64,000 bases of DNA from Centroscyllium fabricii (taxonomy: Eukaryota): positions 58,900,001 through 58,964,000 of the forward strand of contig JBNRSN020000011.1 of the NCBI GenBank assembly GCA_051313645.2, read 5' to 3'. A program made the translations under genes and the position numbers. Numbering within the stretch: position 1 is the first letter of the stretch; each line of letters opens with the position of its first letter. This document shows, piece by piece, positions 1 through 64,000 of this stretch. The notes under the pieces were generated by a model. That model was not told where the DNA came from, searched no databases, and saw only the letters and a list, made by a program, of their open reading frames with translations.

Positions 1-564
1 CACACTCCCACACAGACCAACAAGCAACACATCACACGTGCCGGCCGTACCATCAGGCCACCTAAGCGCCTCGCCTGAGGCGACACGGGCAGAGCATTGA
101 CGGCCCGCCACAACACCATCTTTCGAACCACGGAACAGCACACAACACCTGCCGGCCACAACACCAGGCCATTGCGGCAAACTGTCGGACATTCTGTGTG
201 TAATCGAAATGTGTGTCTGCTCTCTTTTTTGTCTCCCTCTCCTCTAGGAAACTACACTTCCCCTCGCGGATTCTGGGGGGGAGCTGTGTGGCGACACGCC
301 CACCGGCAGCCACGAACCCGCGCTGGGAAGGCTGCAAAGCGGCCCCGCCCGTCGGAGGACGCACGGACTTCCCCGATGTGATGACGTCACCAGGTGGCCA
401 GCCGGCAGTGACGTCCCCAGCGGCGGGACCTTTAAATACCTGAGCACCAGGTGGCTCAGTCTCTTTCTCCCTCTCTGGCCCTAGCTGTAACAAGTAGTTA
501 ATAAAAACTCTGCTTTTAACCCCTCTGTGTCCAGCGTGGTCCTTCAGCCTTGCAGGCCTCAACA
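1..564 (+). mobile_element. 3' end of a CsRn1-like Gypsy LTR retrotransposon (integrase C-terminus, PPT, 3' LTR 287-564)
   Basis: 1-78 translates HTPTQTNKQHITRAGRTIRPPKRLA*, homologous to the pol end of the 13367-18101 element. G-rich PPT ~275-284. LTR TGTGGCGACACGCCC...AACA is a diverged relative of the 281-bp LTR. Confidence 0.9.
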
Positions 565-1109
565 TCACTACTGTAAATTCACCTGAGAATTCCTACTTTT
601 CTTAGCATTTAATTCAGTTTTCAGTAGAAAAGCGCTGAATCCAATGTATAAAGAGACCAGAAACAAGAAAACTTTAGTTCTCCTATGCTTAGGTCAGTTT
701 GAACAGCCATAGTTACAGTTACTGCTTCTGGGTCTGACCACACTGGTTTGACTGTTAGGCTGTGTTCCACATTCACCCCATAAGAGCATGATCCTCTATG
801 GAAATTGTCCTCTTTACATTACAAGTGCTACTTTACAGATAAACTACAATCTTTTCATGTAGACGATCGTTATTGTGTCAATTTTCTAAAGAAATTAATA
901 TCTAATGTATTAGAAGTTAGAATCATACAGAGCCTTGAGACTGTATGCTGTGTAACTTTATTACTTATGTAATTGTGAACATGTACAGGGACATTTGAAG
1001 AACCACAAGTATAGCTATCTATGCTGCACAGGAAAGACACATCTCCAGTGATGATTTCCCCTCCTGTCTCGCACAGTAATCTCAGATGTACCCCAAGATT
1101 CCATCCATG

Positions 1110-1950
1110 ACCCCACTCCTCTGCTTCACTTAACTCATGTATTGTCCCCGAAAGACATCTGCAGACATGGGGTCAGTTACTATAAGTATGATGACAACGT
1201 CCTGCTCTACCTATCTTTGCACCACCCACCACCTACCCACCACCCTCGATTCCATAACCATGTGACATCAAGTTATCAATGAGCCAAAACTACTTCCAAG
1301 TGAACACTGAGAAAACCAAACCTATCTTATTTGAGTCCCACCAAGAACTCTGTATTACTGCCCCAACTCTATGCCCTCCCTGGCTTCTCACTTAGGCTGA
1401 ATCAGATGGTGAACAACCTAGATACCCTGATCAACATGAGCTGAGCGTTAATATTCATATCACTTAAGACTGCATGCTCTTACTGCTGCACATGGCTCAC
1501 CTCCACCCCAGCTCACCATGCCACCACTGAAACTCTTATCCATGCTTTTGTTACCTCAGAACTCAACTTCTCCAGCACCCTCTTTATCTGGCTCCTGAAC
1601 TCAACATACACCAACTCCAATTCACCCAAAGCTCTAGCACCCCCACACTATCCCGCACCGAAACTCACTTGCCTACCACTCCTGTCCTCAGCCACCTCCA
1701 ATGGCTCTCTGCCCCTTCCTCCCACCATCACCAAAACAGTGAAACCAAAATCCTTGTTCTCATTTATAAATCCATCCATGGCTTTTACAACCTCCAGCAC
1801 TGCATCCTAACCCTCCCACTCAGACATCCAATGAATCTTCCTCTGTACCTGGTGCTCCCTATTTTCATAAGCGCTTTCAGCCATCTAACACCTGCCCTTG
1901 AGTATTCCCTACTAAACCCTCTTGCTTTTAACAGTCTCCTGAAGACCTTT
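1110..1950 (+). mobile_element. Old degenerate L2-type LINE RT/3' fragment
   Basis: Remnants YKYDDNVLLYLS (~1181, YADD-like), ETLIHAFVTSELNFS (~1529) and KILVLIYKSIHG (~1750), typical of the L2/CR1 ORF2 C-terminus. Boundaries approximate. Confidence 0.75.
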
Positions 1951-4900
1951 TTTTTAACTGTTCATTTGCTTAATCCTTCTAATTCTTTTACTCCCACTTC
2001 ATCTGCTTCTCTCCTATTAGAAATAACTTTGGACTTTTTATTATGTTAAAAGTGATGTACAAATGCAAATAGTCTGTATATGCACAGAGATTATACATAT
2101 ACATGCATACACAGAAAGGTATGCACATAAAAACAGCACGTGTACACATATATTTCTGAAACTCAAGAACCAAAGTACTCACTTCACCCATTTTGGCACA
2201 GACAATAAAGCCCAAGAGAGCAGTTATGATAATGCCTGTCTAGGAATGTGAGAAAGAAACAGAAATATGGAAATTTAAAGAACTAAAAAAAATCAGACGT
2301 GAATAAAGGGACTCGTTTCTGAAAATGTTGAGTAAGAAAGATAACTTGAATTAAAAATTTGATACTGTTCTTTTTTTTAACTGCACAGGGAGTTGAGAAA
2401 CAGGAGTCAGCTTATATAGTAAGGATCAATATCTTTGAAGGATGATGAGTATTTATTGTAACTTTCCAGAAAGCTCTGTAAACGTGACTCCCATTCCACC
2501 CTGTGTTTCTGATGAAATCTTCATTCTCTCTTCAAACCCACAGCTATTAAATACCCTATCCCAAAACCTAACTCCCACCTACCCCATGTAGCCTCACGCT
2601 TCAGTAGAACACAAGGCTCCCAAAGGTTGCAGAATGTAGTCACAGCTTTAACCCCATGTGCACTGCTGGAGCAGGACCTGCACTAAACACATAATACAAC
2701 AACATGATTTTTTGGGGGGTATCCCATGAATATAATAAAGTTCTATGGTTCTGTACAGTCTCTTGATTATAATATTCAGTATGAGAAATTATAAGCCTGG
2801 TTCTCTAAAGCTGGTCACTGAAACACTGCGTGCATGTGTATGTGTTTATTTCAGAAGAAGCAAATGACATTCAGTACTGAAAGGGTCAATAGAATGACCT
2901 CATTGTGCAATGATGCACTCAGCCTTTGCTTTAAGGCATTATAGCACATTACTGTAGTGCTCACTCATGCACCCCTTAAGGCAATGTTTCAGTACTTTGG
3001 TCTCAACAACAGTCATTTTATAATACACACTGAGCAGCCCCTTACTTCATAGAATGTCAAATAGTACAGTATGAAAATCTAAACATTTTGCTTCAACAAA
3101 TCCTTAGATATGTACCTCAAACAGGCAATGTTAATATAAGAAAAAACCTGCTTGCCAGATATTTCCCTTTTCTTTATACAGTATGAAGTGTCAAAGATTG
3201 ATGCATTCCAAGTCTGCATGGCTTTCTCTGCTTTTAGTTATCTATTTAACCTGAAAATTTGAACCAGCTATGTATGTCTATGAACTATATTCATAACTAC
3301 ATCAAGAATGTATTTTCTAATCTCGGCCTACTTAGTAAATAAGGAGACGATTGTAAAATATTGTTTTTTCAAAAAAATGTTAACCAGATCCTTGATGGGA
3401 AATGGAAAATAACTTAGTACAATGTTAGGCTATTGTGAATGTGCAGGGATCAGAGCTGAGGTAGCGGGGAGGTAATTGCTTTTACAGTTTTTCCTTCTCT
3501 TCGTTCCAGTTTTTTATTCTTGACTCCTTTTAGCATCTGATAGGATTTAGCTTTTACAGTCTGCATTGAGCCTTTATGGAAACTGCCTGCTCTGCATAAT
3601 TCTCATATTTCAGAAGGAGATGTGTTTAATTGATACAGTTGACTAGTCTACTTTGATCTTGCAACCCTCTTTTCCCTTTGTTATTTACACGGTACATTTC
3701 ATCCGTTCAGTCAAAAGAGTACACGCTATGAAGTGCTATACACACAGGCCCAAAACACTCAAAAATGTTAATATATTGTTTAAGATTTTCGAAATTACTT
3801 TTTCAATATGCTTGGAATAATAGAGGCGTCATTGTTGAGCTGATTGCATGATAATGAATCCTGTGTAATAAAACTTTAATAAACTGCATAAAGTAAAGAA
3901 ATGTGCAATGGGAAGAAGGGAATCTGACATTCAGAAATGTAGTTTTCTGGTACTGTGGAGTGATAGGTGAAAATAGTACAAGAAAGCAGCTTGGAATTAT
4001 AAACAACTATTTTGTTTCCTTTGGCCCGATGCCCGAATGCTAATGTGGTTTCATTCAGAGCAAGCAGTTTATGGACACTAGCAGTTAGTTCCCCCATCTC
4101 TCCAGCAACAGCCAGAAGGTCCCAGTGCCTGAGGCCTGGAACGCAGCTGCAAGCTTCTGAGGCCTACAACTATGCACCTGCTTCCAACTCCCCCCCTCTC
4201 TCCCCCAGCTCCCCAGTGCAAGGCCATGCCAGGGGGCAAGCCTGTGCCAGGACTGTGCCCAGGCCATGCTAATGGCCCAGGCCAGGAAAATCAAGCGCAC
4301 TCTTCCCCTAGGTGGCACAGTGCACCTTCTGCATGCTGCACCTCTCTGCCAGAGAGGAAACACTGCTCCCATTTTGTTGAGTTGTCCGAAAACAGGCCAG
4401 GAAGGTTCCAGGATGGATTTAAAGTCTCTGCTGAGAAAGCTGATCTTAGCCAGGGCAGCAATAGAAGGACAATTGGCATCCGCTCCTATCGTTAAATAGC
4501 CTGCCAACACACACTGTCTTACATAATGTGTGTCATGATGGTGATCGCTGCTACAAAGTACAAATGTGTTGTTGTTGGGTGACAACAGGATTGAGTTGAT
4601 CTGCAATGCTTTCTACAGTACTCGGCTACCAACTCAGAGGTTGTGAGTTCAAACCCCACTGTGTGAAAATGAATTGAATAAATCTGGGAAACTCCGCAAT
4701 CTTGACAGAACCCTTAGCACAAACAACCTTAGGAAATCTCACTGACAAAAGTTTCATTTTAATACTTGCAATGAATTGGAATGAATTGCTTAGGAGGATG
4801 TGTACAAGTTCCAGTGATTGGCATCGAGAGTGCGCCATGCCTCAAGTTACTGCCACCCCCATTTTGAGTTGTTACAATTACCAATGTGAAAATAGCCGTT

Positions 4901-5485
4901 CCAGTGGTGATCCCTCTTTTACTCACTCACTTCAAGAGGTTGAAAGAAGGGATGCCAAGCAAGGTTTAGAGGTGGACCAGCCTTACAATCGTGTGTGGCA
5001 TGATGGTTTGCTTTAATGCATGTTTGAGAGCGAGAGTGTGAGTAAGGTGAGAAGAATGAGCAAGAGAAGGATGGTGCAAGCCTTGAGTATCAGGGACTCC
5101 TTCATCTTCACCATGGCTCACTCCCTGGATGGTCTCGTCCAGCATGGTGTGCTTGTGCTTGTGCTTACTGAGCGATATCCGCAGTGGGCTTGAACAGGTT
5201 CTCTCCTGCTATGCGCTGCTTTGACCCACAAGCAGAGAGAGAGCGCTGAGATTATGGACATTTGAAGAGCATGTGGACAAGTGAGAATTAAGTGGCCACC
5301 CAGCATTGTGGTTTGTGTGTGAGTAAATGGGCAAGCACCGTACAGGTTAGCTGCGTACTAAGTTTGTATTTTATTTAAATGGTTGTATGCCAACAGTTGC
5401 AGTTTGAAGTCACAACACTGAAGTATTTTCTGCTGCTGTACAGGCATGTATGAGAGGCTTGGAAAAAACTGTTTTGGGAGGGCTT

Positions 5486-5774
5486 TGTGACCTGAAATAA
5501 CGTCCTCGGAAACGAGTAGTTGATTAGAGAAACAATAAGGCTTTTATTCACTACACTGAACATGCACCAGCAAGCTGACTGTCCCCGGTAATAGCTGGGG
5601 GGATGGGAAGCAGTTACTTACATACCTCCTCCTGTGAGGGAGGAGTCGTGGGCGGAGCCAACCTGGGCATGTCCCAGGTATCATCTTACAATATAGTACA
5701 GTACAGGTATTTACCTGGTTACATCGTAATACAAGGTAGTTAACTATATACAAGTGATATACACGTTTATCACA
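5486..5774 (-). mobile_element. Solo LTR (Gypsy, second lineage)
   Basis: TG...CA ends, perfect 5-bp TSD GGCTT (5481-5485 / 5775-5779), AATAAAAGCCT on the minus strand and a GAGGGAGGAG..GGGCGGAGCC box shared with other LTRs here. Confidence 0.85.
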
Positions 5775-6727
5775 GGCTTCACATGCAGCCTCAGCTAGAG
5801 TGAAACTAGGTTTGGCTAACATTCCTTTTGATCAGAGTCAACCTGCTTTATGATTGAAACGTAGCCAAAATTATTCAGGGTTAGCGAACCAAAGATATTG
5901 CAAAGGAACTACGTGCAAGATGCCCGACCAACCTATAAAGTAGGAGCCCACTGTTTCTGTTGAGTGATGGGGGGAAAGAAGAGAGACAGGGCATTTCAAC
6001 GTCAGTGATGAAATCTGTATGCCATTTAAAATACTTGCCAGCCTAAGAAGCAGAAACAATGGCCGGAATTTTGCCCTAATGGCGGGGAACTGGCGGGGAT
6101 TGGTCGGGGCGGGTTTCTGTCCCGCCCGAATAAGTGCCTGCGTTTCCCACGAGATTTTCGTCTAATGACCCAATTAATTCCCCGCCTGTGGGAAGCCTTC
6201 CCAATCACTGATTTCCAGTCAGAAAGTCGCACAATATGACGTCAGGATTCGGGTTTTCTTTAATAAACACAGCTCGCCTCCCGCACTGCTCAGAGCTCTG
6301 CAACCTTCATCAGGATGGCAGAGCGTGAGGGTGCTGCATCGGGCAGCGCGAGAGGACGACCCACCCCCAAATTTGATGATGCCTCCCTCGACGCATTGCT
6401 CGAGGGGGCAACTACCCATAGGGAGGTTCTCTTCCCCTCCTCAGGGAGGAAGAGACCTCCCGCAAAGACGAAGGCTGCATGGCAGCAGGTGGCTGAGGGG
6501 GTCAGCTCTTTGGGCACAACACCCCGGTCCTGGCTGCAGTGTCGCAAGCGATTGCATGACCTTCATCGCACTGCCAGAGTAAGTATTCATTTCCCCTCAC
6601 CCTCAATCTCATCCCCCTCACCTCTCCTCACCACAACTTATCTTCACCGCTCCCTTCCTCCACATCCCACTTGCCCATCACATCCAAGTAACCTTTCCCA
6701 TTCCCTCTCTATCTATGCTCACACTCA

Positions 6728-7377
6728 CAATACAATACAATACAATTCAATTTATTGTCATTGTAAAGTGAACACAATACAACGAAATGCAAACATGCAA
6801 TCCCCCAAAGAAACAACAGACATCAAAATGTCCTCTCCTGCAAGTCCCAGTCTGGTCCATAATGGCCCCCCCCCGACGGGCCGACGCCCCAGCTCCGATG
6901 CTCAGGCCCCGACGGGCCGACGCCCCAGCTCCGATGCTCAGGGCCCGACGGGCCGACGCCCCAGCTCCGATGCTCAGGCCCCGACGGGTCGACGCCCCAG
7001 CTCCGATGCTCAGGCCCCGACGGGCTGACGCCCCAGCTCCGATGCTCAGGCCCTGACGGGCCGATGCCCCAGCTCCGATGCACAGGCCCCGACGGGCCGA
7101 CGCCCCAGCTCCGATGCTCAGACCCCGACGGGCCGACGCCCCAGCTCCGATGCTCAGGCCCCGACGGGCTGACGCCCCAGCTCCGATGCTCAGGCCCCGA
7201 CGGGCCGACGCTCCAGCCCCGATGCACAGGCCACGTAGGCTCCAGCCCCGACGGGCTTGATGTTACCGGCCACGCTCAGAACCAGTACGGGGACCAGTGG
7301 ACATCATTTCTTCGGGAGACGCAAGGCCGCTGCGTCTATGCGCGCCGCCATCTTGTCCCCAAAGACAAGTCCCCAAA
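6728..7377 (-). mobile_element. Non-autonomous Rex1-tail retroelement inserted in Myb intron 1
   Basis: (CAATA)n/CAATT tail and TTTATTGTCATTG...ACAATACAAC match the tail of the Rex1 fragment at 31547-31630. The far end has CAAGATGGCGGC on the minus strand. Confidence 0.6.
6871..7230. repeat. GC-rich minisatellite, 10 x 36 bp
   Basis: Unit CCCCGACGGGCCGACGCCCCAGCTCCGATGCTCAGG, ten near-identical copies. Confidence 0.95.
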
Positions 7378-10238
7378 CACGGTCCTTTCCCTCCATTCAG
7401 CCCTCACACTCCCTCTCACTCTCATGCTTGCTGTACATCTGGCACCACACACGGAGAGCCTTTGGTCTTGCAGGCTCACTGCATCTTTGTCACCCTACAG
7501 CAAACTTTGCTGGTCACTCGCTGCAACAACTCCTTCCTTCTCACTCAACCTCCACTTCTCTCCCTCATTGCAGGAAAAGACAGCCGCCAACAAGCGGCAC
7601 AGCGCCGGGACTGGAGGAGGACCCCCCACCATCCAGCAGCTCACCAAATGGGAGGAGGCAGTGCTAGACCTCATTGGGGAGGGGCAAGCCCCGGGAGTGG
7701 GTGACAGCGAGGCGGGCAGGCAATCTCGAGCTGGTGACAGCATGGTTTAATTATTTCTCTAACAAGTAAGACATGAGACTGGCACAATGAATGTAAAAGC
7801 ACTGCAGAGGCAGCTCTGCTCAGCTCCTGAATGCTATCTGTATGTAACCTTGCTGACATATCTCTAACCTCTGCCTTTACTGCCCCACAGGCCCAGCCAC
7901 AGCTGGACGGCCAACCAGAGATCAGCACCAGGCTGCCCCTGTCCAGTGCTCAGAGGAACCTGCCACCTCTGAGGGTGCACCGTCAGCACCACAGACTCCA
8001 CTCGGCACCAGCGCAGATACTAGCACCTCGGTGGGCCCCCCTAGAGCTACATATGACTTGTCACTGGGTGATTCAGACAGCATGAGTGAGCCTCAGCAGA
8101 TTGTGGAGACAGTGCAGCAGTGCAGGGTCCTAGTCAGAGGGCACAGGACTCTGCCAGCTTAGCTGAGCTGCATGTCGACACAGCGCCTTTGGATCCATCA
8201 GGCAGAGGACACATGATGGGACTCCAGACACAGATGCAGGCATCTCTGACAGGTTTTGTCTCCCAGATAGCTGCGAGTATCATGCGAATGGAGGAGTCTG
8301 TCGCAAGCATGAGAAGCAACCTTGCGGAGTCAGTGTCGCATGATCGCATCACCATGGAAAGGATGGTGAACACCATGGAAATGATGGCGACCACCATGGA
8401 AAGGATAGCAACTGTGGACGAGAGGATGGCCACGGCCATCGAGCACATAAGTCGCCAGTCTTTCGAAGACATGGGCACTGTCCACAATAGATACACATCT
8501 CTTGAGCAGCGATTGGCATCTATTGAGCAGATGACCCAGACCTTCGTGGAAGTCCCTCTCAGTAGGACTTCCACTGCAGAAACGGGTCCCCATGGCCCCC
8601 CTGAAGTGCAGCAAGGTGCTGTTCAGCCACTTGCTGGCGCTGAGGGGGAAGTGACCCATGAGAGGGAGGTTGGTGGTGCAACTGAAGGAAGTAGGGGCTT
8701 CTCTCCAAGCGCTCCCACGTCCACACCACTGCAGAGCCCTCGGTCAGAGGCCCGCCAGAGTCCCCATGCACCTGAGATGGAAGTCTCATACCCTGCCCAG
8801 CCGCAGGAGTAGCAGACTGGTAGCGAGCCCCCACAGGCTCGCCGCCCCAGAGGACGACCGCCAAAGGTGTCCAGACAGGAGCAGCAGGGCACTCAGCAGG
8901 GGGCCTCCACATCTGCTGACACCACAGGGATAGCACCACGTAGGAGCACTCACAAACGAACCATTAAGCACCCTTAGGCACAACGGGAGTCACTTGGGTG
9001 TTAGTGTAACAGTCAGTTAGGTGTCCAAAGCAGTGGTCAGACAGCAGACCACTGCAGGTGCCACCTGATGCAGTTGTCATGTCTGACATCTTGTGAATGG
9101 CCCTTCCACATTGAAACCTTATGCAGGCTGGACAGCAATCGGGCAGGCCTCACAGATATGCAAGGATGCAGACGCAACATGGCAGAAGGACTTACAGCAA
9201 GACGAATGAGTTTCAATAACAGACTGCAGCTCAATGGTTAACAGTGAAGGTCCTTGAAACCGGCCTACCTTCATGGTGATGCACACCAGCGAACAGAGGG
9301 AATGTATGACCAATGTGTGGTCCAAATGATGACCAGGTTAACTGAACAAACCACCTGATGTTTTCACTACACCAGCAAACACGCCTCAGGGCTGAACTTT
9401 AACACAAACAAAACTTTAAAAGGATGGAGGTGGGCAAAGAAAAGATGGGCCAACTGGCCAAAGTACCCACGCATCCAACATCATCTGGCTGTAACTGGCC
9501 CCTCAGAGCACCTGACCCTGATGGAATGGCCAAGGAGCCATGGTGCCAGCATGCCTCAGCTCTCAAACATCAAACAAGATCAGGTGGGTGAAGAACCACC
9601 AGACATTGACCCTCACCGCCCTCCACAGCTCCTGCCTCATGTGCGGGTGCGCTGCCCTGGCTTGTCAGAATGTGTCACACTTGAAAAGGGAGGGGAAGCA
9701 CGTGAGAGGGGGGAACATGATTGACAATGGATATGAAGTTGCATGCTCAAAACTGGACTGGCTGAGGTGTAGCATTGCTGATAATGACATTTTGACCGTT
9801 TCAACCTGCATGTCTGCAGCTGAGATGCCTGGGACAGCATTAATGCAGTGATTCATAAGTGATGGTCATCAGTTGAACAACCATGCATGTGGCCATCTTT
9901 GCTTAATGTCTTTACTAAACAGCATGTTGCAGTTGCAACCTTTAATGTTTCTGTGTTCATTGTTGCATGTGATGGATGGATGGATGTTTGGGTGGGACCA
10001 TGTTCATCAAAGAAATGTGTGGTGCGTCAGGGGCGTGGGTGCATGCGCGAGCACAGAAAGCCTTCACAGGCACTTGGCAGCCCCAGAAGCACACTCCCAC
10101 AATGCCCCCCCCCCACAGATGTCATTACAGTAGTGGGACTCATGCAGGTATGAGCTGTGGAACTGATTGGAGTGTGTCATTGGTCATTGAGGATGCGCTG
10201 TTAGGATGAGGAGAGTAACACAAGCTGGCTTGAGTAGT

Positions 10239-11567
10239 CTAAGAAAATCTTGCAAGGATGAGCTCCATCCTTGCTTGCCGGCCAGCAACGTTCTTGCGTA
10301 ATGGTGGCGCTGGCTGGGGTCGAGCGGCNNNNNNNNNNNNNNNNNNNNNNNNNNNNNNNNNNNNNNNNNNNNNNNNNNNNNNNNNNNNNNNNNNNNNNNN
10401 NNNNNNNNNNNNNNNNNNNNNNNNNNNNNNNNNNNNNNNNNNNNNNNNNNNNNNNNNNNNNNNNNNNNNNNNNNNNNNNNNNNNGCGAGGAGGCAGGTCT
10501 TGGTCAGGAGGTTGCAAGCCACGGCGCTGGGCCATGTTGTGAAGTTGACAGCATACCACTACCATTCTGGAAACCCTGGCTGGGGTGTATTGCAGGGCTC
10601 CACCTGATCTGTCCAAGCATCTGAAACGCATCTTGAGCAAGCCTATGGTGTGCTCTATAATGCTTCTGGTGGAGATGTGTCTGGAGTTGTAGTTCTCCTC
10701 AGCCTCATTGGCTGGCCTCCTGACCGGCGTCATGAGCCAAGTCCTGAGGGGATAGCCCTTGTCTCCAAGTAGCCTCCCCGGAAGCTGGTCCGGCGGTGTG
10801 AAGAGCGTAGGCAAGGTTGATTGGCGCAGGACATAGGAGTCATGACAGCTGCCAGGGTACCTGGCACACACATGCAAAATCTCCTTGTTGTGGTCACACA
10901 CCAGTTGAACATTGAGTGAATGGAAGCCCTTGCGGTTGAGAAAAGCTACTGGGTTGTCGTTGGGTGCCCTAAGGGCCACATGTGTGCAGTCAATGATGCC
11001 CTGTACCCTTGGGAAGCTTGCCAGACGAGCCATTCCAATCGCTCGGGCCCTCACACTTGCGCGATCCGTGGTAAAATGGATGAAATTGTGGGCGTGGGCA
11101 AAGAGAGCATCGGTTACCTGGGTGATGCAGCAGTGTGCAGCCGACTTGGAGATTCCGCTGATGTCGGCTGCTGATCCCTGGAATGAGCCAGAGGCAAAGA
11201 AGTTGAGTGCGGTGGTGACTTTGAGGGCCACTGGTAAGGCATGTCTACATGGTATGCTGGGCTCCAGCTCTTGCTGCAGCATGGCGCAGATGTCTATGAC
11301 TGCCTCTCGGGAAAGTCGGAGTCGCCTTTGGCACCGCCGCTCACTCATGTTGAGGTAGGTGGCTCGGACTCTGTAGACCCTGTTTGGGGGGTATCTTCTG
11401 CGGCGACGGCCTTGGATGCGCTGATGCCTTCTGGCCCATGCTGCCCCCGGAGGGTCCGCAGGAGCGTCAGGCTCCTGGTGAGGCTGGTGCTGTTGCTGCT
11501 GTAGCCGCATCTGCTCCTGGTACAGATCATGTAATCCCAAGAAGGGAAGGAAGAAAATGGCTCCCAT
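10239..11567 (-). CDS. Harbinger (HARBI1-like) DDE transposase
   Basis: Motifs [63 protein letters not shown]. Catalytic D/D/E present. The frame is open on both sides of the N run. Confidence 0.93.
10329..10483. other. 155-nt N run (gap or mask) in the transposase C-terminal region
   Basis: Run of n. The flank GCGAGGAGG is compatible with a low-complexity tract, but the content is unknown. Confidence 0.95.
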
Positions 11568-12100
11568 GGCTGTGCTGGCAGCCTCGGCTGAGGAAGCACT
11601 GAATGAGGGGGGAAGTGAGGGGGCTTTCCCAGGTCACACTGCAGAAGTGTTTGAGGATTCAACCTTCCACAGGTGTGCTGAAGCCTGTTGCAAATATCCC
11701 CAGGACTGAGAGAACAATGTGTTTGCGCAAGCGAATGATGGCTGATTAAATGTGAGCCTTCATTGAGTGACCGGACACAGATACTCAGCAGTCCCACTGA
11801 GTTCACACAAGGGTTTCACCTGACGGGGTTTATCTTGGCGGGTTTTGTGCGTGAAACACATGAAAATTGCTAAGGGCCCTTAAAATGGGATTACTGATGC
11901 CAATTAAGGGCCCTTAATGACCTTAACAAGCATCCCCGCCGGGCGCCGGTGGGAAAGATTCGGGGCGGGAAAAAAGCCCGCCCAAAAATTCAAATCTGGC
12001 GGGGAATGGGCGGGCTTGGGCGGGAACCAAAATGTTCTAATTTTCATCTCCCGCCCACCCAAAACCCCACCTGACGGGGACATGAATATTCCCCCCATTA

Positions 12101-13067
12101 GGGGGAAAAATTCAGTTGGTTGCACCTCCCATTAGCGCCTTAGGAGGGCGCTAATGGGGGTGCAAAGCAACTAGCGCCCAGGCGCGGTGAGTTTAGCGCT
12201 GCTTGGGAAATTGACTAGGCATTTTGCGGCGGCGCTAAACACTAACGCAACGATCTCCTGTGCCGGCAGATTGTGACATCATTCGAGTGTGTAGCGCCCT
12301 GCCTTACCGCCTGCTGCTAACAACAATAGGTTGAGGGGAGCATTCTGCAGTCAGAAAGGGACTGGGGGAGCACTATTTAAAGGTGACTGCTTCCTGCCTT
12401 TTTCTGTTGGTGACATTTTTGCACCACGCATTCTGAGAGAGAGAGAGAGACTTCTGGAGAGATTCAACACTGTGTGAAGGAGTTTTGGGTACTGAGCAGC
12501 ACTTTGCAGGTTCATTTTGATTTGCCCTTCCTTGTATCTATTTTAGAAGAGAATGTGGGGGCTGCACTCTCAGCTCTTTCCCTTGGTCTCTCCATTGTTC
12601 TTCCCAGCAGATTTGATGAACCTGTCTCTCCAGACCAAGATTCAAGGCTGCAATGAGCAGGATGTGGATGGAGAGCAAGATCAACCCTCCCCTTTAAGGT
12701 AAAAACAGAAAATGCAGGAGACACTCAGCAGGTCAAGCAGCATCTGTGAAGAGAGAAACAAAGTTAACGTTTCAGGTCGATGACCATGCGTCAGAACTCT
12801 CCTTTAAGAATTGGACGGTTCCAGTGTGTCTGTGTTCCATTGCTGACTGATATCACATGAGCTTCATCAGCGCTGTGAGGTAACGCCTCGCTCCTCGGCC
12901 TTAGCACCTTAAGAGAGGTGTGTGGCGCCTGATTTAGCGCTCCAATCACCTCCAGGGGCGATAAAAGCCAAGGTTGCAGTTGGAGGCGATAATTAGCGGC
13001 AGGCGCTAAATTTTGCGCACCGCCCAGAACGGCGCTCCAAACGGGGCGATACCGAATTTTTCCCCCC
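12101..13067 (+). mobile_element. Non-autonomous Harbinger-type element (MITE), copy 1
   Basis: TIRs GGGGGAAAAATTC / GAATTTTTCCCCC and TAGCGCC subterminal repeats. Homologous in inverted orientation to 23008-23870. Confidence 0.8.
12699..12796 (-). mobile_element. ~98-bp Penelope pLTR-derived insert with hammerhead-like motif
   Basis: Homologous to 51540-51650. TSD CTCCCCTTTAAG (12687-12698) / CTCTCCTTTAAG (12797-12808). The empty site is seen in the sister MITE at ~23240-23260. Confidence 0.85.
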
Positions 13068-13648
13068 ATACTCTTTAACTGGCCAACCAGCGCCAATAGT
13101 AGGTAGACATTCTAGAGAGTGAAGCTGAATGTAAATGTGATAACCAAAAATATGAAGAGATGGATATATACAAACTGGATCTGGTGTGGGATTAGAAACC
13201 AAACACTCAGTAACAAAATTAGATTATTTTGTCCAGTTGGACATACCCTGTATATATCTTGTATGTATGTCTTTTAAAGGTGGAGCTAAAACAGTTCCAA
13301 TACTGAGAACAAGAGATTTATTGAAAACCGAAATACACTTTGCCTGACTGTAAGAGAATGTGTTTTTGTGGCGACACGCCCACCAGAACCATCGAATCCG
13401 CCTCGGGAGTGCTGCGAGACGGCCCCGCCCGCTGGGCGGCGTGATGACGTCACCGCGACTTCCGGCGTGATGACGTCGCCAGGTGGACACCCGGCAGTGA
13501 CGTCATCAACCGCGGGACCTTTAAATACCTGGGCTCCAGGTGGTTCAGTCTCTTTTCTCCACCTGGCCCTAGCTGAGTTAACAATAAATGATAACCTTCC
13601 GAATCTTCTGTGTCCAGTGTGGTTCTTCGGCCCTGCATGCCTCTACAG

Positions 13649-13660
13649 TGGTGACCTCGA
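13649..13660 (+). promoter_or_regulatory. Primer-binding site, tRNA-Trp type
   Basis: TGGTGACCTCGA one base after the 5' LTR, complementary to the tRNA-Trp 3' end (TGGTGACCCCGA) with one G:U. Confidence 0.8.
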
Positions 13661-13743
13661 TACTTGGAACGAATTCCAAGGGAACAAAGAAGCAGTCGCT
13701 GCAGGACTGAGGGCCAAGCTGCCTCAGTTGAATCGCAACCACC

Positions 13744-16700
13744 ATGCCAGCAGGGATCGAAACAGCACACCACCACAGACGGGGCCAGCACTTCGGCCAA
13801 ATCCCAAACCTACCTGAGTTCTGGGAACTCCGTCCAGCGACCTGGTTCCTCAACACGGAGAACACCTACCGCATCTATGGCGTGCAGGGGGACGATCGTT
13901 ACAGCCTGCTCTTCGCGGCCCTTTCGCAGCCCACAATCGACCGAATGTGGGGCTCCATCCAGCAAGAACCAACTGCTGGCAGGTATGAAACGCTTAAGGC
14001 CGCGCTGCTCGAAAAATTTACCCCCACCGTATTTGAGCGCGACTGCCAGCTCATCAACCTCCCCGACCTAGGGGACGCAGACCCATCCGACCTTTGGGCC
14101 CAATTTGAAGCGCTTAACTGCGACCCGGCCACCATTAAGCGCGCCTTGTACCTCCTTAAACTGCCCCCCTCCGTCAGACCGGCTCTGACGGTCCTGGAGC
14201 ACTACTCCAACACGCAACTGGCTCAGGAGGCCGACAAGCTGATGAGGGCCGAGCGCACCCGAGCCACCACGCGCCAAACCACTGCCGCTCCACTGGAGCT
14301 GTACTACGCGCACCCCAGGCCCAGGTCCCAACCCAGAGCGGTGCGGACCCACAAAAAACCACGCACTAGGGGCCCAGGCTGGTGCTACTACCACACCAGG
14401 TTTGAAGCCAAAGCGCAGCGCTGCGTCCAGCCCTGCACCTTCAAACCCCAAACTAGCCCAAGCCCCACCATGTCCGCAGGACGCTCCAAAGCACTGCTCT
14501 TCGTCACAGACAGTGGCTCAGGCCTCCGCTTCCTCTGCGACACAGGCGCGCAGCACAGCATTGTGCCAGCCTCCCCCGCGGAAACCAAGCAAGGCACCCA
14601 AGGCCCACCACTCGAAGCCGCAAACGGCTCTGAGATAGTTACGTTCGGCACCCGCCAGCTTACCATCAAGCTAGCAGGCCACACGTACAAGTGGGACTTC
14701 ATCACAGCACAAGTCAAAATACCCCTACTCGGGGCCGACTTTCTGTGCGCCCACGGCCTACTGGTCGACGTTATCCGACGCCGCCTGGTCGACATCCACA
14801 ACATGTCGACCATCTCATTCTCCACAAGGCCGGCACACCAGACCCACGCAGCGTCCCACTGCCGAGCCCGGAACTCCGACACGTACGCCACGCTGCTCGC
14901 GGAGTTCCCAGCCCTAACCAACCCCACCTTCACAGCCCGCACGGCCAAGCATGGGGTGGAGCATCACATCACCACCACAGGCCCCCCAGTCCATGCCCAC
15001 GCACGCAGGCTGGACCCGGCCAAGCTGGAGATCGCGCGCGCCGAGTTCCACATCATGGAACAACTCGGCATAATCCGCCGCTCCAGCAGCCCTGGGCCTC
15101 CCCCCTCCACATTGCCCCCAAACCCGGCGGTGGCTGGCGCCCCTGCGGAGACTACCGCCGCCTCAACAACGCCACCACCCCAGACAGGTACCCCGTCCCC
15201 CACATCCAAGGTTTCTCAGCCAGGCTAGCCGGCTGCACGGTCTTTTCTAAGATCGACCTGGTTCGGGGCTACCACCAGGTACCAGTGCACCCGCCGGACG
15301 TCCCTAAGACAGCCGTCATCACCCCATTTGGCTTGTTCGAATTTTTCCGAATGCCCTTCGGACTCAAAAACGCGGCCCAGGCCTTCCAGCGCCTCATGGA
15401 CTCGGTCCTACGGGACTTGCAGTTCACGTTCGTCTATCTCGACGACATCCTCGTGGCCAGCACCTCCCCCCAGGAACACCTCCTCCATCTCAGGGCCCTT
15501 TTCAACCGTCTGGCCGAGCACGGCCTTATATTAAGCCCCTCCAAGTGTCGATTCGGCCTCGAGACGATCGACTTCCTCGGCCACCACATCTCCCAGACCG
15601 GGGCCATACCCCTGCCCTCCAAGGTGCAGGCGGTCCAGGAATTCCCCCGCCCGCACTCCATCAAGGGGTTGCAGGAATTCCTTGGGATGGTTAATTTCTA
15701 CAACCGCTTCATCCCAGGAGCAGCCGCTCTCATGGCCCCCCTCTACCACGCCACCCGCGGGCAGTCCAACAAGGCTGTGGTCGAGTGGACGGCCGAAGCC
15801 TCCACCGTCTTCACCGCAACCAAAACCGCCCTGGCCAACACCACGCTCCTCAGCCACCCTAGGCCCAACGCCAGAGTAGCCCTCACCACCGACGCCTCCG
15901 ACCGCGCTGTCGGAGCAGTCTTTGAGCAGTGGACAGGCGACTCCTGGCAACCCCTGGCCTTTTTCAGCCGACAACTCCGGCCCCCGGAGGTCAAGTACAG
16001 CGCCTTCGATAGGGAGCTACTCGCTCTCTACCTCGCGGTGCGCCACTTCTGCTTCCTCCTAGAGGGCCGCCACTTTACAGCCTTCGTAGATCACAAGCCA
16101 CTCGTGTCTGCAATGGCTAAGATCTCTGAACCCTGGTCGGCCAGGCAGCAGCGCCAGCTCGCGGCTGTGTCGGAATTCACAACTGACATCCAGCACATCG
16201 CCGGCCGCGACAACGTGGTCGCTGACTGCCTCTCACGCCCCACCATCAACTCCGTTCAAACGGCCGTCGACTACACCAAAATGGCGGCTGACCAACTGAC
16301 CGACCCCGATCTGCTCGACCCAGCTACCAACCTCCCCGGCCTGCTCTTGGCCACCGTAGCACACGGGCCCACAGCCACGGAGGTCCGCTGCGTCGCCTCC
16401 CTCCCGCAGCCCAGACCCGTCGTCCCCCACGCATGGAGGCGACACATCTTCCAGACCCTCCATGACCTGTCCCACCCCGGTGTCCGCGCGTCCACAAAGC
16501 TCATCTCTGCGCGATTCGTTTGGCGCGGCCTGCGCAAGGATGTCCGCGCCTGGACCAACTCCTGCAATGCCTGCCAGCACGCCAAGGTGCACAAGCACAT
16601 CAAGGCACCGCTGGAAACGATCGCCATCCCAGCTAGACGCTTCAGCCATGTCCACATCGACCTGGTCGGACCACTACCACCATCACGGGGACATTCACAC

Positions 16701-17561
16701 ATCTTGACAATGGTCGACCGCAGCACCCGCTGGTCAGAAGCGGTCCCCCTCACCGCTACCACCACCGCGGAACTGGCCAGGGCCTTCATTGCCATCTGGG
16801 TCGCACGTTTTGGCGTCCCCACCGACATCACATCAGACAGGGGCCCCCAATTTACCTCAACCCTATGGACAACCATCGCCCACGACCTCGGGCCAACCCT
16901 GTACCGAACCACCGCCTACCACCCACAGGCCAATGGCCTCTGCGAACGGTTCTACCGCTCCTTCAAAGCTTCCTTGCGGGCCAGCCTCCAAGACGCGACC
17001 TGGACCGACCGCTTGCCCTGGGTAATGCTCGGCCTGCGTTCAGCGGCCAAGGAAGACCTGCACGCCTCAGCAGCTGAACTGGTCTATGGCCAACCCCTAA
17101 CCGTACCGGGTGAGTTCGTGGCAGAAACCAACGAACCCTGGTCAGCCGACCGCTGCCTCAAAGACTTTAACAACCAGGCAGCGGCGTTCAAACCACTTCC
17201 GGTGGCCCGGCACGGAGAGCCGGCAGCACGTGTTCCAGACGGCATCGAAAATGGCAAGTATGTGTTTGTCCGCCACGACGCACATCGAACACCACTACAA
17301 CCACCGTACGACGGACCGTACAGAGTGCTTCTGGCGGGACCTAAAACGTTCCAAATTAAAATGGGCAACAGAGCTGAGACTGTCTCAATTGACCGGCTCA
17401 AACCGGCACTCATAATGGCGGGTGAGACAACAGTCCCCGCGCAGCCACCAAAGCGCGGACGCCCTACCGCACCAAACCCCGCCCACACTCCTACGCAGAA
17501 CAAGGAACAGCGCACGACACGGGCTGGCCGCATCATCAGGCCACCTCAACGCCTCGCCTGA
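13744..17561 (+). pseudogene. Element A gag-pro-RT-RNaseH-integrase polyprotein with one frameshift (~15091)
   Basis: Protease FLCDTGA, RT YLDD, RNase H TDAS...VDHKPL, integrase HHCC and DLVG/SDRG/CER. SSSP|WASPLH is split by a missing C. Confidence 0.92.
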
Positions 17562-17725
17562 GACGACACGTGCGGGCCACATCATCAGGCCGCCTCAACA
17601 TCAGATTTCACAACAAGGAGCAGCGCACGACACGTGCTGGCCGCATCATCAGGCCACCTCAACGCCTCGCCTGAGACGACACGTGCGGGCCACATCATCA
17701 GGCCGCCTCGGCACCCCGCCTGAGA
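17505..17725 (+). repeat. Short tandem duplications of the pol terminus in the 3' UTR of element A
   Basis: CATCATCAGGCC(A/G)CCTC occurs four times; GCAGCGCACGACACG...CTGAGACGACACGTGCGGGCCAC is duplicated. Confidence 0.8.
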
Positions 17726-18388
17726 CTCTATTTTTATGCTCCAATTTTTTATTTTTCTTTATGCTCCCTTCTCCTCTAGGTCCAGCTTCGCTCTCCCTCA
17801 CGGATTCTGGGGGGGAGCTGTGTGGCGACACGCCCACCAGAACCATCGAATCCGCCTCGGGAGTGCTGCGAGACGGCCCCGCCCGCCGGGCGGCGTGATG
17901 ACGTCACCGCGACTTCCGGCGTGATGACGTCGCCAGGTGGACACCCGGCAGTGACGTCACCAACCGCGGGACCTTTAAATACCTGGGCTCCAGGTGGTTC
18001 AGTCTCTTTTCTCCACCTGGCCCTAGCTGAGTTAACAATAAATGATAACCTTCCGAATCTTCTGTGTCCAGTGTGGTTCTTCGGCCCTGCATGCCTCTAC
18101 ACTTTAATGTTTGAGCTCCGTTACTTACAGCCCTCCCTGTGTGATGTGCAGATGACACTGGCATTTCCCATTATTGCTGGGTGTTAAAATAAGCTTGCTG
18201 TTATGTGGGCTAGTTGGCTGTTATGATCGATTGCCCCATTGTTGACAAAGGTGTTAAGGCCATTAAAGTTTTGGTTTTCTGACTTCTTCAAAGACTTCTC
18301 CTAAACTTCCTTCAACCTGGCAGATTTTTCTCTCCCTGAGCAAAGTTTGCTGAGGCCAATTATAGCAAATCAGCTGCTGTTCTGGGTG

Positions 18389-18496
18389 AGCACTCCCTCA
18401 GTACTGCACAGAAGTGTCAGCCTAGATTATGTGCTCCAGTCTCTGGAGTGGGACACGACCCTCTGACTCAGAGTCCTACCACTGAGCCACAGCTGA
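18389..18496 (-). mobile_element. DeuSINE (SacSINE1-like) 5' fragment
   Basis: Reverse complement reads GGCTCAGTGGTAG...TCTGAGTCAGA...CCCACTCCAGAGAC..GAGCACATAATCTAGGCTGACACTTC..TGCAGTACTGAGGGAGTGC; recalled similarity to the shark DeuSINE head. Confidence 0.7.
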
Positions 18497-21362
18497 ACTT
18501 GCACTCATTCCTTCACATTCAATGATAGTTCAGGCTGGTAACTCTAGTTTCTGCATTTTGGCAACCTTTGTAATCAAATATCTTTGATCAGTTGATAAGC
18601 AAAGGTTAGTTACTGTTGAAAATGTGTTTTTAAGTCTCATGTTAATTGAACTGTTAAAGTGCAGGACAAATAGACCCATGGTAATAGAAAGCACATTACA
18701 ACGAGTTAGAACCATTGGTAAGTTTACTGTAATTACCAATTTAAAATATATTCTATAAATTTCTCTTCCTATTTAGGTCGTGCTGTAGCACATACCATTC
18801 CCAATTCGAAGAGGCACTGGACGGCCTGATGCTGGCCTCTTCCACCACTATTCTACAAGGAGCCACTAGGAGGGAGACGAGAGTTCCTGCTCTCCAATTC
18901 TCCCTCCAGCTATGTTGGGAAGGGCCTCGCCGAAACTCACTACTCAAGGTCAATTGTGGTTGCAAACCTGCATCACACCAATACAAAAAATGTTCTTGTT
19001 CACAGAAACTTCACATTGATCAACCTTTCTAAGAACAGCAAACAATACTGGAGATATTACTAGTCAAGAAATCCCAGGCGCAAAGACGAAGTACTAAAAA
19101 CGTGAAACGCACCAGAGTTGTGGTAAAGGAAACACCTCGATTTTTTAGAAAAGTCTCACGCATTAACTTTCTGCTAAGTTCTAGTCATCTTCCTGTAATA
19201 CCATTTACAAAGTGGTTTGAGCTCTGGTTACAGTCTTACCAGGAGATAACTGAACATGGGCAAGATTCAGTCCATCAGCTTCTCTTAATAAGCAAAGACA
19301 TTTTTCAAATGCAGGACTAAAAATTATCCGTTTCAGCCTTTCCTCTTTGTCATTTTTCACTATTTCCAGAGCTAACTGTACCTGTTTTTAATAATTACTA
19401 AACGTTGCATTAATTGCTTTATTTTTGTCTTACAACTTCTATAGGTTGTTCTACACCTGCATCACAGGGATTGAAGAGGATGACCTGGGATCTATTTCTG
19501 GATCTCGGTCAGTTCTACTCTGAACCAGTTTGGAAAAATGAATTTTCCTTTCCTCCTTCTGATCAGTACCTCACATCCACTGCCACAGCCCCCGCCCCCA
19601 CCCCCCTACCTACTCCCACCAAGCCTGGGAACAGAAACTCAGTCTTGGGTAATTATGGTGGCGGGCTCGTGATCTCTAATGTATCAGGGTACTAACATGC
19701 TGAACCATTAGCTCACATGTTTCTTTCAATAAACTGTCGTGAATATTTTGTTATTTGTACATTTTATGTAAGTGACAAAACTGTAAGTATATCATATGAT
19801 TGTCCGATTAAATAAAAGCTGTTGTCAAGTAGTGCATGCAAAGCGATGGCTTGGAAGGTTTTTCTTCCTGGATTAAGCAACAAAGGCGCAACTTTGTCAG
19901 CACTATGCTACTTTAGACTAGGCTAACCGACACATTTATTTCTCTGAATCTGTTTTTTTCTAACATAGTAGCAGCTGCACAACCAATATTCTGTAAATTT
20001 GTAGCAATACATCTCCCAAACATCTAATCTGTAAACATATCTGAGAAATGACTTGTGTACGCAGACACGGTAGAATTCTTTGTTGTGCACAGAACCAGGA
20101 ACCTGTTTATACCTGCTAAGCAGGGGGAAATTGCTTTGCTTGAGTGCTTAGCATATCTGCCAGCCCATTCTTTTTCAGGCGACAGGGCAATGTGGGTACA
20201 AATTATCCTTTGAGAATAGTTTCCCCCCTTGGGCAGATAGTATTTGTGTCTTATCTGATGGGGGATTTTCCTTTCTGTTCTAATTAGACTGCTAGCATGA
20301 ATGAGTTCAAAGAAAAAAAGTATTGACGAGATATTAGTTTGTGAAATTCATTTTCGTCTTGTGAAAAAGTTCAACCAGCATTCAATCATTCTTATCCTAA
20401 TAGATTTTATACTTCAAGATGTTTAGCCCAAATTTAAACAGGAAACAGTTCTGGTTTCAGCATAATTCTATTTACTAGACTATTAGGTAAATCATTTCAG
20501 TAAATCAAAAGATTATTAAAACAAACAGTTAACACAATGATTAAATATTTTAACATTAACATCCTAGAATTCATAATAACAAATAGGTCATTTTCAGCAA
20601 CTGACCCAGAAAATAATTGCTGAGCCCAATTCTTGGGCATCAATTTTAGTGAATAATCTGAATTTACAGCGCACTCCTTCAAAAGCTGATTCCTTCAGAA
20701 GTGCTGTCAGCTCTGGGGCTGTTGGGATTGGTGCTGAAGTGTACTGTGTTTGTGACTGTGCCAGCTGCAGTTTTATAGTCAGTAGCTTTATCTAAAAATA
20801 GTGCAGCATTAAACTCTTCTATCTGTCTGCTATTGTGAAAGGTTGCTGGATGCAGTAACTGGAGAGGTTTCACTATAATCTCTTTGTAACGTGTTTCGAG
20901 GGATTGCCATTGCAATGATTATTTTTCTTTCCCTTCGCAAATACTGTTTATCTCCTTCACATGCAGTAGCAATTCACTGCAGCCAACTTAACCCACAAGA
21001 CAACGCTTTCAGGTTCTTCATCCTTGCCATCACCTTGTGTGACTTCACATACACAGTGCCCTGCATTGTATCTCCCTTGATTCTTTGTCTTATCATTGGC
21101 CTCTGTCGTATTTCCCTCATGCTGCCACATAAACCACATTTGTCAATATTACATATGCCCGTGACTGAGAGTTTCCCCGAGTTCTTATAAAACAGCTTGG
21201 TGAGGGAATTGTTTGTGCCAAGTCTTGCATACAAAATCTGTGTTGACTGCGAGAAGGGCCATTGCTGTCATTGATGGCCACACTGGTGGCCACACATTGC
21301 GTTGACGTTACCTTATTAACTCACGTATAGGCTACACTTTTCAAAGCAAAAAAAAAATCACT

Positions 21363-21541
21363 TTAGGTTGGGAGTGCAATCTGTATGTAAGGTCGCCCCC
21401 CCGGCGTACCCCGTGGAAGAGCTCCAGGGTCGGGTGCAGCTTGTTGCGCGGTGCACTCGAGCCATGAAAAAAGCATTTCACTGTCTAGATTACACCTGTT
21501 GTATTTAGTACATGTGACAAATAAATTGAATTGAATTGAAA
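21363..21541 (+). mobile_element. LINE 3' tail fragment with (TTGAA)n microsatellite end
   Basis: ...CATTTCACTG...ACATGTGACAAATAAATTGAATTGAATTGAA, typical of Rex1-type tails. Confidence 0.55.
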
Positions 21542-21667
21542 GATGTACCAACATACAAATTACAGTTTTCTGTTCTGCAAATTTTGCAATTGCTCCAAAG
21601 GAACACTTATGGTAAAGCAGCTTGAGACGAATGAGTAAGGAAAAACGTGACTGTAATTACTTAGGGT

Positions 21668-21810
21668 TAGCTTGACTCAATGGTAGCACTTGCACATCTG
21701 TGTCAGAAGTCATGGGTTCAAGCCTTATTCCTTAAAAAGTACTTCATTGGCTGTGAAGCACATTGAGACATCCTGAGAACATGAGTGATGCTAAATAAAT
21801 GCAAGTTCTT
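21668..21810 (+). mobile_element. Internally deleted DeuSINE (tRNA head joined to tail)
   Basis: Head TGGTAGCACT..TCAGAAG..GGGTTCAAG directly followed by tail AAAGTACTTCATTGGCTGTGAAGCAC...TAAATGCAAGT. Confidence 0.65.
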
Positions 21811-21929
21811 TTTTTCCCTTTTCTTTCCCATTTGTTCATATCATTGACATGCTCCCATTCACCTAGAGAAAGAAATTGGTAAATATGCATAAGACATTTG
21901 CATTCCAAAGTTGATTCTCCTTTTCACAT

Positions 21930-22520
21930 AAGAACACATGGAACAGGAAAAGGCCATTTGATAATTAAGCCTGCTCCCTCAATAGAGCATGTACTGCTAT
22001 GCACTCCCCTACATGGACTCGACCCCATCTATTGAAGTTCAAAAATATCTGTCCAACCTTCACCTGCTATTGAACCCTGGCTGGTTGCCCTTCGTTGGCA
22101 GCACTCACAAGCTCTTGTGGAGCATGCAATCTCCTGAATTCCTGCTTATATCCATAACCTTCCATCCCACCCTTTAGCAAATATTTATCCATGTTTTCTG
22201 GTAAAGCCCATTGTCACAGCATTAACTACACTTCTGGGGCTCTCTCAATATATTCACTATTATGTGGGCTAAAAATATCCTTCTCCAATGGTAGTTGAGA
22301 CTTGTCAATTTTGAATTTTTGATCTCTCGCTCCCTGCTCATTGTCAAGAACAAATATCCCCCTTCCATTATCCATGCCTTTCAGCACTTTGAAGACCTGG
22401 ATCAAGTCTTCTTTCAATTTTCTTTTCTCTGGCAAAAAAGCAAATTCAGTTGTGTGAATCTCTCCACAATTTGGAGCCCCAAGTCTTGGAATGATCCTTG
22501 TTGATGTTCTCTGAAACCTC
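21930..22520 (-). mobile_element. Degenerate CR1 LINE 3' fragment
   Basis: Minus-strand EKRKLKEDLIQVFKVLKGMD (CR1 ORF2 C-terminal motif) followed by a CR1-type 3' UTR. Confidence 0.75.
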
Positions 22521-23007
22521 TCCAGAGTGGATAAGGTCTACCCTCAACTGGTAAGTGGGCCCAGCACAAGGAGGATCACAAAAGCTTACTGTTATAACAT
22601 GAGTCTATTTAAATATGAGCATTACACCCTCTGCTACCACCACAACTGGACAAAAGGACCATTCTTCATTTGAGCTTAATTCATAAGACTTTTATTGTAA
22701 TTTCCCATATTCTTTATACTGGGCCAACTAACTAATTTGGAACAGGCTGGCTTCATTGCCATTAAGTTCGGATTTTTTTTTTAACCAAAGACGCGTGGAC
22801 TGCATGTTGCTGTGCAAACTTGACTGATTTAAATTGCAGGCAATAAGCATCCAAAGTCCAGCCCAAGGAAATACCGAAGAGCACAATGGAATGCAGGAAA
22901 GTGGCTGCATTATTTCAATGTAATAGAAACTGGAAAACACTTGGGCCTGGAGTTTACACTTTGAGTGCAATCAGGGATCCAGACACAAATTATGGCCAAA
23001 ATTGTAT

Positions 23008-23870
23008 GGGGGAGAAATTCAGTATCGCCCCATTTGGGGCACAATTGTCGGTCTGGTGCAAAGTTTTGTGGCTGGCGCTAATTATCGCCTCCAACTGCAA
23101 ACTTGGTCTCTATCTCCCCTGGATGTGATTGGAATACTAAATCAGGCACTACACACCTCTCTTAAGGTGCTAGGAGCGAGGCGCTATCTCAGAGCGCGGG
23201 CAAAGCTCATGTGATGTCAGTCACACTGGCGCCGGTCAGTTCTTAAAGGGGAGGGTTGATCTTGCACTCCATCCAAATCCTGCTCATTGCAGCCTTGAAT
23301 CTCGGCCTGGAGAGACAGGTACATTCATTCTACTGGAAAGAACAATGGAGAAACCCAGGGAAAGAGCTCAGAATGCAGTCCCCATAGCCTCGTCTAAATC
23401 GATGTAAGGAAGGTCAAATCAATATGATCCTGCAAAGTGCTGCTCAGTACCCAAAACTCCTTCACACAGCATTGAATCTCTCCAGAAGTCTCTCTCTCTC
23501 TCAATGCGTGGTGCAAAAAGGTTGGCGACAAAAAAAGTTAGGAAGCGGTCGACTTTAAATAGCGCTCCCCCAGTCCCTTCCCGACTGAAAAATGTTCCCT
23601 TCAACCTGTCAGTGCTAGCAGCAGGCGGTAAGGCAGGGGGCACCACTCAATATCTGGTCCGGGGCACTACCGGGGCTTTGCATGCTCGACTGATGTCACA
23701 ATCTGTGGGCAGAGGAGATTGTGGCGGTAGTGTTTAGCACTGCCGCAAAATGTCTGCTCAATTTCACGAGCGGCATAAACAGTGCCAGGACGGGTGCTAG
23801 TTGATTTGCGCCCCATTAGCGCCCTCTTAGGACCCTGATGGGATGCGCAAAGCAAACAAATTTTCCCCCC
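23008..23870 (-). mobile_element. Non-autonomous Harbinger-type element (MITE), copy 2
   Basis: TIRs GGGGGAGAAATT / AATTTTCCCCCC; colinear inverse homology to 12101-13067. Confidence 0.8.
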
Positions 23871-26800
23871 ACTAGTTTTGAGAAGTATTTTCTTTCTCAA
23901 TTTTCCGCTCAAACTTATTTGCATATCGACAAACATAAAATCTGCCATGACCGTGCTTTAAAAAATATTCCTTGATATATTTAAAAGTAGTAACTTGGTG
24001 CAGTTTGATAATGAAAAAAAAAGCATTTTTAATCAGAGTGTCTAGTCAACCACCTGTGAGTAACCCGAGAATGACTTTAAACAAAGGATACAGGACCATT
24101 TGCTAGTTAGTTATTGAGGTATCGTCAATTAAGACACAAAGACGAATAGTTACCTCAACTAAAGGCTTTTATTAACTATAAATGGAACTGGTCTCCGGAT
24201 GAAGTTAAGACGGTGAATGAACGCGGGATGGTCCACAACCACCTATGTACTCCGACCTGAGGGGAGGAGTTAGAGGTGGGGCAGTTCCTGCCATCAGGTA
24301 TTTACAGATATACAGGTATATGACCAGCAATGCCGTCAGGTCATTACTGGTGTGGACATTATATACAGATGGTAAATACACGTTTACCAAATTCACCCCT
24401 TCTTTAAAAATGAGTCCGGCAGGCTGAACGTGCGTTAACACAGTTGGCAAGTTAACATTCTGTGATCAGTCTCTCAGATGGCCGTGTCTGCCTGAGGGAC
24501 CGACGGGGTGCCAGTGATGGTGGTTCTGGTCGCGGGGTCGGGGTCGTGTTGTCCGCCAATGGTGGCAGCGGAGCAATGTCCGACCTCTGTTCGTTGGCCA
24601 TTGATGTCAAGGGCAATGGTGTGTGTGTGTATGGGGGCCAGTGTTCGGTGGGTGGTGGTTGGTGGAGCTGAGGCTCAACTGGGGGTTCCGTGATCGTGGT
24701 CCCGGCGGGCGCCAGGTCATGACTGAGACCGTGTCTTTGCGCCCGTCCGGGTATGCCACGTACGCATATTGCGGGTTGGCGTGGAGCAGGTGCACCCGTT
24801 CCACCAGGGGGTCTGTCTTGTGGCCGCGGACGTGCTTCCTAAGCAAGACTGGCCCCGGGGTGGTCCGCCACAGCGGGAGTGCTGTCTCCGAAGTCGATTT
24901 CCTGGGGAAGGAAAACCATTGTTCGTGAGGTATGGCATTGGTAGTGGTACACAGCAGAGAGCGGATGGAATGGAGAGCGTCGGGGAGGACCTCCTGCCAA
25001 CGGGATACTGGAAGGCCTCTGGAATTCAGGGCCAGGGTGACCGCCTTCCAGATCATCCTGTTCTCCCTTTCTACCTGGCCGTTCCTCCGGGGGTTGTAAC
25101 TGGTCGTTCTGCTCGAGGCAATCCCCTTCTGGAGCAGAAACTGACGCAGCTCGTCGCTCATGAACGACGACCCCCGGTCGCTGTGGATGTAGCTGGGGAG
25201 ACTGAAAATGCCGAACAGCGTGGTGAAGAGTTTGATCACCTTTGCGCTCGTCATATCTGGGCAGGGGAAGGCAAAGGGGAAGCAAGAGAACTCGTCGATG
25301 ACCATGAGGAAATACGAGTTGTGGTCAGTGGAGGGGAGGGGACACTTGAAGTCCACACTCAGGCATTCGAAGGGGCGGGTGGCCTTGATGAGGTGCGCCC
25401 TGTCTGGCCTGTAAAATTGGGGTTTGCATTCAGCGCAGACAGGGCACTCTTTGGTCATAGCCTTGATCTCCGAGATGGAGTAGGGGAGGCTACGGGACTT
25501 CACAAAGTGGGCGAGTCTGGTGACACCCGGGTGGGAGTGGCGATCGTGGAGGGCCTGCAGCCGGTCAAGCTGGGAGCTGGCGCACGTTCCCCTGGACAGT
25601 GCGTCTGGGGGTTCGTTGAGCTTACCTGGCCGGTAAAGAATGTCGTACTCGTAAGTCGAGAGCTCAATCCGCCACCGAAGGATCTTATCATTCTTAATTT
25701 TACCCCGCTGTTTAGTGTTAAACATAAACGCCACCGACCGTTGGTCGGTGAGTAGGGTAAATCTCTTACCGGCCAGATAGTGGTGCCAGTAGCGCACTGC
25801 CTCCACAATAGCCTGGGCCTCCTTTTCCACTGCGGAGTGGCGAATTTCGGGTCCCTGTAGGGTCCAGGAGAAAAGCGCTACGGGCCTACCCGCCTGGTTG
25901 AGGGTGGCAGCGAGGGCAACGTCCGATATACAGGTATACAGGTATGTGACCAGCAATGCCATCAGGTATGGTCGCCTTGATGATGTCTTCCTTGATCTGG
26001 GCGAATGCCGTTTGGGCTTCTGCCAGGAGTAGGAAGACATCGGCCTTGAGGAGAGGTCTGGCCTTATCTGCATACTGGGGAACCCATTGTGCGTAATAGG
26101 AGAAAAACACCAGGCATCTCTTCAGGGCTTTGAGATTGTGGGGTAAGGGCAGCTCCTGCAGGGGACGCATACGTTGGGGATCGGGGCCGAGGACCCCATT
26201 TTCCACCACGTAGCTGAGGATGGTGAGCCAGTCCGTACTAAAGACGCACTTGTCCTTATTATACGTCAGGTTCAGCCGTTTGGCCGTGTGAAGGAATTTG
26301 ACGAGGTTGGCATTGTGGTCCTGCTGGTCATGGCCACAGATGGTCACATTGTCCAGGTAGGGGAAAGTGGCCTGCAACTCGTTTTGGTCAACCATCCGGT
26401 CCATCTCCCGTTGGAAGACCGACACTCCATTGGTCACGCCGAAGGGTACCTGGTGGAAGTGGTAGAGCCGGCCGTTCGCCTCAAAGGCGGTGTACCGGCG
26501 GCCGGAATTCCGGATGGTGAGCTGGTGATACGCTGACTTGAGATCAATCATGGAGAAGACCTTGTACTGGGCGATTAGGTTCACCATATCCGAGATGCGG
26601 GGGAGTGGGTAGGCGCCGAGCCAGGTGTAGCGGTTAATCGTCTGGCTATAGTCTATGACCATGCGCAGTTTCTCGCCTGTCTTAACCACCATGACCTGGG
26701 CCCTCGAGGGGCTGGTGCTGGCCTCAATGATCCCTTCCTTTAGCGCCGTGTTAGGTCGGGGGGGCAGGGACCCACCGTATTCCATCGTCGCACTCTTCAG

Positions 26801-27253
26801 TTGACACTGGAAATCCAGTCCCAGTAATACTGGGGCGCACAGCTGCGGGAGAATGTACAGCTTAAAATTACGGTAAGAGCGGTCCCTGATGGTGAGCGTG
26901 ACGCTGCAGTAGCCGGTGATGTCCGCCGTGTGGGACTTTGAGGCTAGGCAGATTTGGTAATGCGTGGGCTGGGTCTGCAGTGCATAGCGCCGCACTGTGT
27001 CGGGATGAATAAAGCTCTCTGTGCTACCGGTGTCGAACAGGCAGTTAGTGGCATGGCCCTCCACCTTGATCCCCATCATGGAGTTGGATAAGGCGTGCAG
27101 CCTGGCCTGATCGACTGTGGCTGAGGCCGATGTGTGTGTGTGGGGGCCCTCCGCTAGCTGGGGCCCTGTCTGGGGCGAGTGGCAAGATGGCAGCTCCAAA
27201 GATGGCGGCGCTGGCGTTTCGCACGTGTCTGGCTGTTGTTGCGGCAAAGATGG

Positions 27254-27458
27254 GCGGTGGAGGCCAGTTCATTAAACATATTCAAGAGGGAATTGGATAT
27301 ATTTCTTCAAGCTAAAGGGATTAAAGGTTATGGAGAAAAGGCGGGGACGGGGTACTAGCTTGCTAAAGATCAGCCATGATCTCATTGAATGGCGGAGCAG
27401 GCTCGAAGGGCTGAATGGCCTACTCCTGCTCCTATCTTCTATGATTCTATGATTCTAT
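27254..27458 (+). mobile_element. HER1/CR1 LINE 3' end inserted in element B
   Basis: GATCAGCCATGATCTCATTGAATGGCGGAGCAGGCTCGAAGGGCTGAATGGCCTACTCCTGCTCC followed by a (TTCTATGA)n tail. Confidence 0.9.
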
Positions 27459-27459
27459 G

Positions 27460-27840
27460 GCGGCGCCCATGAGTCGCACGCGGCTGACCGCTGAGGGTAA
27501 GATGGCGGCTGCGGCAAAGATGGCGGCGCCTGTGATTCGCATGCAGCTGGCCGCTGTGGGCAAGATGGCGGCTCCCGTGGTTCGCACGCGGCTGACCGCT
27601 GTGGGAAAGATGGCGGCGCCCGTGGTTCGCACGCGGCTGACCGCTGTGGGCAAGATGGCAGCGCCCGTGGTTTGCACGCGGCTGACCGCTGTGTGGAAGA
27701 TGGCGGCGCTGGTGGGTCGCACATGGCCGGTCGCGGTCGCGCTGAAGATGGCGGTGCCTATGCCACGTGGGCGGCTGGCCGCCGCCGTGATCTTAAAAGG
27801 GATGGCGGCGCCCGCGATTTGCACCCGGCTGACCGCTGCT
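27460..27840. repeat. 45-bp tandem repeats with AAGATGGCGGC core (element B gag-pro spacer)
   Basis: Cores at 27561, 27606, 27651, 27696 and others; 45-bp period. Confidence 0.9.
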
Positions 27841-29316
27841 GGGTCGCGCTGCAGCACCGTACCTGTGGCCACAGAGTGGCAGCGTTGGTTTCGCAGGCCG
27901 CGCTGTTGGGTCTTGAGGTCGGGCAGGATTTGCAAGCTTTCGCAAAATGTACCTTCTTCCCACACCTCGCGCAGGTCGCATTCCTCGTGGGGCACAGCAC
28001 TCACGGGTGTTTTGCCTGGCCACAGAAGTAGCACTTGGGACCCGCCGGCGTCTTCGCAGCTGCCGCTGCTGTTGTTGGGGCGCCCAGAGGTTAGGTGGGC
28101 CCGTGTGAGAGTTATTGTCCCTGTAGGCGCCATTACACTTGAGCGCTCCATCCACCGCATTAGACAGCGTGATAGCGGACTCGAGTGATAGAGTCTCTTA
28201 TTCCAGCAGCCATTGTCGGGCCTGGCTGGACCTGAGTCCTGCTACATACGCATCGCGGACCAGGAGATTGGCCCCTTCCTCTGCCGTCGTTGCCTGGCAG
28301 TCGCAGGCCTGTACGAGGGCTTGGAGCGCTGACAAAAATTCTTCGTTTGACTCACCCAGCCGTTGCCTTCTGGTCGGCAATATGTGTCTGGCGTAAACCG
28401 AGTGGACCGGGCGCATATAGCTGTCCTTCAGCTTCTTGGCAGCTTCTGTATACGTCTTGATGCCTCTGATGAGGGAATACACCTGGCCGCTGATCATGAA
28501 TGCCAGTACTTGTAGTTTGTCCTCATCGCTGGTCGCTTTCACGGCCCTCATGTAGGCCTCGACACAGCCAAACCAATGTTCGAAATTGTTCGCAGCATCG
28601 GGCGCCTGAGGGTTGATATCAAGACGGTCCGGTTTGACTGCAGCGGTCGGCCGGGTGCAAATCGCGGGCGCCGCCATCTCTTTTAAGATCACGGTGGCAG
28701 CCGGCCGCCCGCGTAGCACAGGCGCCGCCAACTTCAGCGCGACCACGGCCGGCCATGTGCGACCCAGCAGCGTCGCCATCTTCCACACAGCGGTCAGCCA
28801 CGTGCAAACCACGGGCGCTGCCATCTTGCCCACAGCAGTCAGCCGCGTGCGAACCATGGGCGCCGCCATCTTTCCCACAGTGGTCAGCCGCGTGTGAACC
28901 ACGGGCGCCGCCATCTTGCCCACAGTGGCCAGCCGCATGCGAACCACGGGCGCCGCCATCTTTGCCGCAGCAGCCACGTTGCTCTCCATGTTCAAAAAAT
29001 AGTTAATAAAATTGACGTATCGTCAATTAAGACACCAAGACAAATAGTTACCTCAACTAAATGCTTCTATTAACTATAAATGGAGCTGGTCTCCGGATGA
29101 GGTTAAGATGGTGAATGAACGCGGGATGGTCCGCAACCACCTATGTACTCCGACCTGAGGGGAGGAGTTAGAGGTGGGGTAGTTCCTGCCGTCAGTTATT
29201 TACAGCTATACAGGTATGTGACCAGCAATGCCGTCAGGTCATTACTGGTGTGGACATTATATACTGATGGTAAATACACGTTTACCACAGTTATAGTGGT
29301 GGATAGTAGTCAGTTG

Positions 29317-29568
29317 CATAGAATCGTCGAAAGTTACAGCATAGGATGCCATTTTGGCCCATCGTGTCTGCACCGGCCAACAAAGAGCTATCCAGCCTAA
29401 TCCCACTTCCCAGCTCTTGGTCCATAGCCCTGCAGGGTACAGCATCCCAAGTGCACATCCCAAGTGCACATCCAAGTACTTTTAAAATGTGGTTAGGGTT
29501 TCTGCCTCTACCGCACTTTCAGGCATTGAGTTCCAGACCCCCACAACCCTCTGGGTGAAGAAATTTCC
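29317..29568 (-). mobile_element. CR1/HER1-type LINE 3' fragment
   Basis: CATAGAA...GGCCCATCGTGTCTG...GAGTTCCAGACCCCCACAACCCTCTGGGTGAAGAAATT is the reverse complement of the CR1 ORF2 end (FFTQRVV..WN) and 3' UTR. Confidence 0.8.
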
Positions 29569-30719
29569 TGGTAAATCAGAAAAACAATTGTATTCAAAAG
29601 CTTTTAAAATGTGCCTATTAGTGTCCTTGCACCTAAAAAACACCCTTAATTTAAGAGTCGTCTTGAAGGCCCATAAACAGGCACAATTAACAGAAACTCC
29701 CCATGCTGATTAATTTGATATAGGGGCGTGGCCAGTTTTGTGGGCTGGGTCCAGATTCTAGCACAATCTTTTTTGAAACCAACGCAAAGGATTGCAGAAA
29801 CTCGATTTACACTGGCCGTAATTTGCATTTGAAATTCCTTGATCTACTGTGCTGGTTTTGTTGATATTGGGAGAATTGCACTCTGAGCGGAATCTCCAGG
29901 CCCAGCCATAGAGTATCCAAACAGCTAAATGTCTCCCGTTTCCACTGTTCTCTTTTATTTGCAGCATAGAATGATTAATGGCTAATCTCTCGCTCCACCT
30001 CAATATCTGTGATGACTGTAGCTGGTTTTCACTCTTTTGTGAAAGGGAGAGGAGTTCAGCCGGAGAACATGGGGATGGATTTTAACTTCAAGTGGGTTTC
30101 GGAGTGGAGACTGCTCCACCGAATTGCTTTCCCACCCGGCAGAGGGAGCAAGAGAGTGTGCTGACTTTAACTGCCAGGCCTCATTTAAATGCCACTGGTC
30201 AACTTCCTGCCCAGAGCACACGTGAAGAGGGCACAGACTGGCTGCTGGCAGGGGATGATTGGGCAGCACTTGGTCCTCCTGGGCCCTTCTGTCTTCAGAC
30301 CAGCAGCAGTCTTGTTCCTGTCTTGCGAGAAAGCTGTATCTGCTTCCCTACTCAAAACTGCATTCAGGTCTTACTAACATAATAGGACCCCCGACTTGTA
30401 TACATTTTTGAGGCTTCAGCCTGCTTTAGGTAGGCGCCTTATCTGCCTGCAAAACCCTGCAAACAATTTGTGGTAAACCATTAATCTGCCTGTACAGAAC
30501 ATGTCTGGGCATGCCTCAGCTGGCTCCGCCCCAGGCTCCACCCCTAAGCCCAGGTAAAAAGGTGATTGACCTCCAGTCGCCCTGGCTTTAAGGATCGGTC
30601 TACCAGCAGAGGCATGCTCCTATTCTTTTGTTAATAAAAGCCTACTTGTTATAAGTTTAATTCTTAGTCTTTTGGGAGTTATTGATGGCACATCAATTTT
30701 ATTAACAAAAAGTTTTGAA

Positions 30720-33700
30720 ATGGAGCAAATCCTGAAACCAGAACGCCTGGAATTGGACCCTCAAACAGCGGATGCATCAAATTACTTTGAGCACTGGCTG
30801 AGCTGCTTCGAAGCATTCCTGCAGGCCTCCACCACTACCGTCAGGACCGAAGCTGACAAACTGCTGGTACTGAACTTACGGGTGAGCCACAAAGTATATT
30901 CGATTATCCGAGACACTGCATCCTACACGGACGCTATCGCGATACTAAAAGAACAATATACTAAGCCAGTCAACGAGGTCTACGCAAGACACCTCCTGGC
31001 TACCAGCAAACAGCAGTCTGAGGAATCAGGTGATGAATACCTATGGGCACTGAGAGTCCTTGGCCGGGCCTGCAAGTGCAAATCGGTGACGACCACAGAA
31101 AATACTGATGACCAAATCAGAGACACCTACGTCGCCGGCATCAGGTCCAGCTACACTCGACAGAGACTGCTAGAGGAAAGTTGGCTTGACCTGCAGAAGG
31201 CTGTGGTGCTTGCTAACACTCTGGACGTGGCCCTCCGAAACATGGACGCCTACCCCCCTGACAATGCGGCCCTATTCGCCCCATGGATGTCGCGGGGGCC
31301 GTCATCTTGGGACATGGTAAGGCCACAGGCCTGCGCCACGCTGCCACCGTCATGGCCCACCAGCAGCCCAACTACAGCTGCGATGTCCAGAGGCCCAAAG
31401 TGCTATTTCTGCGGCCAGGCCAAGCACCCCAGACAACACTGCCCGGCGAAGGATGCGATCTGCTCCAAATGTGGAAAGAAGGGACACTATGCCAAAGTGT
31501 GCAGGGTGAAACCGACCCCCGACATGCAGGTCACCATCTTGGACACCAATTCAATTCAATTCAATTCAATTCAATTCAATTCAAGTTTTATTGTCATTGC
31601 AGAGTACAAGTACAATACAACAAAACGAAGACTTGCTGCTCCCGAGAGTAGTGCAAATAAGTTACATATAATTTCATACAGTAAAGTACATTTCAGGTGT
31701 GCAGATACTGAAGTTTTTTGTTAGAGTTCAGGAGGCTGACAGCCCTGGGGAAGAAGCTGTTCTTGAATCTGGTCGTGCGGTTGCGGATTGATCTGTAGCA
31801 TCTCCCGGAGGGCAGAGGGGTGAACAGACTGTGGCTGTGGTGTGTGGGGTCTTTAATAATGTTCAGAGACCTCCGTAGGCAACATTTGAGGTAGGTGCGT
31901 TCGATTGACGGTAGCTGGGTGCCGGTGATTCGTTGGGCAGTTTTGACTACCCGCTGCAGGGCCATCCGGTCCGAGATGGTGCAGTTTCCATACCAGACTG
32001 TGATGCAGTTTGTCAGTATGCTTTCAATTGTGCAGCGGTAGAAGTTGGTGAGGATGCCGGATGTCAGCTTGGCCTTTTTCAGCTTCCTTAGGAATTACAG
32101 GCGCTGTTGGGCCTTCTTTTTCAGAGAGGAGGTGTTTAGTGACCAGGAGAGGTCTTCCGAGATGTGGACCCCGAGGAACTTGAAGCTGGACACCCTTTCC
32201 ACCTCAGCCCCTAACCTCGCCCACAACTGCAAAGCCATCGCAACAAAAAGCAGGCGGTACAGTGCCGGGGATAGAAGCTTAATTAAAATAGAAGTAGAGA
32301 GACTCCTGCGGGAGGGGATTATCGAGGACAGCACCAGCCCATGCGAGCCCAAGTAGTGGTCATGAAGACCAGTGCGAAACAGTGCCTGGTCATTGACTAC
32401 AGTCAAACAATCAATAGGTATACCCAATTAGACGCATACCCCCTTCCCCGCATATCTGATATGGTCAATCAGATTGCACAGTACCGGGTATTCTCTAACA
32501 CTGACCTGAAGTCGGCATACCACAACTCCCTATGAGGCCTGAAGACCGCCAATATACTGCTTTTGAGGCAAACGGCTTCCTCTACCACTTCCTCAGAGTC
32601 CCCTTCGGCATCACCAACGGGGTCTCAGACTTCCAAAGGGAGATGGACCGGATGGTTGACCAGAATGCGCTGCAGGCCACTTTTCCCTACCTGGACAATG
32701 TCACCATCTGTGGCCATGACCAGCAGGACCATGACGCCAATCTAGAAAAACTCTTCCGAACAGCCCAGCGCTTAATTTTGACATACAACAAAGAAAAGTG
32801 TATGTTTCGCACCACCCGCCTCGCTATCCTTGGCTGTGTGGTGGAAAACAGAGTCATCAGCCCCGACCCCGACCGAATGCACCCCCTTCTGGAACTACCC
32901 CTGCCTCACTGCCTCAAAGCCCTGAAGAGATATCTGGGGTTTTTCCCTTATTACGCCCAATGGGTGCCCAATTATGCGGACAAAGCCCGGCCCCTTATCA
33001 AGTCAACCTCCTTCCCACTGGCAGCAGAGGCCCATGCAGCCTTCACCCATATAAAAGAGGACATTGCAAAGGCTACAATGCACGCCGTGGATGAGTCCAT
33101 CCCTTTCCAGGTGGAGAGCGATGCGTCTGACTTTGACCTGGCCGCAACCCTTAACCAGGCGGGGAGACCCGTGGCCTTCTTTTCACGAACCCTCCAGGGC
33201 CCCGAAATTATACACTCCTCAGTTGAAAAGGAGGCCCAGGCTATAATGGAGGCTGTACGGTATTGGAGGCATTACCTGGCCGGTAAACGCTTCACCCTGC
33301 TCACTGACCAACGATCAATAGCATTTATGCTCAATAACAAGCAGAGGGGCAAAATCAAAAATGACAAGATATTGCGGTGGAGGATCAAATTGTCCACCTA
33401 CAATACGATATCTTATACCGGCCTGGTAACTTAATGAGCCCCCGGAAGCCCTATCCCGTGGAACATGTGCCAACGCGCAGGTCAATAGGCTACGGGAACC
33501 TCCACAACGATCTCTACCACCCTGGGGTCACCAGGTTTTTCCACTTCATTAAGGCCCGCAACCTGCCTTACTCCATCGAGGAGGTCAGAACCATGACCAG
33601 GAACTGCCAAGTCTGTGCCGAATGCAAACCGCACATTTATAGGCCAGACAGGGCGCACCTGATTAAAGCCACCCGCCCCTTCGAGCGCCTAAGCGTAGCT

Positions 33701-34600
33701 TTTAAAGGGCCCCTCCCCTTCTCTGACCACAACACGTACTTCCTCAACATCATTGACGAGTGCTCCCGTTTCCCGTTCGCTATCCCATGACCGGACATGA
33801 CCAGTGCCACAGTCATCAAATGTCTCAATGACCTCTTCGCCATATTCGGTTTTCCCAGCTACATCCATAGCGACAGGGGCTCGTCGTTCATGAGCAACGA
33901 GCTGTGCCAGTACCTGCTCGAAAAAGGGGTAGCCACGAGCAGGATCACCAGCTACAACCCCCAGGGTAACGGACAAGTAGAAAGGAAGAACGTGACAGTG
34001 TGGAAAACCGGCATGCTAGCCCTAAAGTCCAGAGGCCTCCCAACCCCCCGCTGGCAAGATCCTCCCCGATGCGCTTCACTCCATACGGTCACTACTCTGT
34101 ACCTCCATGACCGCCACCCCTCACGAGAAAATGTTCATCTTCCCTAGGAAATCCACCTCGGGGACATTGCTACCACCATGGTTGATGTCTCCAGGGCCCG
34201 TCTTGCTCAGGAAGCACGTGAGGAGCCATAAAACAGACCCCCTGATCAAAAGGGTCCACCTCCTCCACGCCAAACCACAATATGCATATGTGGCGTATCC
34301 TGACGGGCGGGAGGACACGGTCTCCATACGAGACCTCGCACCCTCAGGTGCCACCGAAAACACTATTACCCACTACCCATTACCATTACCCACTACCATT
34401 ACCCACGACACACCCCTAGAAGGGAATCCACACCTAACCCAAGTAGACGGCACGCCAGGGGCCTGTGACCCACCCTTATACACCTACCGACCCCGCACCC
34501 ACGAAGATGACACACTGTTGCTCCGGCCTACGTGGGAAACAGCCAAGGGAAAAGAACCGTCGCAGCCGGCACCACGACGGTCACTACGGCAGACAAGACC
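30720..34600 (+). pseudogene. Element C gag-pol, disrupted; protease region missing
   Basis: MEQILKPERLELDP gag with two Zn knuckles; RT YLDN, RNase H VESDAS and integrase in shifted frames. Confidence 0.9.
31547..32210 (-). mobile_element. 5'-truncated Rex1/Babar LINE inserted in element C
   Basis: VERVSSFKFLGVHISEDLSWS..KKAQQRL and LPSGR.YRSIR.RTTRFKNSFFP motifs; (TTGAA)n tail. Confidence 0.92.
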
Positions 34601-34933
34601 TGACGTATCGTCAATGAGGCAAAGACGAGCAGTTACCTTAACTAGAGGCTTTTATTCACTTTACAATGGAGCTACTCTCCAGTCGAACATTGAGTACAGA
34701 ATGAATGGGGGCAGGTCAGACCCCACCTATAAGGCACTCACCTGAGGGGAGGAGTTAGAGGTGTGGCTGACCTGACCTCGCGACAGTGTCGTTATACAAA
34801 ACTATGTACAATGCACCCAGCCACTATACATGCTGGTCTGTAGTGTGCTCAACTATTTACACTGGTAATCATGATTACCACATACAACCCTTCTTTGAAA
34901 ATTGAGTCCGGCGGGGTGAATGGACAGAACCTG

Positions 34934-37900
34934 TTAATGCATGGAAGGAAGAAAAACATTTTTGCATATTATTGTATGAGCCCAGCTCAACAGTTCACAA
35001 TAAGTCTCTCCGGCGGTCGTGTCTGCCTTGAGGACCGCTAGTGGCGGCGGGGCCGGGTCCTCGGGCAGCTGTGTCTGTGGTGTGGCGTCTGGTTCTTGGT
35101 CCTCGGCTGGTAGTGTCGGGGGCCTCGGTGTGTGCGTGTGCATAGGCCACGATCCGGTGGGTTGTGGTTGGTGTGTAGGCCAGTAGTCGGTAGGCAGTGG
35201 CTGGTTGGGCTGAGGCTCGACCAGGGGCTCTGCTGTGGTGCTCCCGGCGGGCGCTAGGTCCCTGATGGAAACTGTTTCCTCGCGCCCGTCCGGGAACTGC
35301 ACGTAGGTGTACTGCGGGTTGGCGTGCAGCAGCTGCACCTTTTCCACCAGGGGGTCGGTCTTATGGCTGCGGACATGTTTTCTAAGTAAGACCGGCCCCG
35401 GCATCGTGAGCCACGGTGGGAGTGCTGTCCCCGAAGTCGACTTCCTGGGAAATGAAAAGAGCAAGTCGTGAGGTGTGGCGTTGGTAGCCGTACACAGCAG
35501 AGAGCGGATGGAGTGGAGCGCGTCTGGGAGGACTGCCTGCCAACAGGACACTGGAAGGCCTCTGGACTTCAGGACCAGGCTGACCGCCTTCCAGATGATC
35601 CCGTTCTCCCTTTCTACCTGGCCGTTCCCCCGGGGGTTGTAACTGGTCGTTCTGCTTGAGGCAACACCTTTCTGAAGCAGAAACTGACGCAGTTCGTCGC
35701 TCATGAACGACGACCCCCGGTCGCTATGGATGTTGCTGGGGAGACCGAAAATGGCGAACAGCATGGTGAAGTGTTTGATCACCGTTGCGCTTGTCATATC
35801 TGGGCAGGGGAAGGCAAAGGGGAAGCGGGAGAACTCGTCTACGACCGTGAGGAAGTACGGGTTGCGGTCGGTGGAGGGGAGGGGGCCTTTGAAGTCCACG
35901 CTTAGACGTTCAAAGGGGCGGGTGGCCTTAATGAGGTGTGCCGTGTCTGGCCTGTAAAATTGGGGTTTGCACTCGGCGCAAACAGGGCACTCTCGGGTCA
36001 TAGCCTTGATCTCCGTGATGGAGTAGGGGTGGCTACGAGATTTAACGAAATGGGCAAGTCTGGTGATACCCGGGTGGCAGAGGCAATCGTGGAGTTCCTT
36101 CAGCCGGTCTAGCTGGGCACTGGCGCACGTTCCCCTGGACAGTGCGTCCGGGGGTTCATTGAGTTTGCCTGGTCGGTAAAGAATGTCATACTCGTAAGTC
36201 GAGAGCTCGATCCGCCACCGCAGGATCTTATCATTCTTGATTTTACCCTTTTGTTTATTGTTAAACATAAACGCAACTGACCGTTGGTCGGTAAAGGCCC
36301 TGTCACACCTTGACGAATTAGCTAGCGCATGCCGACGTATGCAAATTTATCTAAAACGCTGGCGTTCGCTGTGTTTTTTACAGTTTTTGGGCGTATAATA
36401 GCGTATTCATAACGAGTTGGACGTATCGTATTAGTAACGTACACAGAAAGTTTCGATAAGTTACAGATAACTTATACCAACGAATGCTTAGCGTGTTGTC
36501 GGCGTTCACAACTTATGCCCAACGATAGTCTAACTTATGCATAGCGCACGGCAGCGTTTCGCCGACGATCACGTGGCTAGACATTATCTCGACGTATTTT
36601 GACTTATGACTAACTTACAAGTAACGTGTGTCGACGTGTGTCAACGATCGCCTACCGTGCCTACAACTTATGGCCAGCGTATGCGGACGTGTGAGTCATA
36701 CGCTGGGTACGTCGAGAAATTTTGTGCATGCTCAAAATTTCTCGACTTACTCGAAGTACAACGACGTATGCCAGCATATGCCAGCGTATGCCAGCGTGCT
36801 CTTAACGTATACAAAACTTACCCATAACGTATTCGACGTGTACCAGCGTTTTCGCCAAATTTGCATACGCTGGCTAAAACGTCAAGGTGTGACAGCCCCA
36901 TGAGCAGGGTAAAACGCTTACCGGCCAGGTAATGACGCCAGTAGCGCACGGCCTCCACGATGGCCTAGGCCTCCTTTTCCACTGCAGAGTAGTGCGTTTC
37001 GGGTCCCTGTAGGGTGCGGGAGAAAAACGCTATGCGCCTGCCTGCCTGATTCAGGGTGGCGGCAAGGGCAAAGTCCGAAGCGTCACTCTCCACCTGGAAA
37101 GGGATGGACTCATCAACGGCATGCATGGTTGCCTTGATAATATCTTCCTTGATCTGGGCGAACGCCGTGTGGGCTTCTCCCGAGAGGGGGAAGACGGCAG
37201 CCTTGAGGAGCGGTCTGGCCTTATCCGCGAACTGGGGAACCCATTGCGCGTAATAGGAGAAAATTCCCAGACATCTCTTCAGGGCTTTGGGGTTGTGAGG
37301 TAAGGGCAGTTCCTGTAAGGGGTGCATACGCTGTGGGTCGGGGCCAACGACCCCGTTTTCCACTACGTATCCGAGGATGGCGAGCCGATCTGTACTAAAG
37401 ACGCACTTGTCTTTATTGTATGTGAGATCGAGCCGTTTCGCCGTGTGGAGGAATTTGGCCAGGTTGGCATCGTGGTCCTGCTGGTCATGGCCGCAGATGG
37501 TCACGTTGTCCAGGTAGGGGAAAGTGGGCTGCAACCCGTTCTGGTCAACCATACGGTCCATCTCCCTCTGGAATACCGACACTCCGTTGGTCACGCCGAA
37601 GGGGACCCGGAGGAAGTGGTAGAGCCGACCGTTCGCCTCGAAGGCGGTGTACGGGCGGTCGGCTTTCCGGATCGGGAGTTGGTGATACGCCGACTTAAGG
37701 TCGATTGTGGAGAACACCTTATACTGGGCGATCTGGTTAACCATTTCCGAGATGCGGGGAAGGGGATAGGCGTCGAGCCCGGTGTAGCGGTTAATGGTCT
37801 GGCTGTAGTCGATCACCATCCGCAGTTTCTCGCCAGTCTTAACCACTACGACCTGGGCCCGCCAGGGGCTGGTGCTGGCTTCAATTATCCCCTCCTGCAG

Positions 37901-39786
37901 CATACGCGCGACCTCCGACCTGATAAATGTCCGATCCCCTGCACTGTAACGCTGACTCTTTGTAGCAATGGGTTGGCAGTTGGGGTCGAGGTTGGCGAAC
38001 AGCGAGGGGGGGTCGACTTTCAGGGTGGATAGGCCGCAAGAAGGGCTCCGCTTTAGGAAGGGATTGTCCCGGCTACTGACGGCGAGGGGGGGTAGGGTCC
38101 CGCCGAACTCCATTGTCACGCTCTTCAGGTGGCACTGGAAATCCAGTCCCAGTAAGACTGGGGCGCACAACTGCTGGAGTATGTACAGTTTAAAGTTACA
38201 GTACACGCAGTCCCTGACTGTGAGCGTGATGGAGCAGTAGCAGGTGACGTCCGCCGTGTGGGACTTTGAAACAAGGGAAATTTGGTAGTGCATGGGCAGG
38301 GTCTGCAGTCCGTAGCGCCGCACTGTGTCGGGGTGAATGAAGCTCTCTGTGCTTCCGGTGTCGAACAGGCAGTTGGTGATATGGCCGTTAACCTTAATCC
38401 CCATCATGGAATTTGATAGGGTGTGCGGCCTAGCGTGGTCGACTGTGGCTGAGGCCGAAGTGTGTGTGCGTGTGTGGGGGCCCTCCGCTAGCTGGGGCCG
38501 TGCACAAGATGGCGGCGCACGTGATTCGCACGCGGCCGACCGCGATGGACAAGATGGCGGCGCCGGGGGGGTCGCACATGACTGGCCGCTGAAGACAAGA
38601 TGGCGGCGCCGGGGGGTCACACATGGCTGGCCGCTGAAGACAAGATGGCGGCGCCGGGGAGTCTCACATGGCCGGCCGCTGAAGACAAGATGGCGGCACC
38701 CGTGATTCGCACGCGGCGGGCCTCTGTGGATGCAGTGGCGGTGCCTGTGGTTCGCACGCGGTGGGCCGCGGTGGCTGAGTTGGTGGCGCCCGTGATTCAC
38801 ACGCAGCGGGCCGCGCTGGGCGGGATGCCGGCGTTGGGGGGTCGCCCATGGCCGGCCGCGGCCGTCTTTGGTGTGGCGGTGCCCATGCCATGTGTGCGGC
38901 CGGCCTCTGCCGTATCAGGGTGGGAGACGGGGGCGCTTGTAATCTACCCCTGGACCGCTGCTGGGTCCCGCTGCAACAGCCATGGGATGGCGTTGGAGCT
39001 CTCGCAGGCCGCGCTGTTGTGTCTGGAGCTGGGCGCTGGGGCCAATTTGCAGGCCCTGGCGTAATGTCCCTTTTTACTGCATTTCTCGCAGATCGCGGTC
39101 CTCACGGGGCATTTCGCTCGCGGATGTAGTCGCTGGCCGCAGAAGTAGCATTTTTTATCCGCTGGCAGCTTCGCAGCTGCCGCTGCCGTTGTGGGGGTCT
39201 CGACCTGTCATGGGGCCACCCAGGAGTCGAGGGTGGCTTGTGGGCCTTGGCCGCTATACGCCTCTAGTCTGTGGCGTGCTCCATCCACTGCGTTAGAGAT
39301 GGAGATCGCCTCTTCCAGCGATAAGGTCTCTTTCTCCAGCAACCGCTGGCGGGCCTGACCGGACCTGATCCCCGTCACATAGGCGTCCCGAACGAGAAGA
39401 TTCGTCTCCTCCTGCGCCGTCCGTGCCTGGCAGTCACAGGCCCGGGCGAGGGCTTGGAGCGGCAACAGATATTGTTCATTGGACTCACCGATCCGTTGTT
39501 GTCTGGTCGCCAGCACATGTCTGGCGTAGACTGAGTGGACCGGGTGCACGTAGCATGCCTCCAGTTTCTCCACGGCCTCTTTGTATGTTTTTGCGTTGCG
39601 GATGAAGGAGTATACCCGGCTGGAGATCCTGGACGAGAGAACGTGGAGTTTGTTCCCGTCGGTCGTCGCCTTGGCAGCCTCCATGTAGGCCTCGACGAGG
39701 CTGAACCAATATTCAAAAGTATTGGCGGCGTCTGGATCCTGTGGACTGACATCCAGCTTTTCGGGTTTCACAGCACCGCTCTCCAT
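34934..39786 (-). pseudogene. Element D gag-pol, disrupted by stops, frameshifts and a MITE
   Basis: MESGAVKPEKLD gag, LFDTGS, YLDN, VESDAS, HDCLCHPG, SDRG, QVERE. Confidence 0.9.
36295..36900. mobile_element. 606-bp TIR element (Harbinger-like MITE) in the RNase H region of element D
   Basis: TIR core CTGTCACACCTTGACG / CGTCAAGGTGTGACAG extending imperfectly to ~35 bp; 3-bp TSD TAA/TGA splits the LTDQR codons. Confidence 0.9.
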
Positions 39787-40683
39787 TTTAAATTTAAAGT
39801 GAATACAATTGACGTATCGTCAATGAGGCAAAGACGAGTAGTTACCTTAACTAGAGGCTTTTATTCACTTTACAATGGAGCTACTCTCCAGTACAGAATG
39901 AATGGGGGCAGGTCAGACCCCATCTATAAGGCACTCACCTGAGGGGAGGAGTTAGAGGTGTGGCTGACCTGACCTCGCGACAGTGTCGTTATACAAAACT
40001 ATGTACAATGCACCCAGCCACTATACATGCTGGTCTGTAGTGTGCTCAACTATTTACACTGGTAATCATGATTACCACAAGACCCCCAGAGAGACTTGCC
40101 TATACGTACTTCTGAGACACTTCACCCCGTCGGACTCATTTTAAACAAGGGGTGAATGTGGCAAACTACTAATCTGCCTGTACAGAATATGTCTGGGCAT
40201 GCCTCAGCTGGCTCCACCCCAGGCTCCACCCTTAAGCCCAGGTATAAAGGTGATTGACCTCCAGCCCCCCTGGCTTTAAGGATCGGTCTACCAGCAGACG
40301 CATGCTCATATTCTTTTGTTAATAAAAGCCTACTTGTTATAAGTTTAACTCTTAGTCTTTTGGGATTTATTGATGGCACATCACAATTGGAAATGTTTGG
40401 GATCAATTTTCCCTGTGAGCTACGTGGGTGCACAGCCGCGCAGCAATCGGTGAAGGAACCGCGCAAGCCGCTCATAAGCTGGCCCATTGACCATCCTGCA
40501 TTGCAAATTTAAAGATACCACACATTTAAATAAACAGGCTGTGCCCCCATGGCAACATTTAGATGGAGCATTGGTTGGGATAAGAGTGGGTCAATTAGCT
40601 GCCCATTCACCTGGTTTCCGCCAGCTGGGAAGGTTTAAAATTGACCCCTTAGTTTCATCTAAGATAGTTAGTGAGTTTCATAT

Positions 40684-40933
40684 TGATGCACGATCAATTA
40701 CAGTGAGTCGACGAAGTTAAGTAATTGAGGCTTTTATTAACAAAGAACTGGAGTACAGGTCTTGTCACTATCTGGTCCTGGAATGCCACGAGGTCAGCAG
40801 GGCTGCCACCTTTATACCACAGTCTGTGGGTGGAGCCAGGAGGCGGAGCCGGCTGAGGCATCCCAGGTAGATCTCAGGTGGACAAGAGGTAACTATATAC
40901 AATACAGTATTAGTGGTAAACCGGTTTACCACA
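40684..40933 (-). mobile_element. Solo LTR (Gypsy, second lineage)
   Basis: TGATG...TTTACCACA ends, TSD CATAT/CATAC, minus-strand TATAAA and AATAAAAGCCT. Confidence 0.87.
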
Positions 40934-42123
40934 CATACCCTAGTTGCTAACTATCTTATCCTCATGGGATCAAGCAGTGTTTGGGCTCCAAAACAAATTC
41001 TTACCACAGGAGGTGTCAGATTGCACGGAAGATAACAAATGTGCAATGCTGCCCTTTTATTCTGCTTTGCGCAAATTTGAAGGGGAACTTAAATTCTATT
41101 ATATGAATGCAGAAGATGCTCTGTTCTGATATGAACAGAATTGTTAGAAATTCAATGAATTTTGGTCTTTTTATGGCTGAGACATTAAGGCAAACTGTCA
41201 TAAAAACCATAATTTATTTCCCTGGCTAGATGGTGGAACGTATCCTATTTAACAAGATTTGTTTTCATAATAAAGAATCATATAGATTTACAACATAAAA
41301 GGAAGCCATTTTACCCATGGGCAGGATTTTGCGAATGGAGATGTGCTGGAGGCGGGTCTGCTGCTTGTCGGGTCTCAGTCCCGCCTCCATCATCTTCTGG
41401 CCAACCAGCGAGATTTTCCTCTGATTCACCTTGTTAAGCCCGCCCTGCGGGCTCAGCAGGCCGATTAGGGGGAAGTCACTGACAGAGCATGTCAACATCT
41501 GACGTGCCATCTGTCAAGACTTCTTGAAAGAAGAAATGTCAGTGTTTGACAGCACTGTGAAGCTGTCAAACACTGACATTCTGTGTAGTTTGATGAGGCC
41601 TTGTGTTCAAGACTCATCAAACCTTTCAACTTTGTAGAAAGTAGATGACTGTTCGGAGGATCCAACAGCCAGTCTGTGAAATCTACAATGAAGATGTAAT
41701 GACTTCAGAACCACCGCAGCTGAAGGCTGTAGGCAGAAACAAAGGTAAGTGAACATTTTTTAACACTCACCTTACATACTTACCACTCCACACTTGCGCC
41801 CATCACTCACCTCTACATCTCACTTTCAGGCCGTTCCGACCCCCACCGACCTCCGACTCGACTTCTCCAACCTGGCGGGGTTCGCTGTGGTTGGGAAGCC
41901 TTCACCTGAAAAGGTAAAATGGAACTCATCGTTTTTTCTGCCTGTTAACTACCTGTTAACAGGCAGTTAAAAGGATTTAACCCCTTTCCTGCCTCGAGGA
42001 GATGGGACCTGGAACAGGACAGCTTCCTGCCTCCTGGCAAAAGGGCACGGAGACGGGATGAGGACGGGTTTGCCATCCGCCCCCACTTTCTGCAACTTTA
42101 CCGGCAGTCCCACCTCCACACCC

Positions 42124-45100
42124 TGACGTATCGTCAAGGTCTTCAATTAAAAGAGTCGACGCGTAGTTACCGAAACTAAAGGCTTTTAATTACTAAAGAA
42201 CGGAGCTACTCTCCAGATGAACTACTGTACAGGAATGGATGGAGCCTCGGTCAGAGCACACCTATATCGGGGCCTCACCTGGGGGAGGAGTCGGGGGTGT
42301 GGCTGACCTGGCTCCCAACAGAGTCACAGTAAACGGGGCTGTGCCTAACATCTGCACAGCCCATCATTAGCCATGGTGATACAGTGGTATAACAGATATA
42401 GAACGGTTACCACATTCACCCCTTCTTAAAAACTTTGAGTCCGGGGGGGGGTGAATGGATCGAACAGTTCATAATTAGTCTGTCCGGCGGTCGTGTCTGC
42501 CTGGAGGACCGCCGGCGCTCCGGTGTTGGCGGCGGTGCCTCTTGTGTCAAATGGTCCGCATCTGCCGGCGCTGTGGCTTCAGGTCGTGGTGGGCTCGGCT
42601 GGTCCCCGCCGTCCGGTTCGTAGTCAGGGAAACTCGGGGGCCATCCTGCGTCTGGTGGTTGGTCGAACTGCTGGCCAGCAGGGGGCACTGTGGTGGTGAT
42701 TCCGGCCGGGGCCAGGTCCCTGATGGACACGGTGTCCTCACGCCCGTCCGGGAACTGCACGAAGGCATAGTGCGGGTTCGCGTGTAGGAGCTGTACCTTG
42801 TCCACCAGGGGGTCCGTCTTGTGGCTCCGGACATGCCTTTTAAGCAAAACCGGCCCCGGCGTCGTCAGCCATGGAGGGAGAGCTGTCACCGAAGTCGACC
42901 TCCTGTTAAAAGAAAAAATCAGATCATGCGGGGTGGCGTTAGTGGCGGTACATAACAGTGAGCGAATAGAGTGCAGCGCATCTGGGAGGACTGCCTGCCA
43001 ATGGGACACTGGAAGGCCTCTGGACTTAAGGGCCAGGGTGACCGCCCTCCAGATGATCACATTCTCCCTTTCTACCTGGCCGTTTCCCCGGGGGTTATAA
43101 CTGGTCGTTCTGCTCGTGGCAACCCCTCTCTGGAGCAGGAACTGGCGCAGTTCATCGCTCATGAACGATGACCCCCGGTCGCTATGTATGTAGCTGGGGA
43201 GACCGAAAATGGCGAACAGCGTGGTGAAGTGTTTTATCACCGTTGCGCTCGTCATGTCTGGGCAGGGGAAGGCGAAGGGGAAGCAGGAGAACTCATCCGC
43301 TACCGTGAGGAAGTATGAGTTGCGGTCGGTGGAGGGGAGGGGGCCTTTGAAGTCCACGCTGAGACGTTCAAAGGGGCGGGTGGCCTTGATGAGGTGCGTC
43401 GTGTCTGGACGGAAAAAGTGGGGTTTGCACTCGGCGCAGACAGGGCACTCTCGGGTCATAGCCTTGATCTCCGTGATGGAGTAGGGGAGGCTACGGGATT
43501 TGACGAAATGGGCGAGTCTGGTGACACCCGGGTGGCAAAGGCGGACATGGAGGTCCTTCAGCCGGTCTAGCTGGGCACTGGCGCATGGTCCCCTGGACAG
43601 AGCGTCAGGGGGTTCGTTGAGTTTGCCTGGTCGGTAAAGAATGTCGTACTCGTATGTCGAGAGTTCGATCCGCCACCGCAGGATCTTATCATTCTTGATT
43701 TTACCCCGTTGTTTATTATTAAACATAAAGGCTACCGACCGTTGGTTGGTGAGCAGGGTAAAACGCTTACCGGCCAGGTAATGACGCCAGTAGCGCATGG
43801 CCTCCACGATGGCCTGGGCCTCCTTTTCCACTGCTGAGTGGCGAGTTTCAGGTCCCTGTAAGGTGCGGGAGAAAAACGCTACGGGCCTGCCTGCCTGATT
43901 CAGGGTGGCAGCAAGGGCGAAGTCCGAAGCGTCACTCTCCACCTGGAAAGGGATGGATTCATCAACAGCGAGCATGGTCGCCTTGATAATATCTTCCTTT
44001 ATCCTTGCGAATGCCGTTTGGGCTTCCACAGAGAGGGGGAAGACTGCAGCCTTGAGGAGTGGCCTAGCCTTATCTGCGAACTGTGGGACCCATTGTGCAT
44101 AATAGGAGAAAAATCCTAGACATCTCCTCAAGGCTTTGGGGTTGTGAGGTAGGGGCAGTTCTTGCAAGGGTCGCATACGCTGTGGGTCGGGGCCGAGGAG
44201 CCCGTTCTCCACCACATATCCGAGGATGGCGAGCCGGGCTGTATTAAAGACACATTTGTCTTTGTTATACGTGAGGTCCAGCTTAGCCGCCGTGGCGAGA
44301 AATTTGGCCAGATTGGCATCGTGGTCCTGCTGGTCATGGCCGCAGATGGTCACGTTGTCCAGGTAAGGGAAGGTGGCCTGCAAGTCGTTTTGGTCAACCA
44401 TACGGTCCATCTCCCGTTGGAACACTGACACTCTGTTGGTCACGCCAAAGGGGACCCGGAGGAAGTGGTAGAGCCGACCGTTCGCCTCGAAGGCGGTGTA
44501 GGGGCGGTCGGCTTTCCGGATCGGGAGCTGATGATACGCCGATTTAAGGTCGATCGTAGAGAACACTTTGTACTGGGCGATCTGGTTGACCATTTCTGAG
44601 ATGCGGGGAAGGTGGTAGGTGTCGAGCCCGGTGTAGCGGTTGATAGTCTGGCTGTAATCGATAACCAGCCGCTGTTTTTCACCAGACTTCACCACTACAA
44701 CTTGGGCGCGCCAGGTGCTGGTGCTGGCTTCAATTATCCCCTCCTTCAGCATCCGCCCGACCTCCGACCTGATAAACGTGCGATCCCCCTCACTGTACCG
44801 CCGACTCTTAGTGGCAATGGGTTTGCACTTCGGATCGAGGTTGGCGAACAGCGAGGGGGGGTCGATTTTCAGGGTGGAGAGGCCGCAGGCCGGGCTCCGC
44901 TTTGGGGGGAGATTGTCCCGGCTACTGACGGTGACCGGGGGTAAGGTCCCGCCGAACTCCATTGTCACACTCCTGAAGTGGCACTGGAAATCCAAACCTA
45001 GTAAGGCTGGGGCACACAACTGTTGGAGGGTATACAATTTAAAATTACGGTACACGCGCCCCTGGACGGTGAGCGTGACGGAGCAGTAGCCGGTTGCGTC

Positions 45101-46991
45101 CGCGGTGTGGGACTGTGAAGCTAGGGAGACTTGGTAGTTGGTGGGCAGGACCTGCAGTCCGCAGCGCCACACTGTATCAGGGTGAATAAAGCTCTCAGTG
45201 CTGCCTGTGTCGAAAAGGCAGTCGACAGTATGATCGTTAATGCTAATCGGTATTATTGAGTTAGACAGGGTATGGGGCCTGCCCTGGCTAACTCTGATTC
45301 TGGACGCCACAGCCCCTGCTGATCGGAGCTGTGCACAAGATGGCGCCGCCCCTGGCTCGCACATGGAGGGGCCCTGGATACAAGATGGCGTCGCCCCTGG
45401 CCCGCAGCTGGTGGGGCCCCGTATACAAGATGGCGCCGCCCCTGGCACGCACATGGAGGAGCCCTGGATACAAGATGGCGTCGCCCCTGGCCCGCAGCTG
45501 GTGGGGCCCCGTATACAAGATGGCGCCGCCCCTGGCTCGCACATGGAGGGGCTCTGGTTGCAAAATGGCATTTCTGAGGGGCCCTGTGAACGCGCTGGTG
45601 GCGCCCGTGATTCGCACGCAGCGAACCGCGGTGATCGTGTTGGCGGTGCCCGTGATTCGCACGCAGCGAACCGCGGTGGTCGGGTTGGCGGTGCCCGTGA
45701 TTCGCACGCAGCCGGCCACGTTGGGGGGTCGCGCTTGGCCGGCCTTTGCTGCATCAGGGTGGGGGATGGGAGCGCTTGTTGTTTACCCCCGTACCGTCGC
45801 TGGATCGCGCTGCTAATGCAGCTTACCTGGTCTCTGTCGGTGCTCTCACAGGCTGCACTGTTGTACCTTTTGTTAGACGCTGCTGGAGACGCTGCTGGAG
45901 ACGCTGCTGGAGCTGATTTGCAGACCTTAGCGTAGTGTCCCTTCTTTGCACATTTCTCGCAGGTCGCTGTCCTGGCTGGGCATTTCGCTCTAGGATGCAG
46001 TCCCTGGCCGCAGAAGTAACAGCGCTTTCTTTTAACGTCTTCAGTGGCTGTCGCGGCCATCGTGGGGGTCTCGGCCCGTGGCGCCCAGGTCTGGGCCTGT
46101 TGTGACGCGGCCCATATGTTACAGGCTTGCGGGTTAGTGCCGCTGTACGCCTGTAACTTTCTGCGGGCCCCCTCTACCGATTTGGCTAACGTGGTTGCCT
46201 CCTCGAGGGATAAATTGTCTCTCTCTAGTAGCCGCTGCCGGGCTTCCACACACCTCAGTCCTGTGACATAAGCGTCCCGAACGAGGAGTTCTTCCTCCTC
46301 TGCAATAGTTGTGCCTTTGCAACCACAGGCCCGTACCAGGGCCAGGAGCGCTTGCTCAAACTCCTCATTTGACTCACCCGATAGTTGAGGTCTGGTCGCC
46401 AGCACATGTCGGGCGTAGACCGAATGGACCGGGCGCATGTAGCATTTCTTTAAAATTTGTACAGTCCTTTCGTAGGTTGTGGCGTTCCTGACGAGGGTGA
46501 ATACTCTGCTGGAGATCCTAGATCGCAGGACATGTAGCATGTCCTTGTCTGTTGTAGCCTCGGCGGCTTCCATGTAGGCCTCCAGTAGGCCGAACCAGTG
46601 TTCGAAGGTAGCGGGAGCAGCAGGGTCCTGGGGACTGATGTCCAGCTTCTCAGGCTTAACGTTGCTGCTATCCATTTTAAAATAATTTAGTAATTAAAAT
46701 TGACGTAGCATCAAGGTCTTCAATTAAAAGAGTCGACGCGTAGTTACTGAAACTAAAGGCTTTTAATTACTAAAGAACGGAGCTACTCTCCAGATGAACT
46801 ACTGTACAGGAATGGATGGAGCCTCGGTCAGACCACACCTATATTGGGGCCTCACCTGGGGGAGGAGTCGGGGGTGTGGCTGACCTGGCTCCCAACAGAG
46901 TCACAGTAAACGGGGCTGTGCCTAACATCTGCACAGCCCATCATTAGCCATGGTGATACAGTGGTATAACAGATATAGAACGGTTACCACA
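42124..46991 (-). mobile_element. Gypsy element E, full-length
   Basis: 291-bp LTRs 42124-42414 and 46701-46991 (about 5 differences by eye), TSD CACCC, PPT. Confidence 0.97.
42416..46675 (-). CDS. Single-ORF Gag-Pol polyprotein (1419 aa) of element E
   Basis: Uninterrupted gag (2 Zn knuckles), protease LFDTGS, RT YLDN, RNase H, integrase HHCC/DDE. Carries probable inactivating substitutions such as TDQRS>TNQRS. Confidence 0.93.
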   Translation of the reverse strand: MDSSNVKPEKLDISPQDPAAPATFEHWFGLLEAYMEAAEATTDKDMLHVLRSRISSRVFTLVRNATTYERTVQILKKCYMRPVHSVYARHVLATRPQLSGESNEEFEQALLALVRACGCKGTTIAEEEELLVRDAYVTGLRCVEARQRLLERDNLSLEEATTLAKSVEGARRKLQAYSGTNPQACNIWAASQQAQTWAPRAETPTMAATATEDVKRKRCYFCGQGLHPRAKCPARTATCEKCAKKGHYAKVCKSAPAASPAASPAASNKRYNSAACESTDRDQVSCISSAIQRRYGGKQQALPSPTLMQQRPAKRDPPTWPAACESRAPPTRPPRFAACESRAPPTRSPRFAACESRAPPARSQGPSEMPFCNQSPSMCEPGAAPSCIRGPTSCGPGATPSCIQGSSMCVPGAAPSCIRGPTSCGPGATPSCIQGPSMCEPGAAPSCAQLRSAGAVASRIRVSQGRPHTLSNSIIPISINDHTVDCLFDTGSTESFIHPDTVWRCGLQVLPTNYQVSLASQSHTADATGYCSVTLTVQGRVYRNFKLYTLQQLCAPALLGLDFQCHFRSVTMEFGGTLPPVTVSSRDNLPPKRSPACGLSTLKIDPPSLFANLDPKCKPIATKSRRYSEGDRTFIRSEVGRMLKEGIIEASTSTWRAQVVVVKSGEKQRLVIDYSQTINRYTGLDTYHLPRISEMVNQIAQYKVFSTIDLKSAYHQLPIRKADRPYTAFEANGRLYHFLRVPFGVTNRVSVFQREMDRMVDQNDLQATFPYLDNVTICGHDQQDHDANLAKFLATAAKLDLTYNKDKCVFNTARLAILGYVVENGLLGPDPQRMRPLQELPLPHNPKALRRCLGFFSYYAQWVPQFADKARPLLKAAVFPLSVEAQTAFARIKEDIIKATMLAVDESIPFQVESDASDFALAATLNQAGRPVAFFSRTLQGPETRHSAVEKEAQAIVEAMRYWRHYLAGKRFTLLTNQRSVAFMFNNKQRGKIKNDKILRWRIELSTYEYDILYRPGKLNEPPDALSRGPCASAQLDRLKDLHVRLCHPGVTRLAHFVKSRSLPYSITEIKAMTRECPVCAECKPHFFRPDTTHLIKATRPFERLSVDFKGPLPSTDRNSYFLTVADEFSCFPFAFPCPDMTSATVIKHFTTLFAIFGLPSYIHSDRGSSFMSDELRQFLLQRGVATSRTTSYNPRGNGQVERENVIIWRAVTLALKSRGLPVSHWQAVLPDALHSIRSLLCTATNATPHDLIFSFNRRSTSVTALPPWLTTPGPVLLKRHVRSHKTDPLVDKVQLLHANPHYAFVQFPDGREDTVSIRDLAPAGITTTVPPAGQQFDQPPDAGWPPSFPDYEPDGGDQPSPPRPEATAPADADHLTQEAPPPTPERRRSSRQTRPPDRLIMNCSIHSPPPGLKVFKKG

Positions 46992-47767
46992 CACCCGCCT
47001 CCTCGGAGCTGATAAAATCCAGCCCTTTGGGTTTGTGCTGGCTCTTTGCTCGTGCAAGCCAAAATTACTCCCACTGCCCATCTATCCGATAATAATCAAA
47101 TATTTTTTCACTTTTCCCTTATGGGGGCTAATTTTACACATATAGCAGTAGAATAACTAATGCAGCCATGTGGAGCAACTCTCAAATTATTACCAAACAG
47201 GACTTCGTAAATATGGTTACATAGATGATGGTTGTTTTTGTGTTTGCCTCTTCTGGAGTTTCGGATCAGACTGGGCCTAACATCCCTGAAGAGTGTTACT
47301 TCGTAAAAGTGGTATGTGGTTTGGAAAGGGGATTGAATTAAGAGCAATGTATATTACTCGTCAAAGGTATAATATCCACATTCTTTAAATAAAGTTGTTC
47401 TCTTCAAAGTAGCTTTCTTACGTTCTTGTCCTCAGTACCGTGGCCTGGATTGAGAATGGACTTCAGTTGAGACTTTCTTAAAGACAGAATAAAGGGAAAG
47501 CAAGGTCCATTTAATCATTTGAAAGGCCTCTCCAGAGTTGCTAGAAGAGCTTTTTCCCAAGAAAAGTGGCCAGCATGGCAACCATGGTGTTAGTTTTACT
47601 TTCGAAAAATACATATAAACATATTGTGCCTGTGGCATTCAACCGTTACAGAAGACGACTACAGATCATACACAGGTGCAATACAGGGGGCAGAAAGGGG
47701 AAGTTGCAAAATGGATTGATGTGATAAAATCTTAAACGAACAAGAACCAATAAGTCCCCTTGAGACA

Positions 47768-48273
47768 TGATGTGGAGGTGTCGGTGTTGGACTGGGGTGG
47801 ACAGATGCAAGAAGTCACACAACACCAGGTTTTTGTCCAACAGTTTTATTAGAAATCACAAACTTTCAGAGTGTAGCTCCTTCCTCAGGTGTTTAAGAGA
47901 GATTCATTTAAACACAGCATATATACACCGATGCTGCGGCGATCTCCAGTAAGATTTTTTTTTTTTTAAATCATTCTGTGGGTTTTCACACAGACACCAG
48001 ACTGCAACATTTGACCCTTTGTAACTACACCTCATTGATCTCAGGCTGGTACCTGATTGATATGTTAAAATATGTTAAAACATCTTTTTTTGCTTTGTAT
48101 GTCTCTCTGCTGAGGTGTGATGTTGGAAAGATTACACTGCTCTCTCCCTCCTATATATGCTGTGTTTAAATGAATCTCTCTTAAACACCTGAGGAAGGAG
48201 CTACGCTCCAAAAGCTTGTGATTTCAAATAAAACTGTTGGACTATAACCTGGTGTTGTGTGACTTCTTGCATC
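47768..48273. mobile_element. Penelope-derived element with inverted ~120-bp arms
   Basis: Arms 47803-47925 and 48152-48274 are reverse complements. TSD TCCCCTTGAGACA at 47755-47767 and 48274-48286. Confidence 0.85.
47857..47891 (-). ncRNA. Minimal hammerhead ribozyme motif
   Basis: cac CUGAGGA a ggag-cuaca-cucu GAA aguu u gug: intact core boxes, stems I and II. Confidence 0.65.
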
Positions 48274-48593
48274 TCCCCTTGAGACACACTGACTATGGTG
48301 AATACCCATGGTATGCAAAGCTACATGGGCCAATTCAATAGTTTTATGAATAATAAATTGGTGACATTCAGACCAAAAGTGTGGGCTCCAGATGTGACTA
48401 TTCAAAGAATGGTGAATAACATACCGATGGTGAGCTATCTGCCTTTATCTGTTTAATATATGGTTTGGATTTAATTTGCAAAAATAAACTTTCATTGCAT
48501 ATTTCAGCAGGAGAAGGTCAACTACAGTGTTTATTTATTTTTATTCAATAGATTGAACATGTGAATTCAGCTGTCTAATATTAGTATGGAAGT

Positions 48594-49060
48594 ATAGTGG
48601 TTATGTCACTGGACTAATAATCCAGGGGCCTGAACTAATAATCTGGAGATGTGAGTTCAAACCCCACCATGGCAGCTGAGGAATTTAAATTCAGTTAATT
48701 AAATAAATCTGGAATTAAAATAAAAAGCTTGTATCAGTAATGGTGACCATGAAACTATTAGATTGTCGTAAAAACGAATTCACTGATGTCCTTTAGGGAA
48801 GGAAACCTACTACCCTTACCTGGTCTGGCCTATATGTGACTCCAGCCCCACAGCATTGTGGTTGACTCTTAACTGCCCTCTGAAATGGCCTAGCAAGCCA
48901 CTCAGTTGTACCAAACCACTACGACAAAGTCACTGAGGGAGTATCTTCATCACAGAAGACTGCAGTGGTTCAAGAAGATGGCTCACCACTACCTTCTCGA
49001 GGAGCAATTAGGGATGGGCAATAATTGCTGGCCTTGCCAGTGACATCCCACTAATGAATA
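48594..49060 (+). mobile_element. tRNA-derived SINE with LINE-like tail
   Basis: A/B-box-like TAGTGGTTA..ACTGGACT and GAGTTCAAACCCC; tail GGCTCACCAC.ACCTTCTC..GCAATTAGGGATGGGCAATAA.TGCTGGCCTTGCCAG. Confidence 0.75.
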
Positions 49061-49216
49061 CATTTTAAAAAGTAGAATGAACTAAAATAATATGCTTACT
49101 CTGAAAAATAATTTGCTTTAAAAAATATTCCTTGATATTTTTGTGTTGTAGCTTGGTAAAGTTTGATTAATACAGCTAAAAATGGGTTTGTCACATAAAT
49201 CAGCATTTTAAATCTA

Positions 49217-49510
49217 GGGGGCAATTTGGCCATCCCTGAGGAGGCAGGTTTGGAGGCGGGACTGCCGGAAAAATGGCAGAATATGGGGGCAGGTACCCAT
49301 CCTGCCTTCTTGCCATCTTCCCAGGAGGCGGGTAGCTGACCCGCGCCGGGTCCTGTCTCCTGGAGGCGGGAAGGGGATTACAGCCACTTAACTGCCTGTT
49401 AACAATCAAGGGATAATAGCGTGGGTTGGCCACAAGTCAATGGAGGCGGGACAATGACTCGACAAGCAGCAGTCCCACCTCCAACGCACCCCATTGGCAA
49501 AATCACCCCC
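49217..49510. mobile_element. ~294-bp Harbinger-type MITE
   Basis: Imperfect TIRs GGGGGCAATTTGGCCA / TGGCAAAATCACCCCC; absent from the paralogous site at ~24030. Confidence 0.72.
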
Positions 49511-51154
49511 ACAATGTCAGTTCACCACCTGTGAGTAATCTGATTTTAAATGACTGAAAATGACTTCAAAAAATATTCAAAACTATTTTTTGGTTAGATT
49601 GGGATACAGTAGTTCATTAGTAATTTTTTTTTTTTAATATTGAAAACCTTTCAAATTGTACCTATTAATGTCCTTGCGCCCAAAAGTTCCAGCTTAATTT
49701 TTGGAGCCTCTTCGAAGGCCTGCAAACAAACGCAGTTAGTGGAAACTCCCAATGGTGATTAATTCCCCATGGGGGAGTGGCCAGTATTGTGGGCGGGCCA
49801 ACTTCTAGAGTGATGTTTTGAAAACTAGCGCAAAAGATCGCAGAAACTTGATTTGCGGTAAACGCAATTTGCGCTTAAAATTCTGCGATCTTTGCACCGG
49901 TTACGTCAATATCAGGGAATTGTGTCAAAAACACAGCGCAATCGAGCGAAAACTCCAGGCCTTTATGCATATGTCTCAAACTCCTTTCTCTGCTATCTTA
50001 ATGGAGGTGTTTACACATTTATTTTAAAGGGGTTAGCCCCTCCACTAAAATTGCAGAGCGAGGCATTTCAGACGAAGACAATAATTGTTGATATGCTATT
50101 ATTGAATGGTGAAATTTCAAGGCCCAGGTTTTTTAAATAAAGTAATCAAATACCAGCACTGTTGTTTGCCTGCTGCTAATCTCCATGAATGCAAATCCAG
50201 AATTTGTTTTTCTGTTCTGTTTCATTGACCATATTAAATGCCTCAGCTGCTACATTTAGATAATTAGATATGACCAGTAGAAGTGGTGTTTCAAGATGTC
50301 ATGACAAAATATTTTACAGTTTGCTTGTAGATTTTTTCCTGTTTATACAGAATGGTTAACTTTTAAAGAAATCATGCATTTTTTTTAAGCTGCGAAATCA
50401 GACCACTTCTGCAAGTTATAGCATGTAATGATTATCCTTGCAAACGTAAGAGGATCCATGAATGAGTAAGACCTTCTGAAATGCAGCATATTTTCACATG
50501 TAGCTTTTCTTTACAAAGGGGTTGCTATCCAACCCTTTGCAGCACTGTGTCTTTGTGACTGGGTCTCAGATATTAGGTTTAGATACATCACCACTCTTTG
50601 CATTGTATAAAATACAAATCTTTTGTTTCAGATATCCTGACTATCAAGTTCTAATGCAGTCCTCCTTTAGGCAATTATATCATAAAACTTAGCCAGGCAC
50701 AACCTTAACATCATTTTCAACTGGACACCATCTAGTGGCAGTGACTCGAAGTAACCCATTACTTAAGTGGAATTACCCTGTTCCTGGCTGTATTTTTTCC
50801 ATTGGTACTTGGTAGCAAAGTTATTTTTGGGTGATATTAATTATACTTAGGCAACTAGAATTGGTAACTTGTATTTTGCATGGTTAAATAATTGTAAATG
50901 TTATACCTGTACACTGTTGCTTAAGTCAAAAAGCACAACTTGAACCAATAATTAAGGGTTGGAATGGAACATAATTGGCCGAGTAATGATTTTGCAACAC
51001 TCTTTTGAGCGTTGAACATATGTGCAATTAAATTATATTTGAAGTATGGTTTAATTCCTCCTTTTGGTGAGGGAATATTTTGTCATATATCAGCTGCACA
51101 TGTTTTATATAAAGACCTTTTTTATTTAGAGAAAAGATTGTAATTCATTAGCAA

Positions 51155-51288
51155 CGTCACTTCACCTGACAAAGGAGCAGCACTCCGAAATCTTGTGATT
51201 TCAAATAAAGCTTTTGGACTATAACCTGGTGTTGTGTGGCTTCTTACATTTGTCCACCCCAGTCCAACACCGGCACCTCCGCATCATG
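51155..51288 (+). mobile_element. 134-bp Penelope-derived insert with degenerate hammerhead
   Basis: Perfect 11-bp TSD TTCATTAGCAA (51144-51154 / 51289-51299); homologous to 47766-47891. Confidence 0.87.
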
Positions 51289-51615
51289 TTCATTAGCAAT
51301 GGCTATGATGCAATCAAAAAAGGAGTTTTGGAATCGGCAGGCAATATTTTTTTTATAAACCAACTTTAATAATAAAATATTGGCAAGTAGATATATAATT
51401 TAAAGAGTAAGTAACAAGATATTTTCTACATGGACTCAGTAGGGAAATGAAAAATTAGAATAATCTCACAATGTATTTGCTCAAATAATTTAAGAATGCA
51501 AAACTATAGAACACAAGTACAATAGTAAAATACTGCAGATGCTGGAAATCTAAAATAACAGAAAATGTTGGAAACACTCAGCAGGCCAGGCAGCATCTGA
51601 GGAGAGAGAAACAGA

Positions 51616-51650
51616 GCCAATGTTTCAGGTCTGGGACCCTTCATCAGAAC
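51616..51650 (-). ncRNA. Minimal hammerhead ribozyme motif in Penelope pLTR
   Basis: guu CUGAUGA agg-gucccaga-ccu GAA acau u ggc; a more degenerate second copy lies at 59560-59594. Confidence 0.7.
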
Positions 51651-51746
51651 TGGAAAAACAATGGACATGTAACAGATATTAAGCAGGTGCAGAGACGGCG
51701 GTGGGGGGTGGGGGGGGGGGGGGAGGAGGGGGAGGAAGGAATTGAA

Positions 51747-52152
51747 GGAACAGTGGCACAGTGGTTAGCACTGTTGTCTCACAGCACTGGAGACCCGGGT
51801 TCAAATCCAGCCTCGGGTACTATCTGTGTGGAGTTTGCACATTCTCCCCGTGTCTGCGTGGGTTTCCTCCGGGTGCTCCGGTTTCCTCCCACAGTCCAAA
51901 GATGTGCGGGTTAGGTTGATTGGCCATGAATAATTGACCCTTAGTGTTAGGGGGATTGAATATGTGGGGTTACGGGGATAGGGTGGGATATGTGTCGGTG
52001 CAGGCTCGATAGGGATCGAGGGATATGGGGAGAGGGCAGGGGCGGGGTGCTGGGTTTGGATGATCAGCCATGATCTCATTGAATGGTGGAGTAGGCTCAA
52101 AGGGCCGAATGGCCTACTCCTGCTCCTAGTTTCTATGTTTCTATGTTTCTAT
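51747..52152 (+). mobile_element. HE1-type V-SINE with HER1 LINE tail
   Basis: tRNA head, V domain GGAGTTTGCACATTCTCCCCGTGTCTGCGTGGGTTTCCTCCGGGTGCTCCGGTTTCCTCCCAC, HER1 tail and (TTTCTATG)n; absent from the other pLTR copy. Confidence 0.92.
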
Positions 52153-54233
52153 ACTGTGCTAAGTTATGAGGCAGGAAAGATAAAAAGTTGCCAATGGGGA
52201 TGGCAAAATCATACAGCATGAAAAATGGGAGCAGGGGTTATAGTTTGAAATTGTTGAACTCAATGTTGAGTCCAGAAGGCTGTAAAGTGCCTAATCGAAA
52301 GATGAGGTGCTGTTCCTGGAGCTTACATTGAGCTTCATTGGAACAGTGTAAGAGACTGAGGACAGAGAGATCAGAGTGGGAATGAAGCGGAGAATTAAAG
52401 TGACAGGCAACTGGAAGCTCAGGGTCACCCTTACGGACTGAACGGCGGTGTTCCGCAAATTGGTCGCCCAATCTGCGTTTGGTCTCCCCAATGTAGAGGA
52501 GACCGCATTGTGAGCAGCGAATACAGTATACTAAACTGCAAGAAGTACAAGCAAATTCACCTGGAAGAGATGTTTGGGTCCCTGGACAGTGGGAAGGGAG
52601 GAGGTAAAAGGGCAGGTGTTGAATCTCCTGCACTTGCACGGGACAGTGCTGGGCAAAGGGGAAGTGCTGTAAAGGGTGATTGAGGAGTGAACCAAGTGTC
52701 ACGGAGGGAGCGATCCCTTCGGAATGCTGAAAGTGGAGGTGCGGGGAAGATATGTTTGGTGGCGGAAATGTCGGAGGATGATACGTTGAATCTGGAGGCT
52801 GGTGGGGTGAAAGGGGAGGACAAGGGGAACCCTATCGTGGTTCCAGCAGGGACGGGAAGGGGTGAGAGCAGAATTGCGGGAAATGGAACAGACACGGTCA
52901 AGGGCCGTGTCAACCATAGTAATGGGGAATCCCCGGTTGAGGAAAAAGGAAGACATGTCGGAAGCACTGGTACGGAAGGTAACATTGTCAGAACAAACGC
53001 AGCAGAGATGGAGAAACTGGGAGAATGGAATAGAGTCCTTACAGGAGGCGGGGTGGGAGGAAGTGTAGTCTAGGTAGCTGTGGGAGTCAGTGGGCTTGTA
53101 GTGAATGTTGGTTGATAGCCGATCGGCAGAAATGGAGACAGAGAAGTCGAGGAAGGGAAGAGAAGAGTTGGAGATGGACCATGTGAAGGTGAGGGAAGGG
53201 TAGAAATTGGAAATAAAGCGAATGAACTTTTCTAGTTCTGGTCGAGAGCAGGAAATGGCCCAACAGTCATCGATGAACCGGAAAAAGAGGTGAGGGAGGG
53301 GACCCGAGTAGGACTGGAACAAAGAATGTTCCACATATGCCATGAAAAGGCAGGCATAGCCAGGGCCCATGCGGGTTCCCATAGCAACAACTTTAATTTG
53401 GAGGAAGTGAGTGGAGTCAAAGGAGAAGTTGTTCAATGTGAAAACAAGTTCAGCCAGGGTGGTGGCGAATGGGGACTGGTCGGGCCTCTGTTCAAGGAAG
53501 AAGCGGATGCCCTCAGGCCATCCTGGTGGGGGATGGAGGTGTAGTGGGATTGGACGTCCATAGTGAAAAGGAGACATTTGGGGCCTGGAAATGTTAAAGT
53601 GGCGGAGGGTGTCGGAAGATTCGTGAATGTAGGTGGGAAGAGACTGGACAGGGGGAGAAAAAATAGTGTTGAGATAGGAAGAGATAAGTTCAGTGGGGCA
53701 AGAACAGGCTGAAATGATGGGTCTACCAGGGCAGACCTGTTTGCGGATCTTGGGAAAGAGGTAGATCGGGCTGTGCGGGGTTGGGGACTATGAGGTTGGC
53801 GGTCATAGAGGGAAGATCTCCAGAGGAGATGAGGTCAGTGACAGTCTTGGAAACAACGGCTTGATGTTTGCTAGTCGGGTCATGGTCCAGGCGGAGGTAG
53901 GAGGAGGAGTCGGAGAGTTGGCATTCAGCTTCCGCTAGATAGAGGTCGGCTGCCAAACAACAACAGCACCACTCTTGTCAGCAGGTTGGATCGGAGAGAA
54001 CGCAGTATTGCAAGTTCAGAGGGAGGTAGGTTGGAGTGAGAGAGGGGAGCAGAGAAATTCAGACGGCCGATGTTCCGCCAGCAGTTAGCAATGAAAAGAT
54101 CTGGAGAGGGTAAGAGACCAAAGGGAGGAGTCCAGGTAGAACAAGAATTCTGAAAGCGTGTGTGGGGAAAACTTCTGGCCAAAGAAGTGGGCACGGAGAT
54201 GAAGGCGATGGAAAACGAGCTCAGCATCGTGCC

Positions 54234-57200
54234 TATGGTAAACCACTGTATATTGTATATAGATGTGTCCCCCTTGTGTCCCCTCCCTGTAACTGTACGT
54301 AATGCCTCCTTGCCAGGGAGGACTCACCTGGGAGGACTCCGCTCCTCGGCTTCCTTCCCAGGCTCCGCCCACTGGGTATAACAGTGAGAGCACATCTGAG
54401 TGCTCTCACTTTGGCTTGGAAGATCGTCGGACCTGTGTCCTCTTCTATGTGAATAAAAGCCTTGATTACATCTCACCATCGACTGGAGTAACTGATTGTG
54501 CATCAATTTTATTCAAGTCGGTTTTTTTTTCTACAACGAGGATGGAGAAGTTCCTGAGGCCCGAAAGACTTAATCTCGTCCCGCGATCAGCAGGCGCTGA
54601 GCGGGCCTTCACTCACTGGGTCTCCTGCTTCGAGGCCTTCCTCGTGGAATCCCGCCTGACCGTGGACACAGACCAGCGGAAGCTCAACGTCCTGCGGGCC
54701 CAGGTCAGCCCTGAGCCCTTCAGCATAATCGAGGGTGAAGCGACCTACAAGGGCACCCTGGACATCCTAAAAACTCGGTTCACCACCCCAAAGAACGAGA
54801 TCTACACCAGGCAGCTACTGTTAAACAGGAAACAACAACCTGGTGAGTCCTTAACGAACTATATGGCAGCGTTGCAAACGCTAGTGCGCGCCTGCAATTG
54901 TAGGCCGCTAACAGCTAACGAACACCAGGACATAATCCTGAGAGATGCGCTGGTGGCTGGACTCAGGTCATCCTATACGCGCCAGCGGCTGCTGGAGCAG
55001 AGCAACATAGGCCTGGCGGTGGCTGAAGCGCTAGCTGAATCGCTGGAGGCCGCACACTTGCAGAGAGAGTCCTACGACCAGCATGGGGCGTGGGCGCTGG
55101 CCCCGTGGACGGGCGAGTCGATCACCACTGCGCCCCCACTCATGACCGCGGCGGCGGCCTGACCCCAGAAGTGCTATTTCTGTGGACAGTCGAAACACCC
55201 CAGGCAGCGCTGCCCTGCTAAAGAAGCGCTGTGCTCCAGCTGCAGGAAAAAGGGACACTATGCAGCAGTCTGCAAGAGCAGACCATTCCCCTCCAGCAGC
55301 GCCGCGTGGGCTCCATCGGAGCAGCCAACTTGGGGCAACCAGCACTCACCCCCACGTGGCGAATGTGGAGGCGGCCATTTTGGATCAGACGGCCATCTTG
55401 CAGCCCCCACCCCTCCACGCGGTGAACATGGAGGCAGCCATCTTGGATCAGACGGCCATCTTGCACCAGCGCCATGCTTGCTCCCACAGGGCGGCCATCC
55501 TGGGGCCTACTCAGCCGCGTGTGACCACTGGACACCATCACGCCTGACGACAGAGCTGCCGCAGCTCGCATCGATAACGCTGGACCAGACCCGGCCCAAC
55601 CAACTGGCGCAATCAAAAATGGACATTGAGGTAAACGGCTGCACGGTTAATTGCCTTTTCGATTCGGGGAGTACCGAAAGTTTTATACATCCGGACACTG
55701 TACGGAGGCTTTCCCTCATGGTACTCCCCGCACGCCAGCGGATCCTAATGGCCTCCAACGCCGCGTCAGCGGAAGTCGGTGGCATCTGCGTAGTGACACT
55801 AAGGGTGCGGGGTACCGTGTACAACCATTTTAAACTGCTAGTCCTCCCCCACCTCTGCGCTGCCGTCCTACTGGGCCTTGACTTTCAGAGCTTCCTCGAC
55901 AGTGTCATCATGAAATACGGTGGCCCCCTTCCCCCGTTGACTGTCTGTAGCCAGCAGTTCGCGCAGCCCGAACCCCACACCATTTGCGGCCTTTCGACCC
56001 TTAAAGTCATCCCTCCCTCACTATTTGCTAACCTCACCCCCGACTGTAAGCCCATAGCTACAAAAAGCAGGCGCTACAGCACGGGGGACAGACTGTTTAT
56101 TAAGTCTGAGGTCCAGTGGCTACTGAAGGAGGGGATCATCGAGGCCAGTAACAGCCCCTGGAGAGCCCAGGTTGTAGTCGTCAAGACCGGCACCAAACCA
56201 CCGCCTGGTCATCGATTACAGCCAGACGATAAACCGTTTCACCCAATTGGACGCATACCCCCTGCCTCGCATCTCAGACATGGTCAATGAGATTGCGCAG
56301 TACAGGGTGTTCTCTACAATTGACCTTAAGTCCGCATACCATCAGCTCCCCATCCACCCTGGAGACCGCCACTTCACCGCCTTTGAGGCGAATGGCCGCC
56401 TCTACCACTTTCTGAGGGTCCCCTTCGGGGTCACCAATGGCGTGTCGGTCTTCCAGCGGGAGATGGACCGGATGGTGGACCAGAACGGGCTGCTGGCTAC
56501 CTTCCCCTACCTCGACAACATCACCATCTGTGGCCATGACATGAGGGACCACGATGCCAACCTGGCCAAATTCGTCCACACCGCCAAGCTCCTCAACCTC
56601 ACTTACAATGAGGAAAAATGCATTTTCCGCACCACCCGCCTCGCCATCCTGGGGTGCGTCGTGGCAAACGGGGTCATCGGCCCGGACCCCGAATGCATGC
56701 GCCCCCTCATGGAGCTTCCCCTCCCCCAGAGCCCAAAGACCCTGAAAAGGTGCCTGGGCTTCTTTTCGTACTACGCCCAATGGGTCCCCCAGTACGCTGA
56801 CAGAGCCCGCCCCCTCCTGAGATCCACTTCCTTCCCCCTGTCGATCGAGGCTCGTGCAGCCTTCGACAGCATCAGAGCAGCCATCGCCAAGGCGACCATG
56901 CACGCTGCGGACGAATCCGCCCCGTTCCAGGTGGAAAGTGATGCCTCTGACTTTGCCCTGGCCACCACTCTCAACCAGTCTGGACGGCCGGTAGCCTTTT
57001 TCTCCCGTACCCTCCACGGTCCCGAAATCAGGCATTCATCAGTGGAGAAGGAGGCCCAGGCCATCGTGGAAGTGGTGCGGCACTGGAGACACTACCTGGC
57101 CGGTAGAAGATTTACCCTGCTCACTGACCAGCGGTCGTGGCTTTCATGTTTAGTAACAACCAGCGGGGTAAAATCAAAAACGATAAAATCCTACGGTGGA

Positions 57201-58797
57201 GAATTGAACTGTCCACCTATAATTACGACATCTTGTACCGGCCCGGTAAACTCAATGAGCCCCCGGACGCACTATCCCGTGGAACCTGTGCCAGCGCATA
57301 AGTGGATAGACTGCAGTCCATCCACAATGACCTCTGCCACCCCGGAGTCACGCGGCTCTATCACTTCGTGAAGTCCCGCAACCTACCCAACTCCGTTTTG
57401 GACATCCGGGACATCACCGGGCACTGCCCCACCTGTGCGGAGTGCAAACCAAATTTTTCTGACCTAGCAGAGCCAGCTTGGTCAAGGCCACCCGCCCCAT
57501 TGAACGACTGAGCGTCGATTTCAAGGGCCCCCACCCCTCCACCAACAGGAACGGGTACTTCCTGACTGTGATCGATGAGTACTCACGCTTCCCCTTCGCA
57601 ATCCCTTGCCCTGACATTACCACAGCCACAACCATCAGGTGTCTGCACAGCATCTTCACCATGTTCGGCTACCCCAACTGTATTCACTCAGACAGGGGGT
57701 CGGCCTTCATGAGTGACGAGCTGCGCCAGTACCTGCTGTCCAACGGGATTGCGATGAGCAGGACCACTAGCTACAACCCCCGGGGCAACAGGCAGGTTGA
57801 ACAGGAGAACGGCACCGTCTGGAAGGCCATCAGCCCCGCCCTGCGGTCCAGGGGCCTCCCCGCCTCCCGCTGTCAGGAGGTTCTCCCAGATGCCCTCCAT
57901 TCCATCAGGTCACTGCTCTGCACCGCCACCAATGCCACCCCTCACGAGCGGATGTTTTGCTTCCCCAGGAAGTCTGCATCCGGGACCTCGCTGCCAACGT
58001 GGCTGATGTCCCCCGGGCCTGTCTTGATCCGGAAACACGTGAGGGCCCACAAGACAGACCCCCTGGTCGAGAGGGTACAGCTCCTCCACGCCAACCCCCA
58101 GTATGGCTATGTGGCATTCCCAGATGGGCGGGAGGACACGGTCTCCATTTGAGACCTCGCGCCCGCGGGCGCCCCAGAAACCATCGGCCACCGTGCCCTC
58201 ATCCCCACCCCCACCCCCACCACCGTCCCCCTTCACGAGACGCTGTCATATGGTTCCCTTATAGCTCCAGTAGATGGCAGAACGCCGGACGGACCGATGC
58301 ACGACCCCCACCCACCCACGGCGGCGCCACCACCGACTTCGGAAGACATCACGCCGACGGAGATCGAACAACCGCTGGAGACTGCACGGCCGTCGACCCC
58401 TGAAACGACGCCAAGACCCGCACTGCGACGATCGACTCGGCAGACGAGACCGCCAGATAGACTGAATATTTGACTTTGTGTAAAATCGTTCACACCCGCC
58501 TTCATTTTTTTAAACAGGGGGTGAATGTGGTAAACCACTCTATATTGTATATCGATGTCTCCCCCTTATGTCCCCTCCCTGTAACTGTACATAACGCCTC
58601 CTTGCCAGGGAGGACTCACCTGGGTGGACTCTGCTCCTCGGCTTCCTCCCCAGGCTCCGCCCACTGGGTATAAAAGTGAGAGCACACCTGAGTGCTCTCA
58701 CTTTGGCTTGGAAGATCGTCGGACCTGTGTCCTCTTCTATGTGAATAAAAGCCTCGATTACATCTCACCATCGACTGGAGTAATTGATTGTGCATCA
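54234..58797 (+). mobile_element. Gypsy element F nested in the Penelope ORF
   Basis: 272-bp LTRs 54234-54505 and 58526-58797, TSD GTGCC on both sides, PPT AGGGGGTGAA. Confidence 0.96.
54542..58473 (+). pseudogene. Element F gag-pol with stops and frameshifts
   Basis: MEKFLRPERLNL gag, LFDSGS, YLDN, VESDAS, SDRG; ends RPPDRLNI*. Confidence 0.9.
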
Positions 58798-59961
58798 GTG
58801 CCGAGCTCAAACGTCATTGAGATGGTGGTGTAAGGGGATGAAGTTCAGGCCTTTACTGAGGACTGATCGTTCGGGGCCAGAGAGGGGAAGGTCAGGGGCG
58901 ATGATGAAGACGCGGCAGGGGTGAGATTGGAAACCGTGATGGGGTCAGAGGAAAGTGAAGGGGAAGAAGCTTCCGGAGGGGCATTGGTGTCCAAGAGTTG
59001 ATGAAGCTTGCGGTCCTTGACATCAGAAAGGAAAAAAAAAAGTTTTTTGTTGAAGCGTCGGATGAGTCGAAGGATGAAATGGAACTGTGGACCTGGGCAG
59101 CTTTGAGATAGAGTGCATCGGTGCTGCTGAAGAGAGAGGTCGATTGTGTTCATGTGGCAGTAATTGGAGGAACGCTGAATATCTTGGAGATATTTGTAAT
59201 CCTGGGTGGATCCGAAGCACGAAGGGTGGAAGTTTAGTTGGAATCCACATGGGATAAGTCGGAACCGGAGACAGTTGCTGAGGAAGATGATGTGAAACCG
59301 AGTCTGGGCAGATACCTGATCAAACACGAGAAGGGAAACTGAAAGTAATGAAGATGAATGAGGTTGAAGAGACAAACGGAGATCCCGTCGAAGAGAAGAG
59401 CAGAACTTCTTCAAGGTGGGCATTCCTAGAAGAGGTGTGGCAGTGAATTAAACACTAGTACAATAGCAAAATATTGTGGTGGCTGGAAATCTGAAATAAC
59501 ATCAGAAAATGCTGGAAACACTCAGCAGGCCAGGCAGCATCCATGGAGAGGGAAACAAAGTTAATATTTCAGGTCTGGGACTCTTCATCAGAACTGGAAA
59601 AAGCTGTAGATGTAACGGATATTAAGCAGGTGCAGAGACAGGGAGGGGGTGGTGGGAGGGGAGGAAGGAAATGAAGGAACATACTGCACTAAGGTAAGAG
59701 GCAGGAAAGATAAAATGTTGCAAATGGGGATGGCAAAATCATACAGCATGAAAAATGAGAGTAGGGGTTATAGTTTGAAATTGTTGAACTCTATGTTGAG
59801 TCCAGAGGGCTGTAAAGTGCCTAATCGAAAGATGAGGTGCTGTTCCTCGAGCTTACGTTGAGCTTCATTGGAACAATGTAAGAGGCCGAGGACAGAGAGA
59901 TCAGAGTGGGAGTGAAGTGGAGAATTAAAGTGACAGGCGACCGGAGGCTCAGGATCACCCT

Positions 59962-60304
59962 TGTAAGGAGCGTGCGCCGTATATTTTATTTACGACTTGG
60001 GGTCCGTTACTGCCTTGCTCTAGCAGTCCGCTAGGCCTCGCGCAATAACCTCCTCCCCCGTGAGCGGTTCGAATCGCTCACCCTTACGGTTCTAGACGCT
60101 GGACTTAGGTGCAGGAAAAGAGAGAGACGAGATGGATACCGATTGGACTCAGACTTGGACTCGAATAAAAGTTGCAAAGTTGGATGATTTTATTACAACA
60201 CAAGATATATGTACAGCAGTTAGGTTGTATTTCATAGAACCAACACAGTATGATACGCAAACAGTTGTTTCCCAAATATATATATATAAACATACACAAG
60301 TAAC
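59962..60304 (-). mobile_element. Probable LTR of an unrelated family, interrupting the Penelope pLTR and itself interrupted by element G
   Basis: pLTR homology stops abruptly at 59961 and the new sequence starts TGTAAGG; minus-strand AATAAA. The other end is not visible. Confidence 0.5.
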
Positions 60305-63300
60305 TGATACCATCAATTACTCGAGTCAGAGAGCGAGTTAACATAGGCTTTAATAAACTTAGAACAAGCGTAAGGGATCACAGGTATCGTTAGTACAGTA
60401 CAGTAGAGAGGAGGTCAGAACCCACGAGTGCTGACCTTTATACCCCCAGGGTCAGAGGCGTGGCCTACCCGAGGTCCTCCAGGTACAGGTCTCCCAAGTC
60501 TGGCTGGGCAAGAGTAGACACGCCCTAAGGCATGTACATACACATAGTTGGTGTTATAGCCAATATCACCACATTCACCCCCTGTTAAAGAATTTCAGTA
60601 CCAGGGGGGGCACAAACAATACCTAACATATGTACAGACAGTATTTACAAAGGTTCCGAGATGTTCCAAAAAAATTGTGGCCGCCTGTTCATGCCAGGTC
60701 ACATTGTGCAGACCAGGCGGTCTGGCTGGCGTCGCACCCTCGACGACCGTCTGAGCTGCTGGTCCTGCCGTTCGGTATCGGTACCTGGGGAAGCCGAAGG
60801 AATATACGTTAGCAGCGCATCACCAGGGAATACGGCGGTATGGGTCGGTGGGGGGCTGGGCACGGGCTGCGATGTGGTAGGTGCCGGCTGGGCCCACGAC
60901 GAGAGGAAGGGGGGTGGGGGCGGAGTTGTGGTCGCAGGGGCGCCTGCGGGCGCCAGGTCTTTAATAGAGACTGTGTCCTTCCTGCCATCAGGGAACTCCA
61001 CATAGGCGTACTGCGGGTTAGCATGGAGGAGGAGTACCCTGTCGACCAGTGGGTCGGTCTTATAGTGCCGTACATGGCGCCGCAACAGTACTGGGCCCGG
61101 GGAGGCTAGCCACGACGGCAGCGACATCCCCGAGACGGACTTCCTGGGGAAGGAAAACATCCGTTCGTGCGGCGTTGCGTTGGTCGCTGTACAAAGAAGC
61201 GACCGTACGGCGTGTAGAGCGTCCGAGAGAACCGCCTGCCAGCGTGAGGCTGGAAGGCCCCTGGACCTGAGTGCCAGGCGGACCGCCTTCCAGACAGTGC
61301 CATTCTCGCGCTCTACTTGGCCATTGCCCCGGGGGTTGTAGCTCATTGTCCTGCTCGACGAGATTCCTCTCGCGAGTAGGAACTGGCGCAGTTCGTCGCT
61401 CATAAAAGCAGACCCCCGGTCAGAGTGTATGAATGAGGGGAAGCCGAATATTGCGAATATCGGGGCGAGGGCGTTGATGACTGTGGCAGCAGTCATATCA
61501 GTGCAGGGTATCGCAAATGGGAAACGGGAGTATTCGTCCACGACTGTGAGGAAGTAGACATTCCTGTCGGTGGACGGGAGTGGGCCCTTAAAATCGATAC
61601 TAAGGCGTTCGAAGGGCCGAGAGGACTTAATCAGGTGTGCCTTGTCCGGTCGGAAAAACTGCGGCTTGCATTCCGCACAGACCGGACAATCCCTGACTAT
61701 CTCCCTAACCTCCGCAATACTATACGGTAGATTGCGGGCTTTGATAAAATGATAGAAGCGGGTGACCCCCGGGTGGCAGAGGTTATTATGCAGAGCCTGC
61801 AGTCTGCCCGCCTGCACACTGGCGCAGGTCCCGCGGGACAGTGCATCGGACGGCTCGTTGAGTCTACCTGGCCTGTACAAAATATCATAATTAAAGGTGG
61901 ACAATTCGATCCTCCACCTCAAGATCTTATCGTTCTTAATTTTTCCCCGCTGTGTGTTACTAAACATAAATGCTACCGACCTCTGATCGGTGAGCAGGGT
62001 AAATTTTCTACCGGCCAGGTAGTGTCTCCAGTGGCGCACCGCTTCGATAATGGCTTGGGCCTCTTTTTCCACGGAGGAATGCCGTGCTTCCGAGCCCGAG
62101 AGGGTACGGGAAAAGAAGGCAACGGGTCTGCCTGCTTGGTTCAGGGTCGCCGCCAGGGCGAAGTCGGACGCGTCGCTCTCCACTTGGAAAGGCACGTCCT
62201 CATCAATGGCGGACATTGCAGCTTTTACTATATCGGCTTTAAGTTGCTTAAAAGCCGTTAGTGCCGCTGCCGACAGGGGAAAAACAGTGGCCCGCATCAG
62301 AGGCCGGGCTTTGTCCGCAAATTTCGGGACCCACTGCGCGTAATACGCGAACAGCCCCATGCACCGCTTTAGAGCTTTGGGTGTCTTGGGAAGGGGATAC
62401 TCAATCAGCGGGCGCATTCGGTCAGGGTCCGGGCCGATTAGCCCGTTTTCCACCACACAGCCCAAAATAGCCAGGCGTCTGGTGCGGAAAACACATTTTT
62501 CTTTGTTGTAGGTCAAATTCAGGGATTTGGCTGTTTTCAAAAATTTTGCGAGGTTCTCGTCGTGGTCCTCGTCCGAGTGGCCGCAGATAGTGACGTTATC
62601 TAGATAGGGAAAAGTGGCCCTGAGCCCGTGTTCGTCTACCATTCTATCCATTTCCCTCTGGAAGACGGACACTCCGTTCGTCACTCCGAAGGGAACCCGA
62701 AGGAACTGGTAGAGGCGACCATCCGCTTCGAAAGCGGTGTAGGGGCGCTCCTCTCTGAGGATTGGGACCTGGTGATATGCCGCTTTAAGGTCTATAGTCG
62801 AATAGACTTTGTATTGGGCAATTTCATTTACCATGTCCGAGATCCGGGGAAGGGGGTACGCATCGAGGAGTGTAAACCGGTTTATGGTCTGACTGTAGTC
62901 GACCACCATCCTGTTCTTCTCCCCCGTCTTTACCACTACTACTTGGGCCCTCCAGGGGCTGCGACTGGCTTCAATCACCCCCTCTGCCAACAGTCGCTTC
63001 ACCTCGGTGCCAATAAACGCCCGGTCTGCAGCACTATACCGCCTGCTCTTTGAGGCAATCGGTGCGCAGTCCGGCGTGAGGTTCGCGAACAGTTTCGGGG
63101 GTGAGATCCGTAAAGTGGTGAGCCCACAAAGCGGGCGCTCACGGGGGGTACTCGACTCGACCGTCAGGGGTGGGAGAGGGCCGCCGTATGCCAAAGTGAC
63201 ACTCTGCAGGTGGCTCTGGAAATCGAGCCCCAATAACATTGGCGCGCACAAGTGGGGTAACACAAACAGTTTAAAATTACAGTATTTTACCCCGCGAACT

Positions 63301-64000
63301 ACAAGTGATACTACGCAACACCCCACGGCCTGCGCCGATTCTGAGTCCGCCGCCAAGGCAATGCATTTTAAACAGGGGCGGATCGACAGGTGAAGACGGT
63401 CAACAGTCTCGGGGGAAATAAAACTATCAGTACTACCCGTATCAAATAAACAGTTACAGTTTTGTCCGTTTACCTGGACGTCCATCATTGATTTCTGCAG
63501 TTCATGGGGTTTTGATTGGTCCAAAGTGATGGACGCCAGCACGGTTGATGAGTCGTCTTCATCCGAATATTCGGGGTCGGAGTCAAGTCGAAGACTCTCA
63601 AAATGGCCGCTGCCTCGTGGTGATGAACTAAAATGGCCGCTCCTCCTAGCTGTGGCCTCAAGATGGCCGCCGCCTCGTGGTGCTCCCTCGCGGTCATCTA
63701 CCTCCGTGTAGTAGGAACGTGGTGCCGCTCTCGCTCCGCTGCAGATGGGGGCTGCCTTCTTTTTCTGCCCTGTTGCGCGGCACATCGCGGCATAGTGCCC
63801 CTTCTTTCCACACCCCGAGCACGTAGCATCTTTGGCTGGGCAGCGCAGTCTAGAGTGCCTAGCTTTTCTGCAAAAGAAACACTTTTGGTTGGTTTCAGGC
63901 CTGCTTCTTCCTGCCGCTGCCGTTAGCGCTGGGGTAAGAGTTGGGGCTGGGGATGCCCACGTAGGCGCGCTTGGTTGGCCATACGTGGTGGATCTCCGAT
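60305..64000 (-). mobile_element. Gypsy element G (3' LTR 60305-60573; 5' part outside window)
   Basis: TGATAC...CACCACA LTR, PPT AGGGGGTGAA, long pol ORF. Confidence 0.94.
60699..63785 (-). CDS. Element G Gag(C-term)-Pol, open frame continuing upstream
   Basis: LFDTGS, LDAYPLPRI, YLDN, VESDAS, TDQRS, HNNLCHPG..C..C, DFKG/SDRG/VERE all intact over 1028 aa. Confidence 0.93.
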   Translation of the reverse strand: MCRATGQKKKAAPICSGARAAPRSYYTEVDDREGAPRGGGHLEATARRSGHFSSSPRGSGHFESLRLDSDPEYSDEDDSSTVLASITLDQSKPHELQKSMMDVQVNGQNCNCLFDTGSTDSFISPETVDRLHLSIRPCLKCIALAADSESAQAVGCCVVSLVVRGVKYCNFKLFVLPHLCAPMLLGLDFQSHLQSVTLAYGGPLPPLTVESSTPRERPLCGLTTLRISPPKLFANLTPDCAPIASKSRRYSAADRAFIGTEVKRLLAEGVIEASRSPWRAQVVVVKTGEKNRMVVDYSQTINRFTLLDAYPLPRISDMVNEIAQYKVYSTIDLKAAYHQVPILREERPYTAFEADGRLYQFLRVPFGVTNGVSVFQREMDRMVDEHGLRATFPYLDNVTICGHSDEDHDENLAKFLKTAKSLNLTYNKEKCVFRTRRLAILGCVVENGLIGPDPDRMRPLIEYPLPKTPKALKRCMGLFAYYAQWVPKFADKARPLMRATVFPLSAAALTAFKQLKADIVKAAMSAIDEDVPFQVESDASDFALAATLNQAGRPVAFFSRTLSGSEARHSSVEKEAQAIIEAVRHWRHYLAGRKFTLLTDQRSVAFMFSNTQRGKIKNDKILRWRIELSTFNYDILYRPGRLNEPSDALSRGTCASVQAGRLQALHNNLCHPGVTRFYHFIKARNLPYSIAEVREIVRDCPVCAECKPQFFRPDKAHLIKSSRPFERLSIDFKGPLPSTDRNVYFLTVVDEYSRFPFAIPCTDMTAATVINALAPIFAIFGFPSFIHSDRGSAFMSDELRQFLLARGISSSRTMSYNPRGNGQVERENGTVWKAVRLALRSRGLPASRWQAVLSDALHAVRSLLCTATNATPHERMFSFPRKSVSGMSLPSWLASPGPVLLRRHVRHYKTDPLVDRVLLLHANPQYAYVEFPDGRKDTVSIKDLAPAGAPATTTPPPPPFLSSWAQPAPTTSQPVPSPPPTHTAVFPGDALLTYIPSASPGTDTERQDQQLRRSSRVRRQPDRLVCTM

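What the first reader, a model, noticed from the sequence alone, without database searches (positions are those of the whole stretch)
46686..46774. tRNA-less Gypsy lineage: the PBS position is complementary to the element's own poly(A)-signal segment, covarying across five families (candidate self-priming system)
Seen: in every second-lineage element whose 5' end is visible, the LTR-terminal CA is followed by one A and then TT(T/G)TA..., not the TGG of a tRNA PBS. The gag ATG comes only ~23-36 nt after the LTR. That segment is the reverse complement of the AATAAA/ATTAAA-containing stretch 47-60 nt inside the LTR. E: 46686-46699 vs 46761-46774 (14/14, both with the ATTAAA variant). C: 30697-30710 vs 30626-30639 (14/14). 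B: 28999-29011 vs 24167-24179 (13/13; 12/13 in the 5' LTR). D: 39795-39808 vs 39859-39872 (13/14). F: 54507-54515 vs 54450-54458 (9/9). The non-core bases differ between families yet stay paired, and pairing always ends at AAAA^GCCT. Established: Tf1/sushi-type elements self-prime by annealing their own RNA to the PBS followed by cleavage; HIV-1 occludes its 5' poly(A) signal in a hairpin. Inference: cleavage at AAAA^G would leave a 3'-OH correctly oriented to prime minus-strand synthesis. The partner lies ~60-70 nt downstream of the TATA-like box, so probably not at the transcript 5' end as in Tf1. Only the 5' LTR is followed by the complement, so the same duplex could also silence premature polyadenylation. 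Self-priming has been proposed for some other Gypsy groups, so novelty needs a literature check.
Basis: partly seen in the sequence, partly recalled or inferred. Interest (0 to 1): 0.9.

Follow-up and report, generated by a model that had tools for sequence, protein, structure and literature searches.

The report
Self-priming Gypsy with an internal primer
This very abundant animal jumping gene has no tRNA landing site; the spot where DNA copying must start pairs with 13-14 letters of its own end-repeat, and rare mis-copied insertions in the genome suggest it likely primes itself with a cut piece from the front of its own RNA, by a different layout from the yeast element Tf1.

Summary
Observation confirmed. 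B-F belong to one non-chromovirus Gypsy lineage with about 168,000 matching junctions in this genome. In 83 copies picked without regard to either segment, LTR positions -13..-1 pair Watson-Crick with +2..+14 (0.94-1.0, then 0.17 at -14), in 16 haplotypes, with no recurrent wobble. New evidence: 562 copies carry a complement that runs on past 13 nt. Of 72 examined, 17 stop at the initiator A predicted from TATA+Inr, none in the next 63 nt, and 30 form LTR palindromes. So RT copies this segment from RNA, and it lies about 40 nt inside the transcript, unlike Tf1/sushi (control). Nine metagenome families keep the duplex, five without a canonical poly(A) hexamer, so poly(A) masking is at most secondary. 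Not shown: the cut itself (one search found no pile-up), cis versus trans, a full tRNA exclusion. No paper found in nine searches; Repbase unchecked. This scan noted the same lineage on other genomes. Verdict: new variant of self-priming.

The parts
46701..46991 (-). Element E 5' LTR (291 bp, TG...CA); 5-bp TSD at 46992-46996 and 42119-42123
46838..46845 (-). TATA-like box
   Evidence: 28-29 nt before the Inr A in 58 of 82 related copies
46813..46813 (-). Inferred transcription start (Inr A), 53 nt before the inferred cut
   Evidence: motif; 17 of 72 run-on copies end at -52/-53
46779..46791 (-). Small R-region hairpin; the duplex edge lies 4 nt 3' of it
   Evidence: hairpin-to-cut 17 nt gives a 13-nt duplex in 58 of 67; 18 nt gives 14 or more in 10 of 12
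46761..46774 (-). Self-primer segment, overlapping the ATTAAA poly(A) hexamer; inferred 3'-OH at 46761, inferred cut between 46761 and 46760
   Evidence: the cut itself is inferred
46701..46760 (-). 60-nt loop of short hairpins, ending in a U5 inverted repeat that abuts the primer site
   Evidence: predicted folds
46700..46700 (-). Single A spacer after the LTR-terminal CA
   Evidence: A in 83 of 83 copies, not fixed by the search pattern
46686..46699 (-). Primer-binding site, complementary to 46761-46774
   Evidence: 14/14
42416..46675 (-). Single gag-pol ORF (protease, RT, RNase H, integrase; no chromodomain hit)
42124..42430 (-). Polypurine tract and 3' LTR (42124-42414) of E; same segment at 42184-42197, not followed by its complement
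24115..29289 (-). Element B, same lineage; primer site 28999-29011
30469..40383 (+). Element C, same lineage, interrupted by D; primer site 30697-30710, partner 30626-30639
34601..40079 (-). Element D, nested in C; primer site 39795-39808, partner 39859-39872
54234..58797 (+). Element F; primer site 54507-54515 (decayed beyond 9 nt), partner 54450-54458
13367..18101 (+). Element A, a different Gypsy lineage with a TGG (tRNA-type) primer site; used as internal control

Best explanation
The element likely primes reverse transcription with its own R-region RNA: a 13-14-nt segment about 40 nt inside the transcript pairs with the site just after the 5' LTR and is predicted to be cut at AAAA^G, probably by the element's RNase H as in Tf1. 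Shown: the pairing, its fixed register (CA, one A, then the complement), its sharp edge, and that RT sometimes copies this R segment onto the LTR end as far as the predicted start site. Inferred: (1) Pol II starts at the Inr A; (2) the 60-nt U5 loop folds and the duplex forms in cis; (3) a cut leaves a 3'-OH on a roughly 53-nt 5' fragment; (4) minus-strand DNA copies the spacer A and U5, then jumps using the short stretch between the cut and the 3' poly(A) site; (5) plus-strand synthesis copies the primer back into the primer site, which would rewrite it each cycle and explain wobble-free covariation, including shared one-base insertions; (6) copying normally ends at 13-14 nt for a reason not established. 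Masking of the 5' poly(A) signal may be a side effect in this genome's families.
For: No TGG within 8 nt of the 5' LTR end in 82 of 82 copies. Watson-Crick fraction 0.94-1.0 at -13..-1 and 0.17 at -14 in 83 copies. 16 perfect haplotypes; no non-WC state in the duplex seen more than twice, while two LTR-internal hairpins carry shared mismatches (T-C in 18 of 64; loop-closing pair non-WC in 61 of 71, a weaker control). 562 run-on copies, control 0. Of 72 examined: 20 end at -28..-49, 17 at -52/-53, 0 at -54..-116, 3 at -117..-169, 30 at or past the LTR start, 2 unresolved. The 17 join 7 distinct internal sites; 16 fit a last copied base at the Inr A, 8 of them against a mismatched acceptor base. 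9 of 11 palindromes with two full arms have 5-bp TSDs, so integrase inserted them. Duplex pair probability 0.82-0.91 at -3..-12 in 77 copies. Same register and AAA^RCC end in 17 of 26 metagenome loci, 9 families. Sense-orientation LTRs broken at the start site are not enriched (4 matches).
Against: No pile-up of LTR break-points at the inferred cut: 18 at the cut, 13 at -3, 92 at +3 with a looser pattern; the test has low power. The stop at the start site shows an RNA template with that 5' end, but a 13-nt tail re-annealing to an intact RNA would give the same product. Nine of the 17 share one acceptor site and may descend from few events. Three run-on copies continue into the polypurine tract (L112, L136, L146), and L326 carries another subfamily's R complement; both fit a 3'-R or trans primer. 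The terminal A-U pair competes with the U5 hairpin (pair probability 0.38). Only tRNA-Lys and tRNA-Cys genes were recovered for comparison.
Confidence: 0.72

Rival explanations
1. Still self-priming, but the primer comes from the 3' R copy of a genomic RNA, or from a short transcript of any LTR, cut or trimmed back to the hexamer; RNase H trimming would then give the 13-nt edge.
For: 3 of 72 run-on copies continue through U3 into the polypurine tract; L326 joins one subfamily's U5 to another's R complement; no break-point pile-up at the cut; arm-versus-arm comparison cannot exclude near-identical donors (R 15/1060, U3 33/2575 mismatches).
Against: 17 copies stop at the start site against 3 that run into the tract; the local 60-nt-loop duplex is predicted to form readily; no excess of LTRs that begin at the start site, which minus-strand copying to the cap might leave (low power).
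Confidence: 0.17
2. The duplex exists mainly to mask the 5' poly(A) signal (as recalled for the HIV-1 poly(A) hairpin), and priming uses an unidentified host RNA or tRNA fragment.
For: In this genome the segment overlaps AATAAA/ATTAAA in the five window elements and in the sampled copies; only the 5' LTR has the complement; the host tRNA set was not fully recovered.
Against: 5 of 9 related families keep the duplex without a canonical hexamer, and L186 has AATAAA in the loop instead. A host primer would have to track 16 haplotypes. A masking hairpin does not predict the fixed +2 register, the absence of shared wobble pairs, or run-on copies ending at the start site. Longest match to the tRNA genes held is 9 nt.
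Confidence: 0.07
3. The match is a by-product of DNA-level fold-back or quasi-palindrome correction, with no role in priming.
For: Palindromic copies can arise by fold-back on DNA; in L068 the 5' LTR and the primer site share a variant that the 3' LTR lacks.
Against: A DNA template has no end at the Inr A, yet 17 of 72 copies stop there and none in the next 63 nt; it leaves the element with no primer site; the layout holds across RTs only 47-62% identical.
Confidence: 0.03

Closest known systems
Tf1/Tf2/Tj1 and the Tf1/sushi group (self-primed chromoviruses)
   Same: Primer site directly after the 5' LTR is complementary to the element's own LTR; a U5 inverted repeat abuts it; a cut in an RNA duplex would give the primer (PMC7175516, PMC10085805, PMC4600332: passages read).
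   Different: There the primer is the first 11 nt of the RNA. Sushi-type copies in this genome show it: 11 nt, starting 29 nt after TATAAA (5 of the 6 readable copies; the sixth has a TATAAG variant), 413-432 nt from the LTR end, poly(A) signal separate. Here it is 13-14 nt, about 40 nt inside the RNA, 40-61 nt from the LTR end, at the hexamer. No chromodomain; RT 28-32% identical to sushi-type.
Tcn1 chromoviruses and TAR (Houba/Osr-1) Copia elements of plants
   Same: Self-priming predicted from complementarity (PMC6317226, passages).
   Different: Other lineages and hosts; the passages read give no internal-primer layout or copy-back evidence.
Saci2/lennie clade of flatworms
   Same: Single Gag-Pol ORF Gypsy elements of animals (PMC12471100 Results section).
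   Different: Described with tRNA-type primer sites and 4-bp TSDs (PMC12471100 passages and Results; PMC4558846 passages); B-F have 5-bp TSDs and no TGG. No sequence comparison was possible; supplement Figure S6 was not read.
HIV-1 5' poly(A) hairpin (recalled, no call)
   Same: A poly(A) hexamer is base-paired only in a 5' context.
   Different: A local hairpin unrelated to priming; HIV-1 uses tRNA-Lys3.

Membership tests
Ty3/Gypsy LTR retrotransposon | LTRs TG...CA, TSD, polypurine tract, domain order PR-RT-RH-IN | tested here: met
   best solved-structure match is Ty3 RT, E 4.7e-45
Tf1/sushi group | No tRNA site; primer site complementary to own LTR | tested here: met
Tf1/sushi group | [quoted passage not shown] | tested here: not met
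   segment begins about 40 nt after the Inr A; sushi control begins 29 nt after TATAAA; RNA start inferred from DNA, not mapped
Tf1/sushi group | Chromodomain and Tf2-like SH3 on integrase | tested here: not met
   no hit in E, H or four relatives; chromodomain in 2 of 3 and SH3 in 3 of 3 sushi-type ORFs
Tf1/sushi group | RT groups with chromoviruses | tested here: not met
   sushi-type rows group with tRNA-type element A, apart from the lineage (100/100, branch 2.5; SH-aLRT 99). Root unusable (BEL branch 10); no named reference RTs; 8 of 44 DNA rows dropped as under 140 aa
Tf1/sushi group | RNase H cuts the RNA duplex to make the primer | not testable with these tools
   needs biochemistry; indirect break-point count gave no support
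Tf1/sushi group | Three-duplex 'pretzel' around the primer site | tested here: inconclusive
   U5 inverted repeat beside the site is predicted; a conserved leader duplex was not established
Saci2/lennie clade | tRNA-type primer site and 4-bp TSD | tested here: not met
   0 of 82 with TGG; 5-bp TSDs
Named animal Gypsy clades (Mag, CsRN1, Cigr-1, MolGy) | RT placement with named references | not testable with these tools
   no named reference sequences could be fetched; PMC6238403 passages list clades only

The most novel reading that the evidence does not exclude
A widespread animal Gypsy clade evolved self-priming independently of Tf1/sushi and uses a capped 5' fragment of about 53 nt, cut at its own poly(A) hexamer, with only the last 13-14 nt paired; copying this primer rewrites the primer site every cycle, and in this genome the same duplex doubles as the switch that keeps the 5' LTR from polyadenylating. 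Failed products in the genome map the RNA start and the primer without any RNA data.
Probability: 0.4. Interest if true: 0.85.

Novelty: new variant of a known kind. Interest (0 to 1): 0.72.

Why it matters
Self-priming has been proven in Tf1 and predicted mostly for its relatives. Here a distant lineage with over 100,000 junctions in one vertebrate genome, with protein relatives in sharks, rays, a sea anemone, a shrimp and a nematode, appears to do it with a different layout. If right, a large part of animal Gypsy elements lies out of reach of tRNA supply and tRNA-fragment silencing, and annotation tools that look for a tRNA site will miss or mislabel them. The run-on copies give a cheap test for any proposed self-primer: look in the genome for complements that overrun the primer site and see where they stop.

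Tried and rejected
RNA evidence: no RNA holder listed; read laying was not used. Viral contigs: no relative. Host tRNA set: only Lys-TTT and Cys-GCA came back in the 30 loci scanned, so the tRNA scan is incomplete. Break-point tests for a minus-strand stop at the cut (18, 13 and 92 matches, 10 loci read) and at the start site (4 matches): no signal either way. Cis versus trans by arm comparison: no power, since same-subfamily copies differ by a median 1.9%. A test for 3' LTRs followed by a primer copy was not run. Rooting with a BEL RT failed (branch length 10). Atlas search of Gag gave only unnamed Gag-like clusters. A displaced TGG site at the start codon, a ribozyme core and a tRNA-like fold in R were considered by eye and dropped: no conserved core was seen, and the conserved CG near +18 fits a downstream promoter motif (recalled) as well. 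In 9 of 26 metagenome loci no duplex above 10 nt was found; several have little or rearranged upstream DNA, and they were not resolved. Two primary Tf1 papers (PMC1563812, PMC109269) were not held and were seen only as titles in reference lists.

Full report
Setting. The window lies at G000:C113:58.90-58.96 Mb in a 7.2-Gb genome. The closest named RT relatives are from sharks and rays at 74-79% identity, then unnamed aquatic sequences, a sea anemone and a nematode at about 60%; Gag relatives include a shrimp. Self-comparison shows LTR pairs for A-F. E has one ORF with protease, RT, RNase H and integrase and no chromodomain hit.

Observation. All five pairings hold as written. Each 5' LTR ends in CA, then one A, then the complement. 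Element A has a TGG site. A pattern spanning the hexamer to the primer site matches 167,869 places, the reversed pattern 1. To avoid selecting on either segment I used a pattern on the U5 end and the start codon only (106,959 matches) and fetched 80 stretches from the first 100 listed, giving 83 junctions. One had a disrupted LTR and was left out of later counts (82).

Covariation. The Watson-Crick fraction is 0.94-1.0 at -13..-1 and 0.17 at -14. Sixty of 82 copies are perfect over 13 nt, in 16 haplotypes; each of the other 22 is a different single-copy combination. Swapping partners drops the match at four variable columns from 0.90 to a mean of 0.10. After 3' LTRs the longest complement is at most 8 nt, against 11 or more in 45 of 54 5' LTRs. 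No non-WC state in the duplex occurs more than twice, whereas two hairpins inside the LTR carry shared mismatches. Subfamilies with one extra base between an upstream hairpin and the cut mostly have a 14-nt duplex, so insertions covary too. Other subfamilies show the same layout. This fits one segment being copied from the other better than two arms kept by selection alone (inference).

Where the RNA starts. A TATA-like box lies 28-29 nt before an Inr A in 58 of 82 copies; 18 had no Inr and 5 no TATA by my patterns. That A is 52-53 nt upstream of AAAA^G. If the primer is copied and has a 5' extension, some copies should carry a longer complement. A pattern for this found 562, control 0. I examined the first 72 listed. 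End points: 20 at -28..-49, 17 at -52/-53, none at -54..-116, 3 at -117..-169, 30 at or beyond the LTR start, 2 unresolved. The 17 rejoin the element at 7 distinct internal sites. Sixteen fit a last copied base at the Inr A; in 8 that base mismatches the acceptor. Nine share one acceptor and may not be independent. A DNA template has no end there, so the template was RNA starting at that A (inference). The 30 long ones are LTR palindromes, explained by a plus-strand tail folding back on its own R; 9 of 11 with two full arms have 5-bp TSDs. Three run into the polypurine tract.

What this does not show. The stop at the start site does not prove a 53-nt primer, because a 13-nt tail could re-anneal to an intact RNA. 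Break-point counts gave no pile-up at the cut (18, against 13 at -3 and 92 at +3 with a looser pattern) and none at the start site in sense orientation (4). One of 10 loci read at the cut, L326, carries another subfamily's R complement. Arm comparison could not separate cis from trans. No RNA holder was listed. Only two tRNA types were recovered; the longest match was 9 nt.

Range. Of 80 metagenome loci I examined 26 whose match began near the Gag start. Seventeen, in 9 families, show an 11-17-nt duplex at the same place, mostly ending AAA^RCC; 9 showed none above 10 nt. Five of the 9 families lack AATAAA/ATTAAA in the duplex, and L186 has AATAAA in the loop. In several a hairpin starts at the cut. 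Their RTs are 44-64% identical to E. Poly(A) masking therefore cannot be the general reason for the duplex.

Control and placement. Of 7 sushi-type stretches from the same genome, 6 gave a readable LTR; all 6 have an 11-nt complement 413-432 nt before the LTR end, 29 nt after TATAAA in 5. Chromodomains were found in 2 of 3 ORFs scanned. In RT trees the sushi-type rows group with tRNA-type element A, apart from this lineage; identity to sushi-type RT is 28-32%, to A 31-34%, while A and sushi share 44-45%. The root is unusable, so independent origin is likely but not shown. The clade could not be named.

Mechanism. Most likely Tf1-like chemistry on a different layout: the duplex forms across a folded 60-nt loop (predicted), is cut at AAAA^G, and the 5' fragment primes; copying the primer back rewrites the primer site. 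That Tf1's RNase H cuts between nt 11 and 12 comes from PMC7175516 (passages). That the Tf1 primer stays on the cDNA I saw only as a title in a reference list. The main rival is a 3'-R or trans primer.

Literature. Nine searches listed no paper describing self-priming in a non-chromovirus animal Gypsy clade or an internal primer at the poly(A) signal. Passages read: PMC12471100 (also Results; supplement only listed), PMC3601003, PMC4558846 (also one section), PMC6317226, PMC10886601, PMC4600332, PMC10085805, PMC7175516, PMC6238403, PMC6934838; PMC12440569 had no hit for the terms. The library lacks most subscription papers, bioRxiv supplements and Repbase Reports; I recall, unverified, Repbase entries calling some animal Gypsy families self-primed. 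Earlier notes of this scan report the same kind of duplex in other genomes; none is held for this genome.

Verdict. Real, ordinary in being a Gypsy element, unusual in its primer. It works like Tf1/sushi but fails three membership tests for that group. New variant of a known kind; interest 0.72.

Noticed in passing
G000-wide; e.g. L119, L121, L132, L153: Short palindromic insertions (LTR, one A, inverted U3-R) with 5-bp TSDs: integrase-made by-products with two U3 ends; 30 of 72 run-on copies examined reach the LTR start.
   Followed up: partly
L114, L122, L134, L140, L141, L150, L165, L178, L181: Nine run-on copies rejoin gag at the same site about 159 nt past the LTR; either recurrent jumps at a 7-nt homology or a small non-autonomous family.
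   Followed up: partly
L326: U5 of one subfamily followed by the R complement of another subfamily: possible priming or template switch in trans.
   Followed up: no
L068: 5' LTR and primer site share a variant absent from the 3' LTR.
   Followed up: no
window 27445-27840, 28640-28976, 38490-38900, 45323-45773: 45-nt tandem repeats inside gag-pol of B, D and E; B also has an inverted copy just after its gag start.
   Followed up: no
window 10239-11633 (-): DDE_Tnp_4 (Harbinger-type) transposase ORF that spans the N stretch.
   Followed up: no
window 6799-7302: 36-nt tandem array of about 10 units.
   Followed up: no
window 60699-64000 (-) and 1-564: A sixth element of the same lineage (H) runs off the window end; a partial A-like 3' end lies at the window start.
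   Followed up: partly
L299-L305: Young sushi-type chromoviruses (LTR pairs over 99% identical) with classic 11-nt self-primers coexist in this genome.
   Followed up: partly

Follow-up and report, generated by a model that had tools for sequence, protein, structure and literature searches.

The locus raises the question of why a short word matching the YY1 consensus is repeated in tandem inside the coding frames of several retrotransposons, and whether it is the DNA word or the encoded peptide that is kept. The window, the whole stretch of 64,000 nucleotides that was analysed, is filled by a cluster of animal transposons, among which seven LTR elements, A to G, were delimited by self-comparison and Pfam matches:

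13367-18101, plus strand: element A, of a different Gypsy type, with a tRNA-type primer site
24113-29287, minus strand: element B, delimited by self-comparison and Pfam
30469-40383, plus strand: element C, with element D nested inside it
34601-40079, minus strand: element D, located within the 3' portion of C
42124-46996, minus strand: element E, Ty3/gypsy, with one open gag-pol frame at 42416-46693
54236-58797, plus strand: element F, delimited by self-comparison and Pfam
from about 60400 to the window end, minus strand: element G, its 5' end outside the window

The LTRs of E are 298 bp long and 97.7% identical, with a target duplication of 5 bp; across B, C, D, E and F the LTR pairs are 94-98% identical and 5-bp duplications occur in the flanks. 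Pfam matches to protease, RT, RNase H and integrase followed gag in E and G, the Ty3/gypsy domain order, and zinc knuckles were present in the gag translations of the window elements. The frame of G was uninterrupted over at least 1099 codons. The family is present in very high copy number, with 46,343 contigs matched in sequencing run X1 (four runs compared). Inspection of 40 of the 213 run-contig differences placed none in the five 45-bp cores of E, a number too small for a per-site test.

The window was scanned with the core GCCAT.TT, YY1 matching being by published consensus strings. Copies of GCCAT(C/T)TT were found in the linker between the zinc knuckles and the protease of five Ty3/gypsy elements: nine in B, five in D, six in E, four in F and three in G. 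The strict core was absent from the LTRs of these array-bearing elements, and element A had no YY1 array. The linker features were as follows:

27184-27839, minus strand: linker array of B, nine core sites at spacings of 45, 18 and 15 bp
28640-28986, plus strand: inverted copy of the B array, five core sites, motif on the sense strand of the element
31533-31541, plus strand: single degenerate site of C, ACCATCTTG, after the zinc knuckles
38504-38859, minus strand: linker array of D, five core sites at 38506-38697, preceded by homologous core-free units
45335-45569, minus strand: array of E (TRF), five 45-bp units with CGCCATCTTG and a sixth site, GCCATTTTG
45596-45712, minus strand: three homologous 45-bp units of E without the YY1 core, an internal counter-example
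45875-45912, minus strand: motif-free 12-bp in-frame tandem repeat of E, just past the second zinc knuckle
55371-55501, plus strand: linker array of F, four core sites and one degenerate site (55494)
63597-63682, minus strand: linker array of G (TRF), three 30-bp units with GCGGCCAT(C/T)TT

The arrays are real. The original prediction had placed 45-bp arrays in E, B and D and a 30-bp array in G, and TRF returned these places and periods, with 45-bp units at 27508-27722 in B and at 38510-38819 in D. For F, where about five copies had been expected, four core sites and one degenerate site were found; the repeat unit is 63 bp and holds two sites 18 bp apart. The repeat units had been taken to differ among elements; the units of B, D and E were homologous to one another and so are not independent. 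The predicted pattern, (C)AA(G/A)ATGGC(G/C)GC, matched 20 times in the window against 0.13 expected, and none of 100 dinucleotide shuffles reached 20. None of the five 45-bp sites of E fits it: three read AAGATGGCGCC and two read AAGATGGCGTC, with GCGCC or GCGTC endings. All five still fit the core CGCCAT.TT given in the available text of PMC1904287, and three are identical to the Peg3 site GGCGCCATCTT (PMC4196374, partial text). The assignment of the word to YY1 is putative and follows from consensus matching.

Sites were concentrated in the linkers. Matches to cgCCATntt, with one mismatch allowed, occurred at 7.6-16.5 per kb there versus 0-1.4 per kb in gag and pol. The ECMFinder rule, at least three such matches within 500 bp with one mismatch in the lower-case letters (PMC2665242, partial text), was passed by B, the inverted copy of B, D, E, F and G; the rule is loose, and 48975-49311, outside the LTR elements, also passed with four loose YY1-type matches. 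AAGATGG or AAAATGG lay on the strand opposite to the element at 27/27 linker sites in B, D, E, F and G. The motif had been described as always antisense, which holds for these 27 sites and fails for B as a whole, where the inverted copy in gag places it on the sense strand. Measured from the presumed RNA start in the LTR, which was judged from the pairing segment described below, the arrays are 0.9-1.9 kb away.

Two of the elements have been interrupted. The B linker array is broken at about 27260-27457 by a foreign insertion, which we take to be a LINE-like 3' end, and in C, a member of the same clade, the rest of the linker and the protease have been replaced by a foreign insertion that starts at a (CAATT)n run. 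The inverted copy in B is 347 nt long, 92% complementary to 27493-27839, in open frame and located directly after the gag start. The two inverted arms would give a long hairpin in the RNA of B.

The linker arrays are a clade-wide feature and are probably constrained as DNA, and several properties favour this view. It is favoured, first, because B, D and E read the word as P-S/F while G and F read it as G-H-L/F, the frame of G being intact. In the gag-pol frame of E the array reads APSC, TPSC and MPFC; of the APSC predicted for the motif, three copies were found, the other two reading TPSC. The open frame of F reads GHF, GHL or SHL. The predicted GHL/GHF reading of G was confirmed, as GHL, GHF and GHF in the uninterrupted frame, and in the alternative P-S/F frame of G all three sites are followed by a stop. 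Column conservation in G favours it as well: among the three units one of 11 motif columns varies, at the loose N position, compared with 14 of 19 other columns (Fisher p=0.0017). Variation in the motif generally was confined to the loose positions of YY1.

DNA-level constraint is further favoured by the agreement of the word and its flanks between lineages that are otherwise strongly diverged. Fourfold sites in pol differ at 63% between E and G (358 sites) and at 54% between E and F (125 sites), and consensus flank columns outside the search pattern agreed across B/D/E, F and G in three of four cases versus two of 18 for other columns (a hand count, p about 0.02). The codon that follows TCT or TTT of the core in B, D and E begins with T in 20/20 cases and takes all four letters at its second base; in relatives, S or F came next in 34 of 41 upstream-anchored contexts, followed by C, L, S or W in 34/34. 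A fixed first base beside a free second base again argues for constraint on the DNA. Finally, peptide contexts able to hold the core did so in 6/6 cases in the E linker, 3/3 in G and 4/6 in F, and the finding that capable peptides outside the linkers carried it in only one of 24 (four ORFs scanned) points in the same direction.

Other results temper this conclusion. When codons were resampled with linker-only usage, the excess in G was not significant (P=0.15). Every site probably traces back to a single ancestral one, and the counts taken within an array are pseudo-replicates. Core-free units have been amplified in the same linkers, making up 3/8 anchored units in E and 3/7 in D. The P-[S/F]-[C/W/L/S] frame is dominant among relatives and neighbouring C-x-x-W residues are also kept, which suggests that peptide selection contributes. 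Linkers of the outgroup already have a similar W-x-P-[T/S] peptide. The proposal that selection acts on the DNA word and not on the peptide was supported by several tests, but it falls short of proof owing to shared ancestry and pseudo-replication.

The named relatives of B-G were gene models of Hypanus, Hemitrygon, Mobula, Narcine, Scyliorhinus and Mustelus, followed by invertebrates. In a gag tree of 48 rows hand-chosen from the matches, the window elements, all named shark and ray rows and three unnamed rows fell on one branch (SH-aLRT 98). An RT tree of 23 rows agreed, with support of 99, and placed G deepest with weak support (86). At least one motif-compatible peptide was present in 38 of 39 readable clade linkers, and two or more in 31; these are peptide data. 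The count covers six named genera, Hypanus supplying 16 of the 39, together with three unnamed records, and leaves out models that are frameshifted, that skip the linker or that end before it. Since 26 of the 39 were found with a query that itself contained linkers, the gag-only-query subset is given separately: 12 of its 13 clade linkers had at least one compatible peptide and nine had two or more. Among 97 distinct in-frame outgroup linkers, scored with three peptide patterns, 17 had one compatible peptide and one had two; their median length to the protease motif was 45 residues, and clade linkers were longer.

Of ten in-frame clade linkers, six exceeded their own shuffles at P<0.05. So did all four frameshifted gene models, in which the same DNA is translated as RRHL/GGHL or AAIF/AAIL; such compensated frame changes may stem from the choice of dead copies that databases annotate. 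The Mustelus records had one site, and one Narcine record had none. A metagenome search gave 55 loci, all distant at 33-69% identity and none of the shark and ray clade; the eight linkers readable in frame had no array, seven being without a core site and one having a single site. No relative was found in the viral collection searched.

The reading that we favour, held with about even confidence, is that the arrays would act as a methylation-sensitive internal YY1 enhancer 0.9-1.9 kb downstream of the LTR promoter. It is favoured because of the YY1 consensus match, the Peg3-identical sites and the behaviour of mouse L1 monomers, in which tandem YY1 sites activate jointly and are blocked by methylation (PMC11602158, partial text); binding to the selected consensus was also methylation-sensitive in the available part of PMC1904287. 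Against it, YY1 in human promoters is most effective directly after the start site and not at a distance of 1 kb (PMC13017510, partial text). That YY1 is the protein concerned, that it would bind in vivo and that it would activate the LTR are steps that we infer.

Under this proposal, an ancestral linker of 40-60 residues between knuckle and protease would have gained one YY1 core site and then have grown by in-frame duplications that repeatedly included the site, with units of 15, 18, 30, 45 and 63 bp in the window and of 12-72 bp as judged from the peptides of relatives. A linker that tolerates any peptide could hold a DNA element of this kind. YY1 would bind the array in unmethylated copies, either freshly inserted or demethylated in the germ line, and the array would enhance the upstream LTR promoter from within the element or act as a tether for it; the LTR itself has no YY1 site. 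CpG methylation after insertion would turn the array off. More tentatively, and with distinctly less confidence than in the enhancer itself, an invertebrate-type Gypsy lineage may, on entering cartilaginous fishes, have made its linker a modular, frame-independent YY1 enhancer, re-amplified in each sub-lineage, which would have helped to drive a very large expansion and scattered methylation-gated arrays through shark and ray genomes.

The main rival to the internal enhancer is a passive coding minisatellite, in which codons for a W-x-P-P-S-type peptide close to the junction of nucleocapsid and protease happen to spell the YY1 core and a tolerant linker is amplified by slippage and template switching. 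We regard it as possible, at well below even probability. The homology of the B, D and E units, the motif-free repeats beside motif repeats, the single dominant frame among relatives, the similar peptide of the outgroup and the decay of the B array like neutral methylated DNA all speak for it. It fits poorly with G, which holds the word in another frame while other unit columns diverge, and with the near-saturated synonymous divergence between lineages. The S/F swaps at a loose position and the T-only first bases are constraints of a DNA type, not of a peptide type, and the shortest duplications, of 15 and 18 bp (B) or 18 bp (F), hold little besides the motif.

A YY1-dependent antisense promoter is improbable. 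In that case the array, whose AAGATGGC faces away from pol, would start RNA running antisense across gag and the 5' LTR and so limit expression of the element. The antisense orientation of 27/27 linker sites agrees with this, although a single orientation follows from common descent in any case. The starts of L1 are positioned by YY1, and antisense start signals occur in the mouse monomers (PMC7778262, partial text). Antisense frames of 83-228 codons run from array ATGs in B, D and E, but those of F have 3-10 codons and those of G have 6 or 87. A conserved antisense ORF was rejected, since long antisense frames occur in B, D and E only.

The base differences between the arms of B bear on methylation. 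The arms differ at 17/102 CpG bases compared with 8/235 other bases, and the B LTRs differ at 10/253 non-CpG bases, similar to the arms, which dates the inverted duplicate to about the time of insertion of B. CpG loss was 5/24 in the LTR pair of B and 5/20 in that of F, and CpG observed/expected ratios were 0.66-0.96 in linkers versus 0.64-0.96 in pol. Motif columns of the arms differed at 3/66 positions against 22/271 for others and were not clearly better kept. Since CpG loss in the B array is like that in its LTRs, inserted copies are methylated and the array provides no self-shield. Protection from methylation was consequently not supported in B, and a methylation-protected CpG island there was rejected, array CpGs having been lost at the LTR rate. 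The excess of arm differences at CpG bases, as a mark of past methylation, would accord with an array at which recruited YY1 silences the element or nucleates methylation, as in young human L1 and Peg3, where YY1 mediates methylation (PMC7778262 and PMC4196374, partial texts). This reading is very unlikely: the equal CpG loss in LTR pairs means that no local effect is needed, and a selfish element that repeatedly amplifies a silencing site is harder to explain.

Least probable of all is an RNA-level signal for packaging, originally proposed to compensate for the short leader, or for dimerisation, in that the motif is strand-fixed within gag-pol RNA but the arrays fold no better than shuffles (z-scores of +2.3 for E, +0.4 for G and +1.4 for F) and array-free relatives (L034, L035 and L009) share the short leader or the LTR pairing.

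The short leader of E has an explanation apart from the array, since the sequence after its LTR pairs with the LTR and there is no tRNA primer site:

46686-46699, minus strand: 14 nt after the 5' LTR of E, able to pair with the poly(A)-signal region of that LTR at about 46761-46774

In each of B-F, 9-14 nt after the 5' LTR pair with the AATAAA or ATTAAA region, 47-60 nt before the LTR end, and a tRNA primer site was absent. The pairing sequences differ element by element yet match, a result reached by 0-6 of 500 shuffles, and element A, of the tRNA type, showed no such pairing. The metagenome locus L009 (L009:2972) had a 16-bp post-LTR/LTR pairing and a 62-residue, motif-free linker. Seven other metagenome loci with repeats gave no post-LTR pairing match, their LTR ends being uncertain. 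The relatives L034 and L035, which have no arrays, have leaders of 8-15 nt, and the short leader is thus older than the arrays; compensation for it was not supported.

The duplex in B-F is a putative self-priming or poly(A)-masking structure in a lineage without a Pfam chromodomain. As in the self-priming Tf1/sushi elements, the stretch past the 5' LTR is complementary to part of the LTR and not to a tRNA (PMC4600332, partial text). Unlike those elements, no chromodomain was among the Pfam matches of E or G, and the paired segment in B-F covers the poly(A) signal; the likeness concerns the leader and not the YY1 array. This lineage is not described in the available portion of PMC3601003.

Eight of 42 relative gene models with a second knuckle (P0002, P0010, P0049, P0079, P0282, P0285, P0289 and P0306) jump after HFAK to downstream sequence and skip the linker, which may represent spliced gag RNA or a prediction habit. 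GT follows the HFAK position in C and E and not in B, D, F or G. A splice-acceptor reading, prompted by the CAG that comes after the motif in many units of B, D and E, was rejected: the ray peptides have no glutamine at the matching place and the spacing is not kept in G.

To our knowledge, tandem YY1 arrays have been described from non-coding DNA only, in imprinting regions and in the promoters of L1. A close likeness to the window arrays in form is the first-intron array of the Peg3-DMR, in which tandem repeats downstream of a promoter each carry GGCGCCATCTT, with about 10 sites in Peg3 and about 3-9 here (PMC4196374, partial text). Binding has been demonstrated at Peg3, whereas the present arrays are known from sequence and belong to mobile elements of a non-imprinting lineage, within their translated gag-pol frames. 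Mouse L1 Tf, whose 5' UTR monomers have one YY1 site each, likewise represents a retrotransposon that amplifies a YY1 site in tandem (PMC11602158, partial text), and, as there and at the YY1 site of human L1 (PMC7778262, partial text), the sites here contain CpG and would be methylation-sensitive. The L1 sites are in an untranslated promoter beside the start; those described here lie 0.9-1.9 kb into the coding sequence of LTR elements, on the antisense strand and in in-frame units of 15-72 bp. In the YY1 clusters of olfactory receptor genes, words also lie inside codons and the case for DNA-level selection is also statistical, but those sites are dispersed in mammalian host genes, in contrast to tandem, frame-shifting sites in a selfish element (PMC2791781, partial text).

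YY1 arrays in the coding regions of Gypsy elements, or in retrotransposons of sharks, did not turn up in a literature search that ran without most subscription journals and repeat-database entries. The one paper joining the terms shark, YY1, retrotransposon and gypsy, PMC5504073, concerns CTCF in lamprey in its available text. If the internal enhancer is correct, a retrotransposon would have turned the most tolerant part of its coding sequence into a regulatory module, kept across sharks and rays and across frames. The elements provide a natural series, with 0 to 9 sites, two frames and an inverted copy, for the effects of YY1 site number and orientation. If the minisatellite explanation holds instead, the arrays would advise caution in reading motif arrays in coding minisatellites.

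Elsewhere in the window, the LTRs of element A (13367-13647 and 17821-18101; 99.3% identical) contain three tandem TGACGTC(A/G) words, presumably CREB/ATF-like. Paired frames for a Myb/SANT protein (Myb by Pfam) and a nuclease at 6267-11633 are, we assume, Harbinger-like. Within that stretch, a 36-bp, ten-copy array without the motif lies at 6871-7232, and one exact YY1 word is present at 7344-7354.
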